Assembly: GCA_030431255.1 (NCBI GenBank)
Contig: JAUIJL010000006.1
Span: 468,613-532,612, forward strand
Direction of reading: 5' to 3'
Source of the DNA: Thermoanaerobaculia bacterium
GTDB lineage: Bacteria; Acidobacteriota; Thermoanaerobaculia; Multivoradales; J023
Length of the DNA: 64,000 nucleotides
Shown here: positions 1 through 64,000 of the stretch, piece after piece
How the letters are laid out: each line of letters starts with the position of its first letter
Numbering within the stretch: the stretch's first letter is position 1
The notes under the pieces: generated by a model
The model's database searches: none
Seen by the model: only the letters and a program-made list of their open reading frames with translations
What the model was told of the DNA's origin: nothing
Program-made: the position numbers and the translations under genes

Positions 1-727
1 GGGCGAGCTGGTGGCGGATCTGTCGCGAGCGGCCGGGGATACCCAGCATCCGCTGATGCAGAAGCCCGACGCCGATCGGTCGGCGCTGATCGTGGTCAGC
101 TCCAACCGCGGATTGTGTGGTGGATACAACGCCAACGTCCTGCGTCGAGCCACGGCGCACATCGATGGTCAACCGGACGGTCACAAAGTGGACGTCCACA
201 TGATCGGCAAGAAAGGCGCGAGCTTCTTCCGCTTTTTGGGCCGTGAGGTGACCCGGCAGATCACCGATTTGGCCGACGATCCACGCTTCGATCAAATTGA
301 GCCGATCGCCAACGAGCTGATCCAACAATTCGTCGACGGCGAGATCAGCTCGGTGAATGTGGCGTTCATGTCCTTTGAGAGCGCCGGGCGTCAATTCCCG
401 TCGGTGGTCCAATTGTTGCCTCTGCAGCCGTTGGAAGACGGTGGTGGCGAAGGCGGCGGCAAGTCGGTGGAATACGAGTTCTCGCCCAATCCGGAAGAGC
501 TTCTGGGTGCTTTGCTGCCGGCCAGTGTTCGCATGCGGCTCTTCCAATGCATCATGGAAGCCGTGGTCTCCGAGCATGTCGCCCGAATGGTGGCGATGAA
601 AGCGGCGACGGACGCGGCGGGCGACATGATCAAGTCGATCACCCGTGAATACAACCGGGCTCGCCAGACGCACATCACCATGGAGCTGCTCGACATCATC
701 GGCGGCGTCAACGCCCTTGAAGGCTAA
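1..727 (+). CDS. atpG: F0F1 ATP synthase subunit gamma (5' end outside window)
   Basis: Frame of ORF 11..727 is open to the window edge. Translation has the gamma core SSNRGLCGGYNANV and the conserved C-terminal helix ITMELLDIIGGVNALEG. It lies directly upstream of atpD. Confidence 0.9.
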   Translation, partial: GELVADLSRAAGDTQHPLMQKPDADRSALIVVSSNRGLCGGYNANVLRRATAHIDGQPDGHKVDVHMIGKKGASFFRFLGREVTRQITDLADDPRFDQIEPIANELIQQFVDGEISSVNVAFMSFESAGRQFPSVVQLLPLQPLEDGGGEGGGKSVEYEFSPNPEELLGALLPASVRMRLFQCIMEAVVSEHVARMVAMKAATDAAGDMIKSITREYNRARQTHITMELLDIIGGVNALEG

Positions 728-746
728 GGCGGCCCTCAAAGGCTAA

Positions 747-2249
<1,503 letters not shown>

Positions 2250-2352
2250 TCGACTGGGCGTCCGCACGACCTGCTCGCCGGGCCTGTCCGGTCGAGCGGG
2301 TCGAGCCGGCGCCGATCCTCGATCGCCGGTTTGACACCACAAAGGAAAGACT

Positions 2353-2763
2353 ATGGCCAACGACACATTCCATTGCTCGATCGTCACCCCCGAACGGGCG
2401 GTGTTGGAAACCGAGGCGAAGATGGTTTCCCTGCCCGCCCACGATGGTGAGATGGGTATTCTGCGCGGTCGTGCCCCGCTGCTCTGCCAGCTGGGGATCG
2501 GTACCTTGCGGGTGGAAAGTCCGGAAGGTACCGAGGTGTTCTTCGTCGACCGCGGTTTCGCCCAAATGGTAGAGAACAAGCTCACCGTGCTGACCGAGCA
2601 AGCTCGGCGCCCGTCGGAGATCAACCGGGAAGAGGTTCAAAGATCTCTCGAAGAGGCGCAGGCCATGGATCTCAAGGGCTCTGAGCAAATGTGGGATGAC
2701 GAGCGCCTCATGGCGATCCATCGCGCGCGGACTCAGATCAAGCTCAAAGACAAGCACGGTTGA
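2353..2763 (+). CDS. atpC: F0F1 ATP synthase subunit epsilon
   Basis: 136-aa ORF right after atpD. The N-terminal pattern CSIVTPERAVLETEAKMVSLPAHDGEMGILRGRAPLL is typical of F1 epsilon. A GGAAAG RBS-like run precedes the ATG. Confidence 0.9.
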   Translation: MANDTFHCSIVTPERAVLETEAKMVSLPAHDGEMGILRGRAPLLCQLGIGTLRVESPEGTEVFFVDRGFAQMVENKLTVLTEQARRPSEINREEVQRSLEEAQAMDLKGSEQMWDDERLMAIHRARTQIKLKDKHG

Positions 2764-2975
2764 TCCTAGGATCCATCGCGCGGCATGGTCCGCAACGACC
2801 CGGCCATTCGGACTCGTCGTCCGATGGTCGGGTTTGTTTTTGGATGGGAACCACCGGTAAGTGGGGATACGAAGGCTCGAATTGGGGGACCAGCGGTAGC
2901 CGACCGTGTTCTCCTGTGTGCTACCATGCGTTCGGCTCACAGGCCAAACCCCAGTCGATTCAAGAGGATATCGGA

Positions 2976-4322
2976 ATGACGAAGCCGCAAGTGTCTGCTC
3001 GATCACGGCGTGCCGTGCGCACGGCCTTGATTCTCTCGTTGGTCGGACTGGCCATCGGTCTTTCCATCCATTTTGGAAATACCGACGAGATAGTGATCAG
3101 ACAGGTGCGAGCGACAACACCCTTCCAACCGCAAATGGCTGCGACTCCAACCCAGCTCGAGCCGGAGATCGAGATTTCCGACGCCCAGCTGCCGGAGCCC
3201 TTCTCCCTGGGAAAGGGCGAAACCCTTGGTCAATTGTTGCGCGGGTTGGGTATGTCGGGTCAAGAAGTGCACGGGGCGGTGATGGCCTTGGCTTCGGAGA
3301 TCAATCTTCGGAAGGTGCGCGCCGGGCAATCGGGTTTGGCTTATTACGACGGTGAGGGATCTCTCAGCTCATTGCGGTTGGAGCTCTACCGTCGCGGGTG
3401 GCTGACGCTCGACAAGCGGCAGGGGGATTGGACTGCGTCGATGAAAGAATTCGTCCGCAGTAGCCGTCGGCGCAGCATCGAAGGCCGGTTGGAGTCCTTC
3501 CTCTTCAACGATATCGAGCGTGCGGGAGGAGTGCCGGCGGTTGCCATCGCCATGTCGAACGTCCTGCAGTGGGATCTCGACTTCAACCGGGACTTGCGCA
3601 AAGGCGATCACTTCGGAGTGCTCTACGAAGAATCTTTGCTCGACAATCGATTCGATGGAATCGGCCGAATCTTGGCTATGACCTATGAGAATCGCGGCGT
3701 AACCCACGAGGCTTATCTTTTCGGGGAAGAGGGGGCGGAGGGCTATTACGACGCCGAGGGCCGGCCGCTACAAAAGATGTTCCTCAAGTCTCCGCTGCCT
3801 TTCATGCGGGTCACCTCGCGATTCAGCCACAGCCGCTTCCATCCCGTTTTGAAACGAAATCGCCCGCACTACGGAGTCGATCTGGGCGCGCCGCGAGGGA
3901 CGCCCGTGCGGGTAACGGCCACCGGAACGGCGACTTTTGTCGGCCGGCAAGGCGGTGCCGGCAAGATGGTCAAGGTGCGTCACCCCAATGGCTACGAGAC
4001 CATGTACTTGCACCTCTCAGGATTCGCCAAGGGCGTGAGCCGTGGAGCCAAGGTACGCCAAGGGGATGTCATCGGATTCGTCGGCTCCACCGGGCTGTCC
4101 ACGGGACCACACCTGGATTATCGGGTCAAGAAGAACAAGCGCTATCTGAACCCCCTGCAGCTCGAAAACCGGCCGGCGGAGCCGATCGACGAGCGGCGCA
4201 TGGGCGAGTTCATTGCCCAGCGAGATCGGCTTCGTGCCGCCTTGTTGAGCAGCTCGCCGGAACCTGGGCCGCGCCCCGATCGCGTGGCGAATGTGGCTCG
4301 ACCCGTTCGTTCCGCTCGCTGA
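2976..4322 (+). CDS. M23 family metallopeptidase with N-terminal membrane anchor and OapA/LysM-like region
   Basis: M23 motifs HYGVDLGAPRGTPV and GSTGLSTGPHLDYRV. Start moved to the ATG at 2976 (MTKPQVSARSRR followed by a hydrophobic helix), which has AGAGGA upstream. The ORF-track start at 2760 would add a non-protein-like extension overlapping atpC. Confidence 0.85.
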   Translation: MTKPQVSARSRRAVRTALILSLVGLAIGLSIHFGNTDEIVIRQVRATTPFQPQMAATPTQLEPEIEISDAQLPEPFSLGKGETLGQLLRGLGMSGQEVHGAVMALASEINLRKVRAGQSGLAYYDGEGSLSSLRLELYRRGWLTLDKRQGDWTASMKEFVRSSRRRSIEGRLESFLFNDIERAGGVPAVAIAMSNVLQWDLDFNRDLRKGDHFGVLYEESLLDNRFDGIGRILAMTYENRGVTHEAYLFGEEGAEGYYDAEGRPLQKMFLKSPLPFMRVTSRFSHSRFHPVLKRNRPHYGVDLGAPRGTPVRVTATGTATFVGRQGGAGKMVKVRHPNGYETMYLHLSGFAKGVSRGAKVRQGDVIGFVGSTGLSTGPHLDYRVKKNKRYLNPLQLENRPAEPIDERRMGEFIAQRDRLRAALLSSSPEPGPRPDRVANVARPVRSAR

Positions 4323-4360
4323 ATCCAAGATTTTCCATCCGTCATGTCGACCCTACGGTC

Positions 4361-6181
4361 ATGAGACGAGCTTGTAGTCTCGCCCTTTGCCTAGGGCTCG
4401 CTTTCCTCGGCTGCGAGGGCCCGAAAGCTCCTGAATCCTCAGACCGTGGCGCACGCTCGGTGCTCCGAACCACGGACGACCAGAGCCCACCAAACGTTCT
4501 GTTGATCGTGGTCGACACCTTGCGGGCAGATCGCCTGAGCTTCTACGGCCACGTTCGCGACACCAGCCCGGAAATGAAGAGGCTCATCGCCGACCGGGGT
4601 GTGGTCATGGAGCAAGCCTATGCCCAGGCTCCGTGGACGCTTCCTTCCGTGGCGTCGATGATGACCGGGCTCGACCCCGCTCGCTTCCTGGACGAGAACG
4701 GCCATCCGTGGGGATTGCCCGAAGGGGCCGTCACCCTCGCGGAGGTGTTGTCGGAGGCGGGCTACGACACGCGAGCTTTTGTCGCCAACCCCACACTTCA
4801 TGAAGGGAACGGCTTTGCTCAGGGGTTTGAGCATTTCGAAACCGCACCCTATGACGTGGCGTCATTGAGACTACATGCCGACAGCTTAGACGCCCGGATT
4901 CAGCCACAGCTGGAGAGCCTTCAGGAGCCGTTCTTCCTCTACGCTCACTATTTGGATCCCCACGATCCTTATGAGAACCCGGAGTTGGAAGACGGGAAGT
5001 CGCCGTTCTTTCCCGAGTACACGGGACGGTTGCGGGGAACAGATGTCCACGGCCTCTACTTGCGCAAGCTGGCGATGGAGGATCCGGAGCAAGACGTCAA
5101 ACATCTGAAGGCCCTCTACGACAGCGAGATCCGCTATGTGGATCGCTATATCGGCGAGATGCTCGGAGCCTTGCCCGAGGAGACGGTTGCCGAGACTTTG
5201 GTGGTGCTGAGCTCGGACCACGGTGAGGAGCTCTACGATCACGGCGGCTGGAAGCACGGTGAGAGTGTCTACCAGGAGCAAATCCGAGTACCGCTAGTTT
5301 TTCGCTGGGACGGCCGGCTGCCGGCTGGTCGCCGGGTCGAATCGACGGTCCGGCTGCTGGATGTCATGCCGACGGTGTTGGACGCCACCGGGCTGTTGAG
5401 TCCGGAGCTGGCCGAATCTCTGGAGGGGCGAAGCCTGCTACCGATGTTGGAAGGTGAAAGGGGGGAGGAGCTACCGGCATTTTCCCGGCACCACGCGGAA
5501 GGCCCGGTGCGGATCGCGAGGATCGAGAGCCGAAGAAAGACGATTCTCTTCGATCGCGAAGCCGAGTTTCAGGCGGAGACCGAGCGTCAGAGCATCTTTT
5601 TAGAGCTGGGTCGTGAGCGGATGCAGCGGCTCGAGGTCTATGATTTAGCGTCGGATCCGGCCGAAACGAGCAAGCTTGCAGGGGACGGAGCTGTCCATTT
5701 CGGCGGGAAAGAGGTTTGGGAAGGGATCGATCCGTATGTCGATGGGCTTCGAATCTTCGTGTCCGGCTTGGAAGGCGGCCGTGTACGGGGTCGTATTCAG
5801 CTCGAGCGCCCACCGGAGAAAATTCAGCGCTGGTTCATGGGTCCCGAGGATAGGGTGCAGCTACATGACCGTGAGGTCACCTTCGACTGGCTGGGGGACG
5901 GAGTCGACAAAGGTATCAGCATCGAGGGTGCGCTCGGCAGCGTCCGTGACTTCCACGTCGAAGCCGGCGAGCTCGAGATGAGCATTCTCTGGGCCGGATC
6001 GAAGGGCGAGGTCACGATGCCCCTGGGCCTTCGCCGCCTGCTCACCGATCGGCCTCCGATGCTCGAGGTCGACGGCCCGTCGGTCAGTCTCTGGACTCGG
6101 GAAGCCCTTAAGGGGATAGGAGACGGAGCACGGGACGAAGAGACCTTACGCCGCCTGAAGGCATTAGGGTATACCGACTGA
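4361..6181 (+). CDS. Sulfatase-like alkaline-phosphatase-superfamily hydrolase/transferase, probable lipoprotein
   Basis: Lipobox-like LAFLGC near the N-terminus and the sulfatase-fold first motif NVLLIVVDTLRADRLSFYGH. The position equivalent to the C/S-x-P-x-R formylglycine motif reads WTLPSVASMMTG. The 270-aa C-terminal domain is unrecognised. Confidence 0.7.
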   Translation: MRRACSLALCLGLAFLGCEGPKAPESSDRGARSVLRTTDDQSPPNVLLIVVDTLRADRLSFYGHVRDTSPEMKRLIADRGVVMEQAYAQAPWTLPSVASMMTGLDPARFLDENGHPWGLPEGAVTLAEVLSEAGYDTRAFVANPTLHEGNGFAQGFEHFETAPYDVASLRLHADSLDARIQPQLESLQEPFFLYAHYLDPHDPYENPELEDGKSPFFPEYTGRLRGTDVHGLYLRKLAMEDPEQDVKHLKALYDSEIRYVDRYIGEMLGALPEETVAETLVVLSSDHGEELYDHGGWKHGESVYQEQIRVPLVFRWDGRLPAGRRVESTVRLLDVMPTVLDATGLLSPELAESLEGRSLLPMLEGERGEELPAFSRHHAEGPVRIARIESRRKTILFDREAEFQAETERQSIFLELGRERMQRLEVYDLASDPAETSKLAGDGAVHFGGKEVWEGIDPYVDGLRIFVSGLEGGRVRGRIQLERPPEKIQRWFMGPEDRVQLHDREVTFDWLGDGVDKGISIEGALGSVRDFHVEAGELEMSILWAGSKGEVTMPLGLRRLLTDRPPMLEVDGPSVSLWTREALKGIGDGARDEETLRRLKALGYTD

Positions 6182-6307
6182 CGGGGTCTGAATGTCGGCA
6201 GAGGCTCCGATCTGTAGATACAAGAAAGCCCGCTCGAAAGCGGGCTTCTTCAAGGGGCACGTCCGATCGATGGATCTGGATCGGCCCGTGGTGTCAGGTC
6301 GATGGGG

Positions 6308-6724
6308 TCAACCGTTGTGGACGGCCTTTTCCTTCGGATCCTCAACCTCGATCTCGACGTCGTCCGCTACCGGTGCAGTTCCCGAGACCTGGCTCCTCTT
6401 GAAGGCGATGAACGCCTCGACCTCGCGACGCGCATCGGTCGGCAGGCGGTTTAGGTCGCGCATGATCTGGACGTCCCGGGGGGTCAACGCTTCTTTATTG
6501 ACGTCGTCGAAGAACTCGCTGATGCTGACATTGAATTCCGAGAGAATTCTGAACAGGGTATCGAGGCTCACTCGATACTCACCCTTCTCCATTCGCGAAA
6601 GGTCGGATTGTTGAATACCGATTCGCGACGCGAGCTCGGTTTGGGTCAGCTTGCGCTCTTTCCGCATTCTCCGGATCCGCGGACCGATCAGCTGGACCTG
6701 TCGGATCTTGTGAACGAAAGTCAT
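6308..6724 (-). CDS. XRE family helix-turn-helix transcriptional regulator
   Basis: HTH_3 signature RMRKERKLTQTELASRIGIQQSDLSRMEKGEYRVSLDTLFRI. Confidence 0.85.
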   Translation of the reverse strand: MTFVHKIRQVQLIGPRIRRMRKERKLTQTELASRIGIQQSDLSRMEKGEYRVSLDTLFRILSEFNVSISEFFDDVNKEALTPRDVQIMRDLNRLPTDARREVEAFIAFKRSQVSGTAPVADDVEIEVEDPKEKAVHNG

Positions 6725-7077
6725 GGGACGCCTCCATCTCCTGGGCCGAATCTCCCGGATTTAGTCCGGGCTTGACATCTGAGCTGCCCGTGCTGAGCAC
6801 CGGCTTATGGACTTGAGCGGAATCGAATCTTCAATGATACGCTCCCGCCGTTCGGCGATCCGCCGCAGCCCGTTCGCGGACCCGATTCCCTCGAGTCTCC
6901 TATGTTCCTGAGGCCTTGGCTTCTTCGGGCCGTAATTCCCAGAAGCCGCTCCTTACGTCAAGAAGGTGTGTGCTTCAGATAGCAACTACGGTGCCGAGCC
7001 GATCCAAAATGTTATGGCATACTCCCATCGCTGTCAAGCTGCTATAGCCTGAGCGCAAAGCCCTTACCCCACTGCTG

Positions 7078-7848
7078 ATGATCCGATATCTATTCCTGCT
7101 CAAAGAATTCGTGCGACGTGACTTCGAAGGCCGCTACGCGGGATCGATGCTTGGTTTCCTCTGGTCGTTGCTACAGCCCGGCTGGCAGCTCCTGCTATTT
7201 ACCTTCGTGTTCTCCACAGTGCTCAAAATCTCGTTGCTCGGCGAACGAACCGAGAGCTTCGGCATCTTCTTATTCTGTGGTCTTATGCCATGGTTGGCCT
7301 TTCACGAGGGTGTCTCCAGATCTTCGACGGCGATTACCGAAAACGCCAATCTGGTGAAGAAGATCCACTTTCCCGCTGAAATCTTGGTTCTATCCGTGGT
7401 CTTGGGTGGTGTCGTGCACCAGCTGATCGCGTCCGGTCTCTTTCTCGCGGTATTGCTGGTGGTCGGGGAATTTCACTGGAAGGGCCTGCCTCTGATAGCG
7501 CTGGCACTACCGATTCAGATTGCCATGACCGTGGGCCTGGGGTTGATCGTCGCCACCGCCAACACGTTTTTCCGCGATGTGGGGCAGCTGCTGGGCATGG
7601 TGCTGATGGGCTGGTTCTATTTTACTCCCATCGTCTATCCCCTGGATCAGGTACCGGAGGACTACCAGCAGATGCTTCTAGTCAACCCGATGACAGCCTT
7701 GGTAGATCTGTACCGAGAAGCTTTTTTGGGTGGGCACCTTTCCGCGGCCCGCGGCTTGACCTGGTTGACGGTGACCGCCGCCGGCGTGATGGTCGTGGGT
7801 CTGTGGCTGTTCCGGAGGATGAAGCCTTTGTTCCCGGACGAGCTCTGA
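7078..7848 (+). CDS. wzm: ABC-2 type polysaccharide/polyol-phosphate export permease (Wzm/TagG-like)
   Basis: 256 aa with six predicted helices. N-terminal LLKEFVRRDFEGRYAGSMLGFLWSLLQP and NANLVKKIHFPAEIL are characteristic of ABC-2 glycan exporters. Confidence 0.85.
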   Translation: MIRYLFLLKEFVRRDFEGRYAGSMLGFLWSLLQPGWQLLLFTFVFSTVLKISLLGERTESFGIFLFCGLMPWLAFHEGVSRSSTAITENANLVKKIHFPAEILVLSVVLGGVVHQLIASGLFLAVLLVVGEFHWKGLPLIALALPIQIAMTVGLGLIVATANTFFRDVGQLLGMVLMGWFYFTPIVYPLDQVPEDYQQMLLVNPMTALVDLYREAFLGGHLSAARGLTWLTVTAAGVMVVGLWLFRRMKPLFPDEL

Positions 7849-8024
7849 AGGGGCGACACAAGCAGCGGTAAAACTTCCGAAAAACGCCATGCGAAATCAA
7901 CATGGGCCTATGTTTCGCGCGTAAGATCCGGCTCCCATCCACGAAGTCCACGCTCAGGCGAGCGGCGCGGATGCGGCCTATGGGCTCAAGTCGAGCCCAG
8001 CCCAGATTTGAAGGAGAGATTCGA

Positions 8025-9728
8025 ATGCAAGCGAGAAGAGAACATATCCAGCGCCTTAGCGTTTTCGGTTGGGCGGCGATCGGCGCGCTGTCCTTGATCT
8101 GGCTGCCCGCGTCGTTCGCTCAAGACGCGGACGAAGCGGCCGCAAGTGCCGGTGATCAAGCTGCTGAAGAGCAGACCACCGCGGAGAGCGCCGAAGAATC
8201 CTACGACTGGATTATGGACGAAAAGCGCGGTCGCCGCTATCGGGTTGAGCGCATTCCCAAAGTAGAGAAGACGTTCCGCTACGTCAGTGAGGATCGGGTT
8301 CGTTTTCCCGGAGGCGCGGTCTTTGAGGTGGTCGACGTGGAGGAAGATTGGTTCCATGTGAAGGTCTATGAGCGCCTGCCCAACAAAGTCGCGCCCACCC
8401 CTCCTCCCGCTGGACCCAGCGAAGAAAAGATCGCTGCCGTAGAAGCCGCCTATGCCGCCGATGTCGAGCTGGTGAACCGTCTCGGATTTCAGCCTTTTGA
8501 CAAGGGGCTACCGGTCAGCGGGCAATGGCGAAACGGCTTCGACGTCGCGGACATGAACGGCGACGGTCATTTGGACATCATCTTCGGACCGGCCCGAAAA
8601 GGACGCTCCACCCCCAACATCTTCCTGGGGGACAGCGCAGGAAATTGGCAGCGTTGGAACGACGTTCGCTATGCACCCGCGCCCTACGACTATGGCGCGG
8701 TGAAGGTCGGGGATCTGGACGGCGACGGTCACCTGGACATGGTCTTCGGCATCCACCTACGTGGCATGTTCGCTGCTCGGGCCGACGGTAAAGGTGGATT
8801 CGAGCCTTGGTCCGAAGGCATAGAGATCGATATGCCCGGGGCCGGCGGAGACGCCACTTCCTTTTCGTCTCGGGCCCTGAAGCTGGTCGACTGGAATGGT
8901 GACGGCAAGCTCGACATCGTTGCCCTGGGGGAAGGACCGAAAGGTCTGAAGACCCAGAAGGACAGGAGAGGTCAAAACCAACTGATCAACACCGCCCGAG
9001 GCTTCTTGGTCTACCTCAATAATGGGGACGGCACTTGGAAGGTGCATGCCCAGGAGCGAGGAGACAACCAACGAGCCAACTTCGGCGACAACTTCGCGAT
9101 CGCCGATCTCGATGGCGATGGGCATTGGGACTTGGCGACGGTGACCCGTCAGCTGGGTAGCAAGCTGGTGCTCGCAGAAACGGACGACACCACCATCAGC
9201 TATCGACAGGTTGAGGCCGTTCGTTCGAAGGCATTCGTCGACGCGGTCGAATTTGCCGACATCGACAAGGACGGGCACCAAGATCTGATCCTCAGCTATC
9301 GCAACCACGAGCTAGAAACCTGGCGCTCCGGAATCGACATTCTTTACTACCAAGAAGGCGGTGATTTCCGCCGGGAGACCCTCTACGCGGTCGAGGGTCG
9401 AACCAATTTCGGCGCGATCGCAAGCGGTAACCTCAATCAAGATAAACGGGCCGATATCGTCGTCGGAGACAACGAGGGAAATCTTTGGATCTTCCTGTCC
9501 GATGAAGAGAAAGGATTCGTCTTGGAGGGTGCTAAGGAGCTGAGCCAGAAGCGGGACGGTTGCCGCGCCTTCGATATCGCTCTGGTCGACCTCGACAAGG
9601 ACAACTTGGACGAAATGATCGTCGGGTTTGCGGGTGAGCCGACGGGCTATCCAGGGTTCCCCAATCTGAGCAAGCCGGGTTGTGTTCGAGAGGGATCGAT
9701 CCGGGCTTGGAAGGTGACCGCCAACTAA
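8025..9728 (+). CDS. Secreted FG-GAP/VCBS repeat protein
   Basis: Repeated calcium-binding-type motifs DMNGDGHLDIIFG, GDLDGDGHLDMVFG, VDWNGDGKLDIVALG, ADLDGDGHWDLA, ADIDKDGHQDLILS and NQDKRADIVVG. Start set at ATG 8025 (AAGGAGAG RBS, signal peptide ending SFAQD). Confidence 0.8.
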   Translation: MQARREHIQRLSVFGWAAIGALSLIWLPASFAQDADEAAASAGDQAAEEQTTAESAEESYDWIMDEKRGRRYRVERIPKVEKTFRYVSEDRVRFPGGAVFEVVDVEEDWFHVKVYERLPNKVAPTPPPAGPSEEKIAAVEAAYAADVELVNRLGFQPFDKGLPVSGQWRNGFDVADMNGDGHLDIIFGPARKGRSTPNIFLGDSAGNWQRWNDVRYAPAPYDYGAVKVGDLDGDGHLDMVFGIHLRGMFAARADGKGGFEPWSEGIEIDMPGAGGDATSFSSRALKLVDWNGDGKLDIVALGEGPKGLKTQKDRRGQNQLINTARGFLVYLNNGDGTWKVHAQERGDNQRANFGDNFAIADLDGDGHWDLATVTRQLGSKLVLAETDDTTISYRQVEAVRSKAFVDAVEFADIDKDGHQDLILSYRNHELETWRSGIDILYYQEGGDFRRETLYAVEGRTNFGAIASGNLNQDKRADIVVGDNEGNLWIFLSDEEKGFVLEGAKELSQKRDGCRAFDIALVDLDKDNLDEMIVGFAGEPTGYPGFPNLSKPGCVREGSIRAWKVTAN

Positions 9729-9756
9729 GGAAAGGGATCGTCCGAGGCACTCCCAC

Positions 9757-9788
9757 CCGAAAGCGCCGGCGCTGCCCGGCGCTTTCGG
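9757..9788 (+). terminator. Hairpin terminator after the FG-GAP gene
   Basis: Perfect 13-bp inverted repeat CCGAAAGCGCCGG/CCGGCGCTTTCGG with a 6-nt loop, 29 nt after the stop. The downstream T-run is weak. Confidence 0.55.
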
Positions 9789-9888
9789 CATTTATGCTTC
9801 TGGCTTCATATGAAGTGCCCATGAAAAGGGTTGTCCCCAACCACCGAGGTTCGATACGGTGCGGCGCTCAGTCGGGAGCCGGAACCTA

Positions 9889-9918
9889 TTGACAAAATAG
9901 GGTGTGGTGCCATATTCT
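9889..9918 (+). promoter_or_regulatory. Candidate sigma-70 promoter for the 446-aa secreted protein gene
   Basis: Perfect -35 TTGACA (9889..9894) and TATTCT (9913..9918) after an 18-bp spacer. This is the only consensus-grade -35 in the 660-bp intergenic region. Confidence 0.4.
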
Positions 9919-10390
9919 GTGCTGGTTCATGCTGAGATTAGGCTCCCAAAGGCTGGGTTTTGAGAAATTTACGACGATTTTTCGCAATCTGAGCCCTGCG
10001 AAGGTTGCCTATCCGTGGCGACTTTGGGTACACTGCCAGCTCGCCGACGGAAAATGAGCCGCGATCTCCGGCAAGCCATCTCAACGGGTAGCTTGGCGAC
10101 TGCAAATGGAGACGGTGGCCCCCTCGGCAGAGAATTTGAAAATTTGACGGGTTCTGAGCGAATGCTCATAGATTCACGACCGAAATTTCTGGGAATTCCC
10201 AAGACTTTTAACAGGAGGTGAGTGCCCGCCACCCAGAAGGAAGCAAGTTCCTTCGAATTGTTTAGAGAGTCCAACACCGTTTGTTGGATGATCTCGCCCC
10301 GATAAGTTGAAGGGCGAGATGTTAGCGCCCTAAGTTGAGACGGCCATCTTGTTTGCGCCGTCAACTAAATTGCTAGGAGTTAAATCAGAG

Positions 10391-11728
10391 ATGAAGAGAT
10401 TTGCTCTTGTCTTGATGCTCGCGAGTCTTCTCGCGCTGGGCGGGCAAGCCTTTGCTGAGATGTGCACCATCGACGCTGTTCCGGCTGCTACCCTGCTTGT
10501 GCCTTACTTCGAGGTTGACCTCGACAACACCGACGGTGTGACCACCCTGTTCTCGGTCAACAATGCTTCGGCCGCTCCGGCCCTGGCCCACGTGACCCTC
10601 TGGACCGATTGGTCGCAACCCTCCGTCGACTTCGACATGTTCCTCACGGGATATGATGTCATCACCGTTAACCTGCGCGACGTGTTCAACGGCAACATCC
10701 CGATCACCGCGGATGAGCAGAGCGACGGCGGCGACACCATCAGCCCCCACGGCTCCAACCCGCAATGGGACGGCAGCTTCACCGATTGTGACGGCTTCTT
10801 CCCGTTCTTCAACAACCCGGTCATCCAGGGCGACAACCTCGAGCGTGTCGTCGACGGTCACACCGGTAACGACGTGTTGGGCCAAGGCTGCATGGGTCAC
10901 ACCCACGGTGACAACATCGCCCGCGGTTACATCACCATTGACAACGCCACTCGCTGCTCCATCGAGTTCCCGAGTGACGACGGTTACTTCGGTGGCCTGA
11001 ATCCCGTTGCTTCCAACGAGAATCAGCTCTGGGGTGACTACTTCATCGTCGATCCGGGCAACGCGTTTGCCTTCGGCGACAACCTGGTCCACGTTGAGGC
11101 CGATGACGCGTTCGACGCTTCCTCGACCCCGACCAACTACACCTTCTACGGTCGTTACACCGCCGCTACCGGTGGTTTCGACAACCGTGAGCCGCTCGGC
11201 ACGACCTGGGGCGTTCGCTACCTGAACGGTGGCGCCTTCTCCGGTGGTACCGACCTGATCGTGTGGCGTGACTCCACCAGCTCCGACACCCAGACCTTCT
11301 ACACCTGTGGCGTGGGTCCGGACTGGTACCCGATGAACGAGACCGAAGTGGTTGCGTTCGACGAGGAAGAGAATGCCGTGGAGCTCTGCTTCACCGGCCA
11401 AGGCGGTGTTATCTCCCCGCCGACCCCGGGCAGCGACCCGGCCTGCTTCCCGCTCGAAACCCAACGCACCGCTTACGGTGCCGGCCCTCTCGCTGGCCCG
11501 TATGACTTCGGTTGGCTCTACCTGAACCTGAACGTTGGCGTCGACACCATCACTGGTGATGCTGATTTCGGTTCCGGTGGCACCTTGGCCCAGAGCTTCG
11601 TGGCTGCTGCTCACAGCGCCTCCGGTCTGTACCAAGTTGGCCTCCAAGCCATCGCTCTGACCAGCGCCTGTGACGACGTTGATCCGTTGATCACCGATCA
11701 GGGCACCATCCCGCAGAACGGTCTCTGA
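10391..11728 (+). CDS. Secreted acidic protein of unknown family (446 aa)
   Basis: ATG 10391 preceded by AGGAG. Signal peptide MKRFALVLMLASLLALGGQAFA. The mature part is D/N/G/T-rich with 8 Cys and contains no motif I recognise. Strong coding signal and expression-type codon bias. Confidence 0.85.
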   Translation: MKRFALVLMLASLLALGGQAFAEMCTIDAVPAATLLVPYFEVDLDNTDGVTTLFSVNNASAAPALAHVTLWTDWSQPSVDFDMFLTGYDVITVNLRDVFNGNIPITADEQSDGGDTISPHGSNPQWDGSFTDCDGFFPFFNNPVIQGDNLERVVDGHTGNDVLGQGCMGHTHGDNIARGYITIDNATRCSIEFPSDDGYFGGLNPVASNENQLWGDYFIVDPGNAFAFGDNLVHVEADDAFDASSTPTNYTFYGRYTAATGGFDNREPLGTTWGVRYLNGGAFSGGTDLIVWRDSTSSDTQTFYTCGVGPDWYPMNETEVVAFDEEENAVELCFTGQGGVISPPTPGSDPACFPLETQRTAYGAGPLAGPYDFGWLYLNLNVGVDTITGDADFGSGGTLAQSFVAAAHSASGLYQVGLQAIALTSACDDVDPLITDQGTIPQNGL

Positions 11729-11744
11729 TCCGTTCTTAGGGAAC

Positions 11745-11806
11745 GAGTGAAGGGCTAGCCCTTCACTCTGGAAACGGGCTCATCCTTCTGGATGGGTCCG
11801 TTTTTT
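11745..11806 (+). terminator. Tandem intrinsic terminators after the 446-aa secreted protein gene
   Basis: Hairpin 1 is GAGTGAAGGGC-TA-GCCCTTCACTC (11745..11768). Hairpin 2 is AACGGGCTCATCC/GGATGGGTCCGTT (11773..11802), running into TTTTTTCGTTTTTC. Confidence 0.8.
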
Positions 11807-12184
11807 CGTTTTTCTTTCGCTGCCCTTTTTTAGCTGTCAGGGATGAGGAAACGGACCTGCAACGATGGCTTCAAGCCTGTTGCAGGGCTCGCGCGCGGCC
11901 GGGATGCTCCCCAGCCCGATCGACCCACCTTCAAGTTTTCCAAGCGGCAGAAGAAATCGCCGCCCTTGTTATTTCAGCATGGTTTGAGCGCCGTTGCGAA
12001 GCCGTCGGGATCCTCAAAAACCCGCGGCAAGCCTGTTAGAAGGCGTTTTAGGCAACGGGCCTTGAATTTCACATAATGCTATGTCAACATGTCAGCTCTT
12101 CGACGCAGTCTCGTACAGATTAGATTCTTCTCCGATTTCAGGTCCCCCATTCCAAGCGTGCGTCGCGGATTCAAGGAGATTTCC

Positions 12185-15157
12185 ATGATCGATCGTCATT
12201 CGTTTCGCCGCCGCTCTCCGAGAGCAGCGGTCCTTGCCATGTCCTCTTTCTTCCTGCTTCTGCCTCCCACCGTTTTCGGTGGAGAAGAGGAATGTGGTGT
12301 TGGACGGCTTGGGCGACCGGTTCCCCAAACCCGGGCCGAAATGGGGCCGAACGAATACCTATGGCCGAGAAACGGTGCGGGTGCATTCACCTTTAGGCCT
12401 GCCAGCAATGGTTCAGGCGAGCCCTACTCCATTCCTGGAAACCGCGACAGCACGAGCTACATCACCCAGACCATTCCCGGAAATCAATCGGGCCACGAGC
12501 TGTTCATGGATGTCGCCCAAGTTGAGGGTAACGACGATTGGTTGTTTGTGGCCTATAACGCGGGCCTACAGGTATGGGACCTGAGAAGCGACCCCGCGAA
12601 TCCCAGCCGAGCAGCTTTCCGCGACGGTTGGTTGGGCCACTTCGACGAGTTTCCCGCCGCCGGCGAGGTGGACACCTACGTTGAGGCTCTGGGAGTGGTG
12701 CAATCCGGCGGCGACTATCTCATTGGTCTGGCCGGGCGCAGTGGTCATGGATTCTCGTTCTGGGAGTTCACGCCGCCCTCTACCCTGACCCAGCACTGCC
12801 AGGTATCTACTCATGTGGCTCGTCAGGTTGAGCTGATTGAGCACAACAACAGAGCCTACGCCTTTGTTTCTACATCCGATGGTCTTTTCGTATACGACCT
12901 GGATTCATCGCAAGGGGGCACCTGTGTGCTCGAGGGAACCGTCGGAACCATGAGCGACGGAAACTACGTTTCGGTGCTACAAAAAGACGGCGATGTATTC
13001 GTTGCGGCCGCCGACGGTAGCTTGTTGGGCTCAGACCCCCTTGCTGTTGAGATTTGGGAAGTGGATCCTGAAAATCCCGGCTCGGCTCGTCAGCTCTTCG
13101 ATGGCTTCAACACCAACTCCAGGGGCGTCGCGCTATTTGAGATTCCCGGTGCGGTCAGCCGCTACTTCCTCGGCTTTATTGAATCCTCGAACACGATCAA
13201 GTTCTATGACGTCGAGGCCTGCCTGGAGCATGTCGGTCCGGGAACTTGCGGCAGCCTAGGTAGCCCAGTCGCAACTCAGTCCGTGCAGAGCATCGGCAAG
13301 CTTTACGAGTTCCTGGACGTCTCCAGCAGCAGCGACGGCAGGACTTGGGGGTACTACGGATTCATGACCAGCCCCGGTCTCTTCGGGTCGAAGTTCGAAT
13401 ACCTGCTCGATCTCACCCCGTTGGCTTCTACGAGTCTTCAAGAAGCGCAATCTATGGGTGGAGTCACACTGGATGAGATTACCGATGGCGGTGACACCTA
13501 CCCCAACTCCTCACCTTGCTCCAATACGGCGCCTATCGATTATTGGGGTGATTACTACCCGCTGAGCCGTCATGGGTTGAACTTCCTTACCCCGCGACAC
13601 GGAATTTTCATCGGCTCGTATTTCTATCGCGCTGCTTACAGCATGTTGGACATCCACGAGATCACCAACACTCCAGCGGTTTCCAGCGTGACCACCAGCT
13701 TCAACGGCCCGGGTTCCACAATCTGGATGGATGAAACCGCCTCGTATACCGCTACACCGGGGGGTTCATGCTCGCCGGTGGCAGGGGATTGGTGCTGGGT
13801 GGTCGAAACCGCCGGTGGAGCGGGTGACGTGTGGTCCCATTCGCCGGACCTCGGCGATTGCAGCGCAAGCTACAGCAACCCCGAAAGCTTCGACTACTCC
13901 TGCTCTCCCGGTGGCGGCGCCCGCTGTGGAAACGGCACCGCAATGGTCACTGCATGGAATACCAACTGTGGCTCCTTCCCGCCGACCAATACCCAAAGCA
14001 ACTCGGTCACGATTACGATCAAAGATCCGACCGTGGAGATTGAGGGTTCCCTAGACACTGGCGGCACCTTGTACCAGCAGTGTCAGGTAGTTTCCATGGA
14101 CGCGTCTGTGGGTGGTCGTGGGCCGATCACATGGGAATGGCTCGTCGATGGTGAGCCATTGGATGGGTGCTCCGGCAGCGTGTCGACCACTACCGACTTG
14201 GCACCCACGGATCTGAGCTGCCTGTGGGATACCAGCGGTGTGCAGTTGGTCAATATCTTTGCCGACGGTTTCGAGACCGGCGATGCCGTCCGGTGGTCCT
14301 CTTCCGTCGGGCTGCCGACGCTGAAAATGGCGGGGAATCATTCAAACCACCGCGCCTTCCGAGCACTGAGCTTCGGTAAAGGCGAGTCGCCGTCACTGGA
14401 CCTAGATGTCGAGCTTGTGGTGTCCAACGGCTCGGTGCTCGACTCCGAGATGGTCACGATCACCATCGAGGAGATCGGACAGCCGTCGTTCGTCACTCCT
14501 GGAGATCCCACCAGCGCATCGGTGATCGGCAACTCGGCGACGATCATGGCACCGGCCAACGACACCTCCGCTTGGTCTTGGGAGATCGAAGATCCCGACC
14601 TAGGTGACGCCCCCTGCTCGTTCGATGGCGCCGCCTCTTGCGTGACCACGGAAACCTTCACCGACACCCTGGTCTACGCTTGGGTGACGGATGGTGACCA
14701 TCGCTACAAAGTGTCCATCTCCAACTGCCAATTCGGTGGCTCGGAGATGGCGACGGGATCGGTGACGGTGTCTGCCGCGGTGGATCCCGTGATCACCACG
14801 TTCCGCTTCAATCCCGCGACCGCAACGGAGTTCTGCTGTGGCAGCCCGTTCGCGGGTTTTGAGTGCCAATCGGGTGTGGCGATTGAATTCCAGGTCTCCA
14901 TGCTCGAAGAGGCGGTCTACGGATTCGGGTTCGATTGGGAGCGGACCTCCCAGGGCTCCGCGACCTACCAATCGCAGTCTCCGGACGGCAATACCCTGGC
15001 GACCTATTCGTTCACCCATACGTTCTCAAATTCCGGCAGCGAGCGGACCGTTTATCCGGTGGTCCAGGTCACCAGCGGTCTGAGTAACGATACGGATGAC
15101 TTCTACACCAGCGATGGCGCGATCACCATCTTGGCGAACGGCCAGACCTGTAACTGA
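12185..15157 (+). CDS. Large secreted protein: LVIVD-like beta-propeller N-terminal half plus Cys-rich Ig/PKD-like modules
   Basis: ATG 12185 preceded by AAGGAGA; signal-like SSFFLLLPPTVFG. Repeated strand motifs include WLFVAYNAGLQVWDL, AYAFVSTSDGLFVYDL, VFVAAADGS..VEIWEV and TIKFYDV. An internal ADGFETGDAVRWSS linker motif is present. The domain assignment is from pattern recognition only. Confidence 0.75.
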   Translation: MIDRHSFRRRSPRAAVLAMSSFFLLLPPTVFGGEEECGVGRLGRPVPQTRAEMGPNEYLWPRNGAGAFTFRPASNGSGEPYSIPGNRDSTSYITQTIPGNQSGHELFMDVAQVEGNDDWLFVAYNAGLQVWDLRSDPANPSRAAFRDGWLGHFDEFPAAGEVDTYVEALGVVQSGGDYLIGLAGRSGHGFSFWEFTPPSTLTQHCQVSTHVARQVELIEHNNRAYAFVSTSDGLFVYDLDSSQGGTCVLEGTVGTMSDGNYVSVLQKDGDVFVAAADGSLLGSDPLAVEIWEVDPENPGSARQLFDGFNTNSRGVALFEIPGAVSRYFLGFIESSNTIKFYDVEACLEHVGPGTCGSLGSPVATQSVQSIGKLYEFLDVSSSSDGRTWGYYGFMTSPGLFGSKFEYLLDLTPLASTSLQEAQSMGGVTLDEITDGGDTYPNSSPCSNTAPIDYWGDYYPLSRHGLNFLTPRHGIFIGSYFYRAAYSMLDIHEITNTPAVSSVTTSFNGPGSTIWMDETASYTATPGGSCSPVAGDWCWVVETAGGAGDVWSHSPDLGDCSASYSNPESFDYSCSPGGGARCGNGTAMVTAWNTNCGSFPPTNTQSNSVTITIKDPTVEIEGSLDTGGTLYQQCQVVSMDASVGGRGPITWEWLVDGEPLDGCSGSVSTTTDLAPTDLSCLWDTSGVQLVNIFADGFETGDAVRWSSSVGLPTLKMAGNHSNHRAFRALSFGKGESPSLDLDVELVVSNGSVLDSEMVTITIEEIGQPSFVTPGDPTSASVIGNSATIMAPANDTSAWSWEIEDPDLGDAPCSFDGAASCVTTETFTDTLVYAWVTDGDHRYKVSISNCQFGGSEMATGSVTVSAAVDPVITTFRFNPATATEFCCGSPFAGFECQSGVAIEFQVSMLEEAVYGFGFDWERTSQGSATYQSQSPDGNTLATYSFTHTFSNSGSERTVYPVVQVTSGLSNDTDDFYTSDGAITILANGQTCN

Positions 15158-15213
15158 CGGCATTCCCTGAGGAGCGGCAAGCTCTGAAGCGGGAACGTCG
15201 GAACGATCGACCT

Positions 15214-15252
15214 AATAACCCGGCCTGCTACGCAGAGGCCGGGTTATTTTTT
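15214..15252 (+). terminator. Intrinsic terminator after the 991-aa secreted protein gene
   Basis: 12-bp stem AATAACCCGGCC/GGCCGGGTTATT followed by a T-run (TTATTTTTT). It lies 40 nt upstream of the wzt start. Confidence 0.85.
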
Positions 15253-15291
15253 GCTTCTGAGGAGCCGTGCCGGAGATACAATCCGCCCGAG

Positions 15292-16503
15292 ATGAGCGAG
15301 ACATTGATACAAGCCGAACGTTTATCGAAGACCTACAAGGTGTTTGCCCGTCCAGTCGACCGATTCTTAGAAGGGGTCACCGGCCGCCCTCGTCACCAAA
15401 AAGTCGAGGCATTGAAGGACGTCGGTTTCGAGCTGAAGGAAGGTGAAGGGCTCGGAATTGTCGGTGAGAACGGAGCCGGCAAGAGCACACTTCTGAAGAT
15501 CCTCTCCGGGGTCACAGTGCCGACCGAAGGTCGGCTTCGGGTAGAAGGTCGAGTCGCCTCTTTATTGGAGCTGGGGATGGGGTTCCACTCCGAGCTGACC
15601 GGACGCCAAAACATTCGACTGAACGCTGCGATGATGGGGTTTACGGACGAGGAAACCGACGCCAAAACACCGAGAATCATCGACTTCAGCGAGCTCGGCG
15701 AGTTCATCGATCGTCCGATCAAAACCTATTCGAGCGGCATGGCCATGCGCTTGGGTTTTTCCATTGCGGTTCAGGTCGAGCCCGATATTTTGATCATCGA
15801 CGAGGCGCTGTCGGTGGGCGACGGGTACTTTCAGAAGAAGTGTATGGACGAGATCCGTCGCCTGTTGGATAGGGGCTGCACATTCCTCTTTTGCTCCCAT
15901 GCCATGTATTACGTCTCTCACTTTTGCGACCAAGCCCTCTGGCTGAGGAAAGGGCGGGCCGAGGCGTTCGGTGAGGTCGCGGGCGTAGTTCGGGAATATG
16001 AGTCGTTTCTGGCCAGGAAATCCAAAAAGAACCGCCCTCAAGAAGACCTACCCGAGAAAGAGGGACCGGCGAGCTTTACGGCCGCGCGGATGCTGGGTGG
16101 CAAAGACGGGGTTTATCGACGCGGAGATGCTTTGGGCATCGAGGTGTCGTGGCAGGCGGAAAAGCCCGATTTGGGATTCCACCTCGGAGTCGCCGTCGAC
16201 CGTAGCGACGGGGTTCAAATCATGAGCTTCTCGAGCCACCGCGACGGGCGGGATCCTTTGACCGGCTCGACTCGCCACCATCTCCGCCTTTGGGTTCGAG
16301 ATCTGCCCTTGTTGCGCGGTGAATTTGAAATCTATCTCTTCTTGCTCGGCGAGGCCGGCCTGCATCTATACGATCAGCGGCGAGTCCCGGGCGCATTTAC
16401 CGTCGAATCCCAGCAATACGACATCGGATTGGTAGAAGCGGAGCATGAGTGGTCAACCCTGGCTGCCGAAGACCTCGAAGGGCGACCGGTTCAGCTCGCC
16501 TGA
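15292..16503 (+). CDS. wzt: ABC glycan exporter ATP-binding protein (Wzt/TagH-like) with extra C-terminal domain
   Basis: Walker A GENGAGKST, signature YSSGMAMRLGF and Walker B ILIIDEALSVGD. About 150 further residues follow the NBD, consistent with a Wzt-type glycan-terminus-binding domain. Confidence 0.88.
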   Translation: MSETLIQAERLSKTYKVFARPVDRFLEGVTGRPRHQKVEALKDVGFELKEGEGLGIVGENGAGKSTLLKILSGVTVPTEGRLRVEGRVASLLELGMGFHSELTGRQNIRLNAAMMGFTDEETDAKTPRIIDFSELGEFIDRPIKTYSSGMAMRLGFSIAVQVEPDILIIDEALSVGDGYFQKKCMDEIRRLLDRGCTFLFCSHAMYYVSHFCDQALWLRKGRAEAFGEVAGVVREYESFLARKSKKNRPQEDLPEKEGPASFTAARMLGGKDGVYRRGDALGIEVSWQAEKPDLGFHLGVAVDRSDGVQIMSFSSHRDGRDPLTGSTRHHLRLWVRDLPLLRGEFEIYLFLLGEAGLHLYDQRRVPGAFTVESQQYDIGLVEAEHEWSTLAAEDLEGRPVQLA

Positions 16504-17357
16504 GCCCTCTTTACCGGCGATTTCCAGCCGACGATCTTGACTTGCTCTAGGGGCCGCAAGGGGGCCTGGTCCTTCATCCATTGATCGAAAAGGCGGCGGC
16601 GGAACGACGGGCCGACCAAGTCGAGCCCGGCTTCGATGAGCCGGATCGGCCAAACCGGCCAGCGGACGGGGTCGCTGCCGATGCCGAGCAAGGCTTCGAC
16701 TCTGGAGAAACCCGCGAGTCTGAAAGCCTCCGCCAAGTCGAAGAACGAGTACTCTCTTAAATGAAACCCTTCGGGTCGATCGGAGAAATAACCCGAGATA
16801 TCGTGAGGGCCGTGGAGCCGGTTTGGGGTGATGGCCACGTACGGAGCGCCGGGCTTCAGCCAGCGCAAGACCTGCTCGAGGTGAGGGCCGAGATCGGCGG
16901 GGTGCAAATGCTCCAGGAAGTGACAGCTGAACGCGAGGTCGACGCTATTGCGCGAAATGCGCTCGTCGGCGTCTATGGGCAACACGTGGTGGAAATTGGT
17001 GGCCGGCACCTCGCCACCCTCGGCAATCACCATCGACGCCTCGACGGTCCAAACCTCGTGAACCTCTGTCGCCAGGGAGCGGGCCAAGGAGCCGTCTCCA
17101 GAGCCGATTTCCAGGAAAACCGTGTCGTGGCGAAGAAATGGGGCGATCAGTCGCTTCTGTAAAACCGTCTGCTCGGCGCTCGGGCGGGGAGCGAGGTCTT
17201 CCGGTAGGGCGCGAAAATAGCGATCATAGACTTCTCCGTAGAGCGAGGCTCGCTCGCTTTCCGGCGCAGCCCTCAGCTGGTCCGCAAGCTCTTTTTCTAA
17301 GAGGTAGAGTCGGCGCAGCTCTTCGGGATCACGGTCTGACGGTAGGGGTCGAGGCAT
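16491..17357 (-). CDS. Class I SAM-dependent methyltransferase
   Basis: Motif I VFLEIGSGDGSLARSLA in a Methyltransf_11/23-like layout. Its 3' end overlaps the wzt 3' end convergently by 13 nt. Confidence 0.8.
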   Translation of the reverse strand: MPRPLPSDRDPEELRRLYLLEKELADQLRAAPESERASLYGEVYDRYFRALPEDLAPRPSAEQTVLQKRLIAPFLRHDTVFLEIGSGDGSLARSLATEVHEVWTVEASMVIAEGGEVPATNFHHVLPIDADERISRNSVDLAFSCHFLEHLHPADLGPHLEQVLRWLKPGAPYVAITPNRLHGPHDISGYFSDRPEGFHLREYSFFDLAEAFRLAGFSRVEALLGIGSDPVRWPVWPIRLIEAGLDLVGPSFRRRLFDQWMKDQAPLRPLEQVKIVGWKSPVKRAQAS

Positions 17358-17574
17358 GGGGTCGCTCGCAGGTCGGGGGTAGGCTCAGGCCGAGGCGCAC
17401 CTAAGGTCCGCTTCCGCGCGCAAATCGCGCGTTCAACGGGCCTGCTGATGATTGGCCCAGTCTCGGCACTAGTATACGGAGATAGCTACGATTCGAAAAC
17501 GTCATAGGCTTCCCAAAGATCCCCTCAGCATTAGCTATCTGCTGGAAGACACCGCTCTATTCGGAGGTGTCAAG

Positions 17575-18645
17575 GTGGTGCTACATCAGGCGAACCTTAT
17601 GGCCGCTCGGGGTCATCAGGTGTTTGTCGTCGGGCCGGGAAAGGCCCCGGACTGGTTTGCCCTGCATGCCGACTATGTGCAAACCCAGGGGCTCGAGCCC
17701 CATGAGCTGCCACCCGCGGACGTGACGGTGGCAACGTTCTGGACTACCCTACCGGCAGCCAAGCGAGCGGCGGAGCAGGGAGCGTTAGGGGCCGGAGGCG
17801 CGCGCGGTGAGATCATTCATTTCTGCCAGGGATTCGAAGCGGAGCTGACCCACAACCAAGCCGAGCATCCTGCCATTCTCGAAGCCTACGAAACGAATGT
17901 GCCTGCGATGGCAGTGTCACCCCATTTAGCCGCCATCGTCGCCGAGCGATTCCACCGTCCGGCGAGGGTGGTTCCGCAACCCTTGGGCTCCGACTGGCGT
18001 CCCGCTCGGAGGTGGCGACCTCGGCGGCCTCCGAGGATCTTGATCACAGGCCCTTGGGAGATCTATCTGAAGGGGGTTCCGGTGGCCTTGAAAGCCGTGT
18101 TGACCCTCCGTCAAAAGGGGGTGGATGCGCGGATTGTCCGTCTTTCCCAATGGCCTCTGTGTGAAGAGGAGCGTGCGCTGGTGGAGCCGGATGAATTTCA
18201 CCACCATCTATCGCCCGAAGAGGTGCCGGCTCTGACTCGGTCGTGCGACCTGCTGCTGGCGCCGTCCTGGAGCCAGGAGGGTTTCGGCCTACCCGTGCTG
18301 GAAGCAATGGCTGCCGGGGTGCCCTCCGTGGTGTCGGATATCCCCAGCTTTCGTGCCTTTGCGACGGGCTCGTCGGAGCTGGTGCCATTCGACCGGGCGG
18401 ACCTGTTTGCCGATCGTGCGCAAGACCTTCTGGAGAACCCGGCGAAATGGCGGTCTTTGCGTCGCCGAGGGCTGAGGGAGGCACGGCGATTTTCGGAGGC
18501 TGTGGCCGCAGAGGTCATTGAAGAGACCTTGCGATGGGCTGCCGATGGCAGCTGGCGTGACGAGCGACTCGTTGAGAGTGGGCGGAACCGGCAAGATTCG
18601 ACGGAACAAGTGTCGCAAGATGAGCGGCACGGAGAGCGACCTTGA
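17575..18645 (+). CDS. Glycosyltransferase family 4 (GT-B fold)
   Basis: C-terminal GT4 signature SWSQEGFGLPVLEAMAAGVPSVVSD. GTG 17575 has GGAGG 6 nt upstream. However, the conserved N-terminal strand (ISYLLEDTALFGGVK) is encoded in frame upstream without an ATG/GTG/TTG codon, so the start is uncertain. Confidence 0.8.
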   Translation: MVLHQANLMAARGHQVFVVGPGKAPDWFALHADYVQTQGLEPHELPPADVTVATFWTTLPAAKRAAEQGALGAGGARGEIIHFCQGFEAELTHNQAEHPAILEAYETNVPAMAVSPHLAAIVAERFHRPARVVPQPLGSDWRPARRWRPRRPPRILITGPWEIYLKGVPVALKAVLTLRQKGVDARIVRLSQWPLCEEERALVEPDEFHHHLSPEEVPALTRSCDLLLAPSWSQEGFGLPVLEAMAAGVPSVVSDIPSFRAFATGSSELVPFDRADLFADRAQDLLENPAKWRSLRRRGLREARRFSEAVAAEVIEETLRWAADGSWRDERLVESGRNRQDSTEQVSQDERHGERP

Positions 18646-19733
18646 AGCTGGGTGTGGTTTGCGTGCACTACCATGCCGCGTCGTTGGCGGTGCGAGCCCT
18701 CGATGCGATTCGCAGGGACGCCGCAAGCTCGGGCCTCGACTGCAGGGCAGTGATCATCGACAACGGTAGCACCACAGCAGAAGCGGGCGAGCTTCGGACC
18801 AGCGGTGTGAAGATCCTCGAATTGTCCGACAATCCCGGTTATGCGGGCGGCGTCAATCGCGGAGCGGCTGAGCTTCTAGACTCGGTGGACGTGCTGATCG
18901 CTATGAATCCCGACGTCGTGGTTCAGCAGGGCTGTCTAAAGCAGCTTGTGGATGAGATCGAATCCGGGACAGCCGTGGCAGGTCCCCGCTTCTTCTGGGA
19001 TCGCGTGGGGGGGTATCAGCTGCCACCGACCGAAGCCTGCGGTCGTATCGAGGAGTTGGTCCGAGCGCTGGCGAAACGAGGGCCTTTCTGGACCGATCTA
19101 GCCCGCCGCCGCTGGCGTCGGCACGCCTATCGCCATTGGCGAAGCGAGAAGCCGATTCCCAGCTACGATCTGAGTGGCGCCCTCATGGCTATTTCGACCG
19201 AGGCTTGGCGAAAAGTCGGCCCCTTCGACGAGGGGTATCGCCTCTACTTCGAAGAAACCGATTGGCTCCAGCGTTGCCGGAGGCTGGGGCTGCCGGCCAG
19301 ATTCGTCGGTGGAGCTCACGCGATCCATCTCTATGCCCAGAGCACTCCCACCGAGCCGAGGGCCCAGCGGTGGTTTGCCGAATCTCAGGAACGGTTTAGG
19401 AGGCGGTGTTACGGGCGCTCATTTGTGGCGCTGCTCAAGCGATTGGCGGGGGCGCCGGACGCCGCCACCATGGGTCCTGCCGAGCGTTTGGATCCATCCG
19501 CCCCTTGGCCCCGGGAAAGCGCTGATTGGATCGAAATATCACCCGCTGTCCAGGGATTTCCCGCAGCTGCTCTCCGGTTGATGGGCGGAGCCCAAGAGCC
19601 CGTCCTCAGCGAAGCTCTTTGGGGTCAGATGGCGCCGGGCCCCTATTACCTACGAGCCGCTCACGAAGGGGGTGCCGAGGTGTCGAAGGCCTGGGTGCTC
19701 AAATCGGACGACGTAGCTCCATCGGACGACTGA
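18642..19733 (+). CDS. Glycosyltransferase family 2
   Basis: GVVCVHYH..AVIIDNGS..NPGYAGGVNRGA and NPDVVV motifs of GT-A GT2 enzymes. 4-nt overlap with the upstream GT4 gene. Confidence 0.85.
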   Translation: MKLGVVCVHYHAASLAVRALDAIRRDAASSGLDCRAVIIDNGSTTAEAGELRTSGVKILELSDNPGYAGGVNRGAAELLDSVDVLIAMNPDVVVQQGCLKQLVDEIESGTAVAGPRFFWDRVGGYQLPPTEACGRIEELVRALAKRGPFWTDLARRRWRRHAYRHWRSEKPIPSYDLSGALMAISTEAWRKVGPFDEGYRLYFEETDWLQRCRRLGLPARFVGGAHAIHLYAQSTPTEPRAQRWFAESQERFRRRCYGRSFVALLKRLAGAPDAATMGPAERLDPSAPWPRESADWIEISPAVQGFPAAALRLMGGAQEPVLSEALWGQMAPGPYYLRAAHEGGAEVSKAWVLKSDDVAPSDD

Positions 19734-21585
19734 CGGCGATCAGCTGTCCCGAGCCCTCTTTCCTCTGTTCGACCCACCACACGATCAACGAGTCCCGGCC
19801 GTAGAGATTCCCCATGGATTCGACCAGCGGCCGCGGCAGGTGAATCGCGAGGGGTGCCGGCTCCGATCCTGGAGTGGGATCCAAGGTCAGCCCTTCGAGG
19901 TGATAGCTACCGCGAGCGATCACCGCAAGGCGATATTGGGATCCCACCGCCGGGTCCAAGAAAGCGACCGGTCCGAAATCTTGTTCCCGAATCGTTCTAG
20001 CTTGCCCGGTGCCTTGGGGACGGCGGAGCACCAGCTCGTCGGGAAGAGAGTGTTCTACTCGAGTCGCCCGGCCGTTGGCCCAGCGCAACAGCCGACCCTC
20101 GGGAAGAGCCGTGAGCGGCGCCAAGGCGTGATCGCCTAGGGGAGGTAGCGGCAACACTTGTGGCCCGAAAGGGGGAGAGAATGGAGGCATCAAGGCGTCC
20201 GACAGACCCCAATGAAATACCTGAGCCGCCGGCACACCGTGAATCTTCAAAAAACGAGGCACGTCGGCCACGAAGAGCCGGCTTTCGCCCTCAAGCCTCA
20301 ACGCGTCTTGAATCAGGGCTGCGGTCTCGCCCGCTTCGCGGTAGAGCTTGACCATCGGCCACAGCATGGCAGCGTAGAGCGCATTGATGACCAACAAGCC
20401 CATCACCAAACAGGCCTTGGGCCGTGCGAGCCTCAAGCGGGCCGTCACGCATTGGATCAGCGCGCACCAAAAAAGTGCCAGGCCGCAGGACGCCAAATAC
20501 CAATATCGACCGTTGCCAGGCACCACGCCCACGAAGCTGAAGGGCGCCAACGATATGAGAATCCAGCTCAATGCGATCAAGGCCAGGGTCTCGTCGTGGG
20601 TTTGTCGACCGAGCGCCCAGCGCGCGAGCCCCCACAGACCGAAGGCGGCAACGCCCACCGAGAGGGTGCCGATCGAAATTCCATAAGACGGAAACACCAT
20701 CCGGCCCAAGCTGCCGAGCATGGCCTCCAGCAGAGCCACCACATCCCCGAAGCGATCCCGAAAGGTCGGATAGCCGCCGATGGAATGCCCCAACAGGACC
20801 CGCCGCAGGGCGAGATAGAGCACCAGAACCAACCAATAGGGAAGGTGGTGAAGGATGAGCCTTCGCCAATGACGTTGTCCCTCGGGACCACTCGTAGATC
20901 CCGCGCCTTCGGCACTCTCCGCACCCTTGGGCGGAGTGGCGGATCGGCTCCTAAGAACCTCAAAAGCGAGCAAATAGGCGGGCAAGATTGCGGCTTGCTC
21001 ATAACAAGCCAAGCCGGCGATGAAGGCGAGCAGGCTGCCGCGCGCTCTGCCCTCGATAAATCGCCGGAGGCTGAGCAGCAAGAGGCCGACCGCCAGAAGG
21101 GTGGCAAAGCTGGCGATGAACACCACCGTATTGGGGTGAAGGGGATATAGAGCAAAGATGCCGGCGGCGGCGAAGGGAATCGCCGTTTCAAAGGCAGGGG
21201 AAGCCGGGGGATTCGGTCCTGGATTGCGAACGAGGCGCACCAAATCTTGGACCTGCCACGCGTTCAGCAGGTGAATGGCGAGGTGCACCACGCCGTAACC
21301 CGCGGAGAAGGTTCCGAAAAGGGTCCACTCGAGTTGAAGGAATAGGCTCGACAACGGCCGAAAGAAAGACACGATCGAGAGACCGAGCCATGGGCCGGTA
21401 AAGCTTTGCCATGCGGTAGCCCAAAAGCGCCCCGCCTCCTGAGCTTCATAAAAACAGCGAAGGATCAAGAAATCCTCGCTGACGAAACCCCTGCCGATAG
21501 CGGGAGCGTAGAGACAGGCGGTCACCGCGGCCGTCAGCGCGGCCAAGAACAAAGAGAGCTTCGAAACTGGAGCGGCGCGTCTCAC
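19699..21585 (-). CDS. Polytopic membrane glycosyltransferase, GT-C fold-like (PMT/TMTC/ArnT-like), with about 170-aa C-terminal soluble domain
   Basis: About 11-13 hydrophobic helices. The N-terminal motif series GFVSEDFLIL, FFRPLSSL and GYGVVHLAIHLLNA resembles the first-loop acidic motif and following helices of GT39/GT83/DUF1736-type enzymes. Assignment is from memory of the family pattern. Confidence 0.6.
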   Translation of the reverse strand: MRRAAPVSKLSLFLAALTAAVTACLYAPAIGRGFVSEDFLILRCFYEAQEAGRFWATAWQSFTGPWLGLSIVSFFRPLSSLFLQLEWTLFGTFSAGYGVVHLAIHLLNAWQVQDLVRLVRNPGPNPPASPAFETAIPFAAAGIFALYPLHPNTVVFIASFATLLAVGLLLLSLRRFIEGRARGSLLAFIAGLACYEQAAILPAYLLAFEVLRSRSATPPKGAESAEGAGSTSGPEGQRHWRRLILHHLPYWLVLVLYLALRRVLLGHSIGGYPTFRDRFGDVVALLEAMLGSLGRMVFPSYGISIGTLSVGVAAFGLWGLARWALGRQTHDETLALIALSWILISLAPFSFVGVVPGNGRYWYLASCGLALFWCALIQCVTARLRLARPKACLVMGLLVINALYAAMLWPMVKLYREAGETAALIQDALRLEGESRLFVADVPRFLKIHGVPAAQVFHWGLSDALMPPFSPPFGPQVLPLPPLGDHALAPLTALPEGRLLRWANGRATRVEHSLPDELVLRRPQGTGQARTIREQDFGPVAFLDPAVGSQYRLAVIARGSYHLEGLTLDPTPGSEPAPLAIHLPRPLVESMGNLYGRDSLIVWWVEQRKEGSGQLIAVSRPMELRRPI

Positions 21586-22949
21586 GCCAGATCGCCGTCG
21601 CCCATGGTGTAGTAGAGGTGCTTCAACAGCTCTTGGGAATCTTCCCGAAGAAACGGGACCGTCATCAGCGCCAGATCATTCGGCTCCTCGGTCGGCTCGA
21701 AACCCAGGGTGATCAGCTGCCGGCGCCACCACTCCGGGCGGCTGGGGAACCAGGCTTCGATGGATTCCGCTCCGTCCATGGAAGGGTGCTCCATGGCCAC
21801 CCGCAACATCGCCCAAGCCGACTCTAGATGTTTGGGGTCAAAGAGCGCATCGCACCATTTGATGCGGTTTTCGTGGCGCCGAAACACGGACCAGCCGACC
21901 AAGCGGCCCCATTTTCGAGCCGCCAGCACCAGGAACGGTGGATCGTCTGGACAGTCCACATATCGCCACTTCAGCCAGGCTGCGTCGCGACGAACGAGAA
22001 GGCCGTAGTGGGGGCCGACCCGTTGAAAGAATCGATCCCAGCTGCGATCGAACGAACGGGGAACGGAAATTCGGTAGCCGTGGTCGGCTCCCGGGGCGAC
22101 GCCAACGGGGCGGATCCAATAGCCGACGCTGTCCACTGGATAGGCGTTGACGAATCGGCGGCTGAATTTTTGAATGTTGCCGGTGTTGAAGCCGAAATTG
22201 AAGGCGACTCGTTGCTCGCAATAGGTGGCGAAGAAATGCCGGACACAGCGGCCCAACAGGCTGGTAGGTCCTCGGCCGACGCTGCGGAATGACGGCAGGG
22301 TCATGGTGTCGCCGATCTGCAACCCCAGCGATTGCTCCTCAGGGGCTCGGCGACCGAATGTCTTCTTACCGAAACGGCTGAAAATCACGGGGTAGCCGGC
22401 GTAGTGGGCCGCCAGGGTGCCGTCCACATGCCGCGCAATCGTGATCAATCGGGAGCCGAAAGGGTTGCGTTCGAACTTCCACCGCCAGTGCTCGAGACTC
22501 CGTTCCACATGGAAGCTGGGCTTGAACATCTGAAGGATGTCCCGCTCGTCTCCCTCTTGGAATGCGCGAACCTCGAAATCCGTGGGCCGTGCGACCATCA
22601 GATGCCACTCAGACTCTGGGAGGGAGCGTTCCTCGTGGACCGCGAAGCCACGGCGAGAGAGACTCAGGATCGACTCGCGACGGTGGCCACCCGAAACGGC
22701 GAGAATCAGCCGCGAGCGCTCTGCCATCAAGCTCGGAACAGCCGCCAGCTCCGATTCGCGGCAAGGCCCGTCCGGTCGCCAAATGACCATATCGAAGGGC
22801 TCGTCGCCGTTTAGGCTTTGGGGCAAGGCATCGAGGGATCGGGTGGTTTCCTCGCCGCTCAGGAGGTCCGGTCCCCGCAAGCCGACCATCAACAATCTCG
22901 ACGGCTTTCGCTTGGCGAATTTACTCAGCTCATTGAGCAACGAATCCAT
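21582..22949 (-). CDS. GNAT/FemAB-like acyltransferase with about 130-aa N-terminal extra domain
   Basis: Segment FQEGDERDILQMFKPSFHVERSLEHWRWKFERNPFG is typical of GNAT-type enzymes in exopolysaccharide loci. Start placed at ATG 22949 (MDSLLNEL), because the ORF-track start at 23105 would overlap the divergent gene at 23084. Confidence 0.55.
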   Translation of the reverse strand: MDSLLNELSKFAKRKPSRLLMVGLRGPDLLSGEETTRSLDALPQSLNGDEPFDMVIWRPDGPCRESELAAVPSLMAERSRLILAVSGGHRRESILSLSRRGFAVHEERSLPESEWHLMVARPTDFEVRAFQEGDERDILQMFKPSFHVERSLEHWRWKFERNPFGSRLITIARHVDGTLAAHYAGYPVIFSRFGKKTFGRRAPEEQSLGLQIGDTMTLPSFRSVGRGPTSLLGRCVRHFFATYCEQRVAFNFGFNTGNIQKFSRRFVNAYPVDSVGYWIRPVGVAPGADHGYRISVPRSFDRSWDRFFQRVGPHYGLLVRRDAAWLKWRYVDCPDDPPFLVLAARKWGRLVGWSVFRRHENRIKWCDALFDPKHLESAWAMLRVAMEHPSMDGAESIEAWFPSRPEWWRRQLITLGFEPTEEPNDLALMTVPFLREDSQELLKHLYYTMGDGDLA

Positions 22950-23083
22950 GGTTTCCCTTCCGACGACCCGGGCGAATCGCGCTTCAATTCGGATGCCGAT
23001 AGACGAACGGCTAGTCGCAGGCAAAGGATATACTCTGCGCGCCGCAGGGTCGAAAGACTCCTTGCAACCATCCGCGGAGAGCC

Positions 23084-24970
23084 ATGTTTCCCTTATCCAG
23101 CCCACCCGGTGCGACCGAAACGGTACACGCTGAGCGCGTCTTGGTCCTCGCCCCGCACTTCGACGACGAGGTCCTGGGATGCGGCGGCCTGATCTGTGCC
23201 CTGGCGGCGGGTGGGGCCGACGTCCAAGTGCTCTTCCTGACCGACAGCGCCGGCGGGGCGGAGTCGGGCTCCATCGACGATCCCGAATCGTACGCCGGCC
23301 GTCGGCGGACAGAGGCGAAGCGGGCCCTCGAGACGCTCAGCGAAGTGGGCGATGTGCATTGGGCAGGCTGCCTGGACCTACCCGACGGAGACCTCCACAG
23401 CCGACAGGATGAGCTGGCGGAAGCGCTGGCCCGAGAGATCGACCGTCATGGGCCGGACCTGCTGCTGGTCACCTCGCCGCTCGAGATCAGCGCGGATCAT
23501 GTCGCCGCCTTTGTCGCCCTCCACCGATGCCTGACCTCGATCCGACCTGGGCATCCGCTTGAGCCGAAAGTCCGCGACCTACGGATCCTGACGTTCGAGG
23601 TCAATCACCTCCAGCACCCGGACCTGCTGGTGGACGTCTCCGAGTTTCAAGAGCTTCTGGGTCGAGCCATGGCCTGTCACGCCAGCCAACAAGAGCGTCA
23701 CGACTATTGGGGCGCTTATGTGGGGAGGTCCAAATTTCGGGCCTTGACCTTGCCGCCGGAAGTCCAAGCGGTCGAGGCCTATCGACAGCTGACCCTCCAA
23801 GATTTCACCCATTGGGACGCCGGCGGGCTGATCCGTCGGCTCGGTGGCCGGTTCGAGCCCGATCCCGTGGACGACGGTCCTTTGGTGTCGGTGGTCGTGC
23901 GCACCCACAATCGCCCTGAGCTGCTGAAGGAAGCCTTGGCCAGCATTGGCGCCGCCGGCTATCGGCGAATCGAGGTCATTGTGGTGAACGACGGTGGGGA
24001 CCTGCCTGAGCTGCCGGCTGGTTACCCCCATCGTCTCGAGCTCGTCGACCTGGATACCAACCGCGGCCGAGCGGCTGCCGCCAATGCCGGAGTCGAGGCC
24101 GCGAGCGGCGAGTACGTGGCCTTTCTCGACGACGATGACCTCGTCTCGCCCGAGCATTACTCGGTATTAGTCCGGGCCGTCACCGCCGCCGGGGTTCGCG
24201 TGGCCTACTCCGACGCTGCGGTGGGCGTCTACCATCTGGACGGCGATCGAGGCTGGAAGCTCACCGAGCGTCGGTTGCCCTACAGCCGGGATTTTCAGGC
24301 CGAGCTGCTGTCGGTCGACAACTACATCCCCTTCCACACCCTGCTGATCGAGCGAGCCCTCTTCGACGAGGTGGGTGCATTCAACACCGAATATCCCATC
24401 TTCGAGGATTGGGAGCTGCTGGTTCGGCTGGCCAAGAAAACGCCCTTTCATCATGTGCCGCGGGTCACCTGCGAGTATCGGCAATTCCGAGGGGCTGGAT
24501 TCCATGTGCTCGGCGACCGTCCTCGGGAACGGGCGGACTTCTTGTCCATGAAGGCGAAGGTGATCGAGGCCCACCGCGATTTCGTCGACTCCGGTGTGGT
24601 GGCGCGGGTGGTCGACCAATTGCGCGCGGAAGCCGTGGCAGCCCTAGAGCAGGGACGGCAGGAGTCGGAAAAGCGGGTGGATGAAGAGGCCGCGCATCAC
24701 CGCACCCGTGGCGCCCTGCAAGCGAGCGAAGAACACGCTCGCCAGCTCCAGATGTTGGAGCAGCGATCGTCCCAGGCCTTAGAAGCGGCGCAAGCTGAGC
24801 AAGCGGCCCAGCGGAAACAAATCGACGAGCTGCGCGCCTTTCAGGAAGAACAATCCCAGAAGCTGGCGCAGGCCTACGAAGAGATCCAAAGGCTGACGTC
24901 TCTAGTGGATGAGATGCAGAATTCGCGGGCTTGGAAGCTGCACCAGAAGCTCCAAAGGTTGAAACCGTGA
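23084..24970 (+). CDS. Tri-domain protein: PIG-L/LmbE-type deacetylase + GT2 glycosyltransferase + C-terminal coiled coil
   Basis: PIG-L motif VLVLAPHFDDEVLGCGG with downstream HxxH-type region (ACHASQQ). GT2 motifs VSVVVRTHNRPELL, VIVVNDGG and AFLDDDD. The last ~110 aa are heptad-rich (QLQMLEQRSSQALEAAQAEQAAQRKQIDELRAFQEEQSQKLAQAYEEIQRL). Confidence 0.85.
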   Translation: MFPLSSPPGATETVHAERVLVLAPHFDDEVLGCGGLICALAAGGADVQVLFLTDSAGGAESGSIDDPESYAGRRRTEAKRALETLSEVGDVHWAGCLDLPDGDLHSRQDELAEALAREIDRHGPDLLLVTSPLEISADHVAAFVALHRCLTSIRPGHPLEPKVRDLRILTFEVNHLQHPDLLVDVSEFQELLGRAMACHASQQERHDYWGAYVGRSKFRALTLPPEVQAVEAYRQLTLQDFTHWDAGGLIRRLGGRFEPDPVDDGPLVSVVVRTHNRPELLKEALASIGAAGYRRIEVIVVNDGGDLPELPAGYPHRLELVDLDTNRGRAAAANAGVEAASGEYVAFLDDDDLVSPEHYSVLVRAVTAAGVRVAYSDAAVGVYHLDGDRGWKLTERRLPYSRDFQAELLSVDNYIPFHTLLIERALFDEVGAFNTEYPIFEDWELLVRLAKKTPFHHVPRVTCEYRQFRGAGFHVLGDRPRERADFLSMKAKVIEAHRDFVDSGVVARVVDQLRAEAVAALEQGRQESEKRVDEEAAHHRTRGALQASEEHARQLQMLEQRSSQALEAAQAEQAAQRKQIDELRAFQEEQSQKLAQAYEEIQRLTSLVDEMQNSRAWKLHQKLQRLKP

Positions 24971-26250
24971 GCCGTATCGGCTTGGTTCCCAGCGAGGCCA
25001 TCCGCCCACGCATGGCGGGAATAGGCATCCGCTACTTGGAGCTTGCCCGTCGTTTGCCAGGCCACGGCTTTCAGGTGGTTTTGGTCACTCCCGGAGTGCT
25101 CTCAGAAGTGCCGGAGCTGCCCGAGAAGGCCCAAGCTCGGGCCTTTGAGCGAGGCCGTCTGGGGGAGATCTTGTGGGACTGCGACGTGGTGGTCACCCAA
25201 GGCCAGCTCGCCAACGATGTGCTGATCGAGCTACCCCAAACCCCGACGGCGGTGGATTTCTATGATCCCTTCTTGGTGGAGAACCTGCACTACGTCGACA
25301 GCCTCGGTCTCGATCCCTACCGCAACGATCACGCCACCTGGGTATTGCAGCTGTCCAGGGGAGACTTCTTCCTTTGCTCGTCCGACGAGCAGCGGCAGTT
25401 CTATCTTGGATTCCTCGCCGCCTTGGGCAGGGTGAATCCCTATTCCGTACGTCACGACTCGGATCTCAAGGACCTGATCGATGTCGTGCCCTTCGGCGTG
25501 CCCGATCAGCTGCCCGAGCACCGGCCCTACTTGCCGAAGCGCTCGCCCGGTGAGAGGCGGCTGCTCTTCGGCGGCCTCTACGATTGGTACGACCCCTGGC
25601 CGGTCTTGGAGTCCCTAGAAGCTCACCGCGACGCCGGATGGACCCTGCTTTTGATTCGCAATCCCAACCCCGGCACACCCCAAGAGCTCTTCACCGAGGT
25701 GGAGTCTTGGTGCCGAAAGCGTGGTTTGTGGGCGGAGGAAGGTGCGAGCCGGGAGGGACGCTCCAGCCGAGTGGAGGTCTTGGATTGGGTGCCCGGGGAG
25801 CGTCGCTACGATCTCTTGCGCGACGTGGACTTGGTAGTCGCCACCCATCGCTTGAGCCTGGAGACCCGGCTCTCCCTGCGAACTCGCTTCCTCGACGCCC
25901 TGGCCGCCGATTGCCCGGTGGTGATCACCGAAGGCGGTGCCATGAGCCGCTTGTTGCGGGAATTCGACGCCGGCTGGGTGGTGCCCGAGGGCGATGCCGG
26001 CGCTGTCGGTCGAGCCTTCGAAGACATTCTGGAGGCGGGGCCCGGTGTCGAGTCTCGGCGGCGTGCGGGCCGCGAGCTACTGGAATCCTTTTCGTGGAAC
26101 CGGGTGTTGGAGCCCTTGATTCGTTTTTGTCGTGAGCCCAAGCTCGACGGCACCAAGACCCAATTCGCCGCCGACGTTCCCACGCGGGCACCGGCGGATC
26201 CTTTGATGTTTCGGGCCCGTCGCAAGCTTCGTCATTTGCTCAACCGCTGA
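24967..26250 (+). CDS. Glycosyltransferase, GT-B fold (GT4/GT1-like)
   Basis: N-terminal IGLVPSEAIRPRMAGIGIRYLELARRL. C-terminal RLSLRTRFLDALAADCPVVITEGG..GWVVPEGDAGAV is typical of GT4. The GTG at 24967 overlaps the upstream stop (GTGA); ORF-track start 24931 is an alternative. Confidence 0.75.
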   Translation: MSRIGLVPSEAIRPRMAGIGIRYLELARRLPGHGFQVVLVTPGVLSEVPELPEKAQARAFERGRLGEILWDCDVVVTQGQLANDVLIELPQTPTAVDFYDPFLVENLHYVDSLGLDPYRNDHATWVLQLSRGDFFLCSSDEQRQFYLGFLAALGRVNPYSVRHDSDLKDLIDVVPFGVPDQLPEHRPYLPKRSPGERRLLFGGLYDWYDPWPVLESLEAHRDAGWTLLLIRNPNPGTPQELFTEVESWCRKRGLWAEEGASREGRSSRVEVLDWVPGERRYDLLRDVDLVVATHRLSLETRLSLRTRFLDALAADCPVVITEGGAMSRLLREFDAGWVVPEGDAGAVGRAFEDILEAGPGVESRRRAGRELLESFSWNRVLEPLIRFCREPKLDGTKTQFAADVPTRAPADPLMFRARRKLRHLLNR

Positions 26251-26274
26251 TCGGGCTTTTGTTGGGAGTCATTT

Positions 26275-27636
26275 TTGTCGAGCCATGCCATCCAAAAAGT
26301 TTCGGTGCTCGTGCTCAGCTGGAATGGGCAAGAGCATCTGGAAACGTGTCTCCCTGCCTTGCGCTGTCAACAGGATCCCGGTGTGGATTGGGATGTGTGG
26401 GTGCTCGACAACGGCTCGTTCGATGATTCCGTGGATTGGGTCAAGGCCAACCATTCCTGGGTGCGCTTGGTGTCGAGCGAGGTCAACCGGGGTTTCTGCG
26501 GCGGCAACAACCATCTGGTGGAGCTCGCCGACGATGCCGACGCGGTGATCCTGCTCAACAACGACACCCGTCCGAAGCCGGATTGGCTACTGCGGTTGGT
26601 GGAGGCCTTCCGGGCCGCGCCGGACGATGTGGCCGCGGTGTCCGGCGGCATCGTCGATTGGGATGGGGAGCGGCTCGATTTCGCCCGCGGCATCCTGACC
26701 TTCGACGGCCATGCCTTCCAAATGGACTACCGTCGACCGCTGGATCAAGTCACCCTGCCCGAGCCGGGGAGTGAGCTGCTCTTCGCCTGCGGCGGCAATA
26801 TGATCATCCGCCGCCGGATCTACCTGGATCTCGGAGGGTTCGATCCGTCCTACTTCGCCTATTTGGAAGACGTCGACCTGGGCTGGCGCCTGTGGGCGGC
26901 CGGACATCGCGTGCTCTACGCCCCCGACGCGGTGGTCCACCATCGGTCCATGGCCACCAGCCAAACGCTGGGCAACGCCAATCGAGGATTCCTCTTCGAG
27001 CGCAACGCCTTCCTCACCGCTTACAAAAACTTCGACGATGAATTCTTGGCCGCCCTGATGCCGGCCATTTGGATGACAGTGGCTCACCGCAGCCAAACCC
27101 TCTTGGTGCAGAACAACCCCGGTGGCGACCTCCTGACCATCGATCCCTACGCCGGCTTGATCGCCAACACCGCCGCACCCGCTGCCACATCCACCTTGGA
27201 GCCCGAGGAATCCGAGCCGAGCCTGATCCAAGCCATGGGTCCAGTCGAGACCAGCTTGAAGGAAAAATGGAGAGGTTACGGACCGCGTGAATTCTTCCGC
27301 CGTGCCGTGCGCAAAGGGGTCCGGACCGTTTTGCCGGCGTGGGTCTTCGGCGACCCTGAGCCCGCCACTCACATCACCGACCCCCAAACCTTCGCCCACC
27401 TCCGGGCCCTGACTTACATCCTCGGTCAGCGCGACAAGCTCGCGGAAGCCCGGGCGCGTACCCAAGCGTCGCGAAAACGGTCCGATCGGGAAATCTTCGA
27501 ACGGTTCCCCTTGGCGCTGGTGCCCACCTACCCAGGTGATCGCGAGCTTTTCGGCAGTCGTGGGTTCCAGGAGATCCTGCCTGAGGATCTTCCCCTAGTT
27601 CGTTACCGCCTGGACGAGGTCATGGACCTCGATTGA
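26275..27636 (+). CDS. Glycosyltransferase family 2 with C-terminal extension
   Basis: VSVLVLSWNGQEHL, VLDNGSFDDS, NRGFCGGNN, the ACGGNMIIRR region and YLEDVDLGWRL are typical of rhamnosyltransferase-like GT2 enzymes. Confidence 0.85.
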   Translation: MSSHAIQKVSVLVLSWNGQEHLETCLPALRCQQDPGVDWDVWVLDNGSFDDSVDWVKANHSWVRLVSSEVNRGFCGGNNHLVELADDADAVILLNNDTRPKPDWLLRLVEAFRAAPDDVAAVSGGIVDWDGERLDFARGILTFDGHAFQMDYRRPLDQVTLPEPGSELLFACGGNMIIRRRIYLDLGGFDPSYFAYLEDVDLGWRLWAAGHRVLYAPDAVVHHRSMATSQTLGNANRGFLFERNAFLTAYKNFDDEFLAALMPAIWMTVAHRSQTLLVQNNPGGDLLTIDPYAGLIANTAAPAATSTLEPEESEPSLIQAMGPVETSLKEKWRGYGPREFFRRAVRKGVRTVLPAWVFGDPEPATHITDPQTFAHLRALTYILGQRDKLAEARARTQASRKRSDREIFERFPLALVPTYPGDRELFGSRGFQEILPEDLPLVRYRLDEVMDLD

Positions 27637-27657
27637 GGCCGGCTCGGTGTGTCGGTT

Positions 27658-27987
27658 TCAGTCGTCGGTGAGATCTTGCACGATCACGGCAGTGCCGTAG
27701 GCGAGAACCTCGGACGAGCCCGGGGTCGGGCTGGAGGTGGTGAATTGCAGACCGATGACGGCGTTGGCGCCCAGGCTTCGGGCTTCGGCGACCATGCGGT
27801 CCAAGGCTTGCTCACGGGCTTCGGAGAGCATTTTGGTGTACTCGTGAATCTCACCGCCGACCGCGTTGCGTAGGTGGGCCAGCAGGTCTCGGCCAATGTG
27901 GCGACCGCGAACCGAGGTGCCACGGACCAAGCCGAGGGTACGTTGGATCTTGCGATCCGGAATCTCGTCGGTCGTGACCAGAATCAT
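27658..27987 (-). CDS. YbjQ family (UPF0145) protein
   Basis: 109 aa. MILVTTDEIPDRKI..LGLVRG..V and EARSLGANAVIGLQF match the YbjQ_1 pattern. The start overlaps the anti-sigma stop (ATGA). Confidence 0.85.
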   Translation of the reverse strand: MILVTTDEIPDRKIQRTLGLVRGTSVRGRHIGRDLLAHLRNAVGGEIHEYTKMLSEAREQALDRMVAEARSLGANAVIGLQFTTSSPTPGSSEVLAYGTAVIVQDLTDD

Positions 27988-28427
27988 CGGTGTACGTCCC
28001 TGTGGTAGCGATCGTCGCCGAATTCTTTGAGACGATCCATAAGCACTGAAATGAAGAGCAGCACAAAGGCGCCCGGCATGCCGAGCACCAAGAAGATCTC
28101 AAATGGATCCCCGGACCTGGAGACGAAGGTCCACAACGCGTAAGCGGTGACCACCGTCAGCCAGGAGCTGAGAAGAATCCAGCCGAGGGTTCGGCTGAAT
28201 AGGCTGCCCCGAGTTTTGGGTAGCTCGGGCCAGACGTCGTCGGCCGGCGGGGTGAAGCGGGTGGTGAGGGCCGACTCGCGCAGGAGCCGCATTTCCTTCA
28301 GCAGCCGGCGATATTCCGGGTTTTCCTCGAGCAGGATCCGTACCCGCTGCATATCCCGGTGGGGAAGGGTGCCGTCGAGGAAGCCTGATAACAGCTCTTC
28401 GTCAAAAGATGGAGAGGATTGGGCCAT
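27984..28427 (-). CDS. Putative membrane-bound anti-sigma factor
   Basis: Located 22 nt downstream of the ECF sigma gene. N-terminal LLSGFLDGTLPHRDMQRV resembles anti-sigma N-terminal helices. Two C-terminal hydrophobic helices are present, but no H-x3-C-x2-C zinc motif. Confidence 0.6.
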   Translation of the reverse strand: MAQSSPSFDEELLSGFLDGTLPHRDMQRVRILLEENPEYRRLLKEMRLLRESALTTRFTPPADDVWPELPKTRGSLFSRTLGWILLSSWLTVVTAYALWTFVSRSGDPFEIFLVLGMPGAFVLLFISVLMDRLKEFGDDRYHRDVHR

Positions 28428-28449
28428 AGGTGCCCTCCTTCCGACAGGT

Positions 28450-29073
28450 TCAGTTCAGAATCTCTTCCAAGTCGGCTTGGAGGATCTTCCGAAGTCTCTT
28501 TCGGGCGCCGTGAAGACGAGACATCACGGTGCCGATGGGAATGTTCAACGTTTCGGCGATTTCCGAGTAGGCTAAATCCTGGTAGTCCCTCAACACGATG
28601 ATCTCCCGTTGGGCCTGGGAGAGCTGTTGCAACGACAGCCAGATGCGTTTTTGCAGCTGGGCTCTTGAAGCGTCTCGCTCCAGATCCACGGTTTCGTCCA
28701 CCAATTGAAGATCGGCGCGTTCGTCGTCTTGCTCGGCGTCGTCGATGGAATCGTGTTTTCGGACTTTGCGACGGCGGAACAAATCGAGCACACGATTGCG
28801 AACGATTTGGAACAGCCAGGGCCGCACCGGACGGCTGACGTCGAAACGATGCAGGTGTTTAAAGAAACGCAACATGGCGTCCTGCGCCACGTCGAGAGCA
28901 TCGTCGCGATTGCCGAGCAGTTGGAGAGCCAGGAAAAAGGCCGGGTCCCGATGGCGGTGCGCAAGCTCTTCCTGAGCGGCGACGTCACCCTTGCGGGCAC
29001 GACGCACGAGCTCAGCCTCGGAGCAAGAGCCGATCGGTTCAACGGCGGATGAGAGGGGCATCAGGGCTTCCAC
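28450..29073 (-). CDS. ECF-type RNA polymerase sigma-70 family factor
   Basis: Region 2 DALDVAQDAMLRFFKHLHRFDVSRPVRPWLFQIVRNRVLDLFRR and region 4 REIIVLRDYQDLAYSEIAETLNIPIGTVMSRLHGARKRL. The start may be the second ATG at 29061. Confidence 0.9.
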   Translation of the reverse strand: MEALMPLSSAVEPIGSCSEAELVRRARKGDVAAQEELAHRHRDPAFFLALQLLGNRDDALDVAQDAMLRFFKHLHRFDVSRPVRPWLFQIVRNRVLDLFRRRKVRKHDSIDDAEQDDERADLQLVDETVDLERDASRAQLQKRIWLSLQQLSQAQREIIVLRDYQDLAYSEIAETLNIPIGTVMSRLHGARKRLRKILQADLEEILN

Positions 29074-29217
29074 ATGTCACGTTACGCAGGGTAAGGTGCC
29101 TTATTCGATCGGCATTCTACTTTTTTCTGAGATCCCCGTCTTTCTTCTTCAGATTTGCTCTTATGGGCCGCTAGAAAAGCCGGGAAAAGCGCTTGGGTCA
29201 TCGGCTCGGAGGTTCTT

Positions 29218-30132
29218 GTGGTCGACTTCTCAATCATTATTCCGACCTATAACCGCATGGACGTGTTGCCCGAGGTCTTGGAGGCCTTGGAGCAACAAGA
29301 GGACGCCCCGCCTTTTGAGGTCCTGGTGATCGACGACGGCTCGACCGACGAAACCTGGGATTGGCTAAGCCGGCGGCAATCCTCGGTACCCCTGATTGTG
29401 CACCGTCAAGAGAATTCTGGGCCCGCCGCCGCCCGCAATTGGGGTGTGATGCAGGCTCGAGGGGGCCGAGTGGCCTTTCTCGGTGACGACACTGTCCCTT
29501 CCACAGGATGGTTGGCCGCCCACGCGCGGGCAGCGGATGCCCGTCCCGGGCATGATCGGCTGGCCGTGATCGGTTATACAGGCTGGCATGCGCGCATGAG
29601 GCTGAACCCCTTTTTGCGCTATATCAATGAGCATGGGCTGCAATTCGGTTATGCCTTGATCGACCAGCCCGAGGACGTTCCGTTCAACTTTCTATACACC
29701 TCGAATCTGTCCCTGCCCCGTGAATGCCTTCTGGAGGAGCCCTTCGATTTGAGCTTTCCCTACGCTGCCTGGGAAGACATAGAGCTCAGCTACAGGCTGA
29801 AAAAGAGGGGCTTGCGACTGGTCTACGAGCCGAGCGCCACCGTCGCCCATGATCACCCGACGAGCCTGACCCGCTTTATGGGCCGGCAGGAAAAGGCCGG
29901 CTTCTCGGCTGTTGTATTCTTTAACCTACACCCAGAGCTGGGTTCGTTCCTCGGTGTGGGCCCCAGCGGTCCTCCGCCCCTCCCGTCGCGACTTCGTCAA
30001 GCACTCTTGGCCGGCTTGGCGCGCGCTTTGCAATACACATCCTTGCGAACCCCACGCCTGTGGGAAACCGTCCTCCGATTTCACTACATCGAAGGGCTGC
30101 ACCGCGGGTGGAGGGCCAAAGGAGGAGAATGA
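29218..30132 (+). CDS. Glycosyltransferase family 2
   Basis: FSIIIPTYNRMDVLPEVLEAL and VLVIDDGSTDET. Start placed at the GTG just before the conserved strand; ORF-track start 29155 is an alternative. Confidence 0.8.
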   Translation: MVDFSIIIPTYNRMDVLPEVLEALEQQEDAPPFEVLVIDDGSTDETWDWLSRRQSSVPLIVHRQENSGPAAARNWGVMQARGGRVAFLGDDTVPSTGWLAAHARAADARPGHDRLAVIGYTGWHARMRLNPFLRYINEHGLQFGYALIDQPEDVPFNFLYTSNLSLPRECLLEEPFDLSFPYAAWEDIELSYRLKKRGLRLVYEPSATVAHDHPTSLTRFMGRQEKAGFSAVVFFNLHPELGSFLGVGPSGPPPLPSRLRQALLAGLARALQYTSLRTPRLWETVLRFHYIEGLHRGWRAKGGE

Positions 30133-31499
30133 ACATGAGAAAAAAGAGTCTACAGATCCTGCCCCTCGCCGCAGCGGGGCTGGCTTGGATGGTGCTCGCC
30201 GCCTTCCCGGTCGCGGTACAGGGGCAGATGGTGGAGAAGCAAAGCTCAACCTCTTCGGGGTCGAGCGGTAGCTCCAAATCCAGCGCGGCCAGCGGCTCAT
30301 CCAGCAGAAGCAGCGCACCGGCAAGAAGCGCCGGCAGATCCCAGAGCCCGCGATCTTCGGGAAGCGGTTCCTCGAGCGCCCGATCCTCGAGCAGCCGCCC
30401 CCGGGGTAGCTCAGGGTCCCAGGCGCCGGCGACTCGCAGGTCACGCCCGAGCAGTGACGGCGGGTCACAGGCGAGTCGAGGAAACAGCTCGTCCGACAGC
30501 CGGGTCCGAAGCACGCCATCGGCACCGCGGCACCGACCCGGTGGTCGGAGCTACGAGGACTACCGGGCCACCAGGCAAGTGGACGACATCGACAAACGGC
30601 ACCGCCGGACGCGCTCTTACCAGCACCGGGATCGTCACCGCGACGATCGCCACGAGCGGCGTCGAAGCTCCCGCCGGCACCACTACTACAATTACCATCA
30701 CAACCATCGCAACTACTACGGCGGACATCACGGCTACTACTCTTATCCGTACCGCTATCCGTATTTCTCGTATTACGGCGCCTTCGGCTTCTGGAGCCCT
30801 TGGTTCGATTATGATTGGGGCTGGGGAAGATACCCCTACCGTCGACCGGTTACGGTGTACATCAGCGACTATGACAACGGCCGCGTAGGAGCTTTGGATC
30901 TGGACGTCTCGCCGGAGAAGGCACAGATCTTCATCGACGGCAATTACGTGGGAGTGGCGGACGAATATGATGGATTCCCTGCTTTCTTGTGGCTTGAAGA
31001 AGGGACTTACGACGTCGCCATTTACAAGTCGGGATACGAGACGATTTTTCGCCAATACTCGATTTATCCCGGAGTGATCATCGATGTCGAGGATCGTATG
31101 CAGCCGGGCGAAGCCATCCACCCGGATGAGCACGTCTCCAAGTCGACCGTCAATCGTGACGAGCGCATTCGACGCAACCGTGAGCGAGAGGCGGCAGTCG
31201 AGGCGCGCAAGCGGGAATCCGAGGAAAGAGATCGACCAACGGTCGGAAGCCCGATGGAAGAATCCAGCGACATCGGTCGAATGGTTCTGGATATCTTCCC
31301 GCCCGACGCCGCGGTCTATTTGGATGGGATCTTCTTGGGCACCGCCGAGGAAGTGACCGGGCTCACCGCGGGCCTAGTGGTCGACCCGGGGGAGCATCTG
31401 CTCGAAGTGGCTCGTCCGGGATTCGAATCCCGGGAGATCGAGCTCAACGTGGCCGGAGGAGAGCGGATCGACTTGACCGTGGAGCTCGACAGGAACTGA
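30129..31499 (+). CDS. Secreted protein with Ser/Arg-rich and His/Tyr/aromatic-rich low-complexity region followed by two PEGA domains
   Basis: ATG 30129 overlaps the GT2 stop (ATGA) and follows GGAGGAG. Signal peptide ends PVAVQGQ. PEGA-like modules are LDLDVSPEKAQIFIDGNYVG..GTYDVAIYKSGYE and LDIFPPDAAVYLDGIFLG..GEHLLEVARPGFE. Confidence 0.8.
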   Translation: MNMRKKSLQILPLAAAGLAWMVLAAFPVAVQGQMVEKQSSTSSGSSGSSKSSAASGSSSRSSAPARSAGRSQSPRSSGSGSSSARSSSSRPRGSSGSQAPATRRSRPSSDGGSQASRGNSSSDSRVRSTPSAPRHRPGGRSYEDYRATRQVDDIDKRHRRTRSYQHRDRHRDDRHERRRSSRRHHYYNYHHNHRNYYGGHHGYYSYPYRYPYFSYYGAFGFWSPWFDYDWGWGRYPYRRPVTVYISDYDNGRVGALDLDVSPEKAQIFIDGNYVGVADEYDGFPAFLWLEEGTYDVAIYKSGYETIFRQYSIYPGVIIDVEDRMQPGEAIHPDEHVSKSTVNRDERIRRNREREAAVEARKRESEERDRPTVGSPMEESSDIGRMVLDIFPPDAAVYLDGIFLGTAEEVTGLTAGLVVDPGEHLLEVARPGFESREIELNVAGGERIDLTVELDRN

Positions 31500-31542
31500 C
31501 CAGCAGCTGCCGACGGCCCGAGCCCGACGGACAGCAGATCAA

Positions 31543-32544
31543 TTATTGGATCTCTCCGAAGCCCTCCACGGCGTATTGCGCCCGTGCGAGGGCTTCTTCC
31601 ATCTTCTGCAGATCTTCGGCATTGGGAAGTCGGCCGGTCGGCATTTGGTTCTGACCAGCGCGGATCGCTGTTTCCAACCTGTAAATCGCTTCCATGAGAT
31701 CGCCGGTGGCCGAAGAGTCCGGGCGATCGGGTAGGAGCTCCCCGATGCTCTCCAGCTCGGCTTGCCACTCTTGCGCGGATTCTTGCCACCGGCTCAGAAG
31801 GTCTCGCCGCGCCAGCTGATCCCGCTCGAGGTTGCCGATCCCCTCGTTTTCCTCGATCGTATCCTCCGCCTCTGTGATGCCGGAGCCGATATGTCGCAGC
31901 AGCTCGTCGGCCGCGTCTCGATAGACGGCAAAGGTCACCTCGCTGCTGGGTTTGAGGGTGGCGGGCCTTCTGAACCATTTAGCGGATTGGAAAGAGCGTC
32001 CTCGCAGCTGGATCCACTTCGTCTGTACGGACTCGAGATCTTCGAGCCTGAATTCATCGGCCTTGATCGATGCCGAGAGCTCCTCAAGATCCGCGGCGAG
32101 CGCCTCCTGTCGAGCTTCCTGGGAGGATTTTAAGAGCTCCGACATGCGGTCGATTTCGAAAATCAGACCGTTGACGACGTCCTCGAAGGAGTCGGTGTCG
32201 GAAGGCTCGAAGAGTGCGATTTCTAGGCGAATCAGCTGAGATTGCATGGACTCGGGGTCGATCCGGACCCCCGATTGGGCTTGGTCGTCTTGATCCTCGT
32301 CACCAGGGAAGGTGTCGGTAATCTCCTCGCCTTCGTCACGATAAAGCGCCGGTCCGAAAATCTGAAAAGCGACCAGGGCAATTCCCAGCAGACAAAGAAG
32401 CACCATGATGAATTGCGGCCCACCCGGGCCTGAATCCACGTCGAGCTTGCGAAAGCCCTTCTTTTCCGCCAAAAACTTGTCGCGGGCTTCGAAGTACTTC
32501 CGCCTCTTTTCAGAAAGCGTTGGGCCGGGCTCAAAGTCGTCCAT
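31543..32544 (-). CDS. Hypothetical membrane-anchored acidic protein
   Basis: 333-aa ORF with a single helix FIMVLLCLLGIALVAFQIF after a basic N-terminus, followed by an acidic helix-rich region. No family recognised. Confidence 0.6.
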   Translation of the reverse strand: MDDFEPGPTLSEKRRKYFEARDKFLAEKKGFRKLDVDSGPGGPQFIMVLLCLLGIALVAFQIFGPALYRDEGEEITDTFPGDEDQDDQAQSGVRIDPESMQSQLIRLEIALFEPSDTDSFEDVVNGLIFEIDRMSELLKSSQEARQEALAADLEELSASIKADEFRLEDLESVQTKWIQLRGRSFQSAKWFRRPATLKPSSEVTFAVYRDAADELLRHIGSGITEAEDTIEENEGIGNLERDQLARRDLLSRWQESAQEWQAELESIGELLPDRPDSSATGDLMEAIYRLETAIRAGQNQMPTGRLPNAEDLQKMEEALARAQYAVEGFGEIQ

Positions 32545-32604
32545 GTCTTGGTCCTAGCTTGGTTAGGGCCTATTTCTTTAGGTTCGGCTTCAAGTTTAGC
32601 AGGC

Positions 32605-33357
32605 TCAGCGGTGCGAGCTCGCGCAGATCCGAATTTCGAGCCGGGTCCAACGGGTCCCCATCAGGGACACGGCCAAGTCAGCGTCTCCGGCAAAACGTCG
32701 CTTTTCCAGAATCCGCGCATTGACTTGAAAGCGAGTCGACCCGGCCAGCGGCAAGGGGTCGAGAAAAACGGTGGAGTAGATGGCGCCCCCAGGAGCTTCC
32801 GGACGCGGGTGAATGAGGAGCCCATGCTCCTCCACCTCTCGATCACGTCGAGCACAAGCGGCGAGGGAAATGTTGTCGGCGAGGTTCAGCCAACGATATC
32901 CGGCGTCCAAGTCGTCGGCGGACCAGCCGCCAGCGCTCGCCAGCTCGGCTTCCAGATTTTGCCAAGCCTCCAAGGCTTCCTGCCATTCGGCTTGACCTCG
33001 ATGGGAGCGATGGAGGTGCAAAGCGTGTCTGGTGATCCAAAGGGCGGCCAGTGGATACTCGGAAGTATGCCTCCGGGTGCCTAGATGCCAAAGCTCCTGG
33101 CGGACAGCCGTCGGAATGCTGATGAAATCGTGGGGCCGGCCGTGCTCGTCCACCATCGGCGCCGAGTCGATTTCGGCCCAGCCGTTGTCGTGCTCTCGGG
33201 TGGCGAAGATCAGCTCGTCGCGCCAAGGAAAGTCCGGCGGTATTCGTTGACCCGGCAGATCCCGACACCACAGCTTCAACAGCTCCGCCGCCAAACGGGC
33301 GTGGTCGATTTGTTGGATCAAAACCAGGTGGTCGGGACCGTACGGAGCGACGATCAT
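32605..33357 (-). CDS. Hypothetical protein, DUF3891-like
   Basis: 250-aa ORF. The N-terminal LVLIQQIDHARLAAELLKLW and ATREHDNGW pattern recalls DUF3891; assignment is tentative. Confidence 0.45.
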   Translation of the reverse strand: MIVAPYGPDHLVLIQQIDHARLAAELLKLWCRDLPGQRIPPDFPWRDELIFATREHDNGWAEIDSAPMVDEHGRPHDFISIPTAVRQELWHLGTRRHTSEYPLAALWITRHALHLHRSHRGQAEWQEALEAWQNLEAELASAGGWSADDLDAGYRWLNLADNISLAACARRDREVEEHGLLIHPRPEAPGGAIYSTVFLDPLPLAGSTRFQVNARILEKRRFAGDADLAVSLMGTRWTRLEIRICASSHR

Positions 33358-33458
33358 AGAAGCAGCCTCGGAGAGATGAAACCGAAATGCATCGGCATGT
33401 AGGTTGGATCTGCGCTCGGATTCGACAAGCGCGGTCCTCCCGTGATTAGACTTACCAT

Positions 33459-35732
33459 ATGACGAAAAATGAAGCTCAAGAAGCGCTCGATTACCACTCC
33501 AAAGGGCGCAAAGGAAAGCTGGAGGTGGTGCCCACCAAACCCACCGCCACCCAAAAAGATTTGTCGTTGGCCTACTCGCCCGGGGTCGCCCAGCCCTGCT
33601 TGGAGATCGAAAAGGACCCCTTGAAGGCTTTCGACTACACCGCCCGCGGCAACCTGGTCGCTGTAATTTCCAACGGCACCGCCGTCCTGGGGCTGGGCAA
33701 TATCGGTCCGTTGGCCAGCAAGCCGGTGATGGAAGGCAAGGCCGTGTTGTTCAAGCGGTTTGCCGACATCGATGTATTCGACCTCGAGGTCGATACCCAG
33801 GACGTGGACGAATTCGTGCGTACGGTCAAGCTGCTTGAGCCGAGCTTCGGCGGGGTCAACCTGGAGGACATCAAGGCTCCGGAGTGTTTCGAAATCGAGG
33901 AACGGCTCAAGAAAGAGCTCAAGATTCCAGCGTTTCATGACGACCAGCACGGCACGGCGATCATTTCCTCGGCGGCGTTGATCAACGCGCTCCAGCTGGT
34001 GGGCAAAGAGGCCGGTGACCTGAGCATGGTGATCTCCGGCGCTGGGGCCGCGGCGGTCGCTTGTCGGGAGCTGTACGTTCGCATGGGGGTGGATCCATCT
34101 CGGATTATTGTTTGCGACAGCAAGGGCGTGATCTACAAAGCTCGAACCGAGCGGATGGACGGCATCAAAGAGGGACTGGCCGTCGACACCGAGGCTCGAA
34201 CCCTCGCCGACGCCATGGTGGATGCGGACGTATTCATCGGACTGTCGGTCAAGGGCTTGGTTTCCCAAGACATGCTCCGGTCCATGGCCGACGACCCGAT
34301 CGTCTTCGCCCTGGCCAACCCCGACCCGGAGATCTCCTATCCCGATGCCCGGGCCGCCCGCGACGACGTGATCATGGCCACGGGCCGCAGTGACTATCCG
34401 AATCAAGTCAACAATGTTTTGGGGTTCCCCTTCATCTTCCGCGGGGCTTTGGATGTCCGGGCCACGGACATCAACGAGGAGATGAAGATGGCGGCGGTTC
34501 AAGCCCTGGCGGAGATGGCCCAGGAGGACGTGCCGGATTCCGTGCTGAAAGCCTACGGCTTGGGCCGATTGGAATTCGGGCGAGAGTATTTGATCCCCAA
34601 ACCCTTCGACCACCGAGTGTTGCTACGGGTGGCCCCGGCGGTGGCCAAAGCGGCCATGGAAACCGGGGTCGCGCGGGTCCAGATCGAAGATTTAGAGGCC
34701 TATGCCCGCCATCTCGAGACCCTGATCTCGCGTCGCTTCGAGCTGATGCGCGGTTTGCTGGACCGGGCCCGGCGTGATCCGCGCCGGATCGTGTTCGCCG
34801 AGGGAGAGCACCCGAAAATCCTACGGGCGGCGAAGGCTCTCGCGGACCGGGGTATCGCCGACCCAGTGCTCTTGGCGCGCCGAGACGCGGTGTCGGACAT
34901 GCTGGACCAATTGGATCTGTCCGGTGACGAGGTCACTCTGATCCACAGCTTGGATTCCGATAATCGGGAAACCTTCGAGCGCTACGCACGGGAGCTGCAC
35001 CAGCGCCGTCGACGGGACGGTGTGACCTACGAAGACGCCCTCAAGCTGATGCGCTCCCGCAACTACTACGGGGCCATGATGGTGGAGCTGGGAGAGGCTG
35101 ATGGATTGATTTCAGGGCTCACCACCCACTACAACGAAACGGTGCGTCCGGCACTACAAATCGTCGGATTGCAGGATGAGGTACGTCGAGTCTCCGGCGC
35201 CTACATCCTGATGTTTCGGGATCGGGTGTTGTTCCTGGCCGACACCACGGTGAATATCGATCCCACGGCCGAGGAGCTCGCCGAAATCGCAGTGTTGACC
35301 GCCAACTTCGCCCGACGCTTCCGCATCGAGCCTCGGGTCGCCATGTTGTCGTTCTCTAATTTCGGCTCCAACCACCACCCCAGCGCGATCAAGGTGCGCC
35401 GAGCCGTCGAGCACGTGCATCGGTTGGATCCGGAGCTCGAGGTGGACGGTGAAATGCAGGCCGACACCGCGGTGCTCGGCTCAATTTTGGAAGAATCCTA
35501 CCCCTGGTCCCGGCTGAAAGAGCCGGCCAATGTGTTGATCTTCCCGGAGCTGCAGAGTGCCAATATCGCCTACAAGCTGCTGTGGCGGCTCGCGGACGTG
35601 GAAGCCATCGGACCCATTCTGCTTGGGATGGAAAAACCCGTGCACGTGTTGCAAAGGGGTGTTGAGGTGGCGGACATCGTCAACATGACCGCCATCGCGG
35701 TGGTGGACGCCCACGAGCGAGACGAAGAGTAG
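33459..35732 (+). CDS. maeB: NADP-dependent malic enzyme (malic enzyme domain fused to phosphotransacetylase-like domain)
   Basis: 757 aa. [57 protein letters not shown] and the C-terminal PTA-like domain ([17 protein letters not shown]) are present. Confidence 0.95.
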
Positions 35733-36034
35733 GGGTCAGGAGGGACTTCTAAGAGAGATCCGAAATCTCCTTGTCCGATTCGGCCGGATTCTTTCGTTAG
35801 AATAGGTGGGCTGCCCCAACATGAGCCACCCACGTGAGCCCGAGCCGTCAGCGAGCCTGAGCCACGAGTGAGCCGCAAGGGTAACCTAGTTGGGACCGTC
35901 CGGTGTCCCGGTGAGAATTGGCCGTCCGTGGAGCTTTCCGCCGTCGATGTCACGCATCGGTCTTTTTCGGTACGTCTCACCCGCCGGCCTGAAGTCGGCG
36001 TTGCAGCTTTTCAACAGCTACTGGAGGATCGAGA

Positions 36035-36640
36035 ATGAAGCGCTGTATTTCCGTAGTTCTTTTTGCCCTTCTCTTGGTGTCTGCTTGGGCGCCTTTGGCG
36101 ATGGCAGCCGGTAAAGACAAACCGCGCATCGCCGTGCTGAAGTTTGAGAACAAGGCCGACAATCAATATTGGTGGCACGGTGGCGCCGAGGCCATGCAAG
36201 ATGTCTTCGTGACCGAGCTGGTCAAGAGCGGCAAATTCCGCGTTATCGACCGCGAGCGCCTGGACGCGCTCATGGCGGAGAAGAACCTCTCCGTGTCCGG
36301 CGCGTTGGATCCGGCCACGGCAGTCCGCGCGGGCAAGCTGCTGGGTGTTGAGTACTTTCTGACCGGCGCGATTACCGAATACGGCGCCGAGGAAGCGGGC
36401 GGCTCGGGTTTCGGCATCTCCGTGAAGCGCAAGAAGTTCGTGGCAGCCGCCAATGCCCGAATCATCGATACCGAAACCGGTGAGATCCTCTGGGCTGACG
36501 AGGCCCGCGGCGAGGAGAAATCCGCCAAGGTCCGCGTCCGTGGAATCGGCGGCGGTGTCGACGATCGCCGCATGTTCGACAAGGTCATGAAGCCGGTCGT
36601 GGCCGAGCTCGCGGCGAGCATCAAAGCCGCCGACCTCTGA
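36035..36640 (+). CDS. CsgG/HfaB family protein
   Basis: Signal peptide ending LAMAAG, then PRIAVLKFENKAD..AMQDVFVTELVKSGKFRVIDRERLDALMAEKNLSVSG..AGKLLGVEYFLTGAITEYG, the typical CsgG-family core. There is no lipobox Cys. Confidence 0.75.
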   Translation: MKRCISVVLFALLLVSAWAPLAMAAGKDKPRIAVLKFENKADNQYWWHGGAEAMQDVFVTELVKSGKFRVIDRERLDALMAEKNLSVSGALDPATAVRAGKLLGVEYFLTGAITEYGAEEAGGSGFGISVKRKKFVAAANARIIDTETGEILWADEARGEEKSAKVRVRGIGGGVDDRRMFDKVMKPVVAELAASIKAADL

Positions 36641-36697
36641 TCTCAGCCAGCTGGATCCCAGATAGCGGGATCTCAGCAAGCGGGCCGCGGGCCCGAC

Positions 36698-36732
36698 AAG
36701 AAAAAGCCCGGTGTGTAGCCGGGCTTTTTCTT
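36698..36732. terminator. Bidirectional intrinsic terminator between convergent csgG-like and lytTR genes
   Basis: AAGAAAAAGCCCGG-tgtgta-GCCGGGCTTTTTCTT: a GC stem flanked by an A-run and a T-run. Confidence 0.8.
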
Positions 36733-36745
36733 GCTCGAGATGCTC

Positions 36746-37441
36746 CTAAATCCACCGCCGGCGCAAAGCCGGGAGGCGGGTTCTGCCCACTGGAATTTCC
36801 TGACCGCTTTCGAGCTCGAGGAAGTAGCGGCTGCCCGGCTCGTTGTCGAGGCGTCTGACATCGCGCAAATTCACCAAGTAGGAGCGGTGGACTCGCAGAA
36901 AATGCTCCGGTAGGAGATCCTCCAGCTTGGACAGGGTCTTGTCGTGCAAGGCGACCTGACCGTCTCGTGTGTGGATCTCGGCGTAGTCGTCGGCTGCCTG
37001 GATGAATGAGACCTGATCGATTGGGATCAGGTGGGTGGAGCCGGAGCGGCGAATGGCCAGGTAGCGCAGGGAGCGAGGGCCCGTGTCATGCCGTCGGGCG
37101 CGATCGAGCGCCAATCTGAGACGTTTGCGGGAAAAAGGCTTGGGCACAAAATCGAGCACACCCAGCTCGAAAGCTTCCACAGCTCTTTCCGTGTGGGCCG
37201 AAACCACGACCGTGTGAAAAGAGCTTGCCACCACCTGTCGAAGGAGCTCGAAGCCGTCTTGTCCGTGAAGATTCAGGTCAAGAAAGAGTAGGTCCACGGG
37301 CGCTTCCGCCAAGCGGTCGACTGCGTCGTGGAGAAGTCCTTGGACTTCAAGGTGCTCCAGCTCTTCGCCGGCGATGTCTCGGATCATCCGGGCAAGTCGC
37401 CGGGCGACCACCGCCTCGTCCTCAACCACTAGGACGCGCAT
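36746..37441 (-). CDS. LytR/AlgR family response regulator (REC + LytTR)
   Basis: REC domain MRVLVVEDE..DLLFLDLNLHGQDGFEL. C-terminal LytTR region IPIDQVSFIQAADDYAEIHT..FLRVHRSYLVNL. Confidence 0.92.
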   Translation of the reverse strand: MRVLVVEDEAVVARRLARMIRDIAGEELEHLEVQGLLHDAVDRLAEAPVDLLFLDLNLHGQDGFELLRQVVASSFHTVVVSAHTERAVEAFELGVLDFVPKPFSRKRLRLALDRARRHDTGPRSLRYLAIRRSGSTHLIPIDQVSFIQAADDYAEIHTRDGQVALHDKTLSKLEDLLPEHFLRVHRSYLVNLRDVRRLDNEPGSRYFLELESGQEIPVGRTRLPALRRRWI

Positions 37442-39318
37442 GTGTCGGCTCCGTTCGGCACGTCGATCACGGTCCGCCAGACGGGTTGGAGAGAGTCCGG
37501 GTCGTCGACACCGGCGGAAAGTCGAAAGTCTTCACCGAAGCTCTCTCGCAGTCTGGCGCGGACGTATCGAAGCCCGGTGCCCTCGGATTTCGAAACGGGG
37601 CCGATGGGCCTAAACGGAGCCTCGAACACGTAGCGAATTCTGCCCGATGCCATTTCCTGTCGCAGACGAAAACAGGCCGTGTTGCCAATACCCTCATCTG
37701 CTCCATAGGCATTATGGGTCAGCGCATTCTCCAACAGGGTGTGAAAAATCGCCGGCGGCACCTGGCTTGTCGGGTCGAGCCCAACGGCTTCGAGCATTAG
37801 GTTCTCATCGCGTCGTTTGGCCATGACCGCGAGGTGGCTCCGGCAGAGCTCCAGCTCCTGGCCAAGAGGAATAGAAGAGCGGCTGGATACATCCGCCAAA
37901 ATGCGAAGCTCCTGGCCGAGCTCTTGGACCATCTCGGAGGCGACCTCGGGCTCTTCCTCGAACCATTCCGACAACGCGGTCAGCGTGTTCATCAGGAAGT
38001 GGGGTTGGAGGTGGCGTCGCAACAGCTCGATTTCCAATCGGGCGGAGCGGAGCTCGATCGCTTCGTGCTCACGCCTTTCCCTGGCTCCGGCCAAGACGTG
38101 GGAAGCGAGCAAGAAGAGGCACAACACGCTGAGACCGAAGAAAAGGTAATAGTCGAGGAATTGGTAGGGCTGCCAGAACCCGACCCCTAAGCACAGGGAA
38201 ATGCCGGTGAGGGCCCAAAGGGCGTCCATTTGCCTTGCCCACAGGGCCCGCGCCAACCATATCCACGAGGTGGTCAAACCGACCAGGAATAAGGTGCCGG
38301 TCTTGCCGTCGAAACCGGGAATCCACCAACAGGGAAGCGTCAGGACGAGGCTGATCGTGGAGAAGCCGACCCTCCCCGGCAGTGGAAAACGTTCCGTCAC
38401 GAAAGCGATGAGCAGAGCGTTGACGGCCCAAGCCAAAAAAGTCACCGTCAGCAATCGCCAGATATGAAGGTCGTAGGTATATCCCACCAAAACCCGCAAG
38501 CTTTCCACGATCACCAGAGAACCGGCGGCGCCGGCAAAGAGCCCTAGCCACAAGTGGGAACGGGAGCGGGTGCCGAAGAGAAAAGACATGGCGTAGAAAA
38601 GGCCTATCGCCAACAAGCCACCGGCACTGATCAAAGTGCGGGCGCTGTATCCCCAGCCGAGAGTAGCGAGCTCGAGATAATCGCCGACCAGGAAGACGTA
38701 GAAACCCATTCGCGGGGCAAAGCCGCGATGGTGGGCCGAGCAACGCAAAGCCACCAGATGCTCGCCGCTTCCGAGGTCCGTCGGCAAGGCGCGGTTCCAG
38801 TCGATGGCTCCGGGCTGCTCTTGCTCAGGCGTCGCACCCACGACTCCGTTGGTGGCCCATAGCTCTCCGTTGAGAAAGAGCTCACAAGAGGCCAAGGCCA
38901 GGAGCTGAAAACCCATGGGCTCTGCACGAGCCAGAAACTCGTCGTCGAGCTCGAGGCGTCCGCGCAGCCAAAAAATAGATGCGTCTTCGACCTGGATCCG
39001 ATCCAGCTCGTGTTCCGGCCATTCGGAGTCGTCGAAGGTCGGCTGTGACCAGGCCGGATCGTCACCGACCATGACACGGAACGACTGAATCCCGAGAATC
39101 CTTGGCGGCTCAGCCGCTGACAAAACTCCCGCCCCGAGCAGCCAACCCATGGCGACCAGCCAAACCGTGGCTCGTGTCCGAGACTTCGGTGCCAGGCACT
39201 TTCCGGATCGAGGTGCCGGGCACTTTTCCGGTGCCCGTTTCTCCAGTGCCAGGCACTTCTCAGCGACCGGCATCTCCTTGACTCGGGACATTCGCGGGGG
39301 ATCGTGGACGAGCTCCAT
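37429..39318 (-). CDS. Sensor histidine kinase, LytS/YehU type (PF06580-like) with periplasmic domain and 7-helix membrane module
   Basis: LRRHLQPHFLMNTLTALSEWF (His_kinase motif) and the HATPase region PPAIFHTLLENALTHN. The true start is uncertain (39318, 39273 or 39150) because codons 20-45 coincide with a triple DNA repeat. Confidence 0.85.
   Translation of the reverse strand: MELVHDPPRMSRVKEMPVAEKCLALEKRAPEKCPAPRSGKCLAPKSRTRATVWLVAMGWLLGAGVLSAAEPPRILGIQSFRVMVGDDPAWSQPTFDDSEWPEHELDRIQVEDASIFWLRGRLELDDEFLARAEPMGFQLLALASCELFLNGELWATNGVVGATPEQEQPGAIDWNRALPTDLGSGEHLVALRCSAHHRGFAPRMGFYVFLVGDYLELATLGWGYSARTLISAGGLLAIGLFYAMSFLFGTRSRSHLWLGLFAGAAGSLVIVESLRVLVGYTYDLHIWRLLTVTFLAWAVNALLIAFVTERFPLPGRVGFSTISLVLTLPCWWIPGFDGKTGTLFLVGLTTSWIWLARALWARQMDALWALTGISLCLGVGFWQPYQFLDYYLFFGLSVLCLFLLASHVLAGARERREHEAIELRSARLEIELLRRHLQPHFLMNTLTALSEWFEEEPEVASEMVQELGQELRILADVSSRSSIPLGQELELCRSHLAVMAKRRDENLMLEAVGLDPTSQVPPAIFHTLLENALTHNAYGADEGIGNTACFRLRQEMASGRIRYVFEAPFRPIGPVSKSEGTGLRYVRARLRESFGEDFRLSAGVDDPDSLQPVWRTVIDVPNGADTCAS
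39189..39258. repeat. Three direct copies of a 13-bp internally palindromic motif GTGCC(A/G)GGCACTT
   Basis: Copies at 39189..39201, 39213..39225 and 39246..39258 (periods 24 and 33 bp). They lie at the annotated 5' end of the histidine kinase ORF. Confidence 0.8.
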
Positions 39319-39526
39319 GGAAGCAGTCTAGCCCGTGCCCGAGATCAGGCCCATGTTGTTCACCGAGGCGTTGAGCAGCTCGCCGATTCTCGTCTGAGCA
39401 GGCGGCGGAATCCTCCTAGTCTGAGGGCAGTCGTGGTCGGCATTGACGGTCAGCTTGAAATCAGAAGGACCGCCAGGATTCCGGCCCGTCATGAGAGTTG
39501 AATACAACAAAGTAAGGAGCACAACC

Positions 39527-40975
39527 GTGAAGGATCTCAGCTGCTGGCTTTTGGCCGGCTTGGTGGTTTCGTCCGTATTTTCCCAGGTCGAGCAGGACGG
39601 TATTGTGAACGGCATTGAGAGCGCGGAAAAAGCTCTTCCTGAGGTTGAGATTGCCTCAACCCTAGAGATGGAGCCTTATCGTTTTGAGCCCCAGAAGGGT
39701 GACGCGGTCGACGCGGAGCTGGGAAAATTCCGGGTGCCGGAAAATAGACACGATCCCAACAGTCGTGAGATCGAGCTGGCTTTCGTCCGTTTCCCCGCCA
39801 CGACGCCCAATCCGGGGGCACCCATTGTCTATTTGGCGGGTGGTCCGGGTGGCTCGGGCGTTGCCACCGCCCGAGGGCGCCGCTTTCCACTTTTTATGGC
39901 CCTGCGTCAATTAGGGGATGTGATCGCTTTGGATCAACGGGGAACCGGACTTTCCAACACCATTCCCTTTTGCGAGGCGCCGGAGCCTTGGCCTCTGGAA
40001 AAGCCCTCCAACCGGGACCAAACCCTCGCGTGGTTGGAGTCTACGGCTCGTCACTGTGCGAAGTTTTGGCGCGGCGAGGGGGTCGATTTGGACGGCTACA
40101 ACACGGAGCAGAGCGCCGACGATCTCGAGGATCTGCGTCGGGAGCTGGGGGTGGACAAGCTGCGCCTTTGGAGCATCAGCTATGGCACCCACCTGGCGTT
40201 TTCCGCGGTGCGTCGCCACGGGGATCGCATTGAAAGGGTGGTGTTGGCGAGCGCTGAAGGGCCGGACCAGACTGTGAAGCTGCCGAGTCGGACCGAGGCT
40301 TTCCTGGGCAGGATCCTGAGCGAAGAGGATCGCCGGAAGCTGCGTCATGTGCTCGACCGGCTCGACGCCGAGCCGATCGTGGTCGAGGCCGTGCATCCCA
40401 GAACCCAAGCGAAGGCCCGGGTCGGGGTGGGCAAGTTGGACGTCCAGATCATCCTGGGTTTCATGATCAAGAATCCAGATACCCAGCAAGCCTTGCCGAT
40501 GTGGATCGATGCCATGGACCGTGGCGACTTTTCTCCGATAGCCCCCTATTTGTTGATGATGGCCGGTCAGTTAAGGGGCTTGTCGGGCATGTCGGAGGCC
40601 ATGGACGCGGCCTCGGGTATCTCGCCCGGACGCCGGCAGAGGATCCTTCGAGAAATGCCTGGCACCCTATTGGAAGACGCCCTCAACTTTCCGGGCGACG
40701 CACTGGCCGGGCCGTTGGGCATCACCGATTTGGGAGATGACTTCCGGGGCCCCTTGAAGTCCTCGGTGCCCGCGCTCTTCCTGTCGGGAGACCTGGACGG
40801 TCGGACCTACCTCGAGTCCCATCGAGAGCTGGCCGCAGGGTTTTCCAATGGCACACACGTGGTGGTGGAAGGGGCGGGGCACGATCTCTTCATGTCCGCT
40901 CTGGAGGTCAGCGAGCGGATCCTGGCGTTTATGGCGGGTCGCGAGGTCTCTGCGGATCCGATCCGCGTTCCTTGA
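39527..40975 (+). CDS. Secreted alpha/beta hydrolase (S33 prolyl/tripeptidyl aminopeptidase-like)
   Basis: GTG 39527 lies 7 nt after AAGGAG; signal peptide LLAGLVVSSVFSQ. Motifs YLAGGPGGSG, the nucleophile elbow WSISYGTH and the C-terminal GAGHD are present. Confidence 0.8.
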   Translation: MKDLSCWLLAGLVVSSVFSQVEQDGIVNGIESAEKALPEVEIASTLEMEPYRFEPQKGDAVDAELGKFRVPENRHDPNSREIELAFVRFPATTPNPGAPIVYLAGGPGGSGVATARGRRFPLFMALRQLGDVIALDQRGTGLSNTIPFCEAPEPWPLEKPSNRDQTLAWLESTARHCAKFWRGEGVDLDGYNTEQSADDLEDLRRELGVDKLRLWSISYGTHLAFSAVRRHGDRIERVVLASAEGPDQTVKLPSRTEAFLGRILSEEDRRKLRHVLDRLDAEPIVVEAVHPRTQAKARVGVGKLDVQIILGFMIKNPDTQQALPMWIDAMDRGDFSPIAPYLLMMAGQLRGLSGMSEAMDAASGISPGRRQRILREMPGTLLEDALNFPGDALAGPLGITDLGDDFRGPLKSSVPALFLSGDLDGRTYLESHRELAAGFSNGTHVVVEGAGHDLFMSALEVSERILAFMAGREVSADPIRVP

Positions 40976-41215
40976 GCTTTGAATTGGACGGCTCGGTGAG
41001 GTCGCGGGCACCGTCCCGCCCTCTTCTACCGAGCTCACCGGCCTTACCGAGCTTTATGGCTCGTCGATCCCGACGGTTATTGGGTCACGCATAGACTAAA
41101 AAATAGCTTCATGCGTATAAAACTAAGAGGCATTCGGGAACGCTCGCCCGTTTTCGCAAGTCTCTTGACCAGGGGGAGCCGACTCCCAGCCGGTCGGACC
41201 CAAGGAGGGATCGCT

Positions 41216-41527
41216 ATGAGATTCAGAAAACCCACGACTTGCCCGAAATGCGGTCGAGGCTCCGATATCCGATTCATCGTCCGCGGTTTGCCGTCCGAGG
41301 ATGGCTGGAAGATGATCGAGAGCAACGAGGCCGTGGCCGGCGGCTGCCTCATGTTCGAAAAGATGCCCATGTGGCGATGTGTCGTGTGCGGTTGCGATTT
41401 CAGCGACGAGTCCGACCCGGCGGTGATCGAGCACCGACGCCTCGAGCGGAGATTGTTCGGTGACATGAGCGCGCCGCTCCTTCTCCCGTCGGATCCGGTC
41501 TGCACGTCCAGCTGTCGATCGAAATAA
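41216..41527 (+). CDS. Small zinc-ribbon protein (hypothetical)
   Basis: ATG 41216 is preceded by AAGGAGG. CPKC...CVVCGC cysteine pairs are spaced like a zinc ribbon. 103 aa. Confidence 0.55.
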   Translation: MRFRKPTTCPKCGRGSDIRFIVRGLPSEDGWKMIESNEAVAGGCLMFEKMPMWRCVVCGCDFSDESDPAVIEHRRLERRLFGDMSAPLLLPSDPVCTSSCRSK

Positions 41528-41649
41528 CCCGCAGGAGAAACCTCGGAATCTCAACTTTGTGACGATTGAAGCGTATCTTGGGGTGCAGTCATCTAACCAA
41601 CCCGAAACACCCCGAGCAACCCTCGAATATCCGCTTGGTGAGGAGCTTC

Positions 41650-44091
41650 ATGAAATCGTCTACCCCTCCGATGACCCTGGTTCAGGACGTCCGCTACGCG
41701 GCTCGCGCAGTCCGCAAGGATCTCGGCCTTTTCACCTTCGCGGTTTGTATCGTCGGCTTGGGCATCGGAGCGTGCACGGCGATTTTCAGCGTCCTGAGCC
41801 CGCTGTTGCTCAACGCTCTGCCGTTCCAGCAGCCGGAGCGCCTGGTTTGGATCGCCAATGACGGCGAGGGCGGCATGTCGGCGGTCACGTCCCGCGCCTC
41901 GAACTTGCGGGACTTTCGGGAGCTCTCGCAGTCCTTCGACGGTATCACCGGCTACAACGCATTCTTTGAGCAGGGCTCCTACAACTTGGACCTCGGGGAT
42001 CGCCCCCAGCGCCTGATCGGGGTCGGCGTGGCAGGCGATTTTCTCGACGTGCTCGGGGTCCAGCCGATCGAGGGGCGGGGCTTCAACGTCGAGGAAAGCC
42101 AATACGGCGGGCCGAAAGCGGTGGTGCTTTCGTACGGCTTTTGGCAGCAGCATTTCGCCGGTGATCCCGGCATGGTCGGCCAGTCGATTCAGCTCAATGA
42201 GGAGCCTTTCGAGGTCGTCGGCGTCTTGCCTTCGAGCTTCGATTTCGCCTCCGTCTTCGCGCCTCACACCCGAGTGGATTTCTTGCGGGTCTTCCCGATC
42301 AGCGACGAGACCGATCGCTGGGGCAATACCTTGACCATGATCGGTCGTTTGGCGCCGGGAGTAACGGTCGCCCAAGCCCAGGGTGACCTGGACAGGATCA
42401 TCCAAGGCCTATCTGAGGCCGACCCGGAACGGTGGGGCCTCGGAGCGGTGGTCGACGGCATGCAAGACAAGATTGCCGCTCCTTTTCGCTCGGCGCTGCT
42501 CTTGTTGGCGATCGCCGCGGGCGCGGTGATGTTGATCGTCTGCGTCAATCTGTCGAACCTGCTGCTCGCCAAATCCACCCGCCGTCGGCAGGAGATGGCC
42601 GTACGGAGCGCCATGGGAGCGTCGCGTTTTCGTTTGGTTCGCCAGATGCTGATCGAGAGCACCCTCTTGAGCGGAGGTGGAGCCGTGTTGGGGCTTGGAA
42701 TCGCTCTCGTCGTCACTCGTTTCGTCTCCGGGCTTCAGGGGCTGAGCATTCCATTGTTGAGCGAGGTGGCCATCGATGGCCGTGCATTGCTCTTTTCGGT
42801 CGCCCTGTCCTGTGGAGTGGGGTTGATTGTGGGCATCTTGCCGGCGTTGCAAATCTCGTCCGGTCGAGAGGCCTTGGTCATCCGCGGATCGGGTCGCGGC
42901 ATGAGCGCGTCCCGGAACAGCACTCGATTCCGGGAAGTTTTGGTGATTGCCGAGGTCGCTCTGGCCAGCATGCTGCTGGTGTTCGGGGGATTGTTGCTGC
43001 GCAGCTTCCAGAACGTCCTAGAGGTGGATCTGGGATTCAGCCCCCAAGAGGTAGTGACCTGGCAAATCAACACCAGCCGCAGCTTCGACGAGCATGCCGA
43101 TGCCGTGGCTCATATGCGCCAAATCGCCCGGGCCGTGGAAGCCATTCCTAGTGTCTCATCGGTCGGCCTTTCCGACGCGATCCCCCTGGGGCGCAATCGC
43201 ACATGGCCGTTGGGAGCACCGGGTTATTCCTATGAGGACGACCGGGGCTCTTTCTCCACCTTCCCGCATATGGTGGACACGGGTTATCTGAAAACCCTCG
43301 ACATCCCCTTGGTGGCGGGACGACACTTCGTCACCGAGGACGATGGGGATCGACCGTTTGTGGCGATCCTGAACGAGACCGCGGCAAAGAAGGTTTTCCA
43401 CGGCGAGCCGGCCCTCGGCCGCAAGGTGATCATCGCGGGTGACGAGACGGAAGTGGTCGGCATAGTGAAGGACATCCGGCACCGTACGTTGGAGGTGGGC
43501 TCCGGTCCGCAGATGTACTTGCCCATGGCCCAGATTCCGGCCTTCAGCACCCTCGATTTGGTGGTGCGCTCGTCGGTCGCCGCGCCGGCCCTGGCGCGCA
43601 GTGTCAGCGAGGCGATCCGCGGGGTAGACCCATCGGTGCCGACCCTTGAATACAAGACCTTGGAAGGCGTGGTCGAAAGCTCGGTCTCGCCACGTAAGCT
43701 CACGCTCCAGCTTCTGATGGCGTTCGCCGCCACGGCGTTGATTTTGGCGGCGTTGGGAATCTACGGCGTGTTGTCGTATTCCGTGGCGGAGCGCATCCCG
43801 GAAATCGGCATCCGTATGGCCTTGGGTGAATCCAGTCTGGAAGTGCTACGTCGGGTCGTCGGCAAGACCCTGCTTTTGGCGACCCTCGGGCTGTCCCTGG
43901 GCGCCGCGGGCTCTTTCTTCCTTTCGCGGGCCGTGCGCTCGATGCTTTACGGGGTCGAAGCCGCGGACCCCTGGACCTTCATCGGCATGTCTGTGGTATT
44001 GCTTTTGGTTGCCGGCTTGGCGGGGTGGATACCCGCCATGCGCGCGTCGCGCACGGACGTCGCTTCGGTGTTGCGCGCCGGCTCGACCTAA
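41650..44091 (+). CDS. Duplicated FtsX/MacB-type ABC permease (ADOP family-like)
   Basis: ATG 41650 follows GAGGAG. N-terminal LVQDVRYAARAVRKDLGLFTFAV and the MacB_PCD-like periplasmic domain are duplicated. The C-terminal ERIPEIGIRMALGES FtsX motif is present. No ATPase gene is adjacent. Confidence 0.85.
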   Translation: MKSSTPPMTLVQDVRYAARAVRKDLGLFTFAVCIVGLGIGACTAIFSVLSPLLLNALPFQQPERLVWIANDGEGGMSAVTSRASNLRDFRELSQSFDGITGYNAFFEQGSYNLDLGDRPQRLIGVGVAGDFLDVLGVQPIEGRGFNVEESQYGGPKAVVLSYGFWQQHFAGDPGMVGQSIQLNEEPFEVVGVLPSSFDFASVFAPHTRVDFLRVFPISDETDRWGNTLTMIGRLAPGVTVAQAQGDLDRIIQGLSEADPERWGLGAVVDGMQDKIAAPFRSALLLLAIAAGAVMLIVCVNLSNLLLAKSTRRRQEMAVRSAMGASRFRLVRQMLIESTLLSGGGAVLGLGIALVVTRFVSGLQGLSIPLLSEVAIDGRALLFSVALSCGVGLIVGILPALQISSGREALVIRGSGRGMSASRNSTRFREVLVIAEVALASMLLVFGGLLLRSFQNVLEVDLGFSPQEVVTWQINTSRSFDEHADAVAHMRQIARAVEAIPSVSSVGLSDAIPLGRNRTWPLGAPGYSYEDDRGSFSTFPHMVDTGYLKTLDIPLVAGRHFVTEDDGDRPFVAILNETAAKKVFHGEPALGRKVIIAGDETEVVGIVKDIRHRTLEVGSGPQMYLPMAQIPAFSTLDLVVRSSVAAPALARSVSEAIRGVDPSVPTLEYKTLEGVVESSVSPRKLTLQLLMAFAATALILAALGIYGVLSYSVAERIPEIGIRMALGESSLEVLRRVVGKTLLLATLGLSLGAAGSFFLSRAVRSMLYGVEAADPWTFIGMSVVLLLVAGLAGWIPAMRASRTDVASVLRAGST

Positions 44092-44182
44092 CGTTCGGCC
44101 AATGGGCGTTGAACAAGAGATTTTTGCCTGGCATCTCAAGACTCCAAGTCGCCAAAAACCAACGGACACGGCTCCCACCGCC

Positions 44183-44974
44183 CTATCCGTCCACCAAGGG
44201 TTTCAAGTATCGGACCACGTCCCACCTGCGAGCACTTCTGGCCAAGCTCAGCGCATCGTCACCTTCGTCTGAGCGATAGGAAGGGTCGGCCCCGGCTTTG
44301 ATCAGCTGCTGGACGATCTCCAAGCTGCCGTTTTCGGCGGCGTAGAAAAGCGGTACCCAACCATCTTCATCGTGCTCGTTCGGGTCCTCGCCAACGAAGT
44401 CCAAGAGCTCGGTGACTCGTTTGAGATTGCCGTCGGCGGCGGCTTCAAACAACGTGGGTGGGCGTTGATCGACTCGACGAAGGGGCTTGGTCGGTGGGCT
44501 CGGATCGAGATGGTCAGCGGCTCCGGTGCCGAGCACGGCTTCCAAGACTAGAGCGTCTCCGGTGGCCCTGGCTTGGGCCAGCAGCTCGCCCTCCGTTTGA
44601 CCCGCAGGCAGAAAGCCGGCTCCGGATTGCAAGAGGCTTTCGATGATCCCCCGGTGCCTTCGAGCTTCGGCGAATCGCAGAGCGGTGTTGGCGGCGTCGT
44701 ATTGCTCCCAATCCAGGTCCAGATCCTCTAGATCGATCTCCGACTCCTCAAATGCTCCAGGTGTGGGCTCCCGGATCACGGCGTTGGGGTGGGCTCCTGC
44801 TTGCAGAAGCGCCTCGGTAATGTCCGAGTGACCGTAGTCCGCAGCCAGCATGAGAGGAGTCCGTCCGAGATGGGTGCGTGCGTCAAGATCGGCTCCAGAC
44901 TCCAGAAGATGTTGCACCTTGTGGAGATCCGCGTCCAGAATCGCTTGAAAAAGGGCCGAGACATCCGCGTTCAT
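44183..44974 (-). CDS. Ankyrin repeat protein
   Basis: Repeated G-TPLM-A---GH-----LL--GA motifs (GRTPLMLAADYGHSDITEALLQAGAHPN; GWVPLFYAAENGSLEIVQQLIKAGADPS). No signal peptide. Confidence 0.85.
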   Translation of the reverse strand: MNADVSALFQAILDADLHKVQHLLESGADLDARTHLGRTPLMLAADYGHSDITEALLQAGAHPNAVIREPTPGAFEESEIDLEDLDLDWEQYDAANTALRFAEARRHRGIIESLLQSGAGFLPAGQTEGELLAQARATGDALVLEAVLGTGAADHLDPSPPTKPLRRVDQRPPTLFEAAADGNLKRVTELLDFVGEDPNEHDEDGWVPLFYAAENGSLEIVQQLIKAGADPSYRSDEGDDALSLARSARRWDVVRYLKPLVDG

Positions 44975-45037
44975 GCTCTATTCTTTCAGATGGTCTCAGG
45001 GATCGAGACCTAGAGCACGGAAAGCCACAGACCAAAG

Positions 45038-45385
45038 GTGAAGCGACCGATGACGATCAACCCCATGGCCATTTTCCGTTTCATGCTCAGGTGGTCGCTC
45101 TCCATCTGGGGTTTGGTGTCGGTTGCCGCAGCCGCAGCCCATCGGCTTCAGCTCGATGAGGCAGATCTCCAGTCTTATGCCAGAAGCCCGCTGACGGGCA
45201 TCGTCACGATTCTCGTGCTTGCGTTGCTCATCCACCTCCTAGCCATGCCCCTTTACGCGATTTACCTTGTGGTGAGGAGGCGCTGGCGTGACCTGGGGAT
45301 CCTCGCGATCAACGTAGCCGTGGGAATCATCTGCTTGCTCGTCTCCGTGCAAGTGGACGCGCCTACGCTCGTCTACCGGACTTGA
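45038..45385 (+). CDS. Small hypothetical membrane protein
   Basis: 115-aa ORF with three hydrophobic helices. No family recognised. Confidence 0.45.
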   Translation: MKRPMTINPMAIFRFMLRWSLSIWGLVSVAAAAAHRLQLDEADLQSYARSPLTGIVTILVLALLIHLLAMPLYAIYLVVRRRWRDLGILAINVAVGIICLLVSVQVDAPTLVYRT

Positions 45386-45498
45386 GATCCACCGGCATCG
45401 GCGAGAAAAACGCCGAGAATCGATCGATTTGTAACCTCAGAGGGTAGGTCTTCGTGAAAGGGGGTGACTTAAACCTGAAACCACGGAGCCCTACTCTC

Positions 45499-46824
45499 AT
45501 GATTAAAGAACCCTCATCGAATAGCGAAACACTTCCCGTCGCGGTGGTCGGCGGTGGGCTCGCCGGGCTGACCGCGGCGGTCGAGCTGGCCGACGAAGGG
45601 GTGTCGGTGGTTCTCTTCGAGTCTGCCGACGAGCTCGGAGGCCGAGCCAAGACCCGCAAGGCCGAAGATTTTCGCTTCAACCTTGGACCGCGGGCGCTCT
45701 ATGTTCAAGGCGCCGGCAAGGCCGTGTTGGATCGCCTCGGGGTGACCTATCGCGGGCATCGTCCTCCGTTGAAACACGGATCCGTCCTGGTCCATGGCGA
45801 GGTCTCCACCTTGCCCATGGGCCTGTGGTCGTTGATGACCTGCCCCTGGATGGGCGTGCGGGAGCGATTCGAGGTCGCGGGCTTCATGGCCCGATTGCCC
45901 CGAATCAGAACCGAGAGCTTGGCCCATCTTTCGACCGCACAGTGGTTGGATCAGAGCTTCCGTTTGACCATGAGCCGGCGGCTGATCGAGGCCCTGCTGC
46001 AGCTCACCACTTATTGCCGAGACTTCGAGCACCTGGAGGCCCGCGCGGCGGTGAGGCAGCTGAAGACGGGCCTGTCTTCATCGGTGCTCTATCTCGACGG
46101 CGGATGGGGGACGCTGGTGGCGAGCCTGCGGGAGCTGGCGATGCGAGCCGGCGTCCGCATCGAAACCGGCACGAAAATCGAGTCAGTGGCAGTGGACGAT
46201 GGTGGAATCGTTTGTGAATCTGCGGACGGACGGAGCTTTCGGGCCGCCGCGGTGGTGCTCGCCGTCGGTCCCGAGCAGGTGGATCGCCTGATCGGCTCCA
46301 AGCTGTCAGAGCCGGCTCCCAAGAACCGGCATGCCCGCCCGGTTTTCGCGGCATGCCTGGACGTGGCGCTGAGCCGGCTGCCGCGACCGAATCGTCTATT
46401 CGCCCAGGGGATCGACGTTCCGTACTACTTCTCGGTGCATTCCGCGGCCGCGAAGCTGGCACCCGAGAACGGAGCGTTGGTGCATGTGCTGCGTTATTTG
46501 GAGCACGGCGAATCGTGGAGCCGTGAGCAGATCCGACAACAGCTCGAAGGGGTGCTGGATCAGATGCAGCCGGGTTGGCGCGAGGTCTTGGTAGACCAGC
46601 AGCTCTTACCGAAGATGAGAGTTTGCCACGATCTGCCGGGGCCGGGTCGACCGAGAGCAGCGAGTGAGGTGGGCCCCGGCATCTTCGTCGCCGGGGATTG
46701 GGTTGGCGACGAAGGCCTGTTGGCCGACGCGGCGATCGCCAGCGGCTCGCGGGCGGCTCGGTCCATCCTCCAACGACAGAAGGTGGCCCCAAGGTCGCGC
46801 AGAACCGCTCAACACGCCGCGTGA
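45499..46824 (+). CDS. FAD/NAD(P)-binding oxidoreductase (phytoene desaturase/amine oxidase-like)
   Basis: Dinucleotide fold VAVVGGGLAGLTAAVELADEGVSVVLFESADELGGRA and C-terminal FVAGDWV. Start placed at ATG 45499. Confidence 0.8.
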   Translation: MIKEPSSNSETLPVAVVGGGLAGLTAAVELADEGVSVVLFESADELGGRAKTRKAEDFRFNLGPRALYVQGAGKAVLDRLGVTYRGHRPPLKHGSVLVHGEVSTLPMGLWSLMTCPWMGVRERFEVAGFMARLPRIRTESLAHLSTAQWLDQSFRLTMSRRLIEALLQLTTYCRDFEHLEARAAVRQLKTGLSSSVLYLDGGWGTLVASLRELAMRAGVRIETGTKIESVAVDDGGIVCESADGRSFRAAAVVLAVGPEQVDRLIGSKLSEPAPKNRHARPVFAACLDVALSRLPRPNRLFAQGIDVPYYFSVHSAAAKLAPENGALVHVLRYLEHGESWSREQIRQQLEGVLDQMQPGWREVLVDQQLLPKMRVCHDLPGPGRPRAASEVGPGIFVAGDWVGDEGLLADAAIASGSRAARSILQRQKVAPRSRRTAQHAA

Positions 46825-46908
46825 AACAGCTTGGGGTGGGGTGCCATCGGCGCCGGTGACATAGAATTCAGAGATCGAATCGGACCCCATCCTTGAGGAA
46901 AGAATCCG

Positions 46909-47841
46909 TTGAGCACCGATTATTCGAGAGTTTATGAAGAGCAGAAGGGCTTCCTGTGGGGCTATTGCTATCGCCTTTCGGGCGACGCCGCCCAGGCGGA
47001 GGATCTGGTGCAAGACACCTTCGTCAAGGCATTGGAGAGCCCACCACCGGATACGTCGCTGCCCTGGCGTCCTTGGTTGGTGCGGGTGGCGACCAACCTA
47101 GCTCGGGACGAGGCGCGCAAAGCCAAGCGGGGCAGCTACGTCGGTCCGTGGCTGCCGTCGCCGATCCTGACCGACTCCGACCCCAGAGCCGTCGGCAGCC
47201 TAGAGTCGGGGATCGCAGGACGTTATGAGCTCAAGGAGAGCGCTTCTATCGCCTTTTTGCTGGCGCTCGAGGCCTTGTCCCCGTCCCAGCGGGCGATTCT
47301 CTTGCTGCGGGATGTCTATGACTATTCCGTGGCCGAGACCGCTGAGATCCTCGATTTGAGCGAGTCCAACATCAAGACGTCCTTGCACCGCGCCCGAAAG
47401 GCTTTGGAGGCCTACGACGCCGAGCGAGTGCCGTTGGATGCGCAGCGGGTGCAACGGACGGGCGAGGTCCTGGAGAAGATGCTCCGCTGCTTGGCCACCA
47501 AGGATATAGCCGGCCTAGAGGCGTTGCTGGCGGCCAACGTGGAGGCGTTGAGCGACGGTAACGGTCGTTTCTACGCCGCCAAGGTGCCGGTCGTCGGCGC
47601 GTCCAAGGTCGCATTGATGTACTCCAAGATCGCGCCGAAACCGGAGGAGCCGATCCACCTACGGCCCGCGATGTTGAATTTCTTGCCGTCCTTGGTCCTG
47701 GAGCGGGAGGACGCCCCCGAGGGCTGGGCTCGCCGATCCACGTTGAGCATCGATCTCGACCACGAGGGCAAGGTGGCCAAGATCTACACCATCTTGGCTC
47801 CCGCGAAGCTGACGGCGGTCGCTGCGGCCCGAGCTCAATAA
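46909..47841 (+). CDS. ECF sigma factor with C-terminal SnoaL-like extension (SigJ/ECF41-like)
   Basis: FLWGYCYRLSGDAAQAEDLVQDTFVKAL and PWLVRVATNLARDEARK (region 2), and AILLLRDVYDYSVAETAEILDLSESNIKTSLHRARKAL (region 4), plus about 110 extra C-terminal residues. TTG start. Confidence 0.85.
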   Translation: MSTDYSRVYEEQKGFLWGYCYRLSGDAAQAEDLVQDTFVKALESPPPDTSLPWRPWLVRVATNLARDEARKAKRGSYVGPWLPSPILTDSDPRAVGSLESGIAGRYELKESASIAFLLALEALSPSQRAILLLRDVYDYSVAETAEILDLSESNIKTSLHRARKALEAYDAERVPLDAQRVQRTGEVLEKMLRCLATKDIAGLEALLAANVEALSDGNGRFYAAKVPVVGASKVALMYSKIAPKPEEPIHLRPAMLNFLPSLVLEREDAPEGWARRSTLSIDLDHEGKVAKIYTILAPAKLTAVAAARAQ

Positions 47842-47925
47842 GCCCTGGAGGTGGAAGCCTGGGGGGACTGGCCACCGGGCCAGTCGAGTCTTGTGGCCGG
47901 AGCGGACGTCCGCTAGGGTCGGACC

Positions 47926-48942
47926 ATGGAACCAAAAGAGCAGCTGGACGACGTTGTAGCTCCGTCGATCGAGGCCATTCGGGCCGCCAAGGAGCGGCTC
48001 GGGGACCGCATCCTCACGACGCCGGTGCGTCATTGGCAAAGCCGGGAAATCGTCCGTCGTCTTGGGGACACCCAGGTCTTCCTGAAATTGGAGCTTTTCC
48101 AACACGGTGGCACCTTCAAACCCCGTGGAGCGCTGCTCAACATGCTGGCCTTGGATAAGGACGCGCTCGCCCGGGGCGTCACCGCGGTATCCGCCGGCAA
48201 TCATGCCATCGCCGTCGCGTTCGCCGCCGATTCCTTGGGCACCACCGCGAAGGTCGTAATGCCGCGAACCGCGAACCCGGCCCGGGTCTCGATCTGCCGC
48301 GACTACGGAGCCGAGGTGGTCTTGGTGGACGACGTGCACCAAGCGTTCGATGAGGTGCATCGAATCGAAGACCAAGAAGGGCGGGTTTTCGTACACCCGT
48401 TTGAGAGTGAGAACGTCACTTTGGGCACGGCCGGGGTCGGCCTGGAGCTTTGCGAGCAGGTGCCCGATCTCGACGCGGTGATCGTGCCCATCGGTGGCGG
48501 TGGGTTGTGCTCCGGTATCGCCACCGCGGTCAAACAGCTTCGGCCGCAGTGCCGAGTCTTCGGGGTCGAGCCCGAAGGGGCGGACACCATGCACCGCAGC
48601 TTTGCCGCCGGCAGCCCTCAGGCCATCGACAAGGTACGTTCCATCGCCGACAGCCTGGGCGCTCCCCATGCCGCGCCATATAGCTTCGCCCTCTGTCGTC
48701 GATTCGTCGATGAGTTGGTCAAAGTCGACGATGAAGCGATCCGTCGGTCCATGGGGTTGCTCTTCAGCGACGCCAAGATCGCCGTTGAGCCGGCCGGGGC
48801 CGCTGCTACCGCGGCGTTGATCGGCCCCTTGCGCCATCAGCTGGCGGGTCGGAGGGTCGGGGTCATCGTCTGTGGCAGCAATATCGATCTAAATACATTC
48901 GCTCAGCAGGCCTTACCGGCTGAGCCAACCCGTGAGACATAG
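47926..48942 (+). CDS. PLP-dependent threonine/serine dehydratase
   Basis: LKLELFQHGGTFKPRGAL (PLP-lysine motif), VSAGNHAIAVAFAA and GGGGLCSG glycine loop. Confidence 0.88.
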   Translation: MEPKEQLDDVVAPSIEAIRAAKERLGDRILTTPVRHWQSREIVRRLGDTQVFLKLELFQHGGTFKPRGALLNMLALDKDALARGVTAVSAGNHAIAVAFAADSLGTTAKVVMPRTANPARVSICRDYGAEVVLVDDVHQAFDEVHRIEDQEGRVFVHPFESENVTLGTAGVGLELCEQVPDLDAVIVPIGGGGLCSGIATAVKQLRPQCRVFGVEPEGADTMHRSFAAGSPQAIDKVRSIADSLGAPHAAPYSFALCRRFVDELVKVDDEAIRRSMGLLFSDAKIAVEPAGAAATAALIGPLRHQLAGRRVGVIVCGSNIDLNTFAQQALPAEPTRET

Positions 48943-48950
48943 AGGTTTCC

Positions 48951-49469
48951 ATGCAAAGACCCAGCACCGGTGAGTACCACGAGTATTACGAAACCTACGT
49001 CGGCAAGGTGCCCGATGGTGACATCTTCCAGATCCTGGAGCAGGAGCTGAAGATCACCGAGGATCTGCTTCGGGGAGTACCGTCCGAGCTCGAGACACAC
49101 GCATATGACGAGGGCAAGTGGACGGTGCGGGAAGTCCTGGGCCACATGCTCGACACGGAGCGTGTTTTCGGCTTTCGGGCCCTATGGATGGCCCGTGGAG
49201 ACCAGCAGGGCCAACCGGGCATGGATCAAGATGCCTGGGGGGCCTTATCCAACGCCCGGGATCGGCCGCTGGTGGACTTGACGGAAGAATTCTCCTTGGC
49301 TCGACGCGGGCATCTGCTGATGTTCCGGGGATTCAGAGAGGAAGATTGGGCCCGGACCGGCACTGCCTCTGGGTTCCTTTTCACGGCCCGGGCGTTCCCT
49401 TTCATCATGGCCGGCCACGAGATCCATCATCGTCAGGTGTTGGCGGCGCGATATTTGACGGCCGATTGA
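48951..49469 (+). CDS. DinB family protein
   Basis: 172 aa. EYHEYYETYVGKV, WTVREVLGHMLDTERVF and the C-terminal AGHEIHHRQVL histidine triad pattern match DinB_2. Confidence 0.85.
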   Translation: MQRPSTGEYHEYYETYVGKVPDGDIFQILEQELKITEDLLRGVPSELETHAYDEGKWTVREVLGHMLDTERVFGFRALWMARGDQQGQPGMDQDAWGALSNARDRPLVDLTEEFSLARRGHLLMFRGFREEDWARTGTASGFLFTARAFPFIMAGHEIHHRQVLAARYLTAD

Positions 49470-50047
49470 TGTCGCGACCCGAACCCGATCCCCGTCAAAA
49501 GGGAGACCTGCTCGACCTGCTGGAAGAGCTTCAAGCCTTGGACAAGGTGCCGCGCTTGGGTTATGCCCAGCGCGGCGTGCCGGATCCCGAGAGTGTCAGC
49601 GAGCACTCGTTTCACGTGGTCTTCTTGGTTTGGGCGTTGTCCACGGACATTCCCGATTTCGATCGGTTTCGGGCGGTGGAAATCGCCTTGATCCACGACC
49701 TTGCGGAAGTGAGGTTCGGGGATTTGCCGCGCACCGCGGCCCACTATCTGCCGCCGGGTGCTAAAGACACGGCCGAGCTGACGGCGGTGACCGACCTGTT
49801 GGCACCGCTGGGCTCGGATTCAGCTTCTCTGCTGAGGGAATATCAGGAGCGCCGAACCCCCGAAGCTCACTTTGTGTCCGTGTGCGACAAATTGCAGCTG
49901 CTGATCAAGGCGGGGGTCTACCGGAAATGGCGTGCGGGGGCGGTGGATGAGTTCCTGGACGCCCTCGACAGCTTTGATGACGGGGGATTCGAGCCGGTCC
50001 GCAAGGTCGTGAGCCGGTTACGGAGCCGACGAGAAGAGCGAGATTAG
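49469..50047 (+). CDS. HD domain phosphohydrolase (YfbR-like)
   Basis: ATG 49469 overlaps the DinB stop (TGATG). Motifs VSEHSFHVVFLVWAL and ALIHDLAEVRFGDLP. The ORF-track start 49118 lies inside dinB in another frame and is rejected. Confidence 0.85.
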   Translation: MSRPEPDPRQKGDLLDLLEELQALDKVPRLGYAQRGVPDPESVSEHSFHVVFLVWALSTDIPDFDRFRAVEIALIHDLAEVRFGDLPRTAAHYLPPGAKDTAELTAVTDLLAPLGSDSASLLREYQERRTPEAHFVSVCDKLQLLIKAGVYRKWRAGAVDEFLDALDSFDDGGFEPVRKVVSRLRSRREERD

Positions 50048-50646
50048 TTGACGGCTTCCTCGCCGTGCAACGGCTCGGCTTCCACCTCGTCTAGATCGAC
50101 GCCTCTTTCGGCCAACATGGACTTGATCTTGGCGTAGATGTTGGTGTTGAGCAGCCCTTGTCCGGCGGTGAGCGCATCGCTCAAGGCTCTGCGCAGGGAG
50201 CCGGAGCCGCTCCAATATCTCTCCGCGAAGGGCTCGAGGTCCCGGCCGAAGGCTTGGGTCAGCATGGCCGCCGCCAACACCAGATCGTCGGCATAACCGG
50301 CCGGTCCGACGAAGGCCTCGGGTAGCAGATCCACGGGCAGAACGAAGTAAGCCAGGGCACCACCGATCAAGGCACGTTGCTCCTTGGGCACCTCGCGATC
50401 CAAAGCCAAGCGCAACAACAGCACGAACACGTCGGGGATGAGCAGGAAGAAATCCACCGCCTGGGGACCTAAGCGACCGCTCTTCTTCTCCACGTAGTCG
50501 GAAATGCGGTCCCGAAGGCGATCGTAAAAGCTCAGCAGGCCGGAGCTAGGTAAGTCGTCGTCGAAGCTCTCGCTTTGGGCCGACAACCCGCTGAGCTCGT
50601 CGATTTCCTGATCGTCCATTGTTCGTGCCTTGTGATCCTGATCCAT
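50044..50646 (-). CDS. DUF1232 (YkvA-like) membrane protein
   Basis: ALAYFVLPVDLLPEAFVGPAGYADDLVL is the DUF1232 core. Start placed at ATG 50646; ORF-track 50712 is an alternative. Confidence 0.7.
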   Translation of the reverse strand: MDQDHKARTMDDQEIDELSGLSAQSESFDDDLPSSGLLSFYDRLRDRISDYVEKKSGRLGPQAVDFFLLIPDVFVLLLRLALDREVPKEQRALIGGALAYFVLPVDLLPEAFVGPAGYADDLVLAAAMLTQAFGRDLEPFAERYWSGSGSLRRALSDALTAGQGLLNTNIYAKIKSMLAERGVDLDEVEAEPLHGEEAVN

Positions 50647-50775
50647 GGTGCTTGATCTCCCGAATGTGGTAGGCGCGGTGCGGTCCGGCTCGCACGTGCC
50701 GCAGAGCGGCAAGATTCTATCATCCGCGTTCGAGCTCGTGTGTGCGGGCCGCGGTCCCGATCAGAAGCGGTGCGA

Positions 50776-51762
50776 TCAGAAGATGTAGGCGGCGGCCAGG
50801 CCGATCTGGGCGAACATCAACATCATGTACATGTGTTTCCATGATGGATGATTCTCGGAGCGGGTCAGCTCTTCCGGGTCTTTGAGGATCAACGAGACGG
50901 TGTAGAGACCCCATGCTGTGAGCAGCACGCCGAGTCCGGTGAGCAGGGTGGCATTGCCGGTGAGAATCATCAGATCCGGATTTTGGGGATCGGGAATCCG
51001 CACGCCGATCGGTAGGAGCACCCAGGGGATGACGAAAAATGGCGCCATGATCCACGCGGCCTTGGTCGGCCCGTAGAGGATCGGTGGAGTTTTACAGCCC
51101 CCGGCTCGATCACCCTCGATGTCGGCAAAATCCTTGGTGGAGGCGGCACCGATCAGGAAGAGGGCCATAGTGAATCCGATGTACCAGGGCTCCCAATGCC
51201 AGATATGGGCGACCATGGCCCAGCCCGCGACTTTCAACAGGCAGCCCCGGGGGATGGCGATGGTGATGTTGGCCCAGATACCCAGAGCTTTAGTCCGGCC
51301 CAGCTCGGGTGCGGAGTAGATGAAGGTGAAGACCATGCCCACCAGATAGATGAAGAAGGTCTCATGGTAGGCCAAAGGAGCGCTGAGCTTTTCGCCCCAG
51401 GTGCTGTAGGGGTAGACCACGACCAGCCAGGTGGGAATCAAGGCCAGGGCGTAGCAGATCCAGGTGAAGATCCAACCCTCTCGGATGCTCAAATCTCCGG
51501 TGACCAACGGCCGGTCGGGTTTGTTGATCCGATCGATCTCCAGGTCGTAGATCTGATTGATGGCGTTGGACGCGGCATTCATCAGGCTGGCACAGAGGGA
51601 GCCGAGGGACACCGTGAGGATGACCGCCAGGGTCAGCCGGGATTCCGGGTCCGGATTGTGGGCGGAGCCGAAGGCGCAGACCGCGCCGGAGAGAATGCCC
51701 AGCAGCGGTGGCAGCAGGGTAAAGGGCCGCGCCAATTTGATGTAGTGGGAAAGTTTGCTCAT
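50776..51762 (-). CDS. UbiA family prenyltransferase (DGGGP-synthase/chlorophyll-synthase-like clade)
   Basis: IKLARPFTLLPP, first Asp-rich motif NAINQIYDLEIDRINKPDRPLVTG and second motif KDFADIEGDRAGG. About 8-9 helices. Confidence 0.85.
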   Translation of the reverse strand: MSKLSHYIKLARPFTLLPPLLGILSGAVCAFGSAHNPDPESRLTLAVILTVSLGSLCASLMNAASNAINQIYDLEIDRINKPDRPLVTGDLSIREGWIFTWICYALALIPTWLVVVYPYSTWGEKLSAPLAYHETFFIYLVGMVFTFIYSAPELGRTKALGIWANITIAIPRGCLLKVAGWAMVAHIWHWEPWYIGFTMALFLIGAASTKDFADIEGDRAGGCKTPPILYGPTKAAWIMAPFFVIPWVLLPIGVRIPDPQNPDLMILTGNATLLTGLGVLLTAWGLYTVSLILKDPEELTRSENHPSWKHMYMMLMFAQIGLAAAYIF

Positions 51763-51814
51763 GGGAACCTCGATATCTGCAAGGAGGCGTGGCCTCCGAA
51801 TGGGCGAGAGCGTC

Positions 51815-53191
51815 TCAGCCGAAGAGGGCGACTAGGGCCGCAGCGGCAAGGGCGCCGATCAGGGTGTTGAGAAAGTTTACCGATTCGTTGTCGAGCAACC
51901 CGGCTTTTTCGATGGTTGCGCCGACATAGCTTTCGAGGGTGGTACCGATGAAGGCCGCCAGGGTGATCAACGCAACGATCCAGGGTCCGTAAAACCCGAG
52001 AGCCCAGCCGAGGGCGGCCACCGCCGCCGAGCCGAGCACAGTCGCGAGAGTTCCCTCTAAAGACACCGCACCTTCTGTGCCGCGGGGCACTGGCTTGAGG
52101 GTGGTGATCAAGAAGGTGCGCCGCCCCCAAAGCTGGCCGATCTCCGAGCCCATGGTGTCGCCGGTGGCGGTGGCGAAAGCGGCGACAAAGGCCGGCAGAT
52201 AAATGTGTCCGAAATCGGTGGTGGCGGCGAAGACCGCGGCGATCATGGGCACACCGGTGTTGGCAAAAGCGTGGCGAGCCGATCGACGGCCGCCCCCTTC
52301 TTGGGCCAAGTTTCGTTCGGCCTTTTGCTTATACCCGAGCTTGGTGGCGCCGGTGCCGATGACGAAGAAGGCGACCAGGATCAACCATCCCTGCCAACCC
52401 AAGAAGGTCCAAATCGTGGTGCCGATGATCAGGCCACCGAAGTATCCGGAAACGTTGACCGAGCGTTTCAAATAGGCCAGGGCCCCCAGCACGGCGTTGG
52501 CGATCAAGCCGTAAACAGCCGCCGTGCCCAACGCGGCCCAATCCACGCTGAGCCAATAGCTCTCCGACAACAGCAGACCGTGTAGGACCAAGCCGGCCAG
52601 CAAGGGCACGCTGATGTTGTCGTCGAGGGCGATGGGTTGGGATTCGATCATTGCCGCGAAAAGGGACGTGACCGCCGCGGCGGCGATCAAAAACGGCAAG
52701 ACGTAGGGCTGATCGGTGCGGCTGAGGGTCCACCACAAGAGGGTCGCGGCGCCGAGGGTGCCGAACAACCAATAGGCCAACGTGCCGGACCAGCTTTTCT
52801 TGGGGTTCCAGGGCAACCTAGGGCCGCCGACGGTCATGCCGACGAGGGAGGCCATGCCGTCGCCGAAAGCCAGGATGGCCCAAATGGCGGCGGCTACCTC
52901 GAGACGATTCCAGAACACCAGGATCAATGCCAGGACAGCCGCCGGGTACAAAACGATGCCGAGGGAGGTGCCCCGCTCCTGTTCCGCTTGACGCCAAAGC
53001 ACCTTGCCGCCGACCCGCGGCAGAACGAAGAGATTCATCAACAAGGCGGCCAGGGCGCAGAGCGCCGAGTAGAAGGGGCCTAAATAGGCGACGGCAAAAG
53101 CAATCCCGCCCACGCCCATGTGCACGAGCTTGCGCAGAAGCTCCTTGCCGGTGACCCGCTCCGTTCCGGTGGCCGCCTCCGTCGAGCTCAT
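51815..53191 (-). CDS. Fusion membrane protein: CTP-dependent polyprenol (phytol/dolichol) kinase-like domain + DUF92/TMEM19 (VTE6-like) domain
   Basis: The N-terminal half has LRKLVHMGVGG and AFGDGMASLVGMTVGGPRLPWNPKKSWSGTLA (SEC59/DGK1/VTE5-type CTP-transferase motif). The C-terminal half has GTGATKLGYKQKAERNLAQEGGGRRSARHAFANTG and ATGDTMGSEIGQLWGRRTFLITTLKPVPRGTEGAVSLEGT (DUF92 motifs). ATG 53191 overlaps the upstream stop (ATGA). Confidence 0.75.
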   Translation of the reverse strand: MSSTEAATGTERVTGKELLRKLVHMGVGGIAFAVAYLGPFYSALCALAALLMNLFVLPRVGGKVLWRQAEQERGTSLGIVLYPAAVLALILVFWNRLEVAAAIWAILAFGDGMASLVGMTVGGPRLPWNPKKSWSGTLAYWLFGTLGAATLLWWTLSRTDQPYVLPFLIAAAAVTSLFAAMIESQPIALDDNISVPLLAGLVLHGLLLSESYWLSVDWAALGTAAVYGLIANAVLGALAYLKRSVNVSGYFGGLIIGTTIWTFLGWQGWLILVAFFVIGTGATKLGYKQKAERNLAQEGGGRRSARHAFANTGVPMIAAVFAATTDFGHIYLPAFVAAFATATGDTMGSEIGQLWGRRTFLITTLKPVPRGTEGAVSLEGTLATVLGSAAVAALGWALGFYGPWIVALITLAAFIGTTLESYVGATIEKAGLLDNESVNFLNTLIGALAAAALVALFG

Positions 53192-54186
53192 TTTGGCCAC
53201 TCCGGTAGGCTCTTGAGCCACTCTGCGGAGAGGCTCAGGCCCTCTTCCAAGGTTCGCCACGTGTAGCCCAGCTCGGTTTCGGCCTTTTGGTTGGAAAGGG
53301 CCCAATCGTGGCGGTAGACCTCGACCAAATCCGGTGTCAGCTTGGGGGTGCCGCCGGTCAGCTGTGCCCAGCCCTTCATCATGGCGCCGGATAGCTTGGC
53401 CATGGCGTCAGGCATTCGCAGACTCGGGGTTTTGATGCCGAATACCCTGCCGACCGTGGCATAGAAGTCGCCTTGGGTCACATTGTCGCCGGCGAGCACA
53501 AAGCGCTCGCCCACAGGGGCTTGCTCCAAGACCTTGACGATGCCCGCGGCCACGTCTTCCACGAACGAGTAATTCCACACCCTCTCCGCCTTGCCTAAAA
53601 GGGCCGGCAGACGCTTGTGGGCCAAGTCGAGCACGTGGCGCAAGACGATATTGCCCTCCGTCAGCTCCCCCGGCCCGTAGATCACTCCGGGGTAGATGAC
53701 GTTGAGAGGAACACCGGACTCGATGGCCTTACGGGCCGCGCGGTCGGAAAGGGTCTTGGTGCGCTCGTAGTCGTTGATCCACTGACGGTCGGCCACCGAG
53801 GCTTGCTCGTCGAGAACCCCACCGGGTCCGTTTTCCGTCGGGCCGAGAGCCATGAAGCTCGAGACGTAAACGACTTTTTGAATATCGAAGGCTTGAGCCG
53901 CGGCGATGACGTTCTCCAGGCCACCGATATTGATACGGTCGAATTGCTCGGCGGGGGCGAGGATTTTCACCAGGGCGGCGGCGTGGAGGATGGCGTCACA
54001 ATCCTGGGCGGCACGAATCAGGCTATCGCGATCGGTGACGTCGCCTTCCGCGAAGGTCACACCGTCGGGAAAGCGGTCCCGGTTAGAAGTAGGGCGCACG
54101 AGCAAGCGAAGCTCGTGGTTTTCGGCCAAGAGATCGACCGTCCGTCGGCCGAGGAAACCGGTACCGCCGGTGACGAGGAGCTTCAT
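53188..54186 (-). CDS. NAD-dependent epimerase/dehydratase family SDR (HpnA/dihydroflavonol-reductase-like)
   Basis: MKLLVTGGTGFLGRR Rossmann motif and extended-SDR layout. Substrate not assignable. Confidence 0.75.
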   Translation of the reverse strand: MKLLVTGGTGFLGRRTVDLLAENHELRLLVRPTSNRDRFPDGVTFAEGDVTDRDSLIRAAQDCDAILHAAALVKILAPAEQFDRINIGGLENVIAAAQAFDIQKVVYVSSFMALGPTENGPGGVLDEQASVADRQWINDYERTKTLSDRAARKAIESGVPLNVIYPGVIYGPGELTEGNIVLRHVLDLAHKRLPALLGKAERVWNYSFVEDVAAGIVKVLEQAPVGERFVLAGDNVTQGDFYATVGRVFGIKTPSLRMPDAMAKLSGAMMKGWAQLTGGTPKLTPDLVEVYRHDWALSNQKAETELGYTWRTLEEGLSLSAEWLKSLPEWPK

Positions 54187-55118
54187 GGGGTTTCTCCTTC
54201 AAGGCCCATTGTTTCGTGCCAAAGATCGTCGAGGGCTCGGTCGAGATCATAGCGCGGCTGCCATCCCAAGTCTTTGAGCCGGGAGATGTCACCTTGCAAC
54301 AGTGGAATGTCCACTGGTCGTACCCGTTCGGCCTCCACTTGGATCTCCGCCTGGACCCCGGAAGCCGCACGCAATCGGTCCAGGGCATCGGCGATGGAAT
54401 GTGCCTCGCCGCTGGCCAGATTGTAGATCTCACCCTGGCGACCCTGGCTCAGCACCACCTCATAACCGGCGACCGCGTCGGTGACGTGCAGAAAATCCCG
54501 TTTCGGGGATAGATCGCCGACTTTGATGACCGCCTCGCTGCGCCCGGCTCGGATGGACGCCAGCTGGGAGGCAAACGACGGCAACGCAAATTGACGGCTC
54601 TGACCCGGGCCGATGGAGTTGAACGACCGCACCACGATGGCACCGTGGTCGAGGGCGATTTCTTCGGCGCAGGCTTTGGTCATGGCGTAGGGGGAGCGGG
54701 GCTCCACCGGTCGATCCTCCGGGATCGGCTGCTCGTCCTCCGGCACGGAGCCGTAGACCTCGGCGCTGGAGGCGAAGAGCACCTTCAGCCCTTTCGCCAT
54801 GTGCATCAGGTTGCGGGTGCCACAGAAGTTGACCCGAAAATAATCTCCGGGTCGTCGCCAAGACTCGCCGACGTGGGACAAACCCGCCAAGTGCACGATG
54901 GCGTCGGGTCGGCAGTCGTCGATCGCGCGGCCGAGGGCGTCGCGGTCACAAATGTCGACGTTGTAGAGCGGAATCGAAGACAGCTCGGGGCTCATCTCGC
55001 GGTTGCCGGACGCAGCGGAAGCCAGACCGAAGACCTCGAAGACACCGCCCCGGCCGACGAGATGTCGTGCTAGGTGTTTGCCGACGAAACCAGTGATGCC
55101 GGTGATCAATACGCGCAT
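54183..55118 (-). CDS. NAD-dependent epimerase/dehydratase, GDP-6-deoxy-D-mannose reductase (Rmd)-like
   Basis: MRVLITGITGFVGKHL, PYAMTKACAE and SFNSIGPGQSRQFALPSFASQLA, followed by VGDLSPKRDFLHVTD. The pattern resembles Rmd/GDP-4-keto-6-deoxymannose reductases. Confidence 0.6.
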   Translation of the reverse strand: MRVLITGITGFVGKHLARHLVGRGGVFEVFGLASAASGNREMSPELSSIPLYNVDICDRDALGRAIDDCRPDAIVHLAGLSHVGESWRRPGDYFRVNFCGTRNLMHMAKGLKVLFASSAEVYGSVPEDEQPIPEDRPVEPRSPYAMTKACAEEIALDHGAIVVRSFNSIGPGQSRQFALPSFASQLASIRAGRSEAVIKVGDLSPKRDFLHVTDAVAGYEVVLSQGRQGEIYNLASGEAHSIADALDRLRAASGVQAEIQVEAERVRPVDIPLLQGDISRLKDLGWQPRYDLDRALDDLWHETMGLEGETP

Positions 55119-55322
55119 AGAAAGTGCTTCTTGGTCGAGGCGGGCGCCGTTCGACGCCGCATGGAGAGCTCGACCCTCGAGAGGGCCGATCCGCGGGGCT
55201 GGTATCAGGGCTCAGTCGACGGCTTCGACGTCTGAGCCCTGAGGTTCGGCCTGTGTTGGCTCGGTGTGCGGGCGAAGTCTGCGATTACCGGCTACCGCCG
55301 GGCAGACAGACCTTCGTCCGGC

Positions 55323-56294
55323 TCAGCCTCGTCCGTCGGCGATTCGGTCGACCCAATAATCGAAGGTGTCTTTGAGGGTCTTGTCGAACGGGATTTCGAT
55401 ATCCCAGCCGGTATCGGCTTTGAATTTGGAGGCATCACCGATCAAGATTTCTACGTCCGACGGGCGCATGCGAGCCGGATCCTCTCGGACCTCGACCTCG
55501 ACTCCGGACAGCTCGATCAGGCGGTCCAGCAGCTCTTGGATGGTGATCTCGCGACCGCTGGCGATATTGTAGACCTCGCCGGGCGTGGCCTTGTTGACCG
55601 CCAGCCAGTAGGCACGCACCATGTCGCGCACGTCGGTGAAATCGCGGATCGCGGTCAGGTTGCCCACGTGGATGACCGGTTCGTTGAGACCCGCTTTGAT
55701 CCGCGCCAGCTGCTTGGCGAAGTTCGAGGTCACGAAGACGTCGCCACGGCGGGGTCCGGTGTGGTTGAAGCCGCGGGTCCGGATCGCCTTGATGCCGTAG
55801 CTCTGGAAGTATTGGTAGCCCAAGTAGTCCTGGCTGACCTTGGAGACCGCGTACGGCGAGAGGGGCCGCAGGGGGTTAGTCTCCTTGATCGGCGTTTCCT
55901 CGGGTTTCACCAATCCGTATTCCTCGCTCGAGCAAGCGATTTGGATCACCGGGTCGAGCCCCAGGCGACGGACCGCCTCGAAAATATTGGTCTGGCCGAT
56001 GATGTTGGTGTTGAGGGTTTCGCTCGGCGCGTTCCAGCTGGTGGGCACGAAGCTTTGGGCGGCGAGGTGGAAGATGAAATCCGGCTTGACGGTTTCAAGG
56101 GTCGCGATGACCGAGTTGAAATCGCAGAGGTCGCATTCCAGCAGCTCGACTTGGTGCTCGATGCCTTGGATGTTTTCCATCGGGCTGCGCCACCGTCGGG
56201 TGCCGGCGACGTGAACATCTGGGTGGTTTTCGAGCAGATACTCGGCGAGATGGGATCCGGCGAAACCGGTAATACCCGTAATCAAAGCTCTCAT
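55323..56294 (-). CDS. gmd: GDP-mannose 4,6-dehydratase family SDR
   Basis: MRALITGITGFAGSHL, YAVSKVSQDYL, GFNHTGPRRGDVFVTSNFAKQLARI and VGNLTAIRDFTDVRD match the Gmd motif series. ATG 56294 overlaps the rmlD stop (ATGA). Confidence 0.7.
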   Translation of the reverse strand: MRALITGITGFAGSHLAEYLLENHPDVHVAGTRRWRSPMENIQGIEHQVELLECDLCDFNSVIATLETVKPDFIFHLAAQSFVPTSWNAPSETLNTNIIGQTNIFEAVRRLGLDPVIQIACSSEEYGLVKPEETPIKETNPLRPLSPYAVSKVSQDYLGYQYFQSYGIKAIRTRGFNHTGPRRGDVFVTSNFAKQLARIKAGLNEPVIHVGNLTAIRDFTDVRDMVRAYWLAVNKATPGEVYNIASGREITIQELLDRLIELSGVEVEVREDPARMRPSDVEILIGDASKFKADTGWDIEIPFDKTLKDTFDYWVDRIADGRG

Positions 56295-57145
56295 GATCTT
56301 GGATTCTCCAAAGTCTCTAAATAGGCGGTAAGACCGCAAATCCAGGGCTCTACGACGCGTCCTGTGGCGGTCTGGAATGTCTCAACATCTAAAACTGAGT
56401 AGGCTGGGCGCGGTGCCGGTCGGGGGAATTCCGAGGTCGGAACGGGTAAGACCTCGGCGCCTGGAGCGACGGCTCGTGCGATTTCCGTGGCGAAACCGTG
56501 CCATGAGACCGCGTCCCGATTCCCATAGTGCACCATGCCGGTGGTGCCCGCCGAAAGCAAATCCCAAAGGGCTCGTGCCACAAAGGGAGTGTAGGTGGGA
56601 CGCCCTATTTGGTCGTCCACCACCTTCAGCGGAGCCTTGCCTTCGAGCAAAAGTCGGCGGATCGTGGCGGCGAAATTGGGCCCGCCCGGGCCGAAAAGCC
56701 AGCTGGCTCGCACAACGAGTGCGCGATCATAACGCAATGCGTGGCTTTCGCCCACGAGCTTTCCGCGTCCATAGGCTGATTTTGGGCCGGTCGGCGCGGT
56801 TTCTAGGATCGGAGAGTCGGCTTGGCCGTCGAAAACGTAGTCGCTGGAGATGTGGACCAAGCGGGCGTTGATGGCGGCTGCAGCCTCGGCTAAGTCCGCG
56901 ACCGCGTGGCCATTGATGCGAGTGGCGAGCTCTTCCTGGGTCTCACAATCGTCCACCCGGGTGAAGGCGGCACAATTGACGATGACTTCCGGGCGAAAGC
57001 GTTCGACCCACTCTCGGATCTGTTGGGCTTGGGAGATGTCGGCTTGGACGCGGCTCAGGGCCAGAACGGTAGCACCTTGAAGGCGCCAGTAACGGGTGAC
57101 CGCCCGGCCGAGCATGCCGGCGCCGCCGAAAACCAAAGTACGCAT
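56291..57145 (-). CDS. rfbD: dTDP-4-dehydrorhamnose reductase family protein
   Basis: MRTLVFGGAGMLG, VIVNCAAFTRVDDCE and HISSDYVFDG..PKSAYGRGKLVGE are typical of RmlD. Confidence 0.85.
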   Translation of the reverse strand: MRTLVFGGAGMLGRAVTRYWRLQGATVLALSRVQADISQAQQIREWVERFRPEVIVNCAAFTRVDDCETQEELATRINGHAVADLAEAAAAINARLVHISSDYVFDGQADSPILETAPTGPKSAYGRGKLVGESHALRYDRALVVRASWLFGPGGPNFAATIRRLLLEGKAPLKVVDDQIGRPTYTPFVARALWDLLSAGTTGMVHYGNRDAVSWHGFATEIARAVAPGAEVLPVPTSEFPRPAPRPAYSVLDVETFQTATGRVVEPWICGLTAYLETLENPRS

Positions 57146-57163
57146 AGTAGATGAGGGACGAGG

Positions 57164-58237
57164 TCAGGAAACGCCGACCTCTGAGTTGTCGCCCAACATA
57201 AAGCGGTAGGCCTTAGGTTTGGCGGGGGATTTCACGATGCGGGCGTTCTTGCCCACGAGGGAGCCGTCGATGCGCACGGGGATGTCGCGGATCTCGCTGT
57301 TGGAGAGCACGATCGAATTTTCGATCTCGCTGTCGGCGATCACACAGCCGTCACCGATGGCGGAGTAGGGGCCGACGAAGGCATTTTCAATACGGGCGCC
57401 GTCACCGATGACCGCCGGGCCCCGGATGACGGAGTTGATCAGCTGCACGTCTTTGCCGATGCCGATTCGGCCCTCGAGGATGGTGCCGTCGCCGTGTTGG
57501 CCGTGTTGGCGCTTGAGGTCGTAGCTTTCGAGCACGATGCGGTTGGCTTCGAGCATGTCCTCAAGCTTGCCGGTGTCCTTCCACCATCCGCGGACCTTGT
57601 GGGGATGCACGCTCAAGTCGCGGTCGATCAGATCCTGGATGGCGTCGGTGATCTCGAGCTCGCCCCGGGCAGAAGGTTTGATGTTTTTGACCGAGTCGAA
57701 GATGTTTTTGTCGAACATATAAACGCCGACCAACGCCAAATTGCTCTTGGGCTCTTTGGGCTTTTCGGTGAGCCGCTCGATGGTCTCGCCGTCGGCGGTC
57801 AGCTCGGCGACGCCGAATTGCTGGGGGTTGGGAACCTCCGCCAGCAGGATTTGGGCGTTGCACCTCAGATCTTGGAACTCGGTGACCAGACTGGCGATGC
57901 CGCCGGCAATGAGGTTGTCGCCCAAGTACATGACGAAGGAGTCGTCACCGATGAAATCCTCGGCGATCATCACCGCGTGAGCCAACCCACGAGGTGCGTC
58001 TTGCTCGATGTAGGTCACCTCGGCGCCGAATTGGGAGCCGTCTCCGACCGCTTCTCGAATCTCGTCTTTGGTGTCGCCGACGATGATTCCGATGTCCGTA
58101 ATGCCGGCGGCGACAATCGACTCGATGCCGAAGAAAAGCACCGGTTTGTTGGCCACGGGCACCAACTGTTTGGCGGAGGTGTAGGTCAGGGGACGCAAAC
58201 GGGTCCCTTTGCCGCCGGAAAGAATTAAACCCTTCAT
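57164..58237 (-). CDS. rmlA: Glucose-1-phosphate thymidylyltransferase, long form (nucleotidyltransferase + left-handed beta-helix)
   Basis: MKGLILSGGKGTRLRPLTYTSAKQLVPVANKPVL plus C-terminal hexapeptide-repeat region. 357 aa, as in the long-form RmlA group. The sugar and nucleotide specificity is not provable from sequence. Confidence 0.8.
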   Translation of the reverse strand: MKGLILSGGKGTRLRPLTYTSAKQLVPVANKPVLFFGIESIVAAGITDIGIIVGDTKDEIREAVGDGSQFGAEVTYIEQDAPRGLAHAVMIAEDFIGDDSFVMYLGDNLIAGGIASLVTEFQDLRCNAQILLAEVPNPQQFGVAELTADGETIERLTEKPKEPKSNLALVGVYMFDKNIFDSVKNIKPSARGELEITDAIQDLIDRDLSVHPHKVRGWWKDTGKLEDMLEANRIVLESYDLKRQHGQHGDGTILEGRIGIGKDVQLINSVIRGPAVIGDGARIENAFVGPYSAIGDGCVIADSEIENSIVLSNSEIRDIPVRIDGSLVGKNARIVKSPAKPKAYRFMLGDNSEVGVS

Positions 58238-58281
58238 ATCTCTATTTCCATGGCTCGGCGTGCTTGTACGGCCGGCACTGT

Positions 58282-58309
58282 AGTTGGCAATTCGTCAGTT
58301 GGCAATTCG
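58282..58309. repeat. Tandem direct 13-mer AGTTGGCAATTCG x2 (15-bp period) upstream of rmlA
   Basis: Exact copies at 58282..58294 and 58297..58309, 45-72 nt upstream of the rmlA start on the minus strand. Confidence 0.8.
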
Positions 58310-58411
58310 AAGACCCGCCTGGATAGGTTCCATCCAGGTGTGGAGCTTCGAGGTTCTGGAAGACCCAGCGACCCGAGCGCGACCCACCGAGAATCCATCT
58401 CTGGATGGGAC

Positions 58412-60826
58412 CTAGTTGAGGGATTCGTTCAAATCTAGGAAGGTTCCTACGTTCTTGAGCGACAGGGAGAAACGAATCTCGCTGTCCTTTGAGTCTGCGT
58501 CCCGGTATTGATGCTCGCGGAACTCCAAGTTCCAGTCGTAGCACTCCGAGATCCACTTGAGCACGTAGCGTTGAGCCAGCAATCGACGCCGATTCAAGGG
58601 TAGAGGGTCGATCAAGTTGTAATTGATTTGGGCGCCGAAGATCACCTTTTCCGGCACCAGCTCCAGGTTGGTGGAGAAACGGATTTGGTTGCTGGTCTCT
58701 CGACCACGCATGATCCCGCCCATGCCGTCGGCGTCGTTGGCCCATTGGGTGAACCAGGAGAGGCCGAAGCCGAATCGATCCGCGATTTTGGTGTTACCGG
58801 AGAAGTTGCGTGAGGTGATCGCGCTGGCCTGGGTGTCGTAACGCAGCTCGAATTTGAAGCTGGTGTCCTCATTCGGATTGACCCGCAAGGTCGAGAAAAT
58901 AGGACCTTCGCTTTGCTCGGTGTCGTCGTTGCCTTCGATGAAGTCGTCGATCACATAGGCCTGGGAAAAGGCCAGGGATGCGATTTCGAAGGCGCCACCC
59001 CCCTCTTCTTCATCTCGGGGTTTTGCCAGCAGCCGATTGACGATCGAAACGACCCCTTGGTTGAGGGGATTGATCAGATCGAGCTCGTCAAAGCGAGACA
59101 ACCGGAAACGCTCCTCGAATTCGTCCACGTAGGTGTATGTGAACCTCGGCTCGATGATGTGCTTGAATTTAGAGTATTTTCCGCCGTCTTTCTCGAAGAC
59201 TCGGGAGAAGCTGGGGCCGACGATCTCGAGCTTGCCGGAGGGCAGGAAGCGGTCCACCGCGTCGCCGTCCAGGGGGTCGTCGTTGAGGGCGTGATCAGGA
59301 TTGTCCGGGTCGTCGAGGGTTTTGGTGTAGTAAGTGTAGCGGGCACCCACCGACAGCTTGGCCGACAGCCAGGGCAGAGTGCTGATCGGAATCGACAGGG
59401 TCGGCGAGAAGTCGGCACGTCCGTATTGCAGGCTTTCGCTGGCGAGCAGGGCGGGCTTTTCCGTGTCGAGATTTTGCTCGTAGCGTTCGAAGTCGGCTTG
59501 GAAGTAGTTCACCGAGCTGGTCAGACTCAGGTAAAGCGGCAGCGAGCCCAGGCGCGTGGAACGCATCCGCCATTCGACCTCCGGCAGCTGGTGAAGAGTC
59601 CTGCGGTTGCTGGTATTGACCGTGGCGCCGGTGTCGTCGGTAATGGTGCCTTCGTCTACCAGCTCCCGGCGATCGACCATGAAGTTCAGAGAATGGGCGC
59701 CGACATTGGAGCTCAAGAAGGCGTTGGAATAAATAAAGGGTTGGGTCTGACGGTCGACGCTGCGCTCGATGTCCCGCAAGTAGTCGAAGTCGGAATAGAG
59801 CTGCAGGTTCACCACGCCGCGAAAGCGGTCCCACACGTTTTTGGTTTCGTGCTGCCACAAAAGCTTCCAACGGTCGTCGCCCAAGACCCGCTCGGGGTCG
59901 AGCAGCTCCCTATTGCTGTCGGTCAGGAAGGCGTCGTCCGGCTCGGTGGTGTAGTAGAGGTCGAAAACGCCCTTGGTGTCTTCGGAGGGTCGGTAACGAT
60001 ATTCCCATCCGGCGCCGTTGAATTCGTTGGTCGAAAGGTCGAGGAAGAAAGTCGTGTCGGCGCTGCGTCCGAGGGTCTTGTAATAAGCGAGGCTCACATG
60101 GGCGCCGCGGCGGTCGGAATAACCGGGTTTCGGCACCAGCCAGCCGGATGTCCGCTCGGTGGTGGCGGGCCACAAGATGTAGGGCGTGTAGAAGACGGGA
60201 ACTTTGCCGAAGCGCAACCGAGCGTTGCGGATCCGGGCGTACTCTTCCATGGTGATGTCGGCTCGGCTCATGGCCAAGCTCCAGCTGGGATCCTCACCTT
60301 CACAGGAGGTGAACATGCCGTTCTCGACCGTGAAGGTCATCGGCCCGACTTTTTCGATCTCGGTGCCGGAGAAATAGAAACCCGGCTGGACCGCCGCCAT
60401 GGCGTTGGTCATTCGACCGGTTTTGGTCTTGAGGTCGTATTCGAGCACGTCGCCGCTCAGGCGCTCGGGACCTTGGTCGAGGATCACGTTGCCCTCGGCG
60501 GTCAGCCGATCGGCGGGAATGTCGAGCCGAATGGTGTCGGCCTCGACCGAAAGATCGCCGTATTTCAGCTCGACGCCCTGGCTGGCGACCAAGATCCGTC
60601 CAGGCTGAAATTGGTAGTCGCCGGCGGATCCGCGGATTCGTCCGCCGGCTCCTTGGGCATCCAGGGCCACGTCAAAGGTGGCGCGGGGTTCTTGATCTTC
60701 CGTGGCTTGCTCGTCGGCTCCAGCCTCTGCTGAATCCTGAGCCAGAACAGGGCCGATGCCGGCCCAAGGAAGCATGATCATCGAAATGGCGGCGATCCGG
60801 GAGGCGAAGGGCAACGCGCGTGTCAT
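58412..60826 (-). CDS. lptD: LPS-assembly outer membrane protein LptD (OstA family)
   Basis: Signal peptide. OstA_N-like segment ADTIRLDIPADRLTAEGNVILDQGPERLSGDVLEYDLKTKTG, followed by a large aromatic-rich beta-barrel region. 804 aa. Confidence 0.75.
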   Translation of the reverse strand: MTRALPFASRIAAISMIMLPWAGIGPVLAQDSAEAGADEQATEDQEPRATFDVALDAQGAGGRIRGSAGDYQFQPGRILVASQGVELKYGDLSVEADTIRLDIPADRLTAEGNVILDQGPERLSGDVLEYDLKTKTGRMTNAMAAVQPGFYFSGTEIEKVGPMTFTVENGMFTSCEGEDPSWSLAMSRADITMEEYARIRNARLRFGKVPVFYTPYILWPATTERTSGWLVPKPGYSDRRGAHVSLAYYKTLGRSADTTFFLDLSTNEFNGAGWEYRYRPSEDTKGVFDLYYTTEPDDAFLTDSNRELLDPERVLGDDRWKLLWQHETKNVWDRFRGVVNLQLYSDFDYLRDIERSVDRQTQPFIYSNAFLSSNVGAHSLNFMVDRRELVDEGTITDDTGATVNTSNRRTLHQLPEVEWRMRSTRLGSLPLYLSLTSSVNYFQADFERYEQNLDTEKPALLASESLQYGRADFSPTLSIPISTLPWLSAKLSVGARYTYYTKTLDDPDNPDHALNDDPLDGDAVDRFLPSGKLEIVGPSFSRVFEKDGGKYSKFKHIIEPRFTYTYVDEFEERFRLSRFDELDLINPLNQGVVSIVNRLLAKPRDEEEGGGAFEIASLAFSQAYVIDDFIEGNDDTEQSEGPIFSTLRVNPNEDTSFKFELRYDTQASAITSRNFSGNTKIADRFGFGLSWFTQWANDADGMGGIMRGRETSNQIRFSTNLELVPEKVIFGAQINYNLIDPLPLNRRRLLAQRYVLKWISECYDWNLEFREHQYRDADSKDSEIRFSLSLKNVGTFLDLNESLN

Positions 60827-60984
60827 CGATTTCCTCAGATGTGGTCTCGGGCTCGACTCGAATCAGAAGTTTCTACCGCGTTGGCGGGATGGTGTCCAGT
60901 GTTTGGCGGGCTGGAAGGCCCGATCCGGCGGATGCGCGGCTGTGAGGCACCCGAACGGCGGGCCTTCCCGGCTAAAAATAGGTC

Positions 60985-62181
60985 TTAGTCCAGGGATTCC
61001 AAAACTACGGAAGTCGCCTCTCCGCCGCCCAGGCAGATACCGGCGCAACCGTAGCGAGCGCCTTTTTCTTTCATTGCGTGGATCAAGGTGACCAGGATTC
61101 TAGCTCCCGAAGCTCCGATCGGGTGGCCGAGGGCTACGGCGCCGCCGCGGACGTTGACCTTCTCCGGATCCAGCTCCAGCTCCTGGATGGCGGCCTGAAC
61201 CACCACCGCGAAGGCTTCGTTGATTTCGAAGACGCCGATATCGTCGAGCGTGAGCCCTGCTTTTTCGACCGCCTTCTGCATGGCGTTGACCGGTGCGGTG
61301 GTGAACCACTCCGGCTCGTGGGAGAAAGTTGCTTGGGAAACGATACGGGCCAGCGGTTTCTTGCCCAGCTTCTCGGCGTGATCGGCGGTGGTTAGTACCA
61401 AAGCCGCGGCGCCGTCGTTGATGGTGCTGGCATTGGCGGCGGTGACGGTGCCGTCTTTTTGGAAGGCGGGGCGCAACGTTTTCAATTTGTCGAAGTTGAC
61501 CCGGGACGGCTCCTCATCGGCTTCGACCACGATCGGATCGCCTTTGCGCTGAGGGACCTCCACCGGCACGATTTCCTCGGCCAAGCGTCCATCCTCGGCA
61601 GCGGCTTGGGCGCGGCGGTAGCTCTCGATCGCAAACGCATCTTGGGATTCGCGGGAAAACTCGTATTTAGAAGCGCAGGTCTCGGCGCAATTGCCCATGT
61701 GCTTGTCACCGTAGATGTCCCACAGGCCGTCGTAGATCATGGAATCGATCAGCTCGCCGTGGCCCAAACGGAGGCCGTCTCGCACGCCTTTGGCCAGGTA
61801 CGGGGCGTTGCTCATGCTCTCCATGCCGCCGGCGGCCACCAGCTCGAATTCTCCGCAGCGCAAATCGTTGGCCGCGCTCATCACGGTGCGCATGCCCGAG
61901 CCACAGACTTTGTTGAGGGTGATCGCGCCGGTCGAGGTCGGGCATCCCGCGCCGAGGGCCGCTTGGCGAGCCGGGGCTTGGCCGACGCCGGCCGGCAGCA
62001 CACAGCCGAGGTAGACCTGATCCAAATCCCCGGGCTCGATTCCCGCGCGCTCGATGGCCCCTGCCAGCGCGGCCGCGCCCAGCTCGGGGGCTCGTTTTTT
62101 CGCCAATGCCCCTTGAAATGAGCCGATGGGGGTGCGGGCGGCGCTTAGGATCACCACGTCCTTCAATCCATTGTTTTTCAT
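60985..62181 (-). CDS. Acetyl-CoA C-acetyltransferase (thiolase II)
   Basis: [16 protein letters not shown], active-site [14 protein letters not shown] and [32 protein letters not shown] 62181 lies 9 nt after GGAG. Confidence 0.93.
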
Positions 62182-62510
62182 GCTCGTATGCTCCACGGGC
62201 TGAGATCTCTAAAAGATCGTAGCTTTGTATGTTTTCGGGGGGCGGAGTCCACCGCTTTGCTCGGTGTATTCGGTCGGAGGTCGAATCCGGCCGGAAGCCG
62301 CCTCTGAATAGGGCCTGGAAGGCCTTCTCGGGATATCGTCGGGAGTTTGCGGCGCAAGCCGCGACACGGTCGATGCTAGCATAGCCGAGGGGCCGGAGCA
62401 GGGGCCGAGCGAGCTGTCCGAAATGGACCTCAACGCGGGCCTTCCTGCCGCCGCCGGCACCCACCCATCGGTTGGAGCTTTACGGAGAGCGACCGCTTGA
62501 GAGCATTGGG

Positions 62511-62990
62511 ATGAGAGCACTGGGAATCGACTTTGGGGAACGCCGGATCGGCTTGGCCATTTCAGATCCTCGGGGCCGGCTGGCTTTGCCGTATGGGGTG
62601 CTCGAGCGCCAAACGGATCGTCGCGCGGCCTACCAAATTGCCGCCCTGGCGCGGGATGAGGAGGTCGAGATGTTGGTGCTCGGAGAGCCCGTCGGTCTCG
62701 ACGGCTCCCGAGGAGACAACGTGGATCGGGTAAGGCGGTTCGGGGCTCGCCTGGAGAAGGCCTCGGGATTGCCGATCCGTTATGTCGACGAATCATTGAC
62801 CACCGTGGAAGCCGCCCACCGCTTGGCCGAGGCGGGGCTCGACCGCAGGGATCGAATCGAGCTGAGGGACGCGGTCGCGGCGCAGATCCTCTTGCAGCAA
62901 GCCCTGGACGAGCCACCGTCGAAAGATTCACCGTCGAATGATTCACAGGCAGCCGAGCCACAGCCTCTCAGCGGGGCGGCGGAGGTCTGA
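62511..62990 (+). CDS. ruvX: Holliday junction resolvase-like RuvX (YqgF)
   Basis: MRALGIDFGERRIGLAISD and DESLTTVEA motifs. Start placed at ATG 62511. Confidence 0.88.
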   Translation: MRALGIDFGERRIGLAISDPRGRLALPYGVLERQTDRRAAYQIAALARDEEVEMLVLGEPVGLDGSRGDNVDRVRRFGARLEKASGLPIRYVDESLTTVEAAHRLAEAGLDRRDRIELRDAVAAQILLQQALDEPPSKDSPSNDSQAAEPQPLSGAAEV

Positions 62991-64000
62991 TGGGAGCCCG
63001 CCTTCGACGATTCCTCTGGGTGGTCACGGCTCTTGCCCTCGTCGGCTCGGCGTTGGTGGGTGGCGTGCTGTGGTGGGCGTGGGATCGACTGCACCAACCT
63101 TTTCAAGGTTATGCCGGGGAGGCGGCCTCGGTCGATATCGAGCCTGGCCTGTCGGCGACCAAGATTCTCGGCCGATTGGAGAGCGCGGGGGTGATTCAAG
63201 ACGCCCGACTGGCGCGCCTTTTCCTGATTCACCGGCTGAAGGACCCGTCCCTAAAAGCGGGCGAGTACCGCTTCGATCGGCCGCTCGACACCCCCGGCGT
63301 GCTCGGTATGCTGACCCGGGGTGAGGTGGTTACTCATCCCTTGACCCTGATCGAGGGCTTGACTATCGACGAGACCGCGACGGCGATCGCGGAAGCGGGG
63401 TTCGGCGAGTTGTCGGTGCTTCGTCGAGAAATGAATCGGGTCGATTTGATCGCGGATCTGGATCCCCGGGCTGAGAATCTCGAAGGTTACCTCTATCCAG
63501 AGACCTACCACTTTGCCCGTGGCACTACCGAGAAAGAGATTGTCGACACGCTAGTGGGCACTTTCCGGCGACGCTTCTCGGCCGAGGTGGAACCCTTGTT
63601 GGCGGATTGGGAGCAGCTCGTAGGATTGACCGATATTCGAGACCTGGTCACGCTGGCGAGCATTGTCGAGAAGGAGACCCAGCTCGACGAGGAGCGAGAC
63701 ATCGTCGCCAGTGTCTACCGAAACCGCCTGCGGATCGGCATGGGGCTCTATGCCGATCCGACGTTGATCTACGGCAAGAAGATCGAAGGAACCTGGGACG
63801 GCAACTTGCGTCGGGTGGACTTGAAGACCGATGGCCCCTACAACACCTATATGCGCCCCGGTCTGCCGCCCAGCCCTATCTGCTCGCCTTCGGTGAGCAG
63901 CCTGCTCGCCGCGTTGTTGCCGGCCGAGTCCTCTTATTTCTATTTCGTCAGCCGAAACGACGGCACTCACGTGTTCGCGGAGACCAAGCGGGAGCACGAC
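62990..64000 (+). CDS. mltG: Endolytic murein transglycosylase MltG/YceG (3' end outside window)
   Basis: Not in the ORF track because no stop falls within the window. ATG 62990 overlaps the ruvX stop (TGATG). My manual translation gives MGARLRRFLWVVTALALVG (anchor), LEGYLYPETYHF, ASIVEKETQLDEERDIVASVYRNRLRIGMGLYADPTLIYG and YNTYMRPGLPPSPI. Confidence 0.85.
   Translation, partial: MGARLRRFLWVVTALALVGSALVGGVLWWAWDRLHQPFQGYAGEAASVDIEPGLSATKILGRLESAGVIQDARLARLFLIHRLKDPSLKAGEYRFDRPLDTPGVLGMLTRGEVVTHPLTLIEGLTIDETATAIAEAGFGELSVLRREMNRVDLIADLDPRAENLEGYLYPETYHFARGTTEKEIVDTLVGTFRRRFSAEVEPLLADWEQLVGLTDIRDLVTLASIVEKETQLDEERDIVASVYRNRLRIGMGLYADPTLIYGKKIEGTWDGNLRRVDLKTDGPYNTYMRPGLPPSPICSPSVSSLLAALLPAESSYFYFVSRNDGTHVFAETKREHD

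Follow-up and report, generated by a model that had tools for sequence, protein, structure and literature searches.

Soils, sediments, and marine hosts commonly harbor members of the Thermoanaerobaculia, an almost entirely uncultured class of the Acidobacteriota, of whose cell envelope almost nothing is known. Classical S-layer proteins usually contain no Cys and are not Lys-free. In Clostridioides difficile and Bacillus anthracis, a single type of module (CWB2 and SLH, respectively) occurs both in an abundant S-layer protein and in many multi-domain paralogs, the genes of which adjoin the locus making the polysaccharide ligand; both are Gram positive wall-anchoring modules of ~55–90 aa and are found in repeats. 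At the level of the mRNA, the cryIIIA transcript of Bacillus thuringiensis reportedly carries a STAB-SD stabilizer (Agaisse and Lereclus, 1996; pmid 8736542, listed in PMC7509114). Such stabilizers are not known to occur outside the Firmicutes. In Aeromonas salmonicida, the A-layer genes, including that of the 49-kDa secreted surface-array protein VapA, sit between wzm and wzt in the ABC-2-dependent O-antigen cluster as part of an insert that also includes a dedicated T2SS, glycosyltransferases follow wzt, and the A-layer is tethered by LPS (PMC4483657). The current study concerns a 64,000-nt stretch of Thermoanaerobaculia DNA (the window), in which the CDS at 10391–11728 (+ strand) encodes a 445-aa member of a secreted-protein family of this class that is very large and has not been studied. 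Because the gene lies between the exporter halves wzm and wzt, as does the Aeromonas S-layer gene, its product is a good candidate for a cell-coat protein of these mostly uncultured bacteria.

The upstream bracket of the cassette is wzm (7078–7848, + strand), encoding an ABC-2 permease (Pfam ABC2_membrane, 4.9e-23) with weak NCBIfam matches to Wzm/KpsM. It is followed by the gene of a secreted FG-GAP/VCBS beta-propeller protein with one N-terminal hydrophobic segment (7902–9728, + strand; Pfam FG-GAP_3, 3.3e-31), which is closed by a terminator-like hairpin (9757–9788, + strand) with a 13-bp stem, 10 GC pairs, and a T-rich tail. Downstream of the target gene, 12089–15157 (+ strand) encodes BIG, a secreted beta-propeller protein with an Ig-like stalk, for which the database protein begins at 12185. 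BIG has no match in Pfam or NCBIfam and was recognized from its AlphaFold2 model (pLDDT 64), which Foldseek matches to the ectodomains of SorCS2, plexin, integrin alphaV, and LGI1 (E 5e-13 to 1e-6). The downstream bracket is wzt (15292–16503, + strand), an ABC ATPase gene (Pfam ABC_tran, 1.4e-21; TagH/Wzt-like in NCBIfam) with a C-terminal domain whose weak Wzt_C match (3.6e-5, 24.2 bits) lies below the Pfam cut-off of 30.4. Beside it, Pfam identifies a methyltransferase (16491–17357, − strand), a GT4 (17575–18645, + strand), and a GT2 (18642–19733, + strand), and this region (16491–19733) is the start of a glycan synthesis island with further GT2, GT4, and PIG-L genes up to ~30 kb as well as a sulfatase gene near the target. 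The glycan export/glycosyltransferase island that an earlier note had read around the gene is thus confirmed by wzm, wzt, the methyltransferase, and several GT2/GT4 genes.

This organization is not particular to the window. The order wzm, FG-GAP propeller, target (in one to five copies), propeller-Ig protein, wzt, glycosyltransferases is conserved, and the cassette is kept in orthologs down to ~45% identity. Across 81 related loci, wzm lies upstream of a family gene in 30 and wzt downstream of the family gene(s) in 17, both counts being limited by flank length, while the FG-GAP gene is found immediately 5' and BIG downstream in ~35 loci each. Tandem arrays of paralogs can occupy the same wzm...wzt bracket (e.g. 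L024 + L019, contiguous). The target is as highly conserved as the ABC transporter subunits (57–66%), compared with 28–49% for the other two secreted neighbors, both of which are propeller proteins of receptor- or adhesin-like architecture. A gene in the position of the Aeromonas structural gene, between wzm and wzt, is therefore present in the window and in related loci alike, and as at the VapA locus, glycosyltransferases follow wzt; here, the bracketed gene (product, 45 kDa) is followed by wzt, a methyltransferase, and glycosyltransferases. Unlike the Aeromonas insert with its T2SS, the accessory genes here encode the two secreted propeller proteins; no T2SS domain was detected among the subset of window ORFs that was scanned, and the cassette lacks a dedicated system for export across the outer membrane. 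The organism itself is a diderm with LPS, as indicated by the LptD encoded at 58412–60826. The target also differs from VapA in having 8 conserved Cys, no Lys, and many paralogs. The PDB searches, which may not have covered VapA or its fold, yielded no sequence similarity to it.

The gene is clearly real, since its ORF, its translation, and all six sequence blocks quoted in the earlier note (LLVPYFEVDL, TLFSVNNAS, GYITIDNATRC, NQLWGDYFIVD, LIVWRDS, and GWLYLNLN) are present at 10391–11728, and the blocks are conserved among 31 homologs of 54–83% identity. Its 22-aa Sec signal peptide (MKRFALVLMLASLLALGGQAFA, followed by E; coding part 10391–10456, + strand) is typical and conserved across the family. 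The mature chain has 423 aa rather than the 424 aa previously claimed, whereas the signal peptide, acidity (pI 4.05), and 8 Cys were all described correctly. It has a mass of 45.0 kDa, abundant G, D, T, and N, and no Lys, with the family mean for Lys being 0.34%. In the alignment of the 31 homologs, each of the 8 Cys is invariant or almost invariant, which together with the typical Sec signal argues for an oxidizing extracytoplasmic location. Several Asp and Arg residues are invariant (D89, D184, D264, R266, and R293), and these remain so at 38–55% identity, as do N211 and Q401. As regards the putative glycoprotein of the earlier note, none of the four N-X-S/T sequons is apparently conserved as a sequon in the alignment; N58 is invariant, but its S/T is not. 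We found no internal duplication when comparing the N- and C-terminal halves (hhalign probability 0.4) and no second copy of the CDS within the window. A lipoprotein was rejected, as the sequence has no lipobox, and a PEP-CTERM protein or outer-membrane beta-barrel was likewise rejected, as there is no C-terminal sorting or aromatic signal.

The protein had been described as having no recognizable family, and this holds for Pfam and NCBIfam (no match at E <= 10), PADLOC and PHROGs (none at E <= 0.01), and the PDB sequences (none with either a single-protein or a profile query). A structure-prediction search, previously suggested as a check, gave a confident AlphaFold2 model (pLDDT 83, pTM 0.86, mostly beta) that has no significant Foldseek neighbor in the PDB (best E 0.03, query-normalized TM-score <= 0.21) or in BFVD (best E 3e-3, TMq 0.13), a known fold being taken to require E <= 1e-3 plus a substantial TM-score. 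No solved S-layer protein in the PDB resembles the model by Foldseek. The sub-threshold matches (E >= 0.03) are exclusively beta-sandwich domains, i.e. CBMs, glycosidase accessory domains, and TM1070. The largely beta composition of the model is shared with beta-sandwich CBMs and lectin-like domains, although the structural matches to them are not significant (TM-score <= 0.21) and Pfam returns no CBM match.

One description that did not survive is that of an orphan. The protein has at least 4,987 homologs in 2,107 clusters at 50% identity, nearly all of them from Thermoanaerobaculia MAGs and none named, and thus belongs to a very large lineage-specific secreted family. A literature search for Thermoanaerobaculia with S-layer or highly expressed hypothetical proteins returned nothing relevant. 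Family copies occur as 2–5 tandem paralogs or are fused to adhesin-type domains, with PKD, DUF11, Big, Calx-beta, and CARDB as partners, and BACON and cadherin in addition. Save for one nuclease, the larger relatives are fused exclusively to extracellular beta-sandwich/adhesin domains, and the family domain is often located at their extreme C-terminus. Its occurrence in both stand-alone and fused forms, and its wzm/wzt context, are reminiscent of CWB2 and SLH. Unlike those modules, it is a single domain of 400 aa in a diderm host, and glycan binding by it is putative.

Codon usage also sets the gene apart. As the earlier note had maintained, its codon choice resembles that of atpD rather than that of its neighbors, and the bias is the strongest of the 25 window genes: Nc is 35.1 (atpD, 38.0; neighbors, 48–51), the CAI with atpD as the reference is 0.70 (0.45–0.63 for the other window genes except atpD), and the CDS is the only window gene, the reference atpD aside, with a positive atpD-versus-bulk log-likelihood. 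Family-wide, Nc is below that of the neighbors in 91% of 46 loci. The CDS therefore looks highly expressed, judging from its codons. The complementary strand contains a 420-aa ORF (10385–11647, − strand), which had been ascribed to the same codon bias, and synonymous resampling supports this explanation: the frame stayed open in 100% of 1,000 resamplings drawn from the codons of the gene itself, against 1.3% when neighbor usage was applied, making it a shadow ORF. Given such a long open antisense frame, one could argue that it is the real gene, or that the locus encodes no gene at all, but either form of annotation artefact is scarcely credible, as codon usage fully accounts for the frame and there are thousands of sense-frame homologs, each with a signal peptide. 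The antisense ORF is accordingly refuted as a gene.

Based upon these features, we tentatively suggest that the target may be an abundant coat or anchor protein working with the exported surface glycan, a reading that we consider quite possible, if not yet probable. The putative S-layer-like or surface-component role put forward in the earlier note is strengthened by the comparative data, namely the conserved wzm–wzt position with an insertion point equivalent to that of the Aeromonas A-layer genes, the fusion of the domain to extracellular adhesin-type domains, and the codon bias, promoters, leaders, and terminators that recur family-wide. What we infer is that the protein is abundant, lies at the cell surface, binds glycan, and forms a coat. 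The target would be the major stand-alone form of a Thermoanaerobaculia-specific surface domain, and large amounts of it would be produced from a stable monocistronic mRNA having one or more strong sigma70-type promoters, a long structured leader with an internal Shine-Dalgarno-like stabilizer, and hairpin terminators. Following export through Sec and cleavage of the signal after AFA, the protein would adopt its compact, beta-rich fold, held by about four disulfides, while in the periplasm and would then reach the cell surface. There it may form or decorate an outermost S-layer-like coat and bind to, or be tethered through, the O-antigen-type glycan exported by the flanking Wzm/Wzt ABC transporter. 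The same domain on PKD, DUF11, Big, Calx-beta, or CARDB stalks would presumably act as the anchor or head of other surface proteins. A more elaborate and rather doubtful proposal is that Thermoanaerobaculia possess a previously undescribed coat built from a 45-kDa, Lys-free, disulfide-locked subunit of new fold, which would be O-glycan-tethered and translated from a STAB-SD-like mRNA. In this case, the insertion of the gene family between wzm and wzt would be convergent with that of the Aeromonas A-layer genes, the two dedicated propeller proteins would assist in tethering the subunit to the exported O-glycan, and dozens of adhesin-like paralogs would use the domain again as a universal surface anchor.

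Several properties of the target bear upon these proposals. It shares a secretion signal, an acidic pI of 4.05, and a size of 45 kDa (range, 40–200 kDa) with the S-layer class. Its composition departs from the little or no Cys and normal or high Lys of that class, and 8 conserved Cys with no Lys are not typical of classical S-layer proteins. A degree of conservation equal to that of the ABC subunits is unusual for an exposed coat, though it fits high expression, and a Sec signal by itself demonstrates only arrival in the periplasm. The invariant D89, D184, D264, R266, and R293 would fit an enzyme or metal site as well. With N211 and Q401 also unchanged in distant homologs, the high overall conservation, the adjoining sulfatase in a glycan island, and the weak sub-threshold structural matches to glycosidase beta-sandwich domains and CBMs, one could envision a secreted or periplasmic enzyme of new fold, such as a glycan hydrolase, lyase, or modifier, whose substrate would be either the Wzm/Wzt-exported polymer or polysaccharides from the environment. 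We regard this as unlikely: neither sequence nor structure provides a significant match to an enzyme family, the domain forms many tandem paralogs and caps adhesin-like stalks as a terminal module rather than accompanying catalytic partners, and an enzyme that processes polysaccharides would not usually be encoded with a stronger codon bias than atpD. That giant PKD/DUF11/Big/cadherin-rich proteins carry the domain at one of their tips, N- or C-terminal, is just as expected of adhesin heads, and both its beta-rich fold and its expansion into paralogs, which would suit diversified binding specificity, are consistent with a lectin or adhesin head for external ligands (particles, host or prey surfaces, minerals) that is secreted in bulk and forms no coat. 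The paralogs are, however, rather conserved, whereas ligand-binding heads usually diverge fast, and the ligand suggested by the conserved position within the wzm...wzt bracket is the glycan of the cell itself; we consider such a function improbable. It is also conceivable that the protein never leaves the periplasm, where disulfides form and where it could serve as a scaffold or chaperone for glycan export or as a buffer against envelope stress; the Sec signal is, after all, the only targeting signal that can be demonstrated, and there is neither an outer-membrane targeting signal nor an export system nearby. We consider this decidedly improbable, because the fusion partners PKD, DUF11, CARDB, Calx-beta, and BACON are typical extracellular domains and multi-copy tandem arrays are atypical of periplasmic housekeeping proteins.

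Irrespective of its function, a family of at least 5,000 sequences (~2,100 clusters at 50% identity) has neither an annotation nor a structural relative, appears to be among the most strongly expressed Thermoanaerobaculia genes, and shares a conserved cassette of five genes with a glycan exporter. Should the target be a coat or anchor protein, the contact of these bacteria with phages, hosts, and minerals would be defined by it. Metaproteomics would gain an abundant marker, and cells could be sorted or enriched by targeting it. Such a protein would further represent a new fold plus a new surface-anchoring principle, and the arrangement of an S-layer gene between wzm and wzt would extend beyond Aeromonas to a distant phylum.

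The transcription unit likewise has features that recur in the family. The gene had been credited with its own promoter and a long leader, and this is supported by the candidate P1 (9889–9918, + strand), which lies ~470 nt 5' of the ATG and can be read as TTGACA-N16-CATATT or N18-TATTCT. In the former reading (9889–9916), it matches 10 of 12 positions and has a TG extension. Both hexamers are retained in an ortholog (L083, 82%) in which the spacer has diverged, and a perfect TTGACA with a good -10, mostly TATAGT, is found for 37 of 128 family copies at a median of 289 nt upstream, compared with 1 of 256 control windows. A second, weaker candidate, P2 (TTGACG-N17-CATAGA or N19-TAGATT; 10144–10174, + strand), was read from the sequence ~30 nt upstream of the leader motif and was not called by the scan that called P1. 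Clearer equivalents are present at the same place in other loci (TTGACC-N17-ATAAAT in L011; CTGACA-N17-TATAAA in L058, L060, and L079). The proximal leader (10175–10390, + strand) is predicted to form several hairpins (e.g. 10236–10254); segment 10175–10400 folds at -72.1 kcal/mol (z = -4.25), and 0 of 200 shuffles were as stable. An Rfam search of 9600–12200 returned just a chance-level match to CRISPR-DR30 (E 0.97). The ribosome-binding site AGGAG (10375–10379, + strand) precedes the ATG by 11 nt, and GGAG is kept at this position in orthologous loci.

Within this leader lies a conserved motif, ACTTTTAACAGGAGGTGAG (10204–10222, + strand), containing the perfect Shine-Dalgarno-like sequence GGAGGTGA 177 nt before the ATG. 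It occurs once in the window, with 0.02–0.03 occurrences expected by chance, and is present in 31 of the 81 loci, on the + strand every time, and within each locus it precedes a single family copy by 82–210 nt (29 of 115 copies). Among metagenome matches to the motif, a family gene follows in 33 of 120. Motif-bearing copies do not differ from other family copies in codon bias (Mann-Whitney p = 0.75). Since no conserved start codon follows the motif in the related loci compared, we rejected an upstream ORF. A perfect Shine-Dalgarno-like sequence in a long 5' leader, remote from the start codon of a very highly expressed gene and with no ORF after it, is what characterizes the STAB-SD of cryIIIA. 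The motif conserved in this family is a new candidate element of that kind from a different phylum, for which mRNA stabilization is putative; alternatively, a regulator, e.g. of the CsrA type, might bind there. The motif provides a testable case of ribosome-mediated mRNA stabilization outside the Firmicutes.

At the 3' end, two tandem terminators had been claimed, and two hairpins are indeed present (11745–11768 and 11770–11805, within 11745–11815, + strand), and the pair has a folding energy of -45.4 kcal/mol (z = -5.6). The first lacks a T-run, whereas the second has one behind it and constitutes an intrinsic terminator. Short single-gene contigs of the family are suggestive of transcripts, given that their flanks are asymmetric, that they end at terminators, and that their JGI contig ranks are low, but such contigs can also arise where an assembly breaks at tandem repeats, L189 being an example. 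Family-wide, the 100 nt 3' of the stop codon also fold into structure, with a median z of -2.6, and a hairpin and then a T-run follow the stop in 42 of 116 family copies.

The gene at 10391-11728 on the + strand encodes a real, Sec-exported, disulfide-bearing, beta-rich protein of 445 aa (hereafter the target), a member of a very large, Thermoanaerobaculia-specific family. This family is conserved, probably abundant and entirely uncharacterized, in a class that is uncultured and ecologically important, and its function is inferred. The earlier note's observation of the gene is confirmed and its interpretation is supported in part. As proposed there, the N-terminus is a textbook Sec signal (MKR, a hydrophobic core and AFA/E) of 22 aa, although the mature chain according to the translation has 423 rather than 424 aa (45.0 kDa, pI 4.05, 8 Cys). 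The six sequence blocks that had been quoted are all present and conserved among homologues, and residues invariant at 38-55% identity include C133, C167, C189, C306, D89, T182, D184, N211, D264, R266, R293 and Q401. In the mature protein, G (11.8%), D (10.2%) and T (9.2%) are abundant, whereas lysine is missing altogether, none being encoded throughout 10457-11725. Lysine depletion extends to the family (mean 0.34% K, with zero in 39% of the homologues P0001-P0268, and Arg at ~2.9%); protease resistance, modification avoidance and surface charge are all possible reasons.

The protein had been called an orphan of no recognisable family. The second description is right for curated resources, as Pfam, NCBIfam, PADLOC, PHROGs and PDB sequences gave zero matches for either the single protein or its profile. 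The first does not hold: among 8,000 proteins scored in a word-indexed search, at least 4,987 were homologous at E <= 1e-3, and an exhaustive profile search recovered 2,107 cluster representatives (50% identity), 1,023 of them at E <= 1e-30. The best 120 homologues are 54-96% identical to the target, contain no Pfam domains and, where a name is given, are all 'hypothetical protein'. When one genome was scanned for each species, at least 571 loci encoded the family, the best 79 originating from soil, sediment and marine hosts. These belong to MAGs that carry the label Thermoanaerobaculia, Thermoanaerobaculaceae, Acidobacteriota, 'Ca. Multivoradales' or, in one case, Holophagae; the exceptions are two isolates described simply as 'bacterium' or 'uncultured bacterium'. 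The target is the single copy found in the window. Elsewhere, paralogues often lie in tandem, 2-5 to an array (five in locus L019, four each in L035 and L065), several genomes supply many loci, and paralogues occur in unrelated gene contexts too. Some genomes also carry tandem or near-identical (>= 90%) duplicates with identical terminators, as seen in the 1812-nt metagenome contig L189 and likewise in the P0013/P0281 cluster on a 5.2-Mb contig. Such duplicates, which hint at recent gene amplification, have caused assemblies to collapse into single-unit contigs.

An AlphaFold2 model of the target, built from an input alignment of 32 sequences, is confident and mostly beta, with ~19 strands and 3 short helices (mean pLDDT 83, pTM 0.86). 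Foldseek searches of PDB and BFVD gave zero matches at E <= 1e-3 (query-normalised TM-score <= 0.21), the weak matches being assorted beta-sandwich domains, and there is no detectable duplication between the N and C halves. Judged against these two collections, the predicted fold is provisionally new. Approximately one third of the top 150 cluster representatives exceed one domain. Many of these are two tandem copies (800-900 aa), and other large representatives carry the family domain at their extreme N- or C-terminus, fused to PKD, DUF11 (up to 12 repeats), DUF7507/CARDB, Big_5/Big_9/cadherin-like, Calx-beta, cupredoxin, P-domain, BACON or, in a single case, an Exo_endo_phos nuclease. The family domain is thus fused to extracellular domains, the partners all being typical extracellular or cell-surface modules.

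The earlier note had also likened the codon choice to that of atpD, and this is borne out. The target has the lowest Nc of 25 window genes (35.1, versus 38.0 for atpD and 48-51 for its immediate neighbors), its CAI computed with atpD as the reference is 0.70, whereas every other window gene except atpD falls at 0.45-0.63, and it alone among them has codons fitting an atpD model better than the bulk model. In 91% of 46 related loci, the family gene likewise has a lower Nc than its neighbors. The codons TTA, CTA and TCA are absent from the target. The 420-aa antisense ORF is, as had been supposed, a product of this bias, because all 1,000 synonymous resamplings with the target's own codon usage left it open, compared to 1.3% with that of the neighbors.

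Strong codon bias is accompanied by strong expression signals, in the target as in its family. The promoter candidate P1 (TTGACA-N16-CATATT, 9889-9916, +) retains both hexamers in the 82% orthologue L083, while its spacer has diverged. Upstream sequence of at least 520 nt is available for 128 family copies, and 37 of them show an exact TTGACA followed, 16-18 nt later, by a good -10 (TATAGT in 25), compared to 1 of 256 control windows, and the -35 lies a median of 289 nt before the start codon (range 105-484). The conserved hexamers and this family-wide excess together support the proposed promoter and its long leader. A weaker, second promoter-like site (TTGACG-N17-CATAGA, 10144-10172, +) is clearly matched in other clades (for instance at loci L011, L058, L060, L079, L164 and L168), which makes tandem promoters likely. 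Strong secondary structure marks the proximal leader (z = -4.25), and a ribosome-binding site, AGGAG, lies 11 nt upstream of the ATG. Downstream, a perfect hairpin (11745-11768, +) precedes an intrinsic terminator (11770-11805, +), the two folding together at -45.4 kcal/mol (z = -5.6). The 100 nt after family stop codons are similarly structured (median z -2.6), with a hairpin followed by a T-run in 42 of 116 copies. Since the upstream gene, encoding a secreted FG-GAP propeller, has its own terminal hairpin (9757-9788, +), these promoter and terminator signals define the target as a self-contained unit.

Within the leader, an alignment of nine orthologous intergenic regions contains one invariant block, CTTTnAnnnGGAGGTG (10204-10222, +), whose GGAGGTGA lies 177 nt upstream of the target ATG. 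It occurs once in the window, versus 0.02-0.03 expected by chance, and once each in 31 of 81 loci, invariably on the gene's strand; each such locus has it 82-210 nt ahead of a single family copy (29 of 115 copies). The consensus, (A)CTTTnAACrGGAGGTGAt, is seen upstream of family genes among loci L003-L081 and L091-L210, and plain GGAGGTG precedes 42 of 115 copies versus ~5% expected. In an exact-match scan of metagenome contigs, a family gene lay downstream of 33 of 120 matches. Rfam yielded zero family matches to the motif. Its candidacy as the SD of an upstream ORF was rejected, as no ORF follows it and no start codon is conserved after it in the loci compared. In B. thuringiensis cryIIIA, Agaisse and Lereclus reportedly described in 1996 (cited in PMC7509114) an SD-like sequence, STAB-SD, deep in the long leader of a gene with very high expression. 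The arrangement here is the same, and by this analogy the motif resembles a STAB-SD-like mRNA stabilizer, though it could instead be bound by a regulator, such as one of the CsrA type. Several 1.5-1.6-kb contigs carry a family gene alone with a 5' flank longer than the 3' flank, some beginning at or near the motif and some stopping at the terminator. Their low JGI contig ranks suggest metatranscriptome assemblies, but they are only suggestive of transcripts, because tandem repeats produce such contigs too (L189).

The target lies, as noted earlier, in a glycan export/glycosyltransferase island. In the window, the atp operon is followed by genes for an M23 peptidase and a sulfatase, then by wzm (7078-7848), encoding an ABC transporter permease, the FG-GAP gene (7902-9728, +), the target, a gene for a ~1,000-aa secreted protein, BIG (12089-15157, +), and wzt (15292-16503), encoding the ATPase, in which the Wzt_C domain is weak. 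After these come genes for a methyltransferase, GT4, GT2 and further GTs, up to ~30 kb. The position of the target between wzm and wzt, beside two secreted propeller proteins, is conserved, and this gene order is kept in orthologous loci to ~45% identity. Among 81 loci, in counts limited by 6-kb flanks, wzm is upstream in 30, FG-GAP directly upstream in ~35, BIG downstream in ~35 and wzt downstream in 17. L024 and L019, contiguous in one genome, give wzm, FG-GAP, one family copy, BIG, further genes, five family copies and wzt. Across L003, L004 and L009, the target (57-66% identity) equals the transporter subunits (61-69%) in conservation, while FG-GAP (41-49%) and BIG (28-30%) are much less so. 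LptD is also encoded in the window (58412-60826), so the organism is a diderm with LPS.

The closest precedent is found in Aeromonas salmonicida, in which A-layer genes, including that of the 49-kDa VapA, are inserted between wzm and wzt of an ABC-2 O-antigen cluster and LPS attaches the A-layer to the cell (PMC4483657). Based upon this parallel, the codon bias, the expression signals, the wzm-wzt position and the fusions, we tentatively favor the target as an abundant coat or anchor protein that would cooperate with the exported glycan, while larger surface proteins would employ its domain again as an anchor or head. It would then join the surface and coat proteins already known to be coupled with O-antigen exporters, but from an undescribed family and, provisionally, an undescribed fold. 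The earlier suggestion of an S-layer-like protein is plausible and has this concrete precedent, but a classical S-layer is argued against by the 8 Cys, the lack of Lys, the high conservation and the absence of an outer-membrane export system beside the gene.

Two other readings are less likely, and about equally so: a glycan-active enzyme of new fold, placed among glycan genes, and a lectin or adhesin head whose ligands are external, a role for which the fusions to surface modules might also be cited. An abundant periplasmic protein, with the same Sec signal, is less likely still.

Several neighboring genes merit comment. BIG has no family match in Pfam or NCBIfam and is fast-evolving (23-36% identity between loci). 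Its model (pLDDT 64) matches the propeller and Ig-stalk ectodomains of SorCS2, plexins, integrin alphaV and LGI1 (E 5e-13 to 1e-6); the prediction is of a beta-propeller leading into Ig-like domains, much as in eukaryotic plexin, integrin and SorCS ectodomains. A motif within it, F(A/R)DGFE(S/T)GD..W(S)SS (window ~14250-14300, residues ~690-704 of P0269, which is BIG), is also the C-terminal tail of target paralogues P0067, P0097, P0105, P0108 and P0116, and could be a linker, processing site or lineage sorting signal. In the FG-GAP ORF, ~40 residues precede the predicted signal/anchor segment (residues 52-70), and translation probably begins at an internal Met; the protein has a sub-threshold match (E 1.6e-3) to the NCBIfam 'surface polysaccharide biosynthesis protein' (M949_RS01915). 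Adjoining the GT genes, a 628-aa polytopic membrane protein (19699-21585, -) with ~5-6 hydrophobic segments, an N-terminal 'GFVSEDF' loop and no Pfam or NCBIfam matches is possibly a glycosyltransferase of the GT-C type, or else a ligase that could use a protein or lipid acceptor. Next to it lies a 507-aa ORF without an assigned family (21582-23105, -), and the island also encodes a PIG-L deacetylase-GT2 fusion (23084-24970, +). Further downstream are a GT2 (29155-30132), a PEGA-domain protein (30060-31499) and an ECF sigma factor (28450-29073, -), which could regulate envelope genes.

What the first reader, a model, noticed from the sequence alone, without database searches (positions are those of the whole stretch)
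50776..54186. Fusion of a phytol/dolichol-kinase-like domain with a DUF92 (VTE6-like) domain, coupled to an SDR and followed by a UbiA prenyltransferase
Seen: one 458-aa membrane protein (51815..53191) combines two domains. One is a CTP-dependent polyprenol kinase signature (LVHMGVGG; FGDGMASLVGMTVGGPRLPWNPKKSWSGTLA). The other is the two DUF92/TMEM19 motifs (GATKLGYKQK..GGGRRSARHAFANTG; GDTMGSEIGQL...LKPVPRGTEGAVSLEGT). Its ATG overlaps the stop of an HpnA/DFR-like SDR, and a UbiA-family enzyme with NQIYDLEIDRINKPDRPLVTG lies 52 nt downstream. Established: in plants and cyanobacteria VTE5 (phytol kinase) and VTE6 (phytyl-phosphate kinase, DUF92) act sequentially to convert a free isoprenoid alcohol into its diphosphate, which UbiA-type prenyltransferases then use. 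UbiA enzymes with this motif include archaeal DGGGP synthase, chlorophyll synthase and polyprenyl-phosphate phosphoribosyltransferase. Inference: this is a self-contained salvage-and-transfer module (polyprenol to polyprenyl-P to polyprenyl-PP to prenylated acceptor). It could serve ether-type or prenylated lipid synthesis, or production of a lipid-linked sugar donor for the GT-C enzyme. Both kinase steps fused in one polypeptide is something I have not seen described.
Basis: partly seen in the sequence, partly recalled or inferred. Interest (0 to 1): 0.65.

Follow-up and report, generated by a model that had tools for sequence, protein, structure and literature searches.

The report
Fused two-step prenol kinase with prenyltransferase
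An uncultured Acidobacteriota bacterium encodes one membrane protein that joins a phytol/dolichol-kinase-like domain to a phytyl-phosphate-kinase-like (DUF92) domain, next to a chlorophyll-synthase/archaeal-lipid-synthase-like prenyltransferase; the fusion is real and conserved but was already described in archaea, and what the prenyltransferase alkylates remains unknown.

Summary
The 458-aa protein (51815-53191, minus strand) has two domains. The C-terminal half matches Pfam DUF92, the family of plant VTE6 (E 1e-58). Pfam and NCBIfam miss the N-terminal half, but a profile comparison with proteins named phytol kinase gives 99.9% probability (E 4e-31), so it belongs to the VTE5/FOLK/dolichol-kinase family.

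The fusion is not an artefact. Four independent assemblies give the same sequence, and 480 species genomes encode a relative. The best 80 are all full-length fusions labelled Acidobacteriota or left unclassified, apart from one labelled Deltaproteobacteria.

Other lineages encode the two kinase domains as adjacent separate genes.

The UbiA enzyme scores about equally against DGGGP synthase and chlorophyll synthase and passes no curated family cut-off.

The novelty claim fails: Makarova et al. (2015) described the same domain fusion in archaea.

Most likely function (inferred, not shown): prenol to prenyl-P to prenyl-PP, which the UbiA enzyme then transfers to an unknown acceptor. This is a new member of a known kind, of moderate interest.

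The parts
52514..53191 (-). N-terminal domain of the fusion protein (residues 1-226): prenol kinase domain of the VTE5/FOLK/Sec59 (COG0170) type
   Evidence: hhalign against proteins named phytol or dolichol kinase gives 99.86%, E 3.6e-31. A profile of its stand-alone homologues hits plant 'probable phytol kinase 3' at E 1e-20 to 2e-21. Invariant residues are R20-K21-x-x-H24, G110-D111-G112, K132-x-W134-x-G136, E183-S184 and D190-D191-N192. The best Foldseek PDB match is CdsA 4q2g, but it is weak (probability 0.77, E 0.31).
51815..52513 (-). C-terminal domain of the fusion protein (residues 227-458): DUF92/COG1836 domain, the family of the plant phytyl-phosphate kinase VTE6
   Evidence: PF01940 at E 1.2e-58, 198.9 bits against a cut-off of 27.5. 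TIGR00297 scores 200.9 bits, just under its 205.85 cut-off. Invariant residues are D345-T346-x-x-S349-E350, G371-T372-x-G374-A375-x-S377-x-E379-G380-T381, E420-S421 and N435-E436, with D434 nearly invariant. It is distantly related to the N-domain (hhalign E 3e-4, probability 39%).
50776..51762 (-). UbiA-superfamily prenyltransferase (328 aa) of the ChlG/DGGGPS/HPT-like group; acceptor unknown
   Evidence: PF01040 at E 2.9e-34. PDB matches for the single sequence are chlorophyll a synthase at 5.5e-14 and DGGGP synthase at 3.6e-13; with a family profile they are 6.6e-16 and 3.2e-17. Every NCBIfam equivalog scores far below its cut-off. Both Asp-rich motifs, N69-Q-I-x-D73-x3-D77 and D211-x2-D214-x3-D218, are invariant in 16 homologues. 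The gene follows the kinase in 77 of 88 loci.
53188..54186 (-). Extended SDR (332 aa), related to HpnA, aldehyde reductases and cinnamoyl-CoA reductase; its stop codon overlaps the kinase start (ATGA)
   Evidence: Pfam Epimerase at 9.8e-30 and NAD_binding_4 at 5.4e-21. HpnA scores 184.6 bits, below its 367.65 cut-off. The best PDB match is 3wj7 'putative oxidoreductase' at 1.2e-39, followed by a nucleoside-diphosphate-sugar epimerase (2x4g, 2.6e-15) and two unnamed epimerase-type entries, then cinnamoyl-CoA reductases and sterol-4-alpha-carboxylate 3-dehydrogenase. The GxxGxxG and YxxxK motifs are visible in the sequence. A gene match lies directly upstream of the kinase in about 70 of the 80 genome loci.
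54183..55118 (-). NDP-sugar 4-reductase or epimerase-like SDR (311 aa), closest to GDP-6-deoxy-D-lyxo-4-hexulose reductase (RMD); its stop codon overlaps the SDR start (ATGA)
   Evidence: PF16363 at 1.2e-60. PDB matches are 2pk3 at 4.9e-54 and 6x3b at 4e-45. Conserved in position.
55323..56294 (-). GDP-sugar 4,6-dehydratase or reductase-like SDR (public gene aa; the ORF list extends it to a TTG at 56339)
   Evidence: PF16363 at 4.8e-85. PDB matches are 2pk3 at 1.1e-80 and 7us5 (GDP-heptose 4,6-dehydratase) at 1.5e-74. The public gene call is; synteny is.
56291..57145 (-). RmlD (dTDP-4-dehydrorhamnose reductase)
   Evidence: TIGR01214 scores 271.1 bits, above its 224.05 cut-off. Synteny.
57164..58237 (-). 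Long-form RmlA (sugar-1-phosphate nucleotidylyltransferase); first gene of the conserved string
   Evidence: TIGR01208 scores 473.5 bits, above its 320.25 cut-off. Synteny.
50044..50712 (-). DUF1232 membrane protein (public gene aa), often the gene after UbiA
   Evidence: PF06803 at 8.4e-13. Found within the fetched flanks in 44 of 88 loci, usually directly downstream of UbiA.
58412..60826 (-). LptD, directly upstream of the string; context only, not shown to be part of the module
   Evidence: Pfam LptD and LptD_2 on the public gene call. Present within the fetched flanks in 51 of 88 loci, including the more distant lineage.

Best explanation
The 458-aa protein is a genuine bifunctional membrane enzyme of the prenol salvage type.

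Proposed steps:
1. The N-terminal VTE5/FOLK/dolichol-kinase-like domain phosphorylates a free isoprenoid alcohol to the monophosphate, using a nucleoside triphosphate (CTP in the characterised relatives).
2. The C-terminal DUF92/VTE6-like domain adds the second phosphate.
3. The resulting prenyl diphosphate goes to the UbiA enzyme encoded 52 nt downstream. This enzyme is related to chlorophyll synthase and DGGGP synthase, both of which O-alkylate their acceptors, and it attaches the chain to an acceptor that is still unknown.
4. The SDR translationally coupled upstream may supply the alcohol by reducing a lipid aldehyde. This is the weakest step.

The module is the end of a string conserved in Acidobacteriota (NDP-6-deoxyhexose genes, then SDR, kinase and UbiA, downstream of lptD), so the product is probably a cell-envelope lipid.

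Shown: the domain identities, the reality and conservation of the fusion, and the synteny. Inferred: every catalytic activity, the chain length, the acceptor, and any link to the sugar genes.
For: - Domain identities: PF01940 at E 1.2e-58. N-domain against named phytol kinases, hhalign 99.86%, E 3.6e-31. A profile of stand-alone N-domain homologues retrieves plant and algal phytol kinases and many JGI 'dolichol kinase' entries.
- Catalytic motifs are invariant in both halves across 39 homologues. These include the R-K-x-x-H clamp described for Plasmodium prenol kinase (PMC10849223) and the paired Asp positions noted by Makarova et al..
- The two domains act as partners. They are fused here and in archaea, and they are encoded by adjacent genes 5-6 nt apart in other lineages.
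- Kinase-UbiA adjacency holds in 77 of 88 loci, down to 42-54% kinase identity.
- The UbiA enzyme keeps both Asp-rich motifs. Its nearest relatives use C20 prenyl diphosphates: ChlG, DGGGPS and HPT.
- The best solved relative of the SDR is 3wj7 (E 1.2e-39). After three weaker epimerase-type entries come cinnamoyl-CoA reductases and a sterol 3-dehydrogenase, so the strongest match is not a named nucleotide-sugar epimerase.
- ATGA overlaps link reductase to SDR and SDR to kinase.
- Established knowledge: in plants, VTE5 then VTE6 make phytyl-PP for the UbiA-type enzymes VTE2 and ChlG (PMC5694494).
Against: - No activity was measured for any of these proteins.
- These bacteria are not known phototrophs, so the source and identity of a free prenol are unclear.
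- The adjacent-gene (split) kinase pairs examined in other lineages (L083, L084) have no UbiA gene next to them. About 11 of 88 loci lack an adjacent UbiA. The kinase therefore does not strictly need this UbiA.
- The long conserved gene order could partly be inherited synteny within one phylum.
- The UbiA enzyme passes no curated family threshold.
- The DUF92 family is distantly related to cytidylyltransferases, so a reaction other than phosphorylation is not excluded.
- Structure comparison gave only weak support: CdsA ranked first, but at E 0.31.
- The SDR is missing from about 8 of the 80 genome loci.
Confidence: 0.55

Rival explanations
1. Carrier-lipid recycling. The N-domain is a polyprenol (bactoprenol or dolichol-like) kinase that regenerates polyprenyl phosphate for assembling envelope glycans from the NDP-6-deoxyhexoses made by the upstream genes. 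The DUF92 domain and the UbiA enzyme would then have another or an accessory role.
For: - The N-domain family includes dolichol kinases, and JGI names its stand-alone homologues 'dolichol kinase'.
- The module is conserved behind rmlA, rmlD and GMD/RMD-like genes and lptD.
- In archaea, DUF92 genes sit beside the cis-prenyltransferase gene uppS (PMC5898192).
Against: - A carrier lipid needs only the monophosphate, so a conserved second kinase-like domain and a UbiA enzyme that consumes a diphosphate are left unexplained.
- The Rml block is absent from about 15 of the 80 genome loci while SDR, kinase and UbiA stay together.
- No glycosyltransferase lies within the string.
Confidence: 0.18
2. 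Archaeal-type ether lipid synthesis. The UbiA enzyme is a true DGGGP synthase that adds a geranylgeranyl chain to geranylgeranylglyceryl phosphate, and the kinase salvages geranylgeraniol for it. This is a special case of the best explanation with the acceptor specified.
For: - With a family profile, the best solved match is M. jannaschii DGGGP synthase at 3.2e-17.
- JGI and NCBI name some orthologues geranylgeranylglycerol-phosphate geranylgeranyltransferase.
- Bacterial DGGGPS-like genes are widespread (PMC6431249).
Against: - The DGGGPS equivalog models score 68-70 bits against cut-offs of 296-353.
- Chlorophyll synthase scores equally well.
- No GGGPS, G1P dehydrogenase or CDP-archaeol synthase was seen among the annotated genes of the 64-kb window or in the flanks.
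- To my knowledge, no isoprenoid glycerol ethers are reported from cultured Acidobacteria.
Confidence: 0.1
3. No functional coupling. The fused kinase feeds the general isoprenoid diphosphate pool (menaquinone, carotenoids, polyprenols). Its position beside the UbiA, SDR and sugar genes is inherited gene order only.
For: - The adjacent-gene (split) kinase pairs examined in other lineages stand in unrelated neighbourhoods without a UbiA gene.
- Nearly all loci that show the synteny are labelled Acidobacteriota or left unclassified, so they appear to come from a single phylum.
Against: - Adjacency survives divergence to 42-54% identity and a change of downstream context (GrpE, TsaD).
- Start and stop codons overlap or are closely spaced.
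- The pairing mirrors the plant sequence VTE5, VTE6, then VTE2 or ChlG.
Confidence: 0.15
4. The fusion is an artefact: a frameshift or assembly error has joined two genes.
For: The one apparent 785-aa kinase-UbiA fusion (P0027) is such an artefact. It lies on a 1.97x long-read contig, and the kinase C-terminus is replaced by out-of-frame sequence.
Against: - For the two-domain kinase itself, four runs give identical sequence with 0 gaps.
- Hundreds of full-length homologues at 53-93% identity have a continuous alignment across the domain junction.
Confidence: 0.01

Closest known systems
Archaeal COG0170-COG1836 fusion proteins (arCOG02245 with an N-terminal Sec59-like domain, e.g. Methanosarcina barkeri Mbar_A3310; Makarova, Galperin and Koonin 2015, PMC5898192)
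   Same: The domain order and families are the same: an N-terminal dolichol/phytol-kinase-like domain followed by a C-terminal PF01940/DUF92 domain. The paired catalytic Asp positions are conserved in both halves. An archaeal fusion (P0368, Diapherotrites) matches this N-domain at E 4.7e-29.
   Different: This one is bacterial (Acidobacteriota). The reported archaeal genomic context is uppS, whereas here the protein is linked to a UbiA prenyltransferase, SDRs and NDP-sugar genes. Neither version has been tested biochemically.
Plant and cyanobacterial phytol salvage: VTE5 (phytol kinase), VTE6 (phytyl-phosphate kinase, At1g78620, COG1836), then VTE2/HPT or chlorophyll synthase
   Same: The same two protein families act in the same order, and a UbiA-superfamily enzyme is the consumer. 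The UbiA enzyme here is nearest to ChlG, DGGGPS and HPT.
   Different: In plants the two kinases are separate proteins. The organism here is not known to be a phototroph. No homogentisate or tocopherol genes were seen. The UbiA enzyme is below threshold for the ChlG and HPT models. Substrate and acceptor are unknown.
CTP-dependent prenol kinases FOLK (Arabidopsis) and PfPolK (Plasmodium falciparum)
   Same: The N-domain shares the R-K-x-x-H clamp and the GDG, K-S-x-x-G, E and DN motifs.
   Different: Those are single-domain enzymes that yield only the monophosphate. Here a second kinase-like domain is attached.
CdsA / CarS intramembrane cytidylyltransferases (PF01148; PDB 4Q2E, 4Q2G, 5GUF)
   Same: They belong to the same superfamily. 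There is a weak PF01148 match, and CdsA is the top Foldseek match for the N-domain model. They share a paired-Asp metal site according to Makarova et al..
   Different: Those enzymes transfer CMP to a lipid phosphate, whereas kinases of this family transfer a phosphate to a lipid alcohol. The sequence and structure similarity found here is below significance.
Digeranylgeranylglyceryl phosphate synthase and (bacterio)chlorophyll synthase
   Same: These are the nearest characterised relatives of the UbiA enzyme. Both motifs, N-x3-D-x3-D and D-x2-D-x3-D, are conserved.
   Different: Scores are far below the family cut-offs, and the partner enzymes of both pathways are absent from the window. The protein forms its own highly conserved subfamily, with 70-93% identity among the best 120 homologues.

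Membership tests
VTE5/FOLK/Sec59 prenol (phytol/dolichol) kinase family (COG0170) | Significant full-domain homology to proteins annotated or characterised as phytol or dolichol kinases | tested here: met
   hhalign of the N-domain profile A2 against A5 (plant 'probable phytol kinase 3', Klebsormidium phytol kinase, JGI phytol and dolichol kinases) gives 99.86%, E 3.6e-31 over 189 columns. Profile A3 hits these proteins at E 1e-16 to 2e-21 in a database of 5.8 billion sequences.
VTE5/FOLK/Sec59 prenol (phytol/dolichol) kinase family (COG0170) | Family motifs: the R-K-x-x-H clamp, G-D-G-x-A, K-(S/T)-x-x-G-(T/S), a conserved Glu, and D-N-(L/I)-x-V-P | tested here: met
   All are invariant in 39 homologues and aligned to the same motifs in the named kinases. 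The clamp is described in PMC10849223.
VTE5/FOLK/Sec59 prenol (phytol/dolichol) kinase family (COG0170) | Match to the Pfam model PF01148 above its gathering score | tested here: not met
   E 0.016, 15.5 bits against a cut-off of 24. The test is uninformative, because the first reference scanned, the plant protein named probable phytol kinase 3 (P0483), matched no Pfam family, and only 1 of the 10 reference proteins matched PF01148, at E 0.0011.
VTE5/FOLK/Sec59 prenol (phytol/dolichol) kinase family (COG0170) | CTP-dependent phosphorylation of a prenol | not testable with these tools
   Needs an enzyme assay.
DUF92 / COG1836 / VTE6 (phytyl-phosphate kinase) family | Match to PF01940 above its gathering score, over the full model | tested here: met
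   198.9 bits against a cut-off of 27.5, covering model positions 3-251 of 251. COG1836 corresponds to pfam01940, and At1g78620 is assigned to COG1836.
DUF92 / COG1836 / VTE6 (phytyl-phosphate kinase) family | TIGR00297 trusted cut-off | tested here: inconclusive
   200.9 bits against a cut-off of 205.85. NCBI and JGI nevertheless name the orthologues 'TIGR00297 family protein'.
DUF92 / COG1836 / VTE6 (phytyl-phosphate kinase) family | Prenyl-phosphate to prenyl-diphosphate kinase activity | not testable with these tools
   Needs an enzyme assay.
UbiA prenyltransferase superfamily | PF01040 above its gathering score and both Asp-rich motifs intact | tested here: met
   118.9 bits against a cut-off of 34.2. 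N69-x3-D73-x3-D77 and D211-x2-D214-x3-D218 are invariant.
DGGGP synthase (archaeal lipid synthesis) | Curated equivalog score, and presence of the pathway partners GGGPS, G1PDH and CarS | tested here: not met
   NF009521 and NF009522 score 70 and 68 bits against cut-offs of 296 and 353. No partner genes were seen among the window genes scanned. The rest of the genome could not be examined.
Chlorophyll / bacteriochlorophyll synthase | Curated equivalog or subfamily score | tested here: not met
   NF005742 scores 98.7 against 313, TIGR01476 79.7 against 212.3, and TIGR02056 59.2 against 436.
Homogentisate phytyltransferase (VTE2) | Curated equivalog score | tested here: not met
   NF009525 scores 66.8 bits against a cut-off of 226.
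Housekeeping quinone or heme UbiA enzymes (MenA, UbiA, CyoE/CtaB) | Best similarity to, or curated score for, these families | tested here: not met
   Scores are 25-36 bits against cut-offs of 210-277, well below the ChlG and DGGGPS scores.
Decaprenyl-phosphate phosphoribosyltransferase (DPPR synthase) | Similarity to the curated family model | tested here: not met
   None of the 23 NCBIfam matches at E <= 0.01 is named a phosphoribosyltransferase. I did not confirm that the library holds a model for this family.

The most novel reading that the evidence does not exclude
The conserved string (NDP-6-deoxyhexose genes, then an aldehyde-reductase-like SDR, a fused prenol/prenyl-P kinase and a ChlG/DGGGPS-like O-prenyltransferase, downstream of lptD) makes an undescribed isoprenoid-ether or isoprenoid-ester envelope lipid. 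This would be either an archaeal-like glycerol ether or an O-prenylated sugar lipid. It would be a widespread membrane component of Acidobacteriota, built from a re-activated or scavenged isoprenoid alcohol such as phytol or geranylgeraniol.
Probability: 0.15. Interest if true: 0.75.

Novelty: new member of a known kind. Interest (0 to 1): 0.4.

Why it matters
A 2026 review states that prenol kinases have been characterised only in plants, cyanobacteria and Plasmodium, and that the second enzyme of the pathway, prenyl-phosphate kinase, is known only from VTE6 (PMC13022625).

A compact bacterial protein with both domains, and hundreds of natural variants, would be a convenient system for three things:
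- showing both reactions biochemically;
- solving a structure for DUF92/TMEM19 — none of my sequence-profile or Foldseek searches of the PDB returned a significant match;
- building a one-gene route from prenols to prenyl diphosphates.

The tight link to a very conserved, unassigned UbiA enzyme in an abundant environmental phylum also points to an isoprenoid lipid that has not been looked for. That bears on bacterial ether lipids and on the origin of lipid biomarkers.

Current annotation calls these proteins only 'DUF92/TIGR00297 family' and misses the kinase domain.

Tried and rejected
- **Pfam and NCBIfam on the N-domain alone.** Pfam gave only a sub-threshold PF01148 match and NCBIfam gave nothing. 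Scanning 15 stand-alone homologues gave 1 weak PF01148 match. This was not counted against the assignment, because the plant protein named probable phytol kinase 3 matched no Pfam family and only 1 of the 10 reference proteins matched PF01148, weakly.
- **Sequence-profile searches of the PDB.** Neither the N-domain nor the whole protein gave a meaningful match.
- **Foldseek with the full-length AlphaFold model (pLDDT 89.4).** No significant match; CdsA ranked only 34th.
- **Foldseek with the N-domain model.** CdsA ranked first, but at E 0.31 and TM about 0.35. I treat this as weak support only.
- **The 785-aa 'DUF92+UbiA' protein P0027.** I considered it as Rosetta-stone evidence for kinase-UbiA coupling and rejected it. 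It lies on a 1.97x long-read contig, and the kinase C-terminus is replaced by out-of-frame residues.
- **Promoter and terminator scan.** Counts equal chance expectation.
- **RNA-seq runs.** None available.
- **vom Dorp et al. 2015 (discovery of VTE6).** The paper is not held in the library. I therefore could not verify my recollection that it used prokaryotic clustering or fusion of COG1836 with phytol kinase.
- **GT-C link.** The two large membrane ORFs at 19.7-23.1 kb have no Pfam match and are about 28 kb away.
- **UbiA phylogeny.** Scores against curated models and PDB matches were used as a proxy.

Full report
**What is there**

Three genes lie head to tail on the minus strand:
- an extended SDR (53188-54186, 332 aa);
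- a 458-aa membrane protein (51815-53191);
- a UbiA-family protein (50776-51762, 328 aa).

All quoted peptide motifs are present.

**The C-terminal half**

Residues 232-447 match Pfam PF01940 (DUF92) over the whole model at E 1.2e-58. They score 200.9 bits against TIGR00297, just under its cut-off of 205.85. PF01940 equals COG1836 (PMC5898192). Arabidopsis At1g78620, later named VTE6, is a COG1836 protein predicted to act in phytol-phosphate metabolism (PMC3223725; PMC5694494).

**The N-terminal half**

Curated libraries nearly miss this half. Pfam gives only PF01148 at E 0.016 (15.5 bits, cut-off 24), and NCBIfam gives nothing. I therefore tested it by transitive and profile methods.

- A phmmer scan of 1.8 billion representative proteins with residues 1-226 found 1818 clusters at E <= 0.001. 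Many are fusions of about 450 aa and some are stand-alone proteins of about 200 aa. JGI names one of the latter 'dolichol kinase'.
- A profile of 15 stand-alone homologues (A3) retrieved plant 'probable phytol kinase 3, chloroplastic' (E 1e-20 to 2e-21), the Klebsormidium phytol kinase (E 1e-16) and many JGI 'dolichol kinase' or 'phytol kinase' entries.
- A profile-profile comparison of the window's N-domain family (A2) with ten of these distant hits, seven of them named phytol/dolichol kinase or the like by a source (A5), gave 99.86% probability, E 3.6e-31, over 189 columns spanning the whole domain.
- The alignment places the R-K-x-x-H clamp, G-D-G-x-A, K-S-x-x-G-T, the conserved Glu and D-N-x-x-V-P motifs on top of each other. 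The clamp is the one described for the Plasmodium prenol kinase (PMC10849223).
- The Sesamum protein named probable phytol kinase 3 matched no Pfam family, and only 1 of the 10 reference proteins matched PF01148, weakly. The weak Pfam result is therefore not evidence against the assignment.

Structure gave only weak support. The AlphaFold models are confident (pLDDT 89.4). However, Foldseek found nothing significant for the whole protein. For the N-domain alone it ranked CdsA first at E 0.31, probability 0.77. The two halves are distantly related to each other (hhalign E 3e-4, probability 39%). This fits the published view that both belong to the CTP-transferase-1 superfamily.

**Is the fusion real?**

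Yes.
- Contigs assembled independently from four DNA runs (two studies, one of them a biofloc metagenome) match 50700-54300 with no substitutions or gaps.
- A search of 5.8 billion proteins gave more than 2000 homologues. Nearly all of the best 120 are full length at about 450 aa; the exceptions are a few shorter partial sequences and the 785-aa artefact P0027.
- In an alignment of 39 homologues at 55-81% identity there are invariant residues throughout both halves and no break at the junction.
- In a collection with one genome per species, 480 genomes encode a relative. The best 80 are labelled Acidobacteriota (Thermoanaerobaculia, Holophagales, 'Multivoradales') or left unclassified, apart from one labelled Deltaproteobacteria.

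**Context**

A tblastn search of the window's proteins against these loci shows a larger conserved string: long-form rmlA, rmlD, a GDP-sugar 4,6-dehydratase-like SDR, an RMD-like reductase, the SDR, the kinase, UbiA, and often a DUF1232 protein. lptD lies upstream in 51 of 88 loci.

The string is modular:
- about 15 of the 80 genome loci lack the Rml block but keep SDR, kinase and UbiA;
- about 8 lack the SDR;
- UbiA is adjacent in 77 of 88 loci.

A more distant lineage (kinase 42-54% identical) has a different downstream context (GrpE, TsaD) but again shows SDR, SDR, kinase and UbiA, with LptD upstream in two of its three loci.

In still other lineages the two kinase domains are separate genes 5-6 nt apart, with no UbiA gene nearby. 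The two domains are therefore obligate partners, while the UbiA link appears confined to the Acidobacteriota-type loci retrieved here. An apparent 785-aa kinase-UbiA fusion (P0027) is a frameshift artefact on a 1.97x contig.

**The neighbours**

- UbiA keeps both Asp-rich motifs and is strikingly conserved, at 70-93% identity among the best 120 homologues.
- Its nearest solved relatives are chlorophyll a synthase and M. jannaschii DGGGP synthase. They are essentially tied: 5.5e-14 and 3.6e-13 with the single sequence, 6.6e-16 and 3.2e-17 with a family profile.
- In NCBIfam the best matches are a generic archaeal-type prenyltransferase, ChlG/BchG, DGGGPS and homogentisate phytyltransferase, all far below their cut-offs. 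MenA, UbiA and heme O synthase score much lower, and no match was named a phosphoribosyltransferase (DPPR-synthase type).
It is also not a certified member of any known subfamily.
- The best solved relative of the SDR is 3wj7, 'putative oxidoreductase', at E 1.2e-39. From memory this is Gluconobacter oxydans Gox2253, an NADPH-dependent aliphatic aldehyde reductase (Yin et al. 2014); the citation was seen, but the identity of the PDB entry was not verified. The next matches, at E 1e-15 to 1e-13, are epimerase-type entries; cinnamoyl-CoA reductases and a sterol 3-dehydrogenase follow.
- The two SDRs further upstream resemble GDP-6-deoxy-D-lyxo-4-hexulose reductase and GDP-heptose/mannose 4,6-dehydratases.

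**Mechanism**

The best-supported reading has three steps: free isoprenoid alcohol to prenyl phosphate (N-domain), then to prenyl diphosphate (DUF92 domain), then transfer by UbiA to an unknown acceptor. UbiA's closest relatives O-alkylate a hydroxyl group (DGGGPS) or a carboxylate (ChlG).

The gene order SDR, kinase, UbiA and the SDR's aldehyde-reductase affinity suggest that the SDR may make the alcohol. This step is speculative. The association with NDP-6-deoxyhexose genes and lptD hints at an envelope lipid.

Only the domain identities, the conservation and the synteny are shown. All activities are inferred from family membership and from the plant pathway of VTE5, VTE6, then VTE2 or ChlG.

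The rivals are:
- recycling of polyprenyl-phosphate carrier lipid for glycan assembly;
- a true DGGGPS making archaeal-type ethers (no GGGPS, G1PDH or CarS was seen in the window);
- co-location without functional coupling.

**Novelty**

The fusion is not new as an architecture. Makarova, Galperin and Koonin (2015) reported arCOG02245/COG1836 proteins with an N-terminal Sec59/COG0170-like domain, for example Mbar_A3310. They noted the conserved Asp pairs and proposed a kinase step in isoprenoid metabolism.

As far as my limited literature searches show, two things are not described: the large bacterial family in Acidobacteriota, and its conserved pairing with an unassigned ChlG/DGGGPS-like UbiA enzyme, an aldehyde-reductase-like SDR and deoxyhexose genes. 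Public annotation labels these proteins only 'DUF92/TIGR00297 family'.

I rate it a new member of a known kind, of moderate interest. It is a good experimental handle on prenol and prenyl-phosphate kinases, which remain characterised only in plants, cyanobacteria and Plasmodium (PMC13022625). It also points to a possible unknown isoprenoid lipid in a major environmental phylum.

Noticed in passing
The order is kept in most of the 80 related genome loci, which are nearly all labelled Acidobacteriota or left unclassified. The three junctions RMD-like to SDR to kinase overlap by ATGA.
   Followed up: yes
L083 6001-7373; L084 6001-7389: In other, unidentified lineages the kinase-like domain (208-209 aa) and the DUF92 domain (246-250 aa) are separate genes only 5-6 nt apart, with no UbiA gene nearby. 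This is a split version of the fusion.
   Followed up: partly
L087 3474-5831 (protein P0027): A 785-aa 'kinase+UbiA' protein in the public collection is a frameshift artefact. It lies on a 1.97x long-read contig, and the last helix of the kinase is replaced by out-of-frame residues that run into UbiA.
   Followed up: yes
proteins P0483, P0481, P0484, P0487 (alignment A5): Pfam PF01148 matched only 1 of the 10 phytol/dolichol-kinase reference proteins (E 0.0011), and the Sesamum 'probable phytol kinase 3' matched no Pfam family at all. Domain scans therefore under-annotate this kinase family, which is why the acidobacterial fusions are labelled only DUF92.
   Followed up: partly
window 15292-30132: This is a polysaccharide-synthesis region with an ABC-transporter ATPase, GT4 and several GT2 glycosyltransferases, a PIG-L deacetylase-GT2 fusion and a methyltransferase. 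Two large minus-strand ORFs (19699-21585, 628 aa; 21582-23105, 507 aa) have no Pfam match.
   Followed up: partly
window 12089-15157 (+): A 1022-aa ORF has no Pfam match at E <= 0.01. ORFs at 10349-11728 (+) and 31543-32544 (-) also have none.
   Followed up: no
window 41566-44091 (+): An 841-aa permease has duplicated MacB_PCD and FtsX domains. From memory this is the 'ADOP' type common in Acidobacteria, which fits the taxonomic assignment of the window.
   Followed up: no
window 55323-56339 (-): The mechanical ORF list starts the GMD-like gene at a TTG that overlaps rmlD by 49 nt. The public gene call is 323 aa and starts at the ATG near 56294, which fits the N-terminal GxxGxxG motif better.
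   Followed up: partly
window 49469-50047 (+): An HD-domain (YfbR-like) phosphohydrolase converges on the end of the string and is found within the flanks of 27 of 88 related loci. A phosphatase beside a prenol-kinase module could matter for prenyl-phosphate turnover. This was not examined.
   Followed up: no
window 33459-35732 (+): A malic enzyme fused to a phosphate acetyltransferase-like domain (MaeB type). This is ordinary.
   Followed up: no
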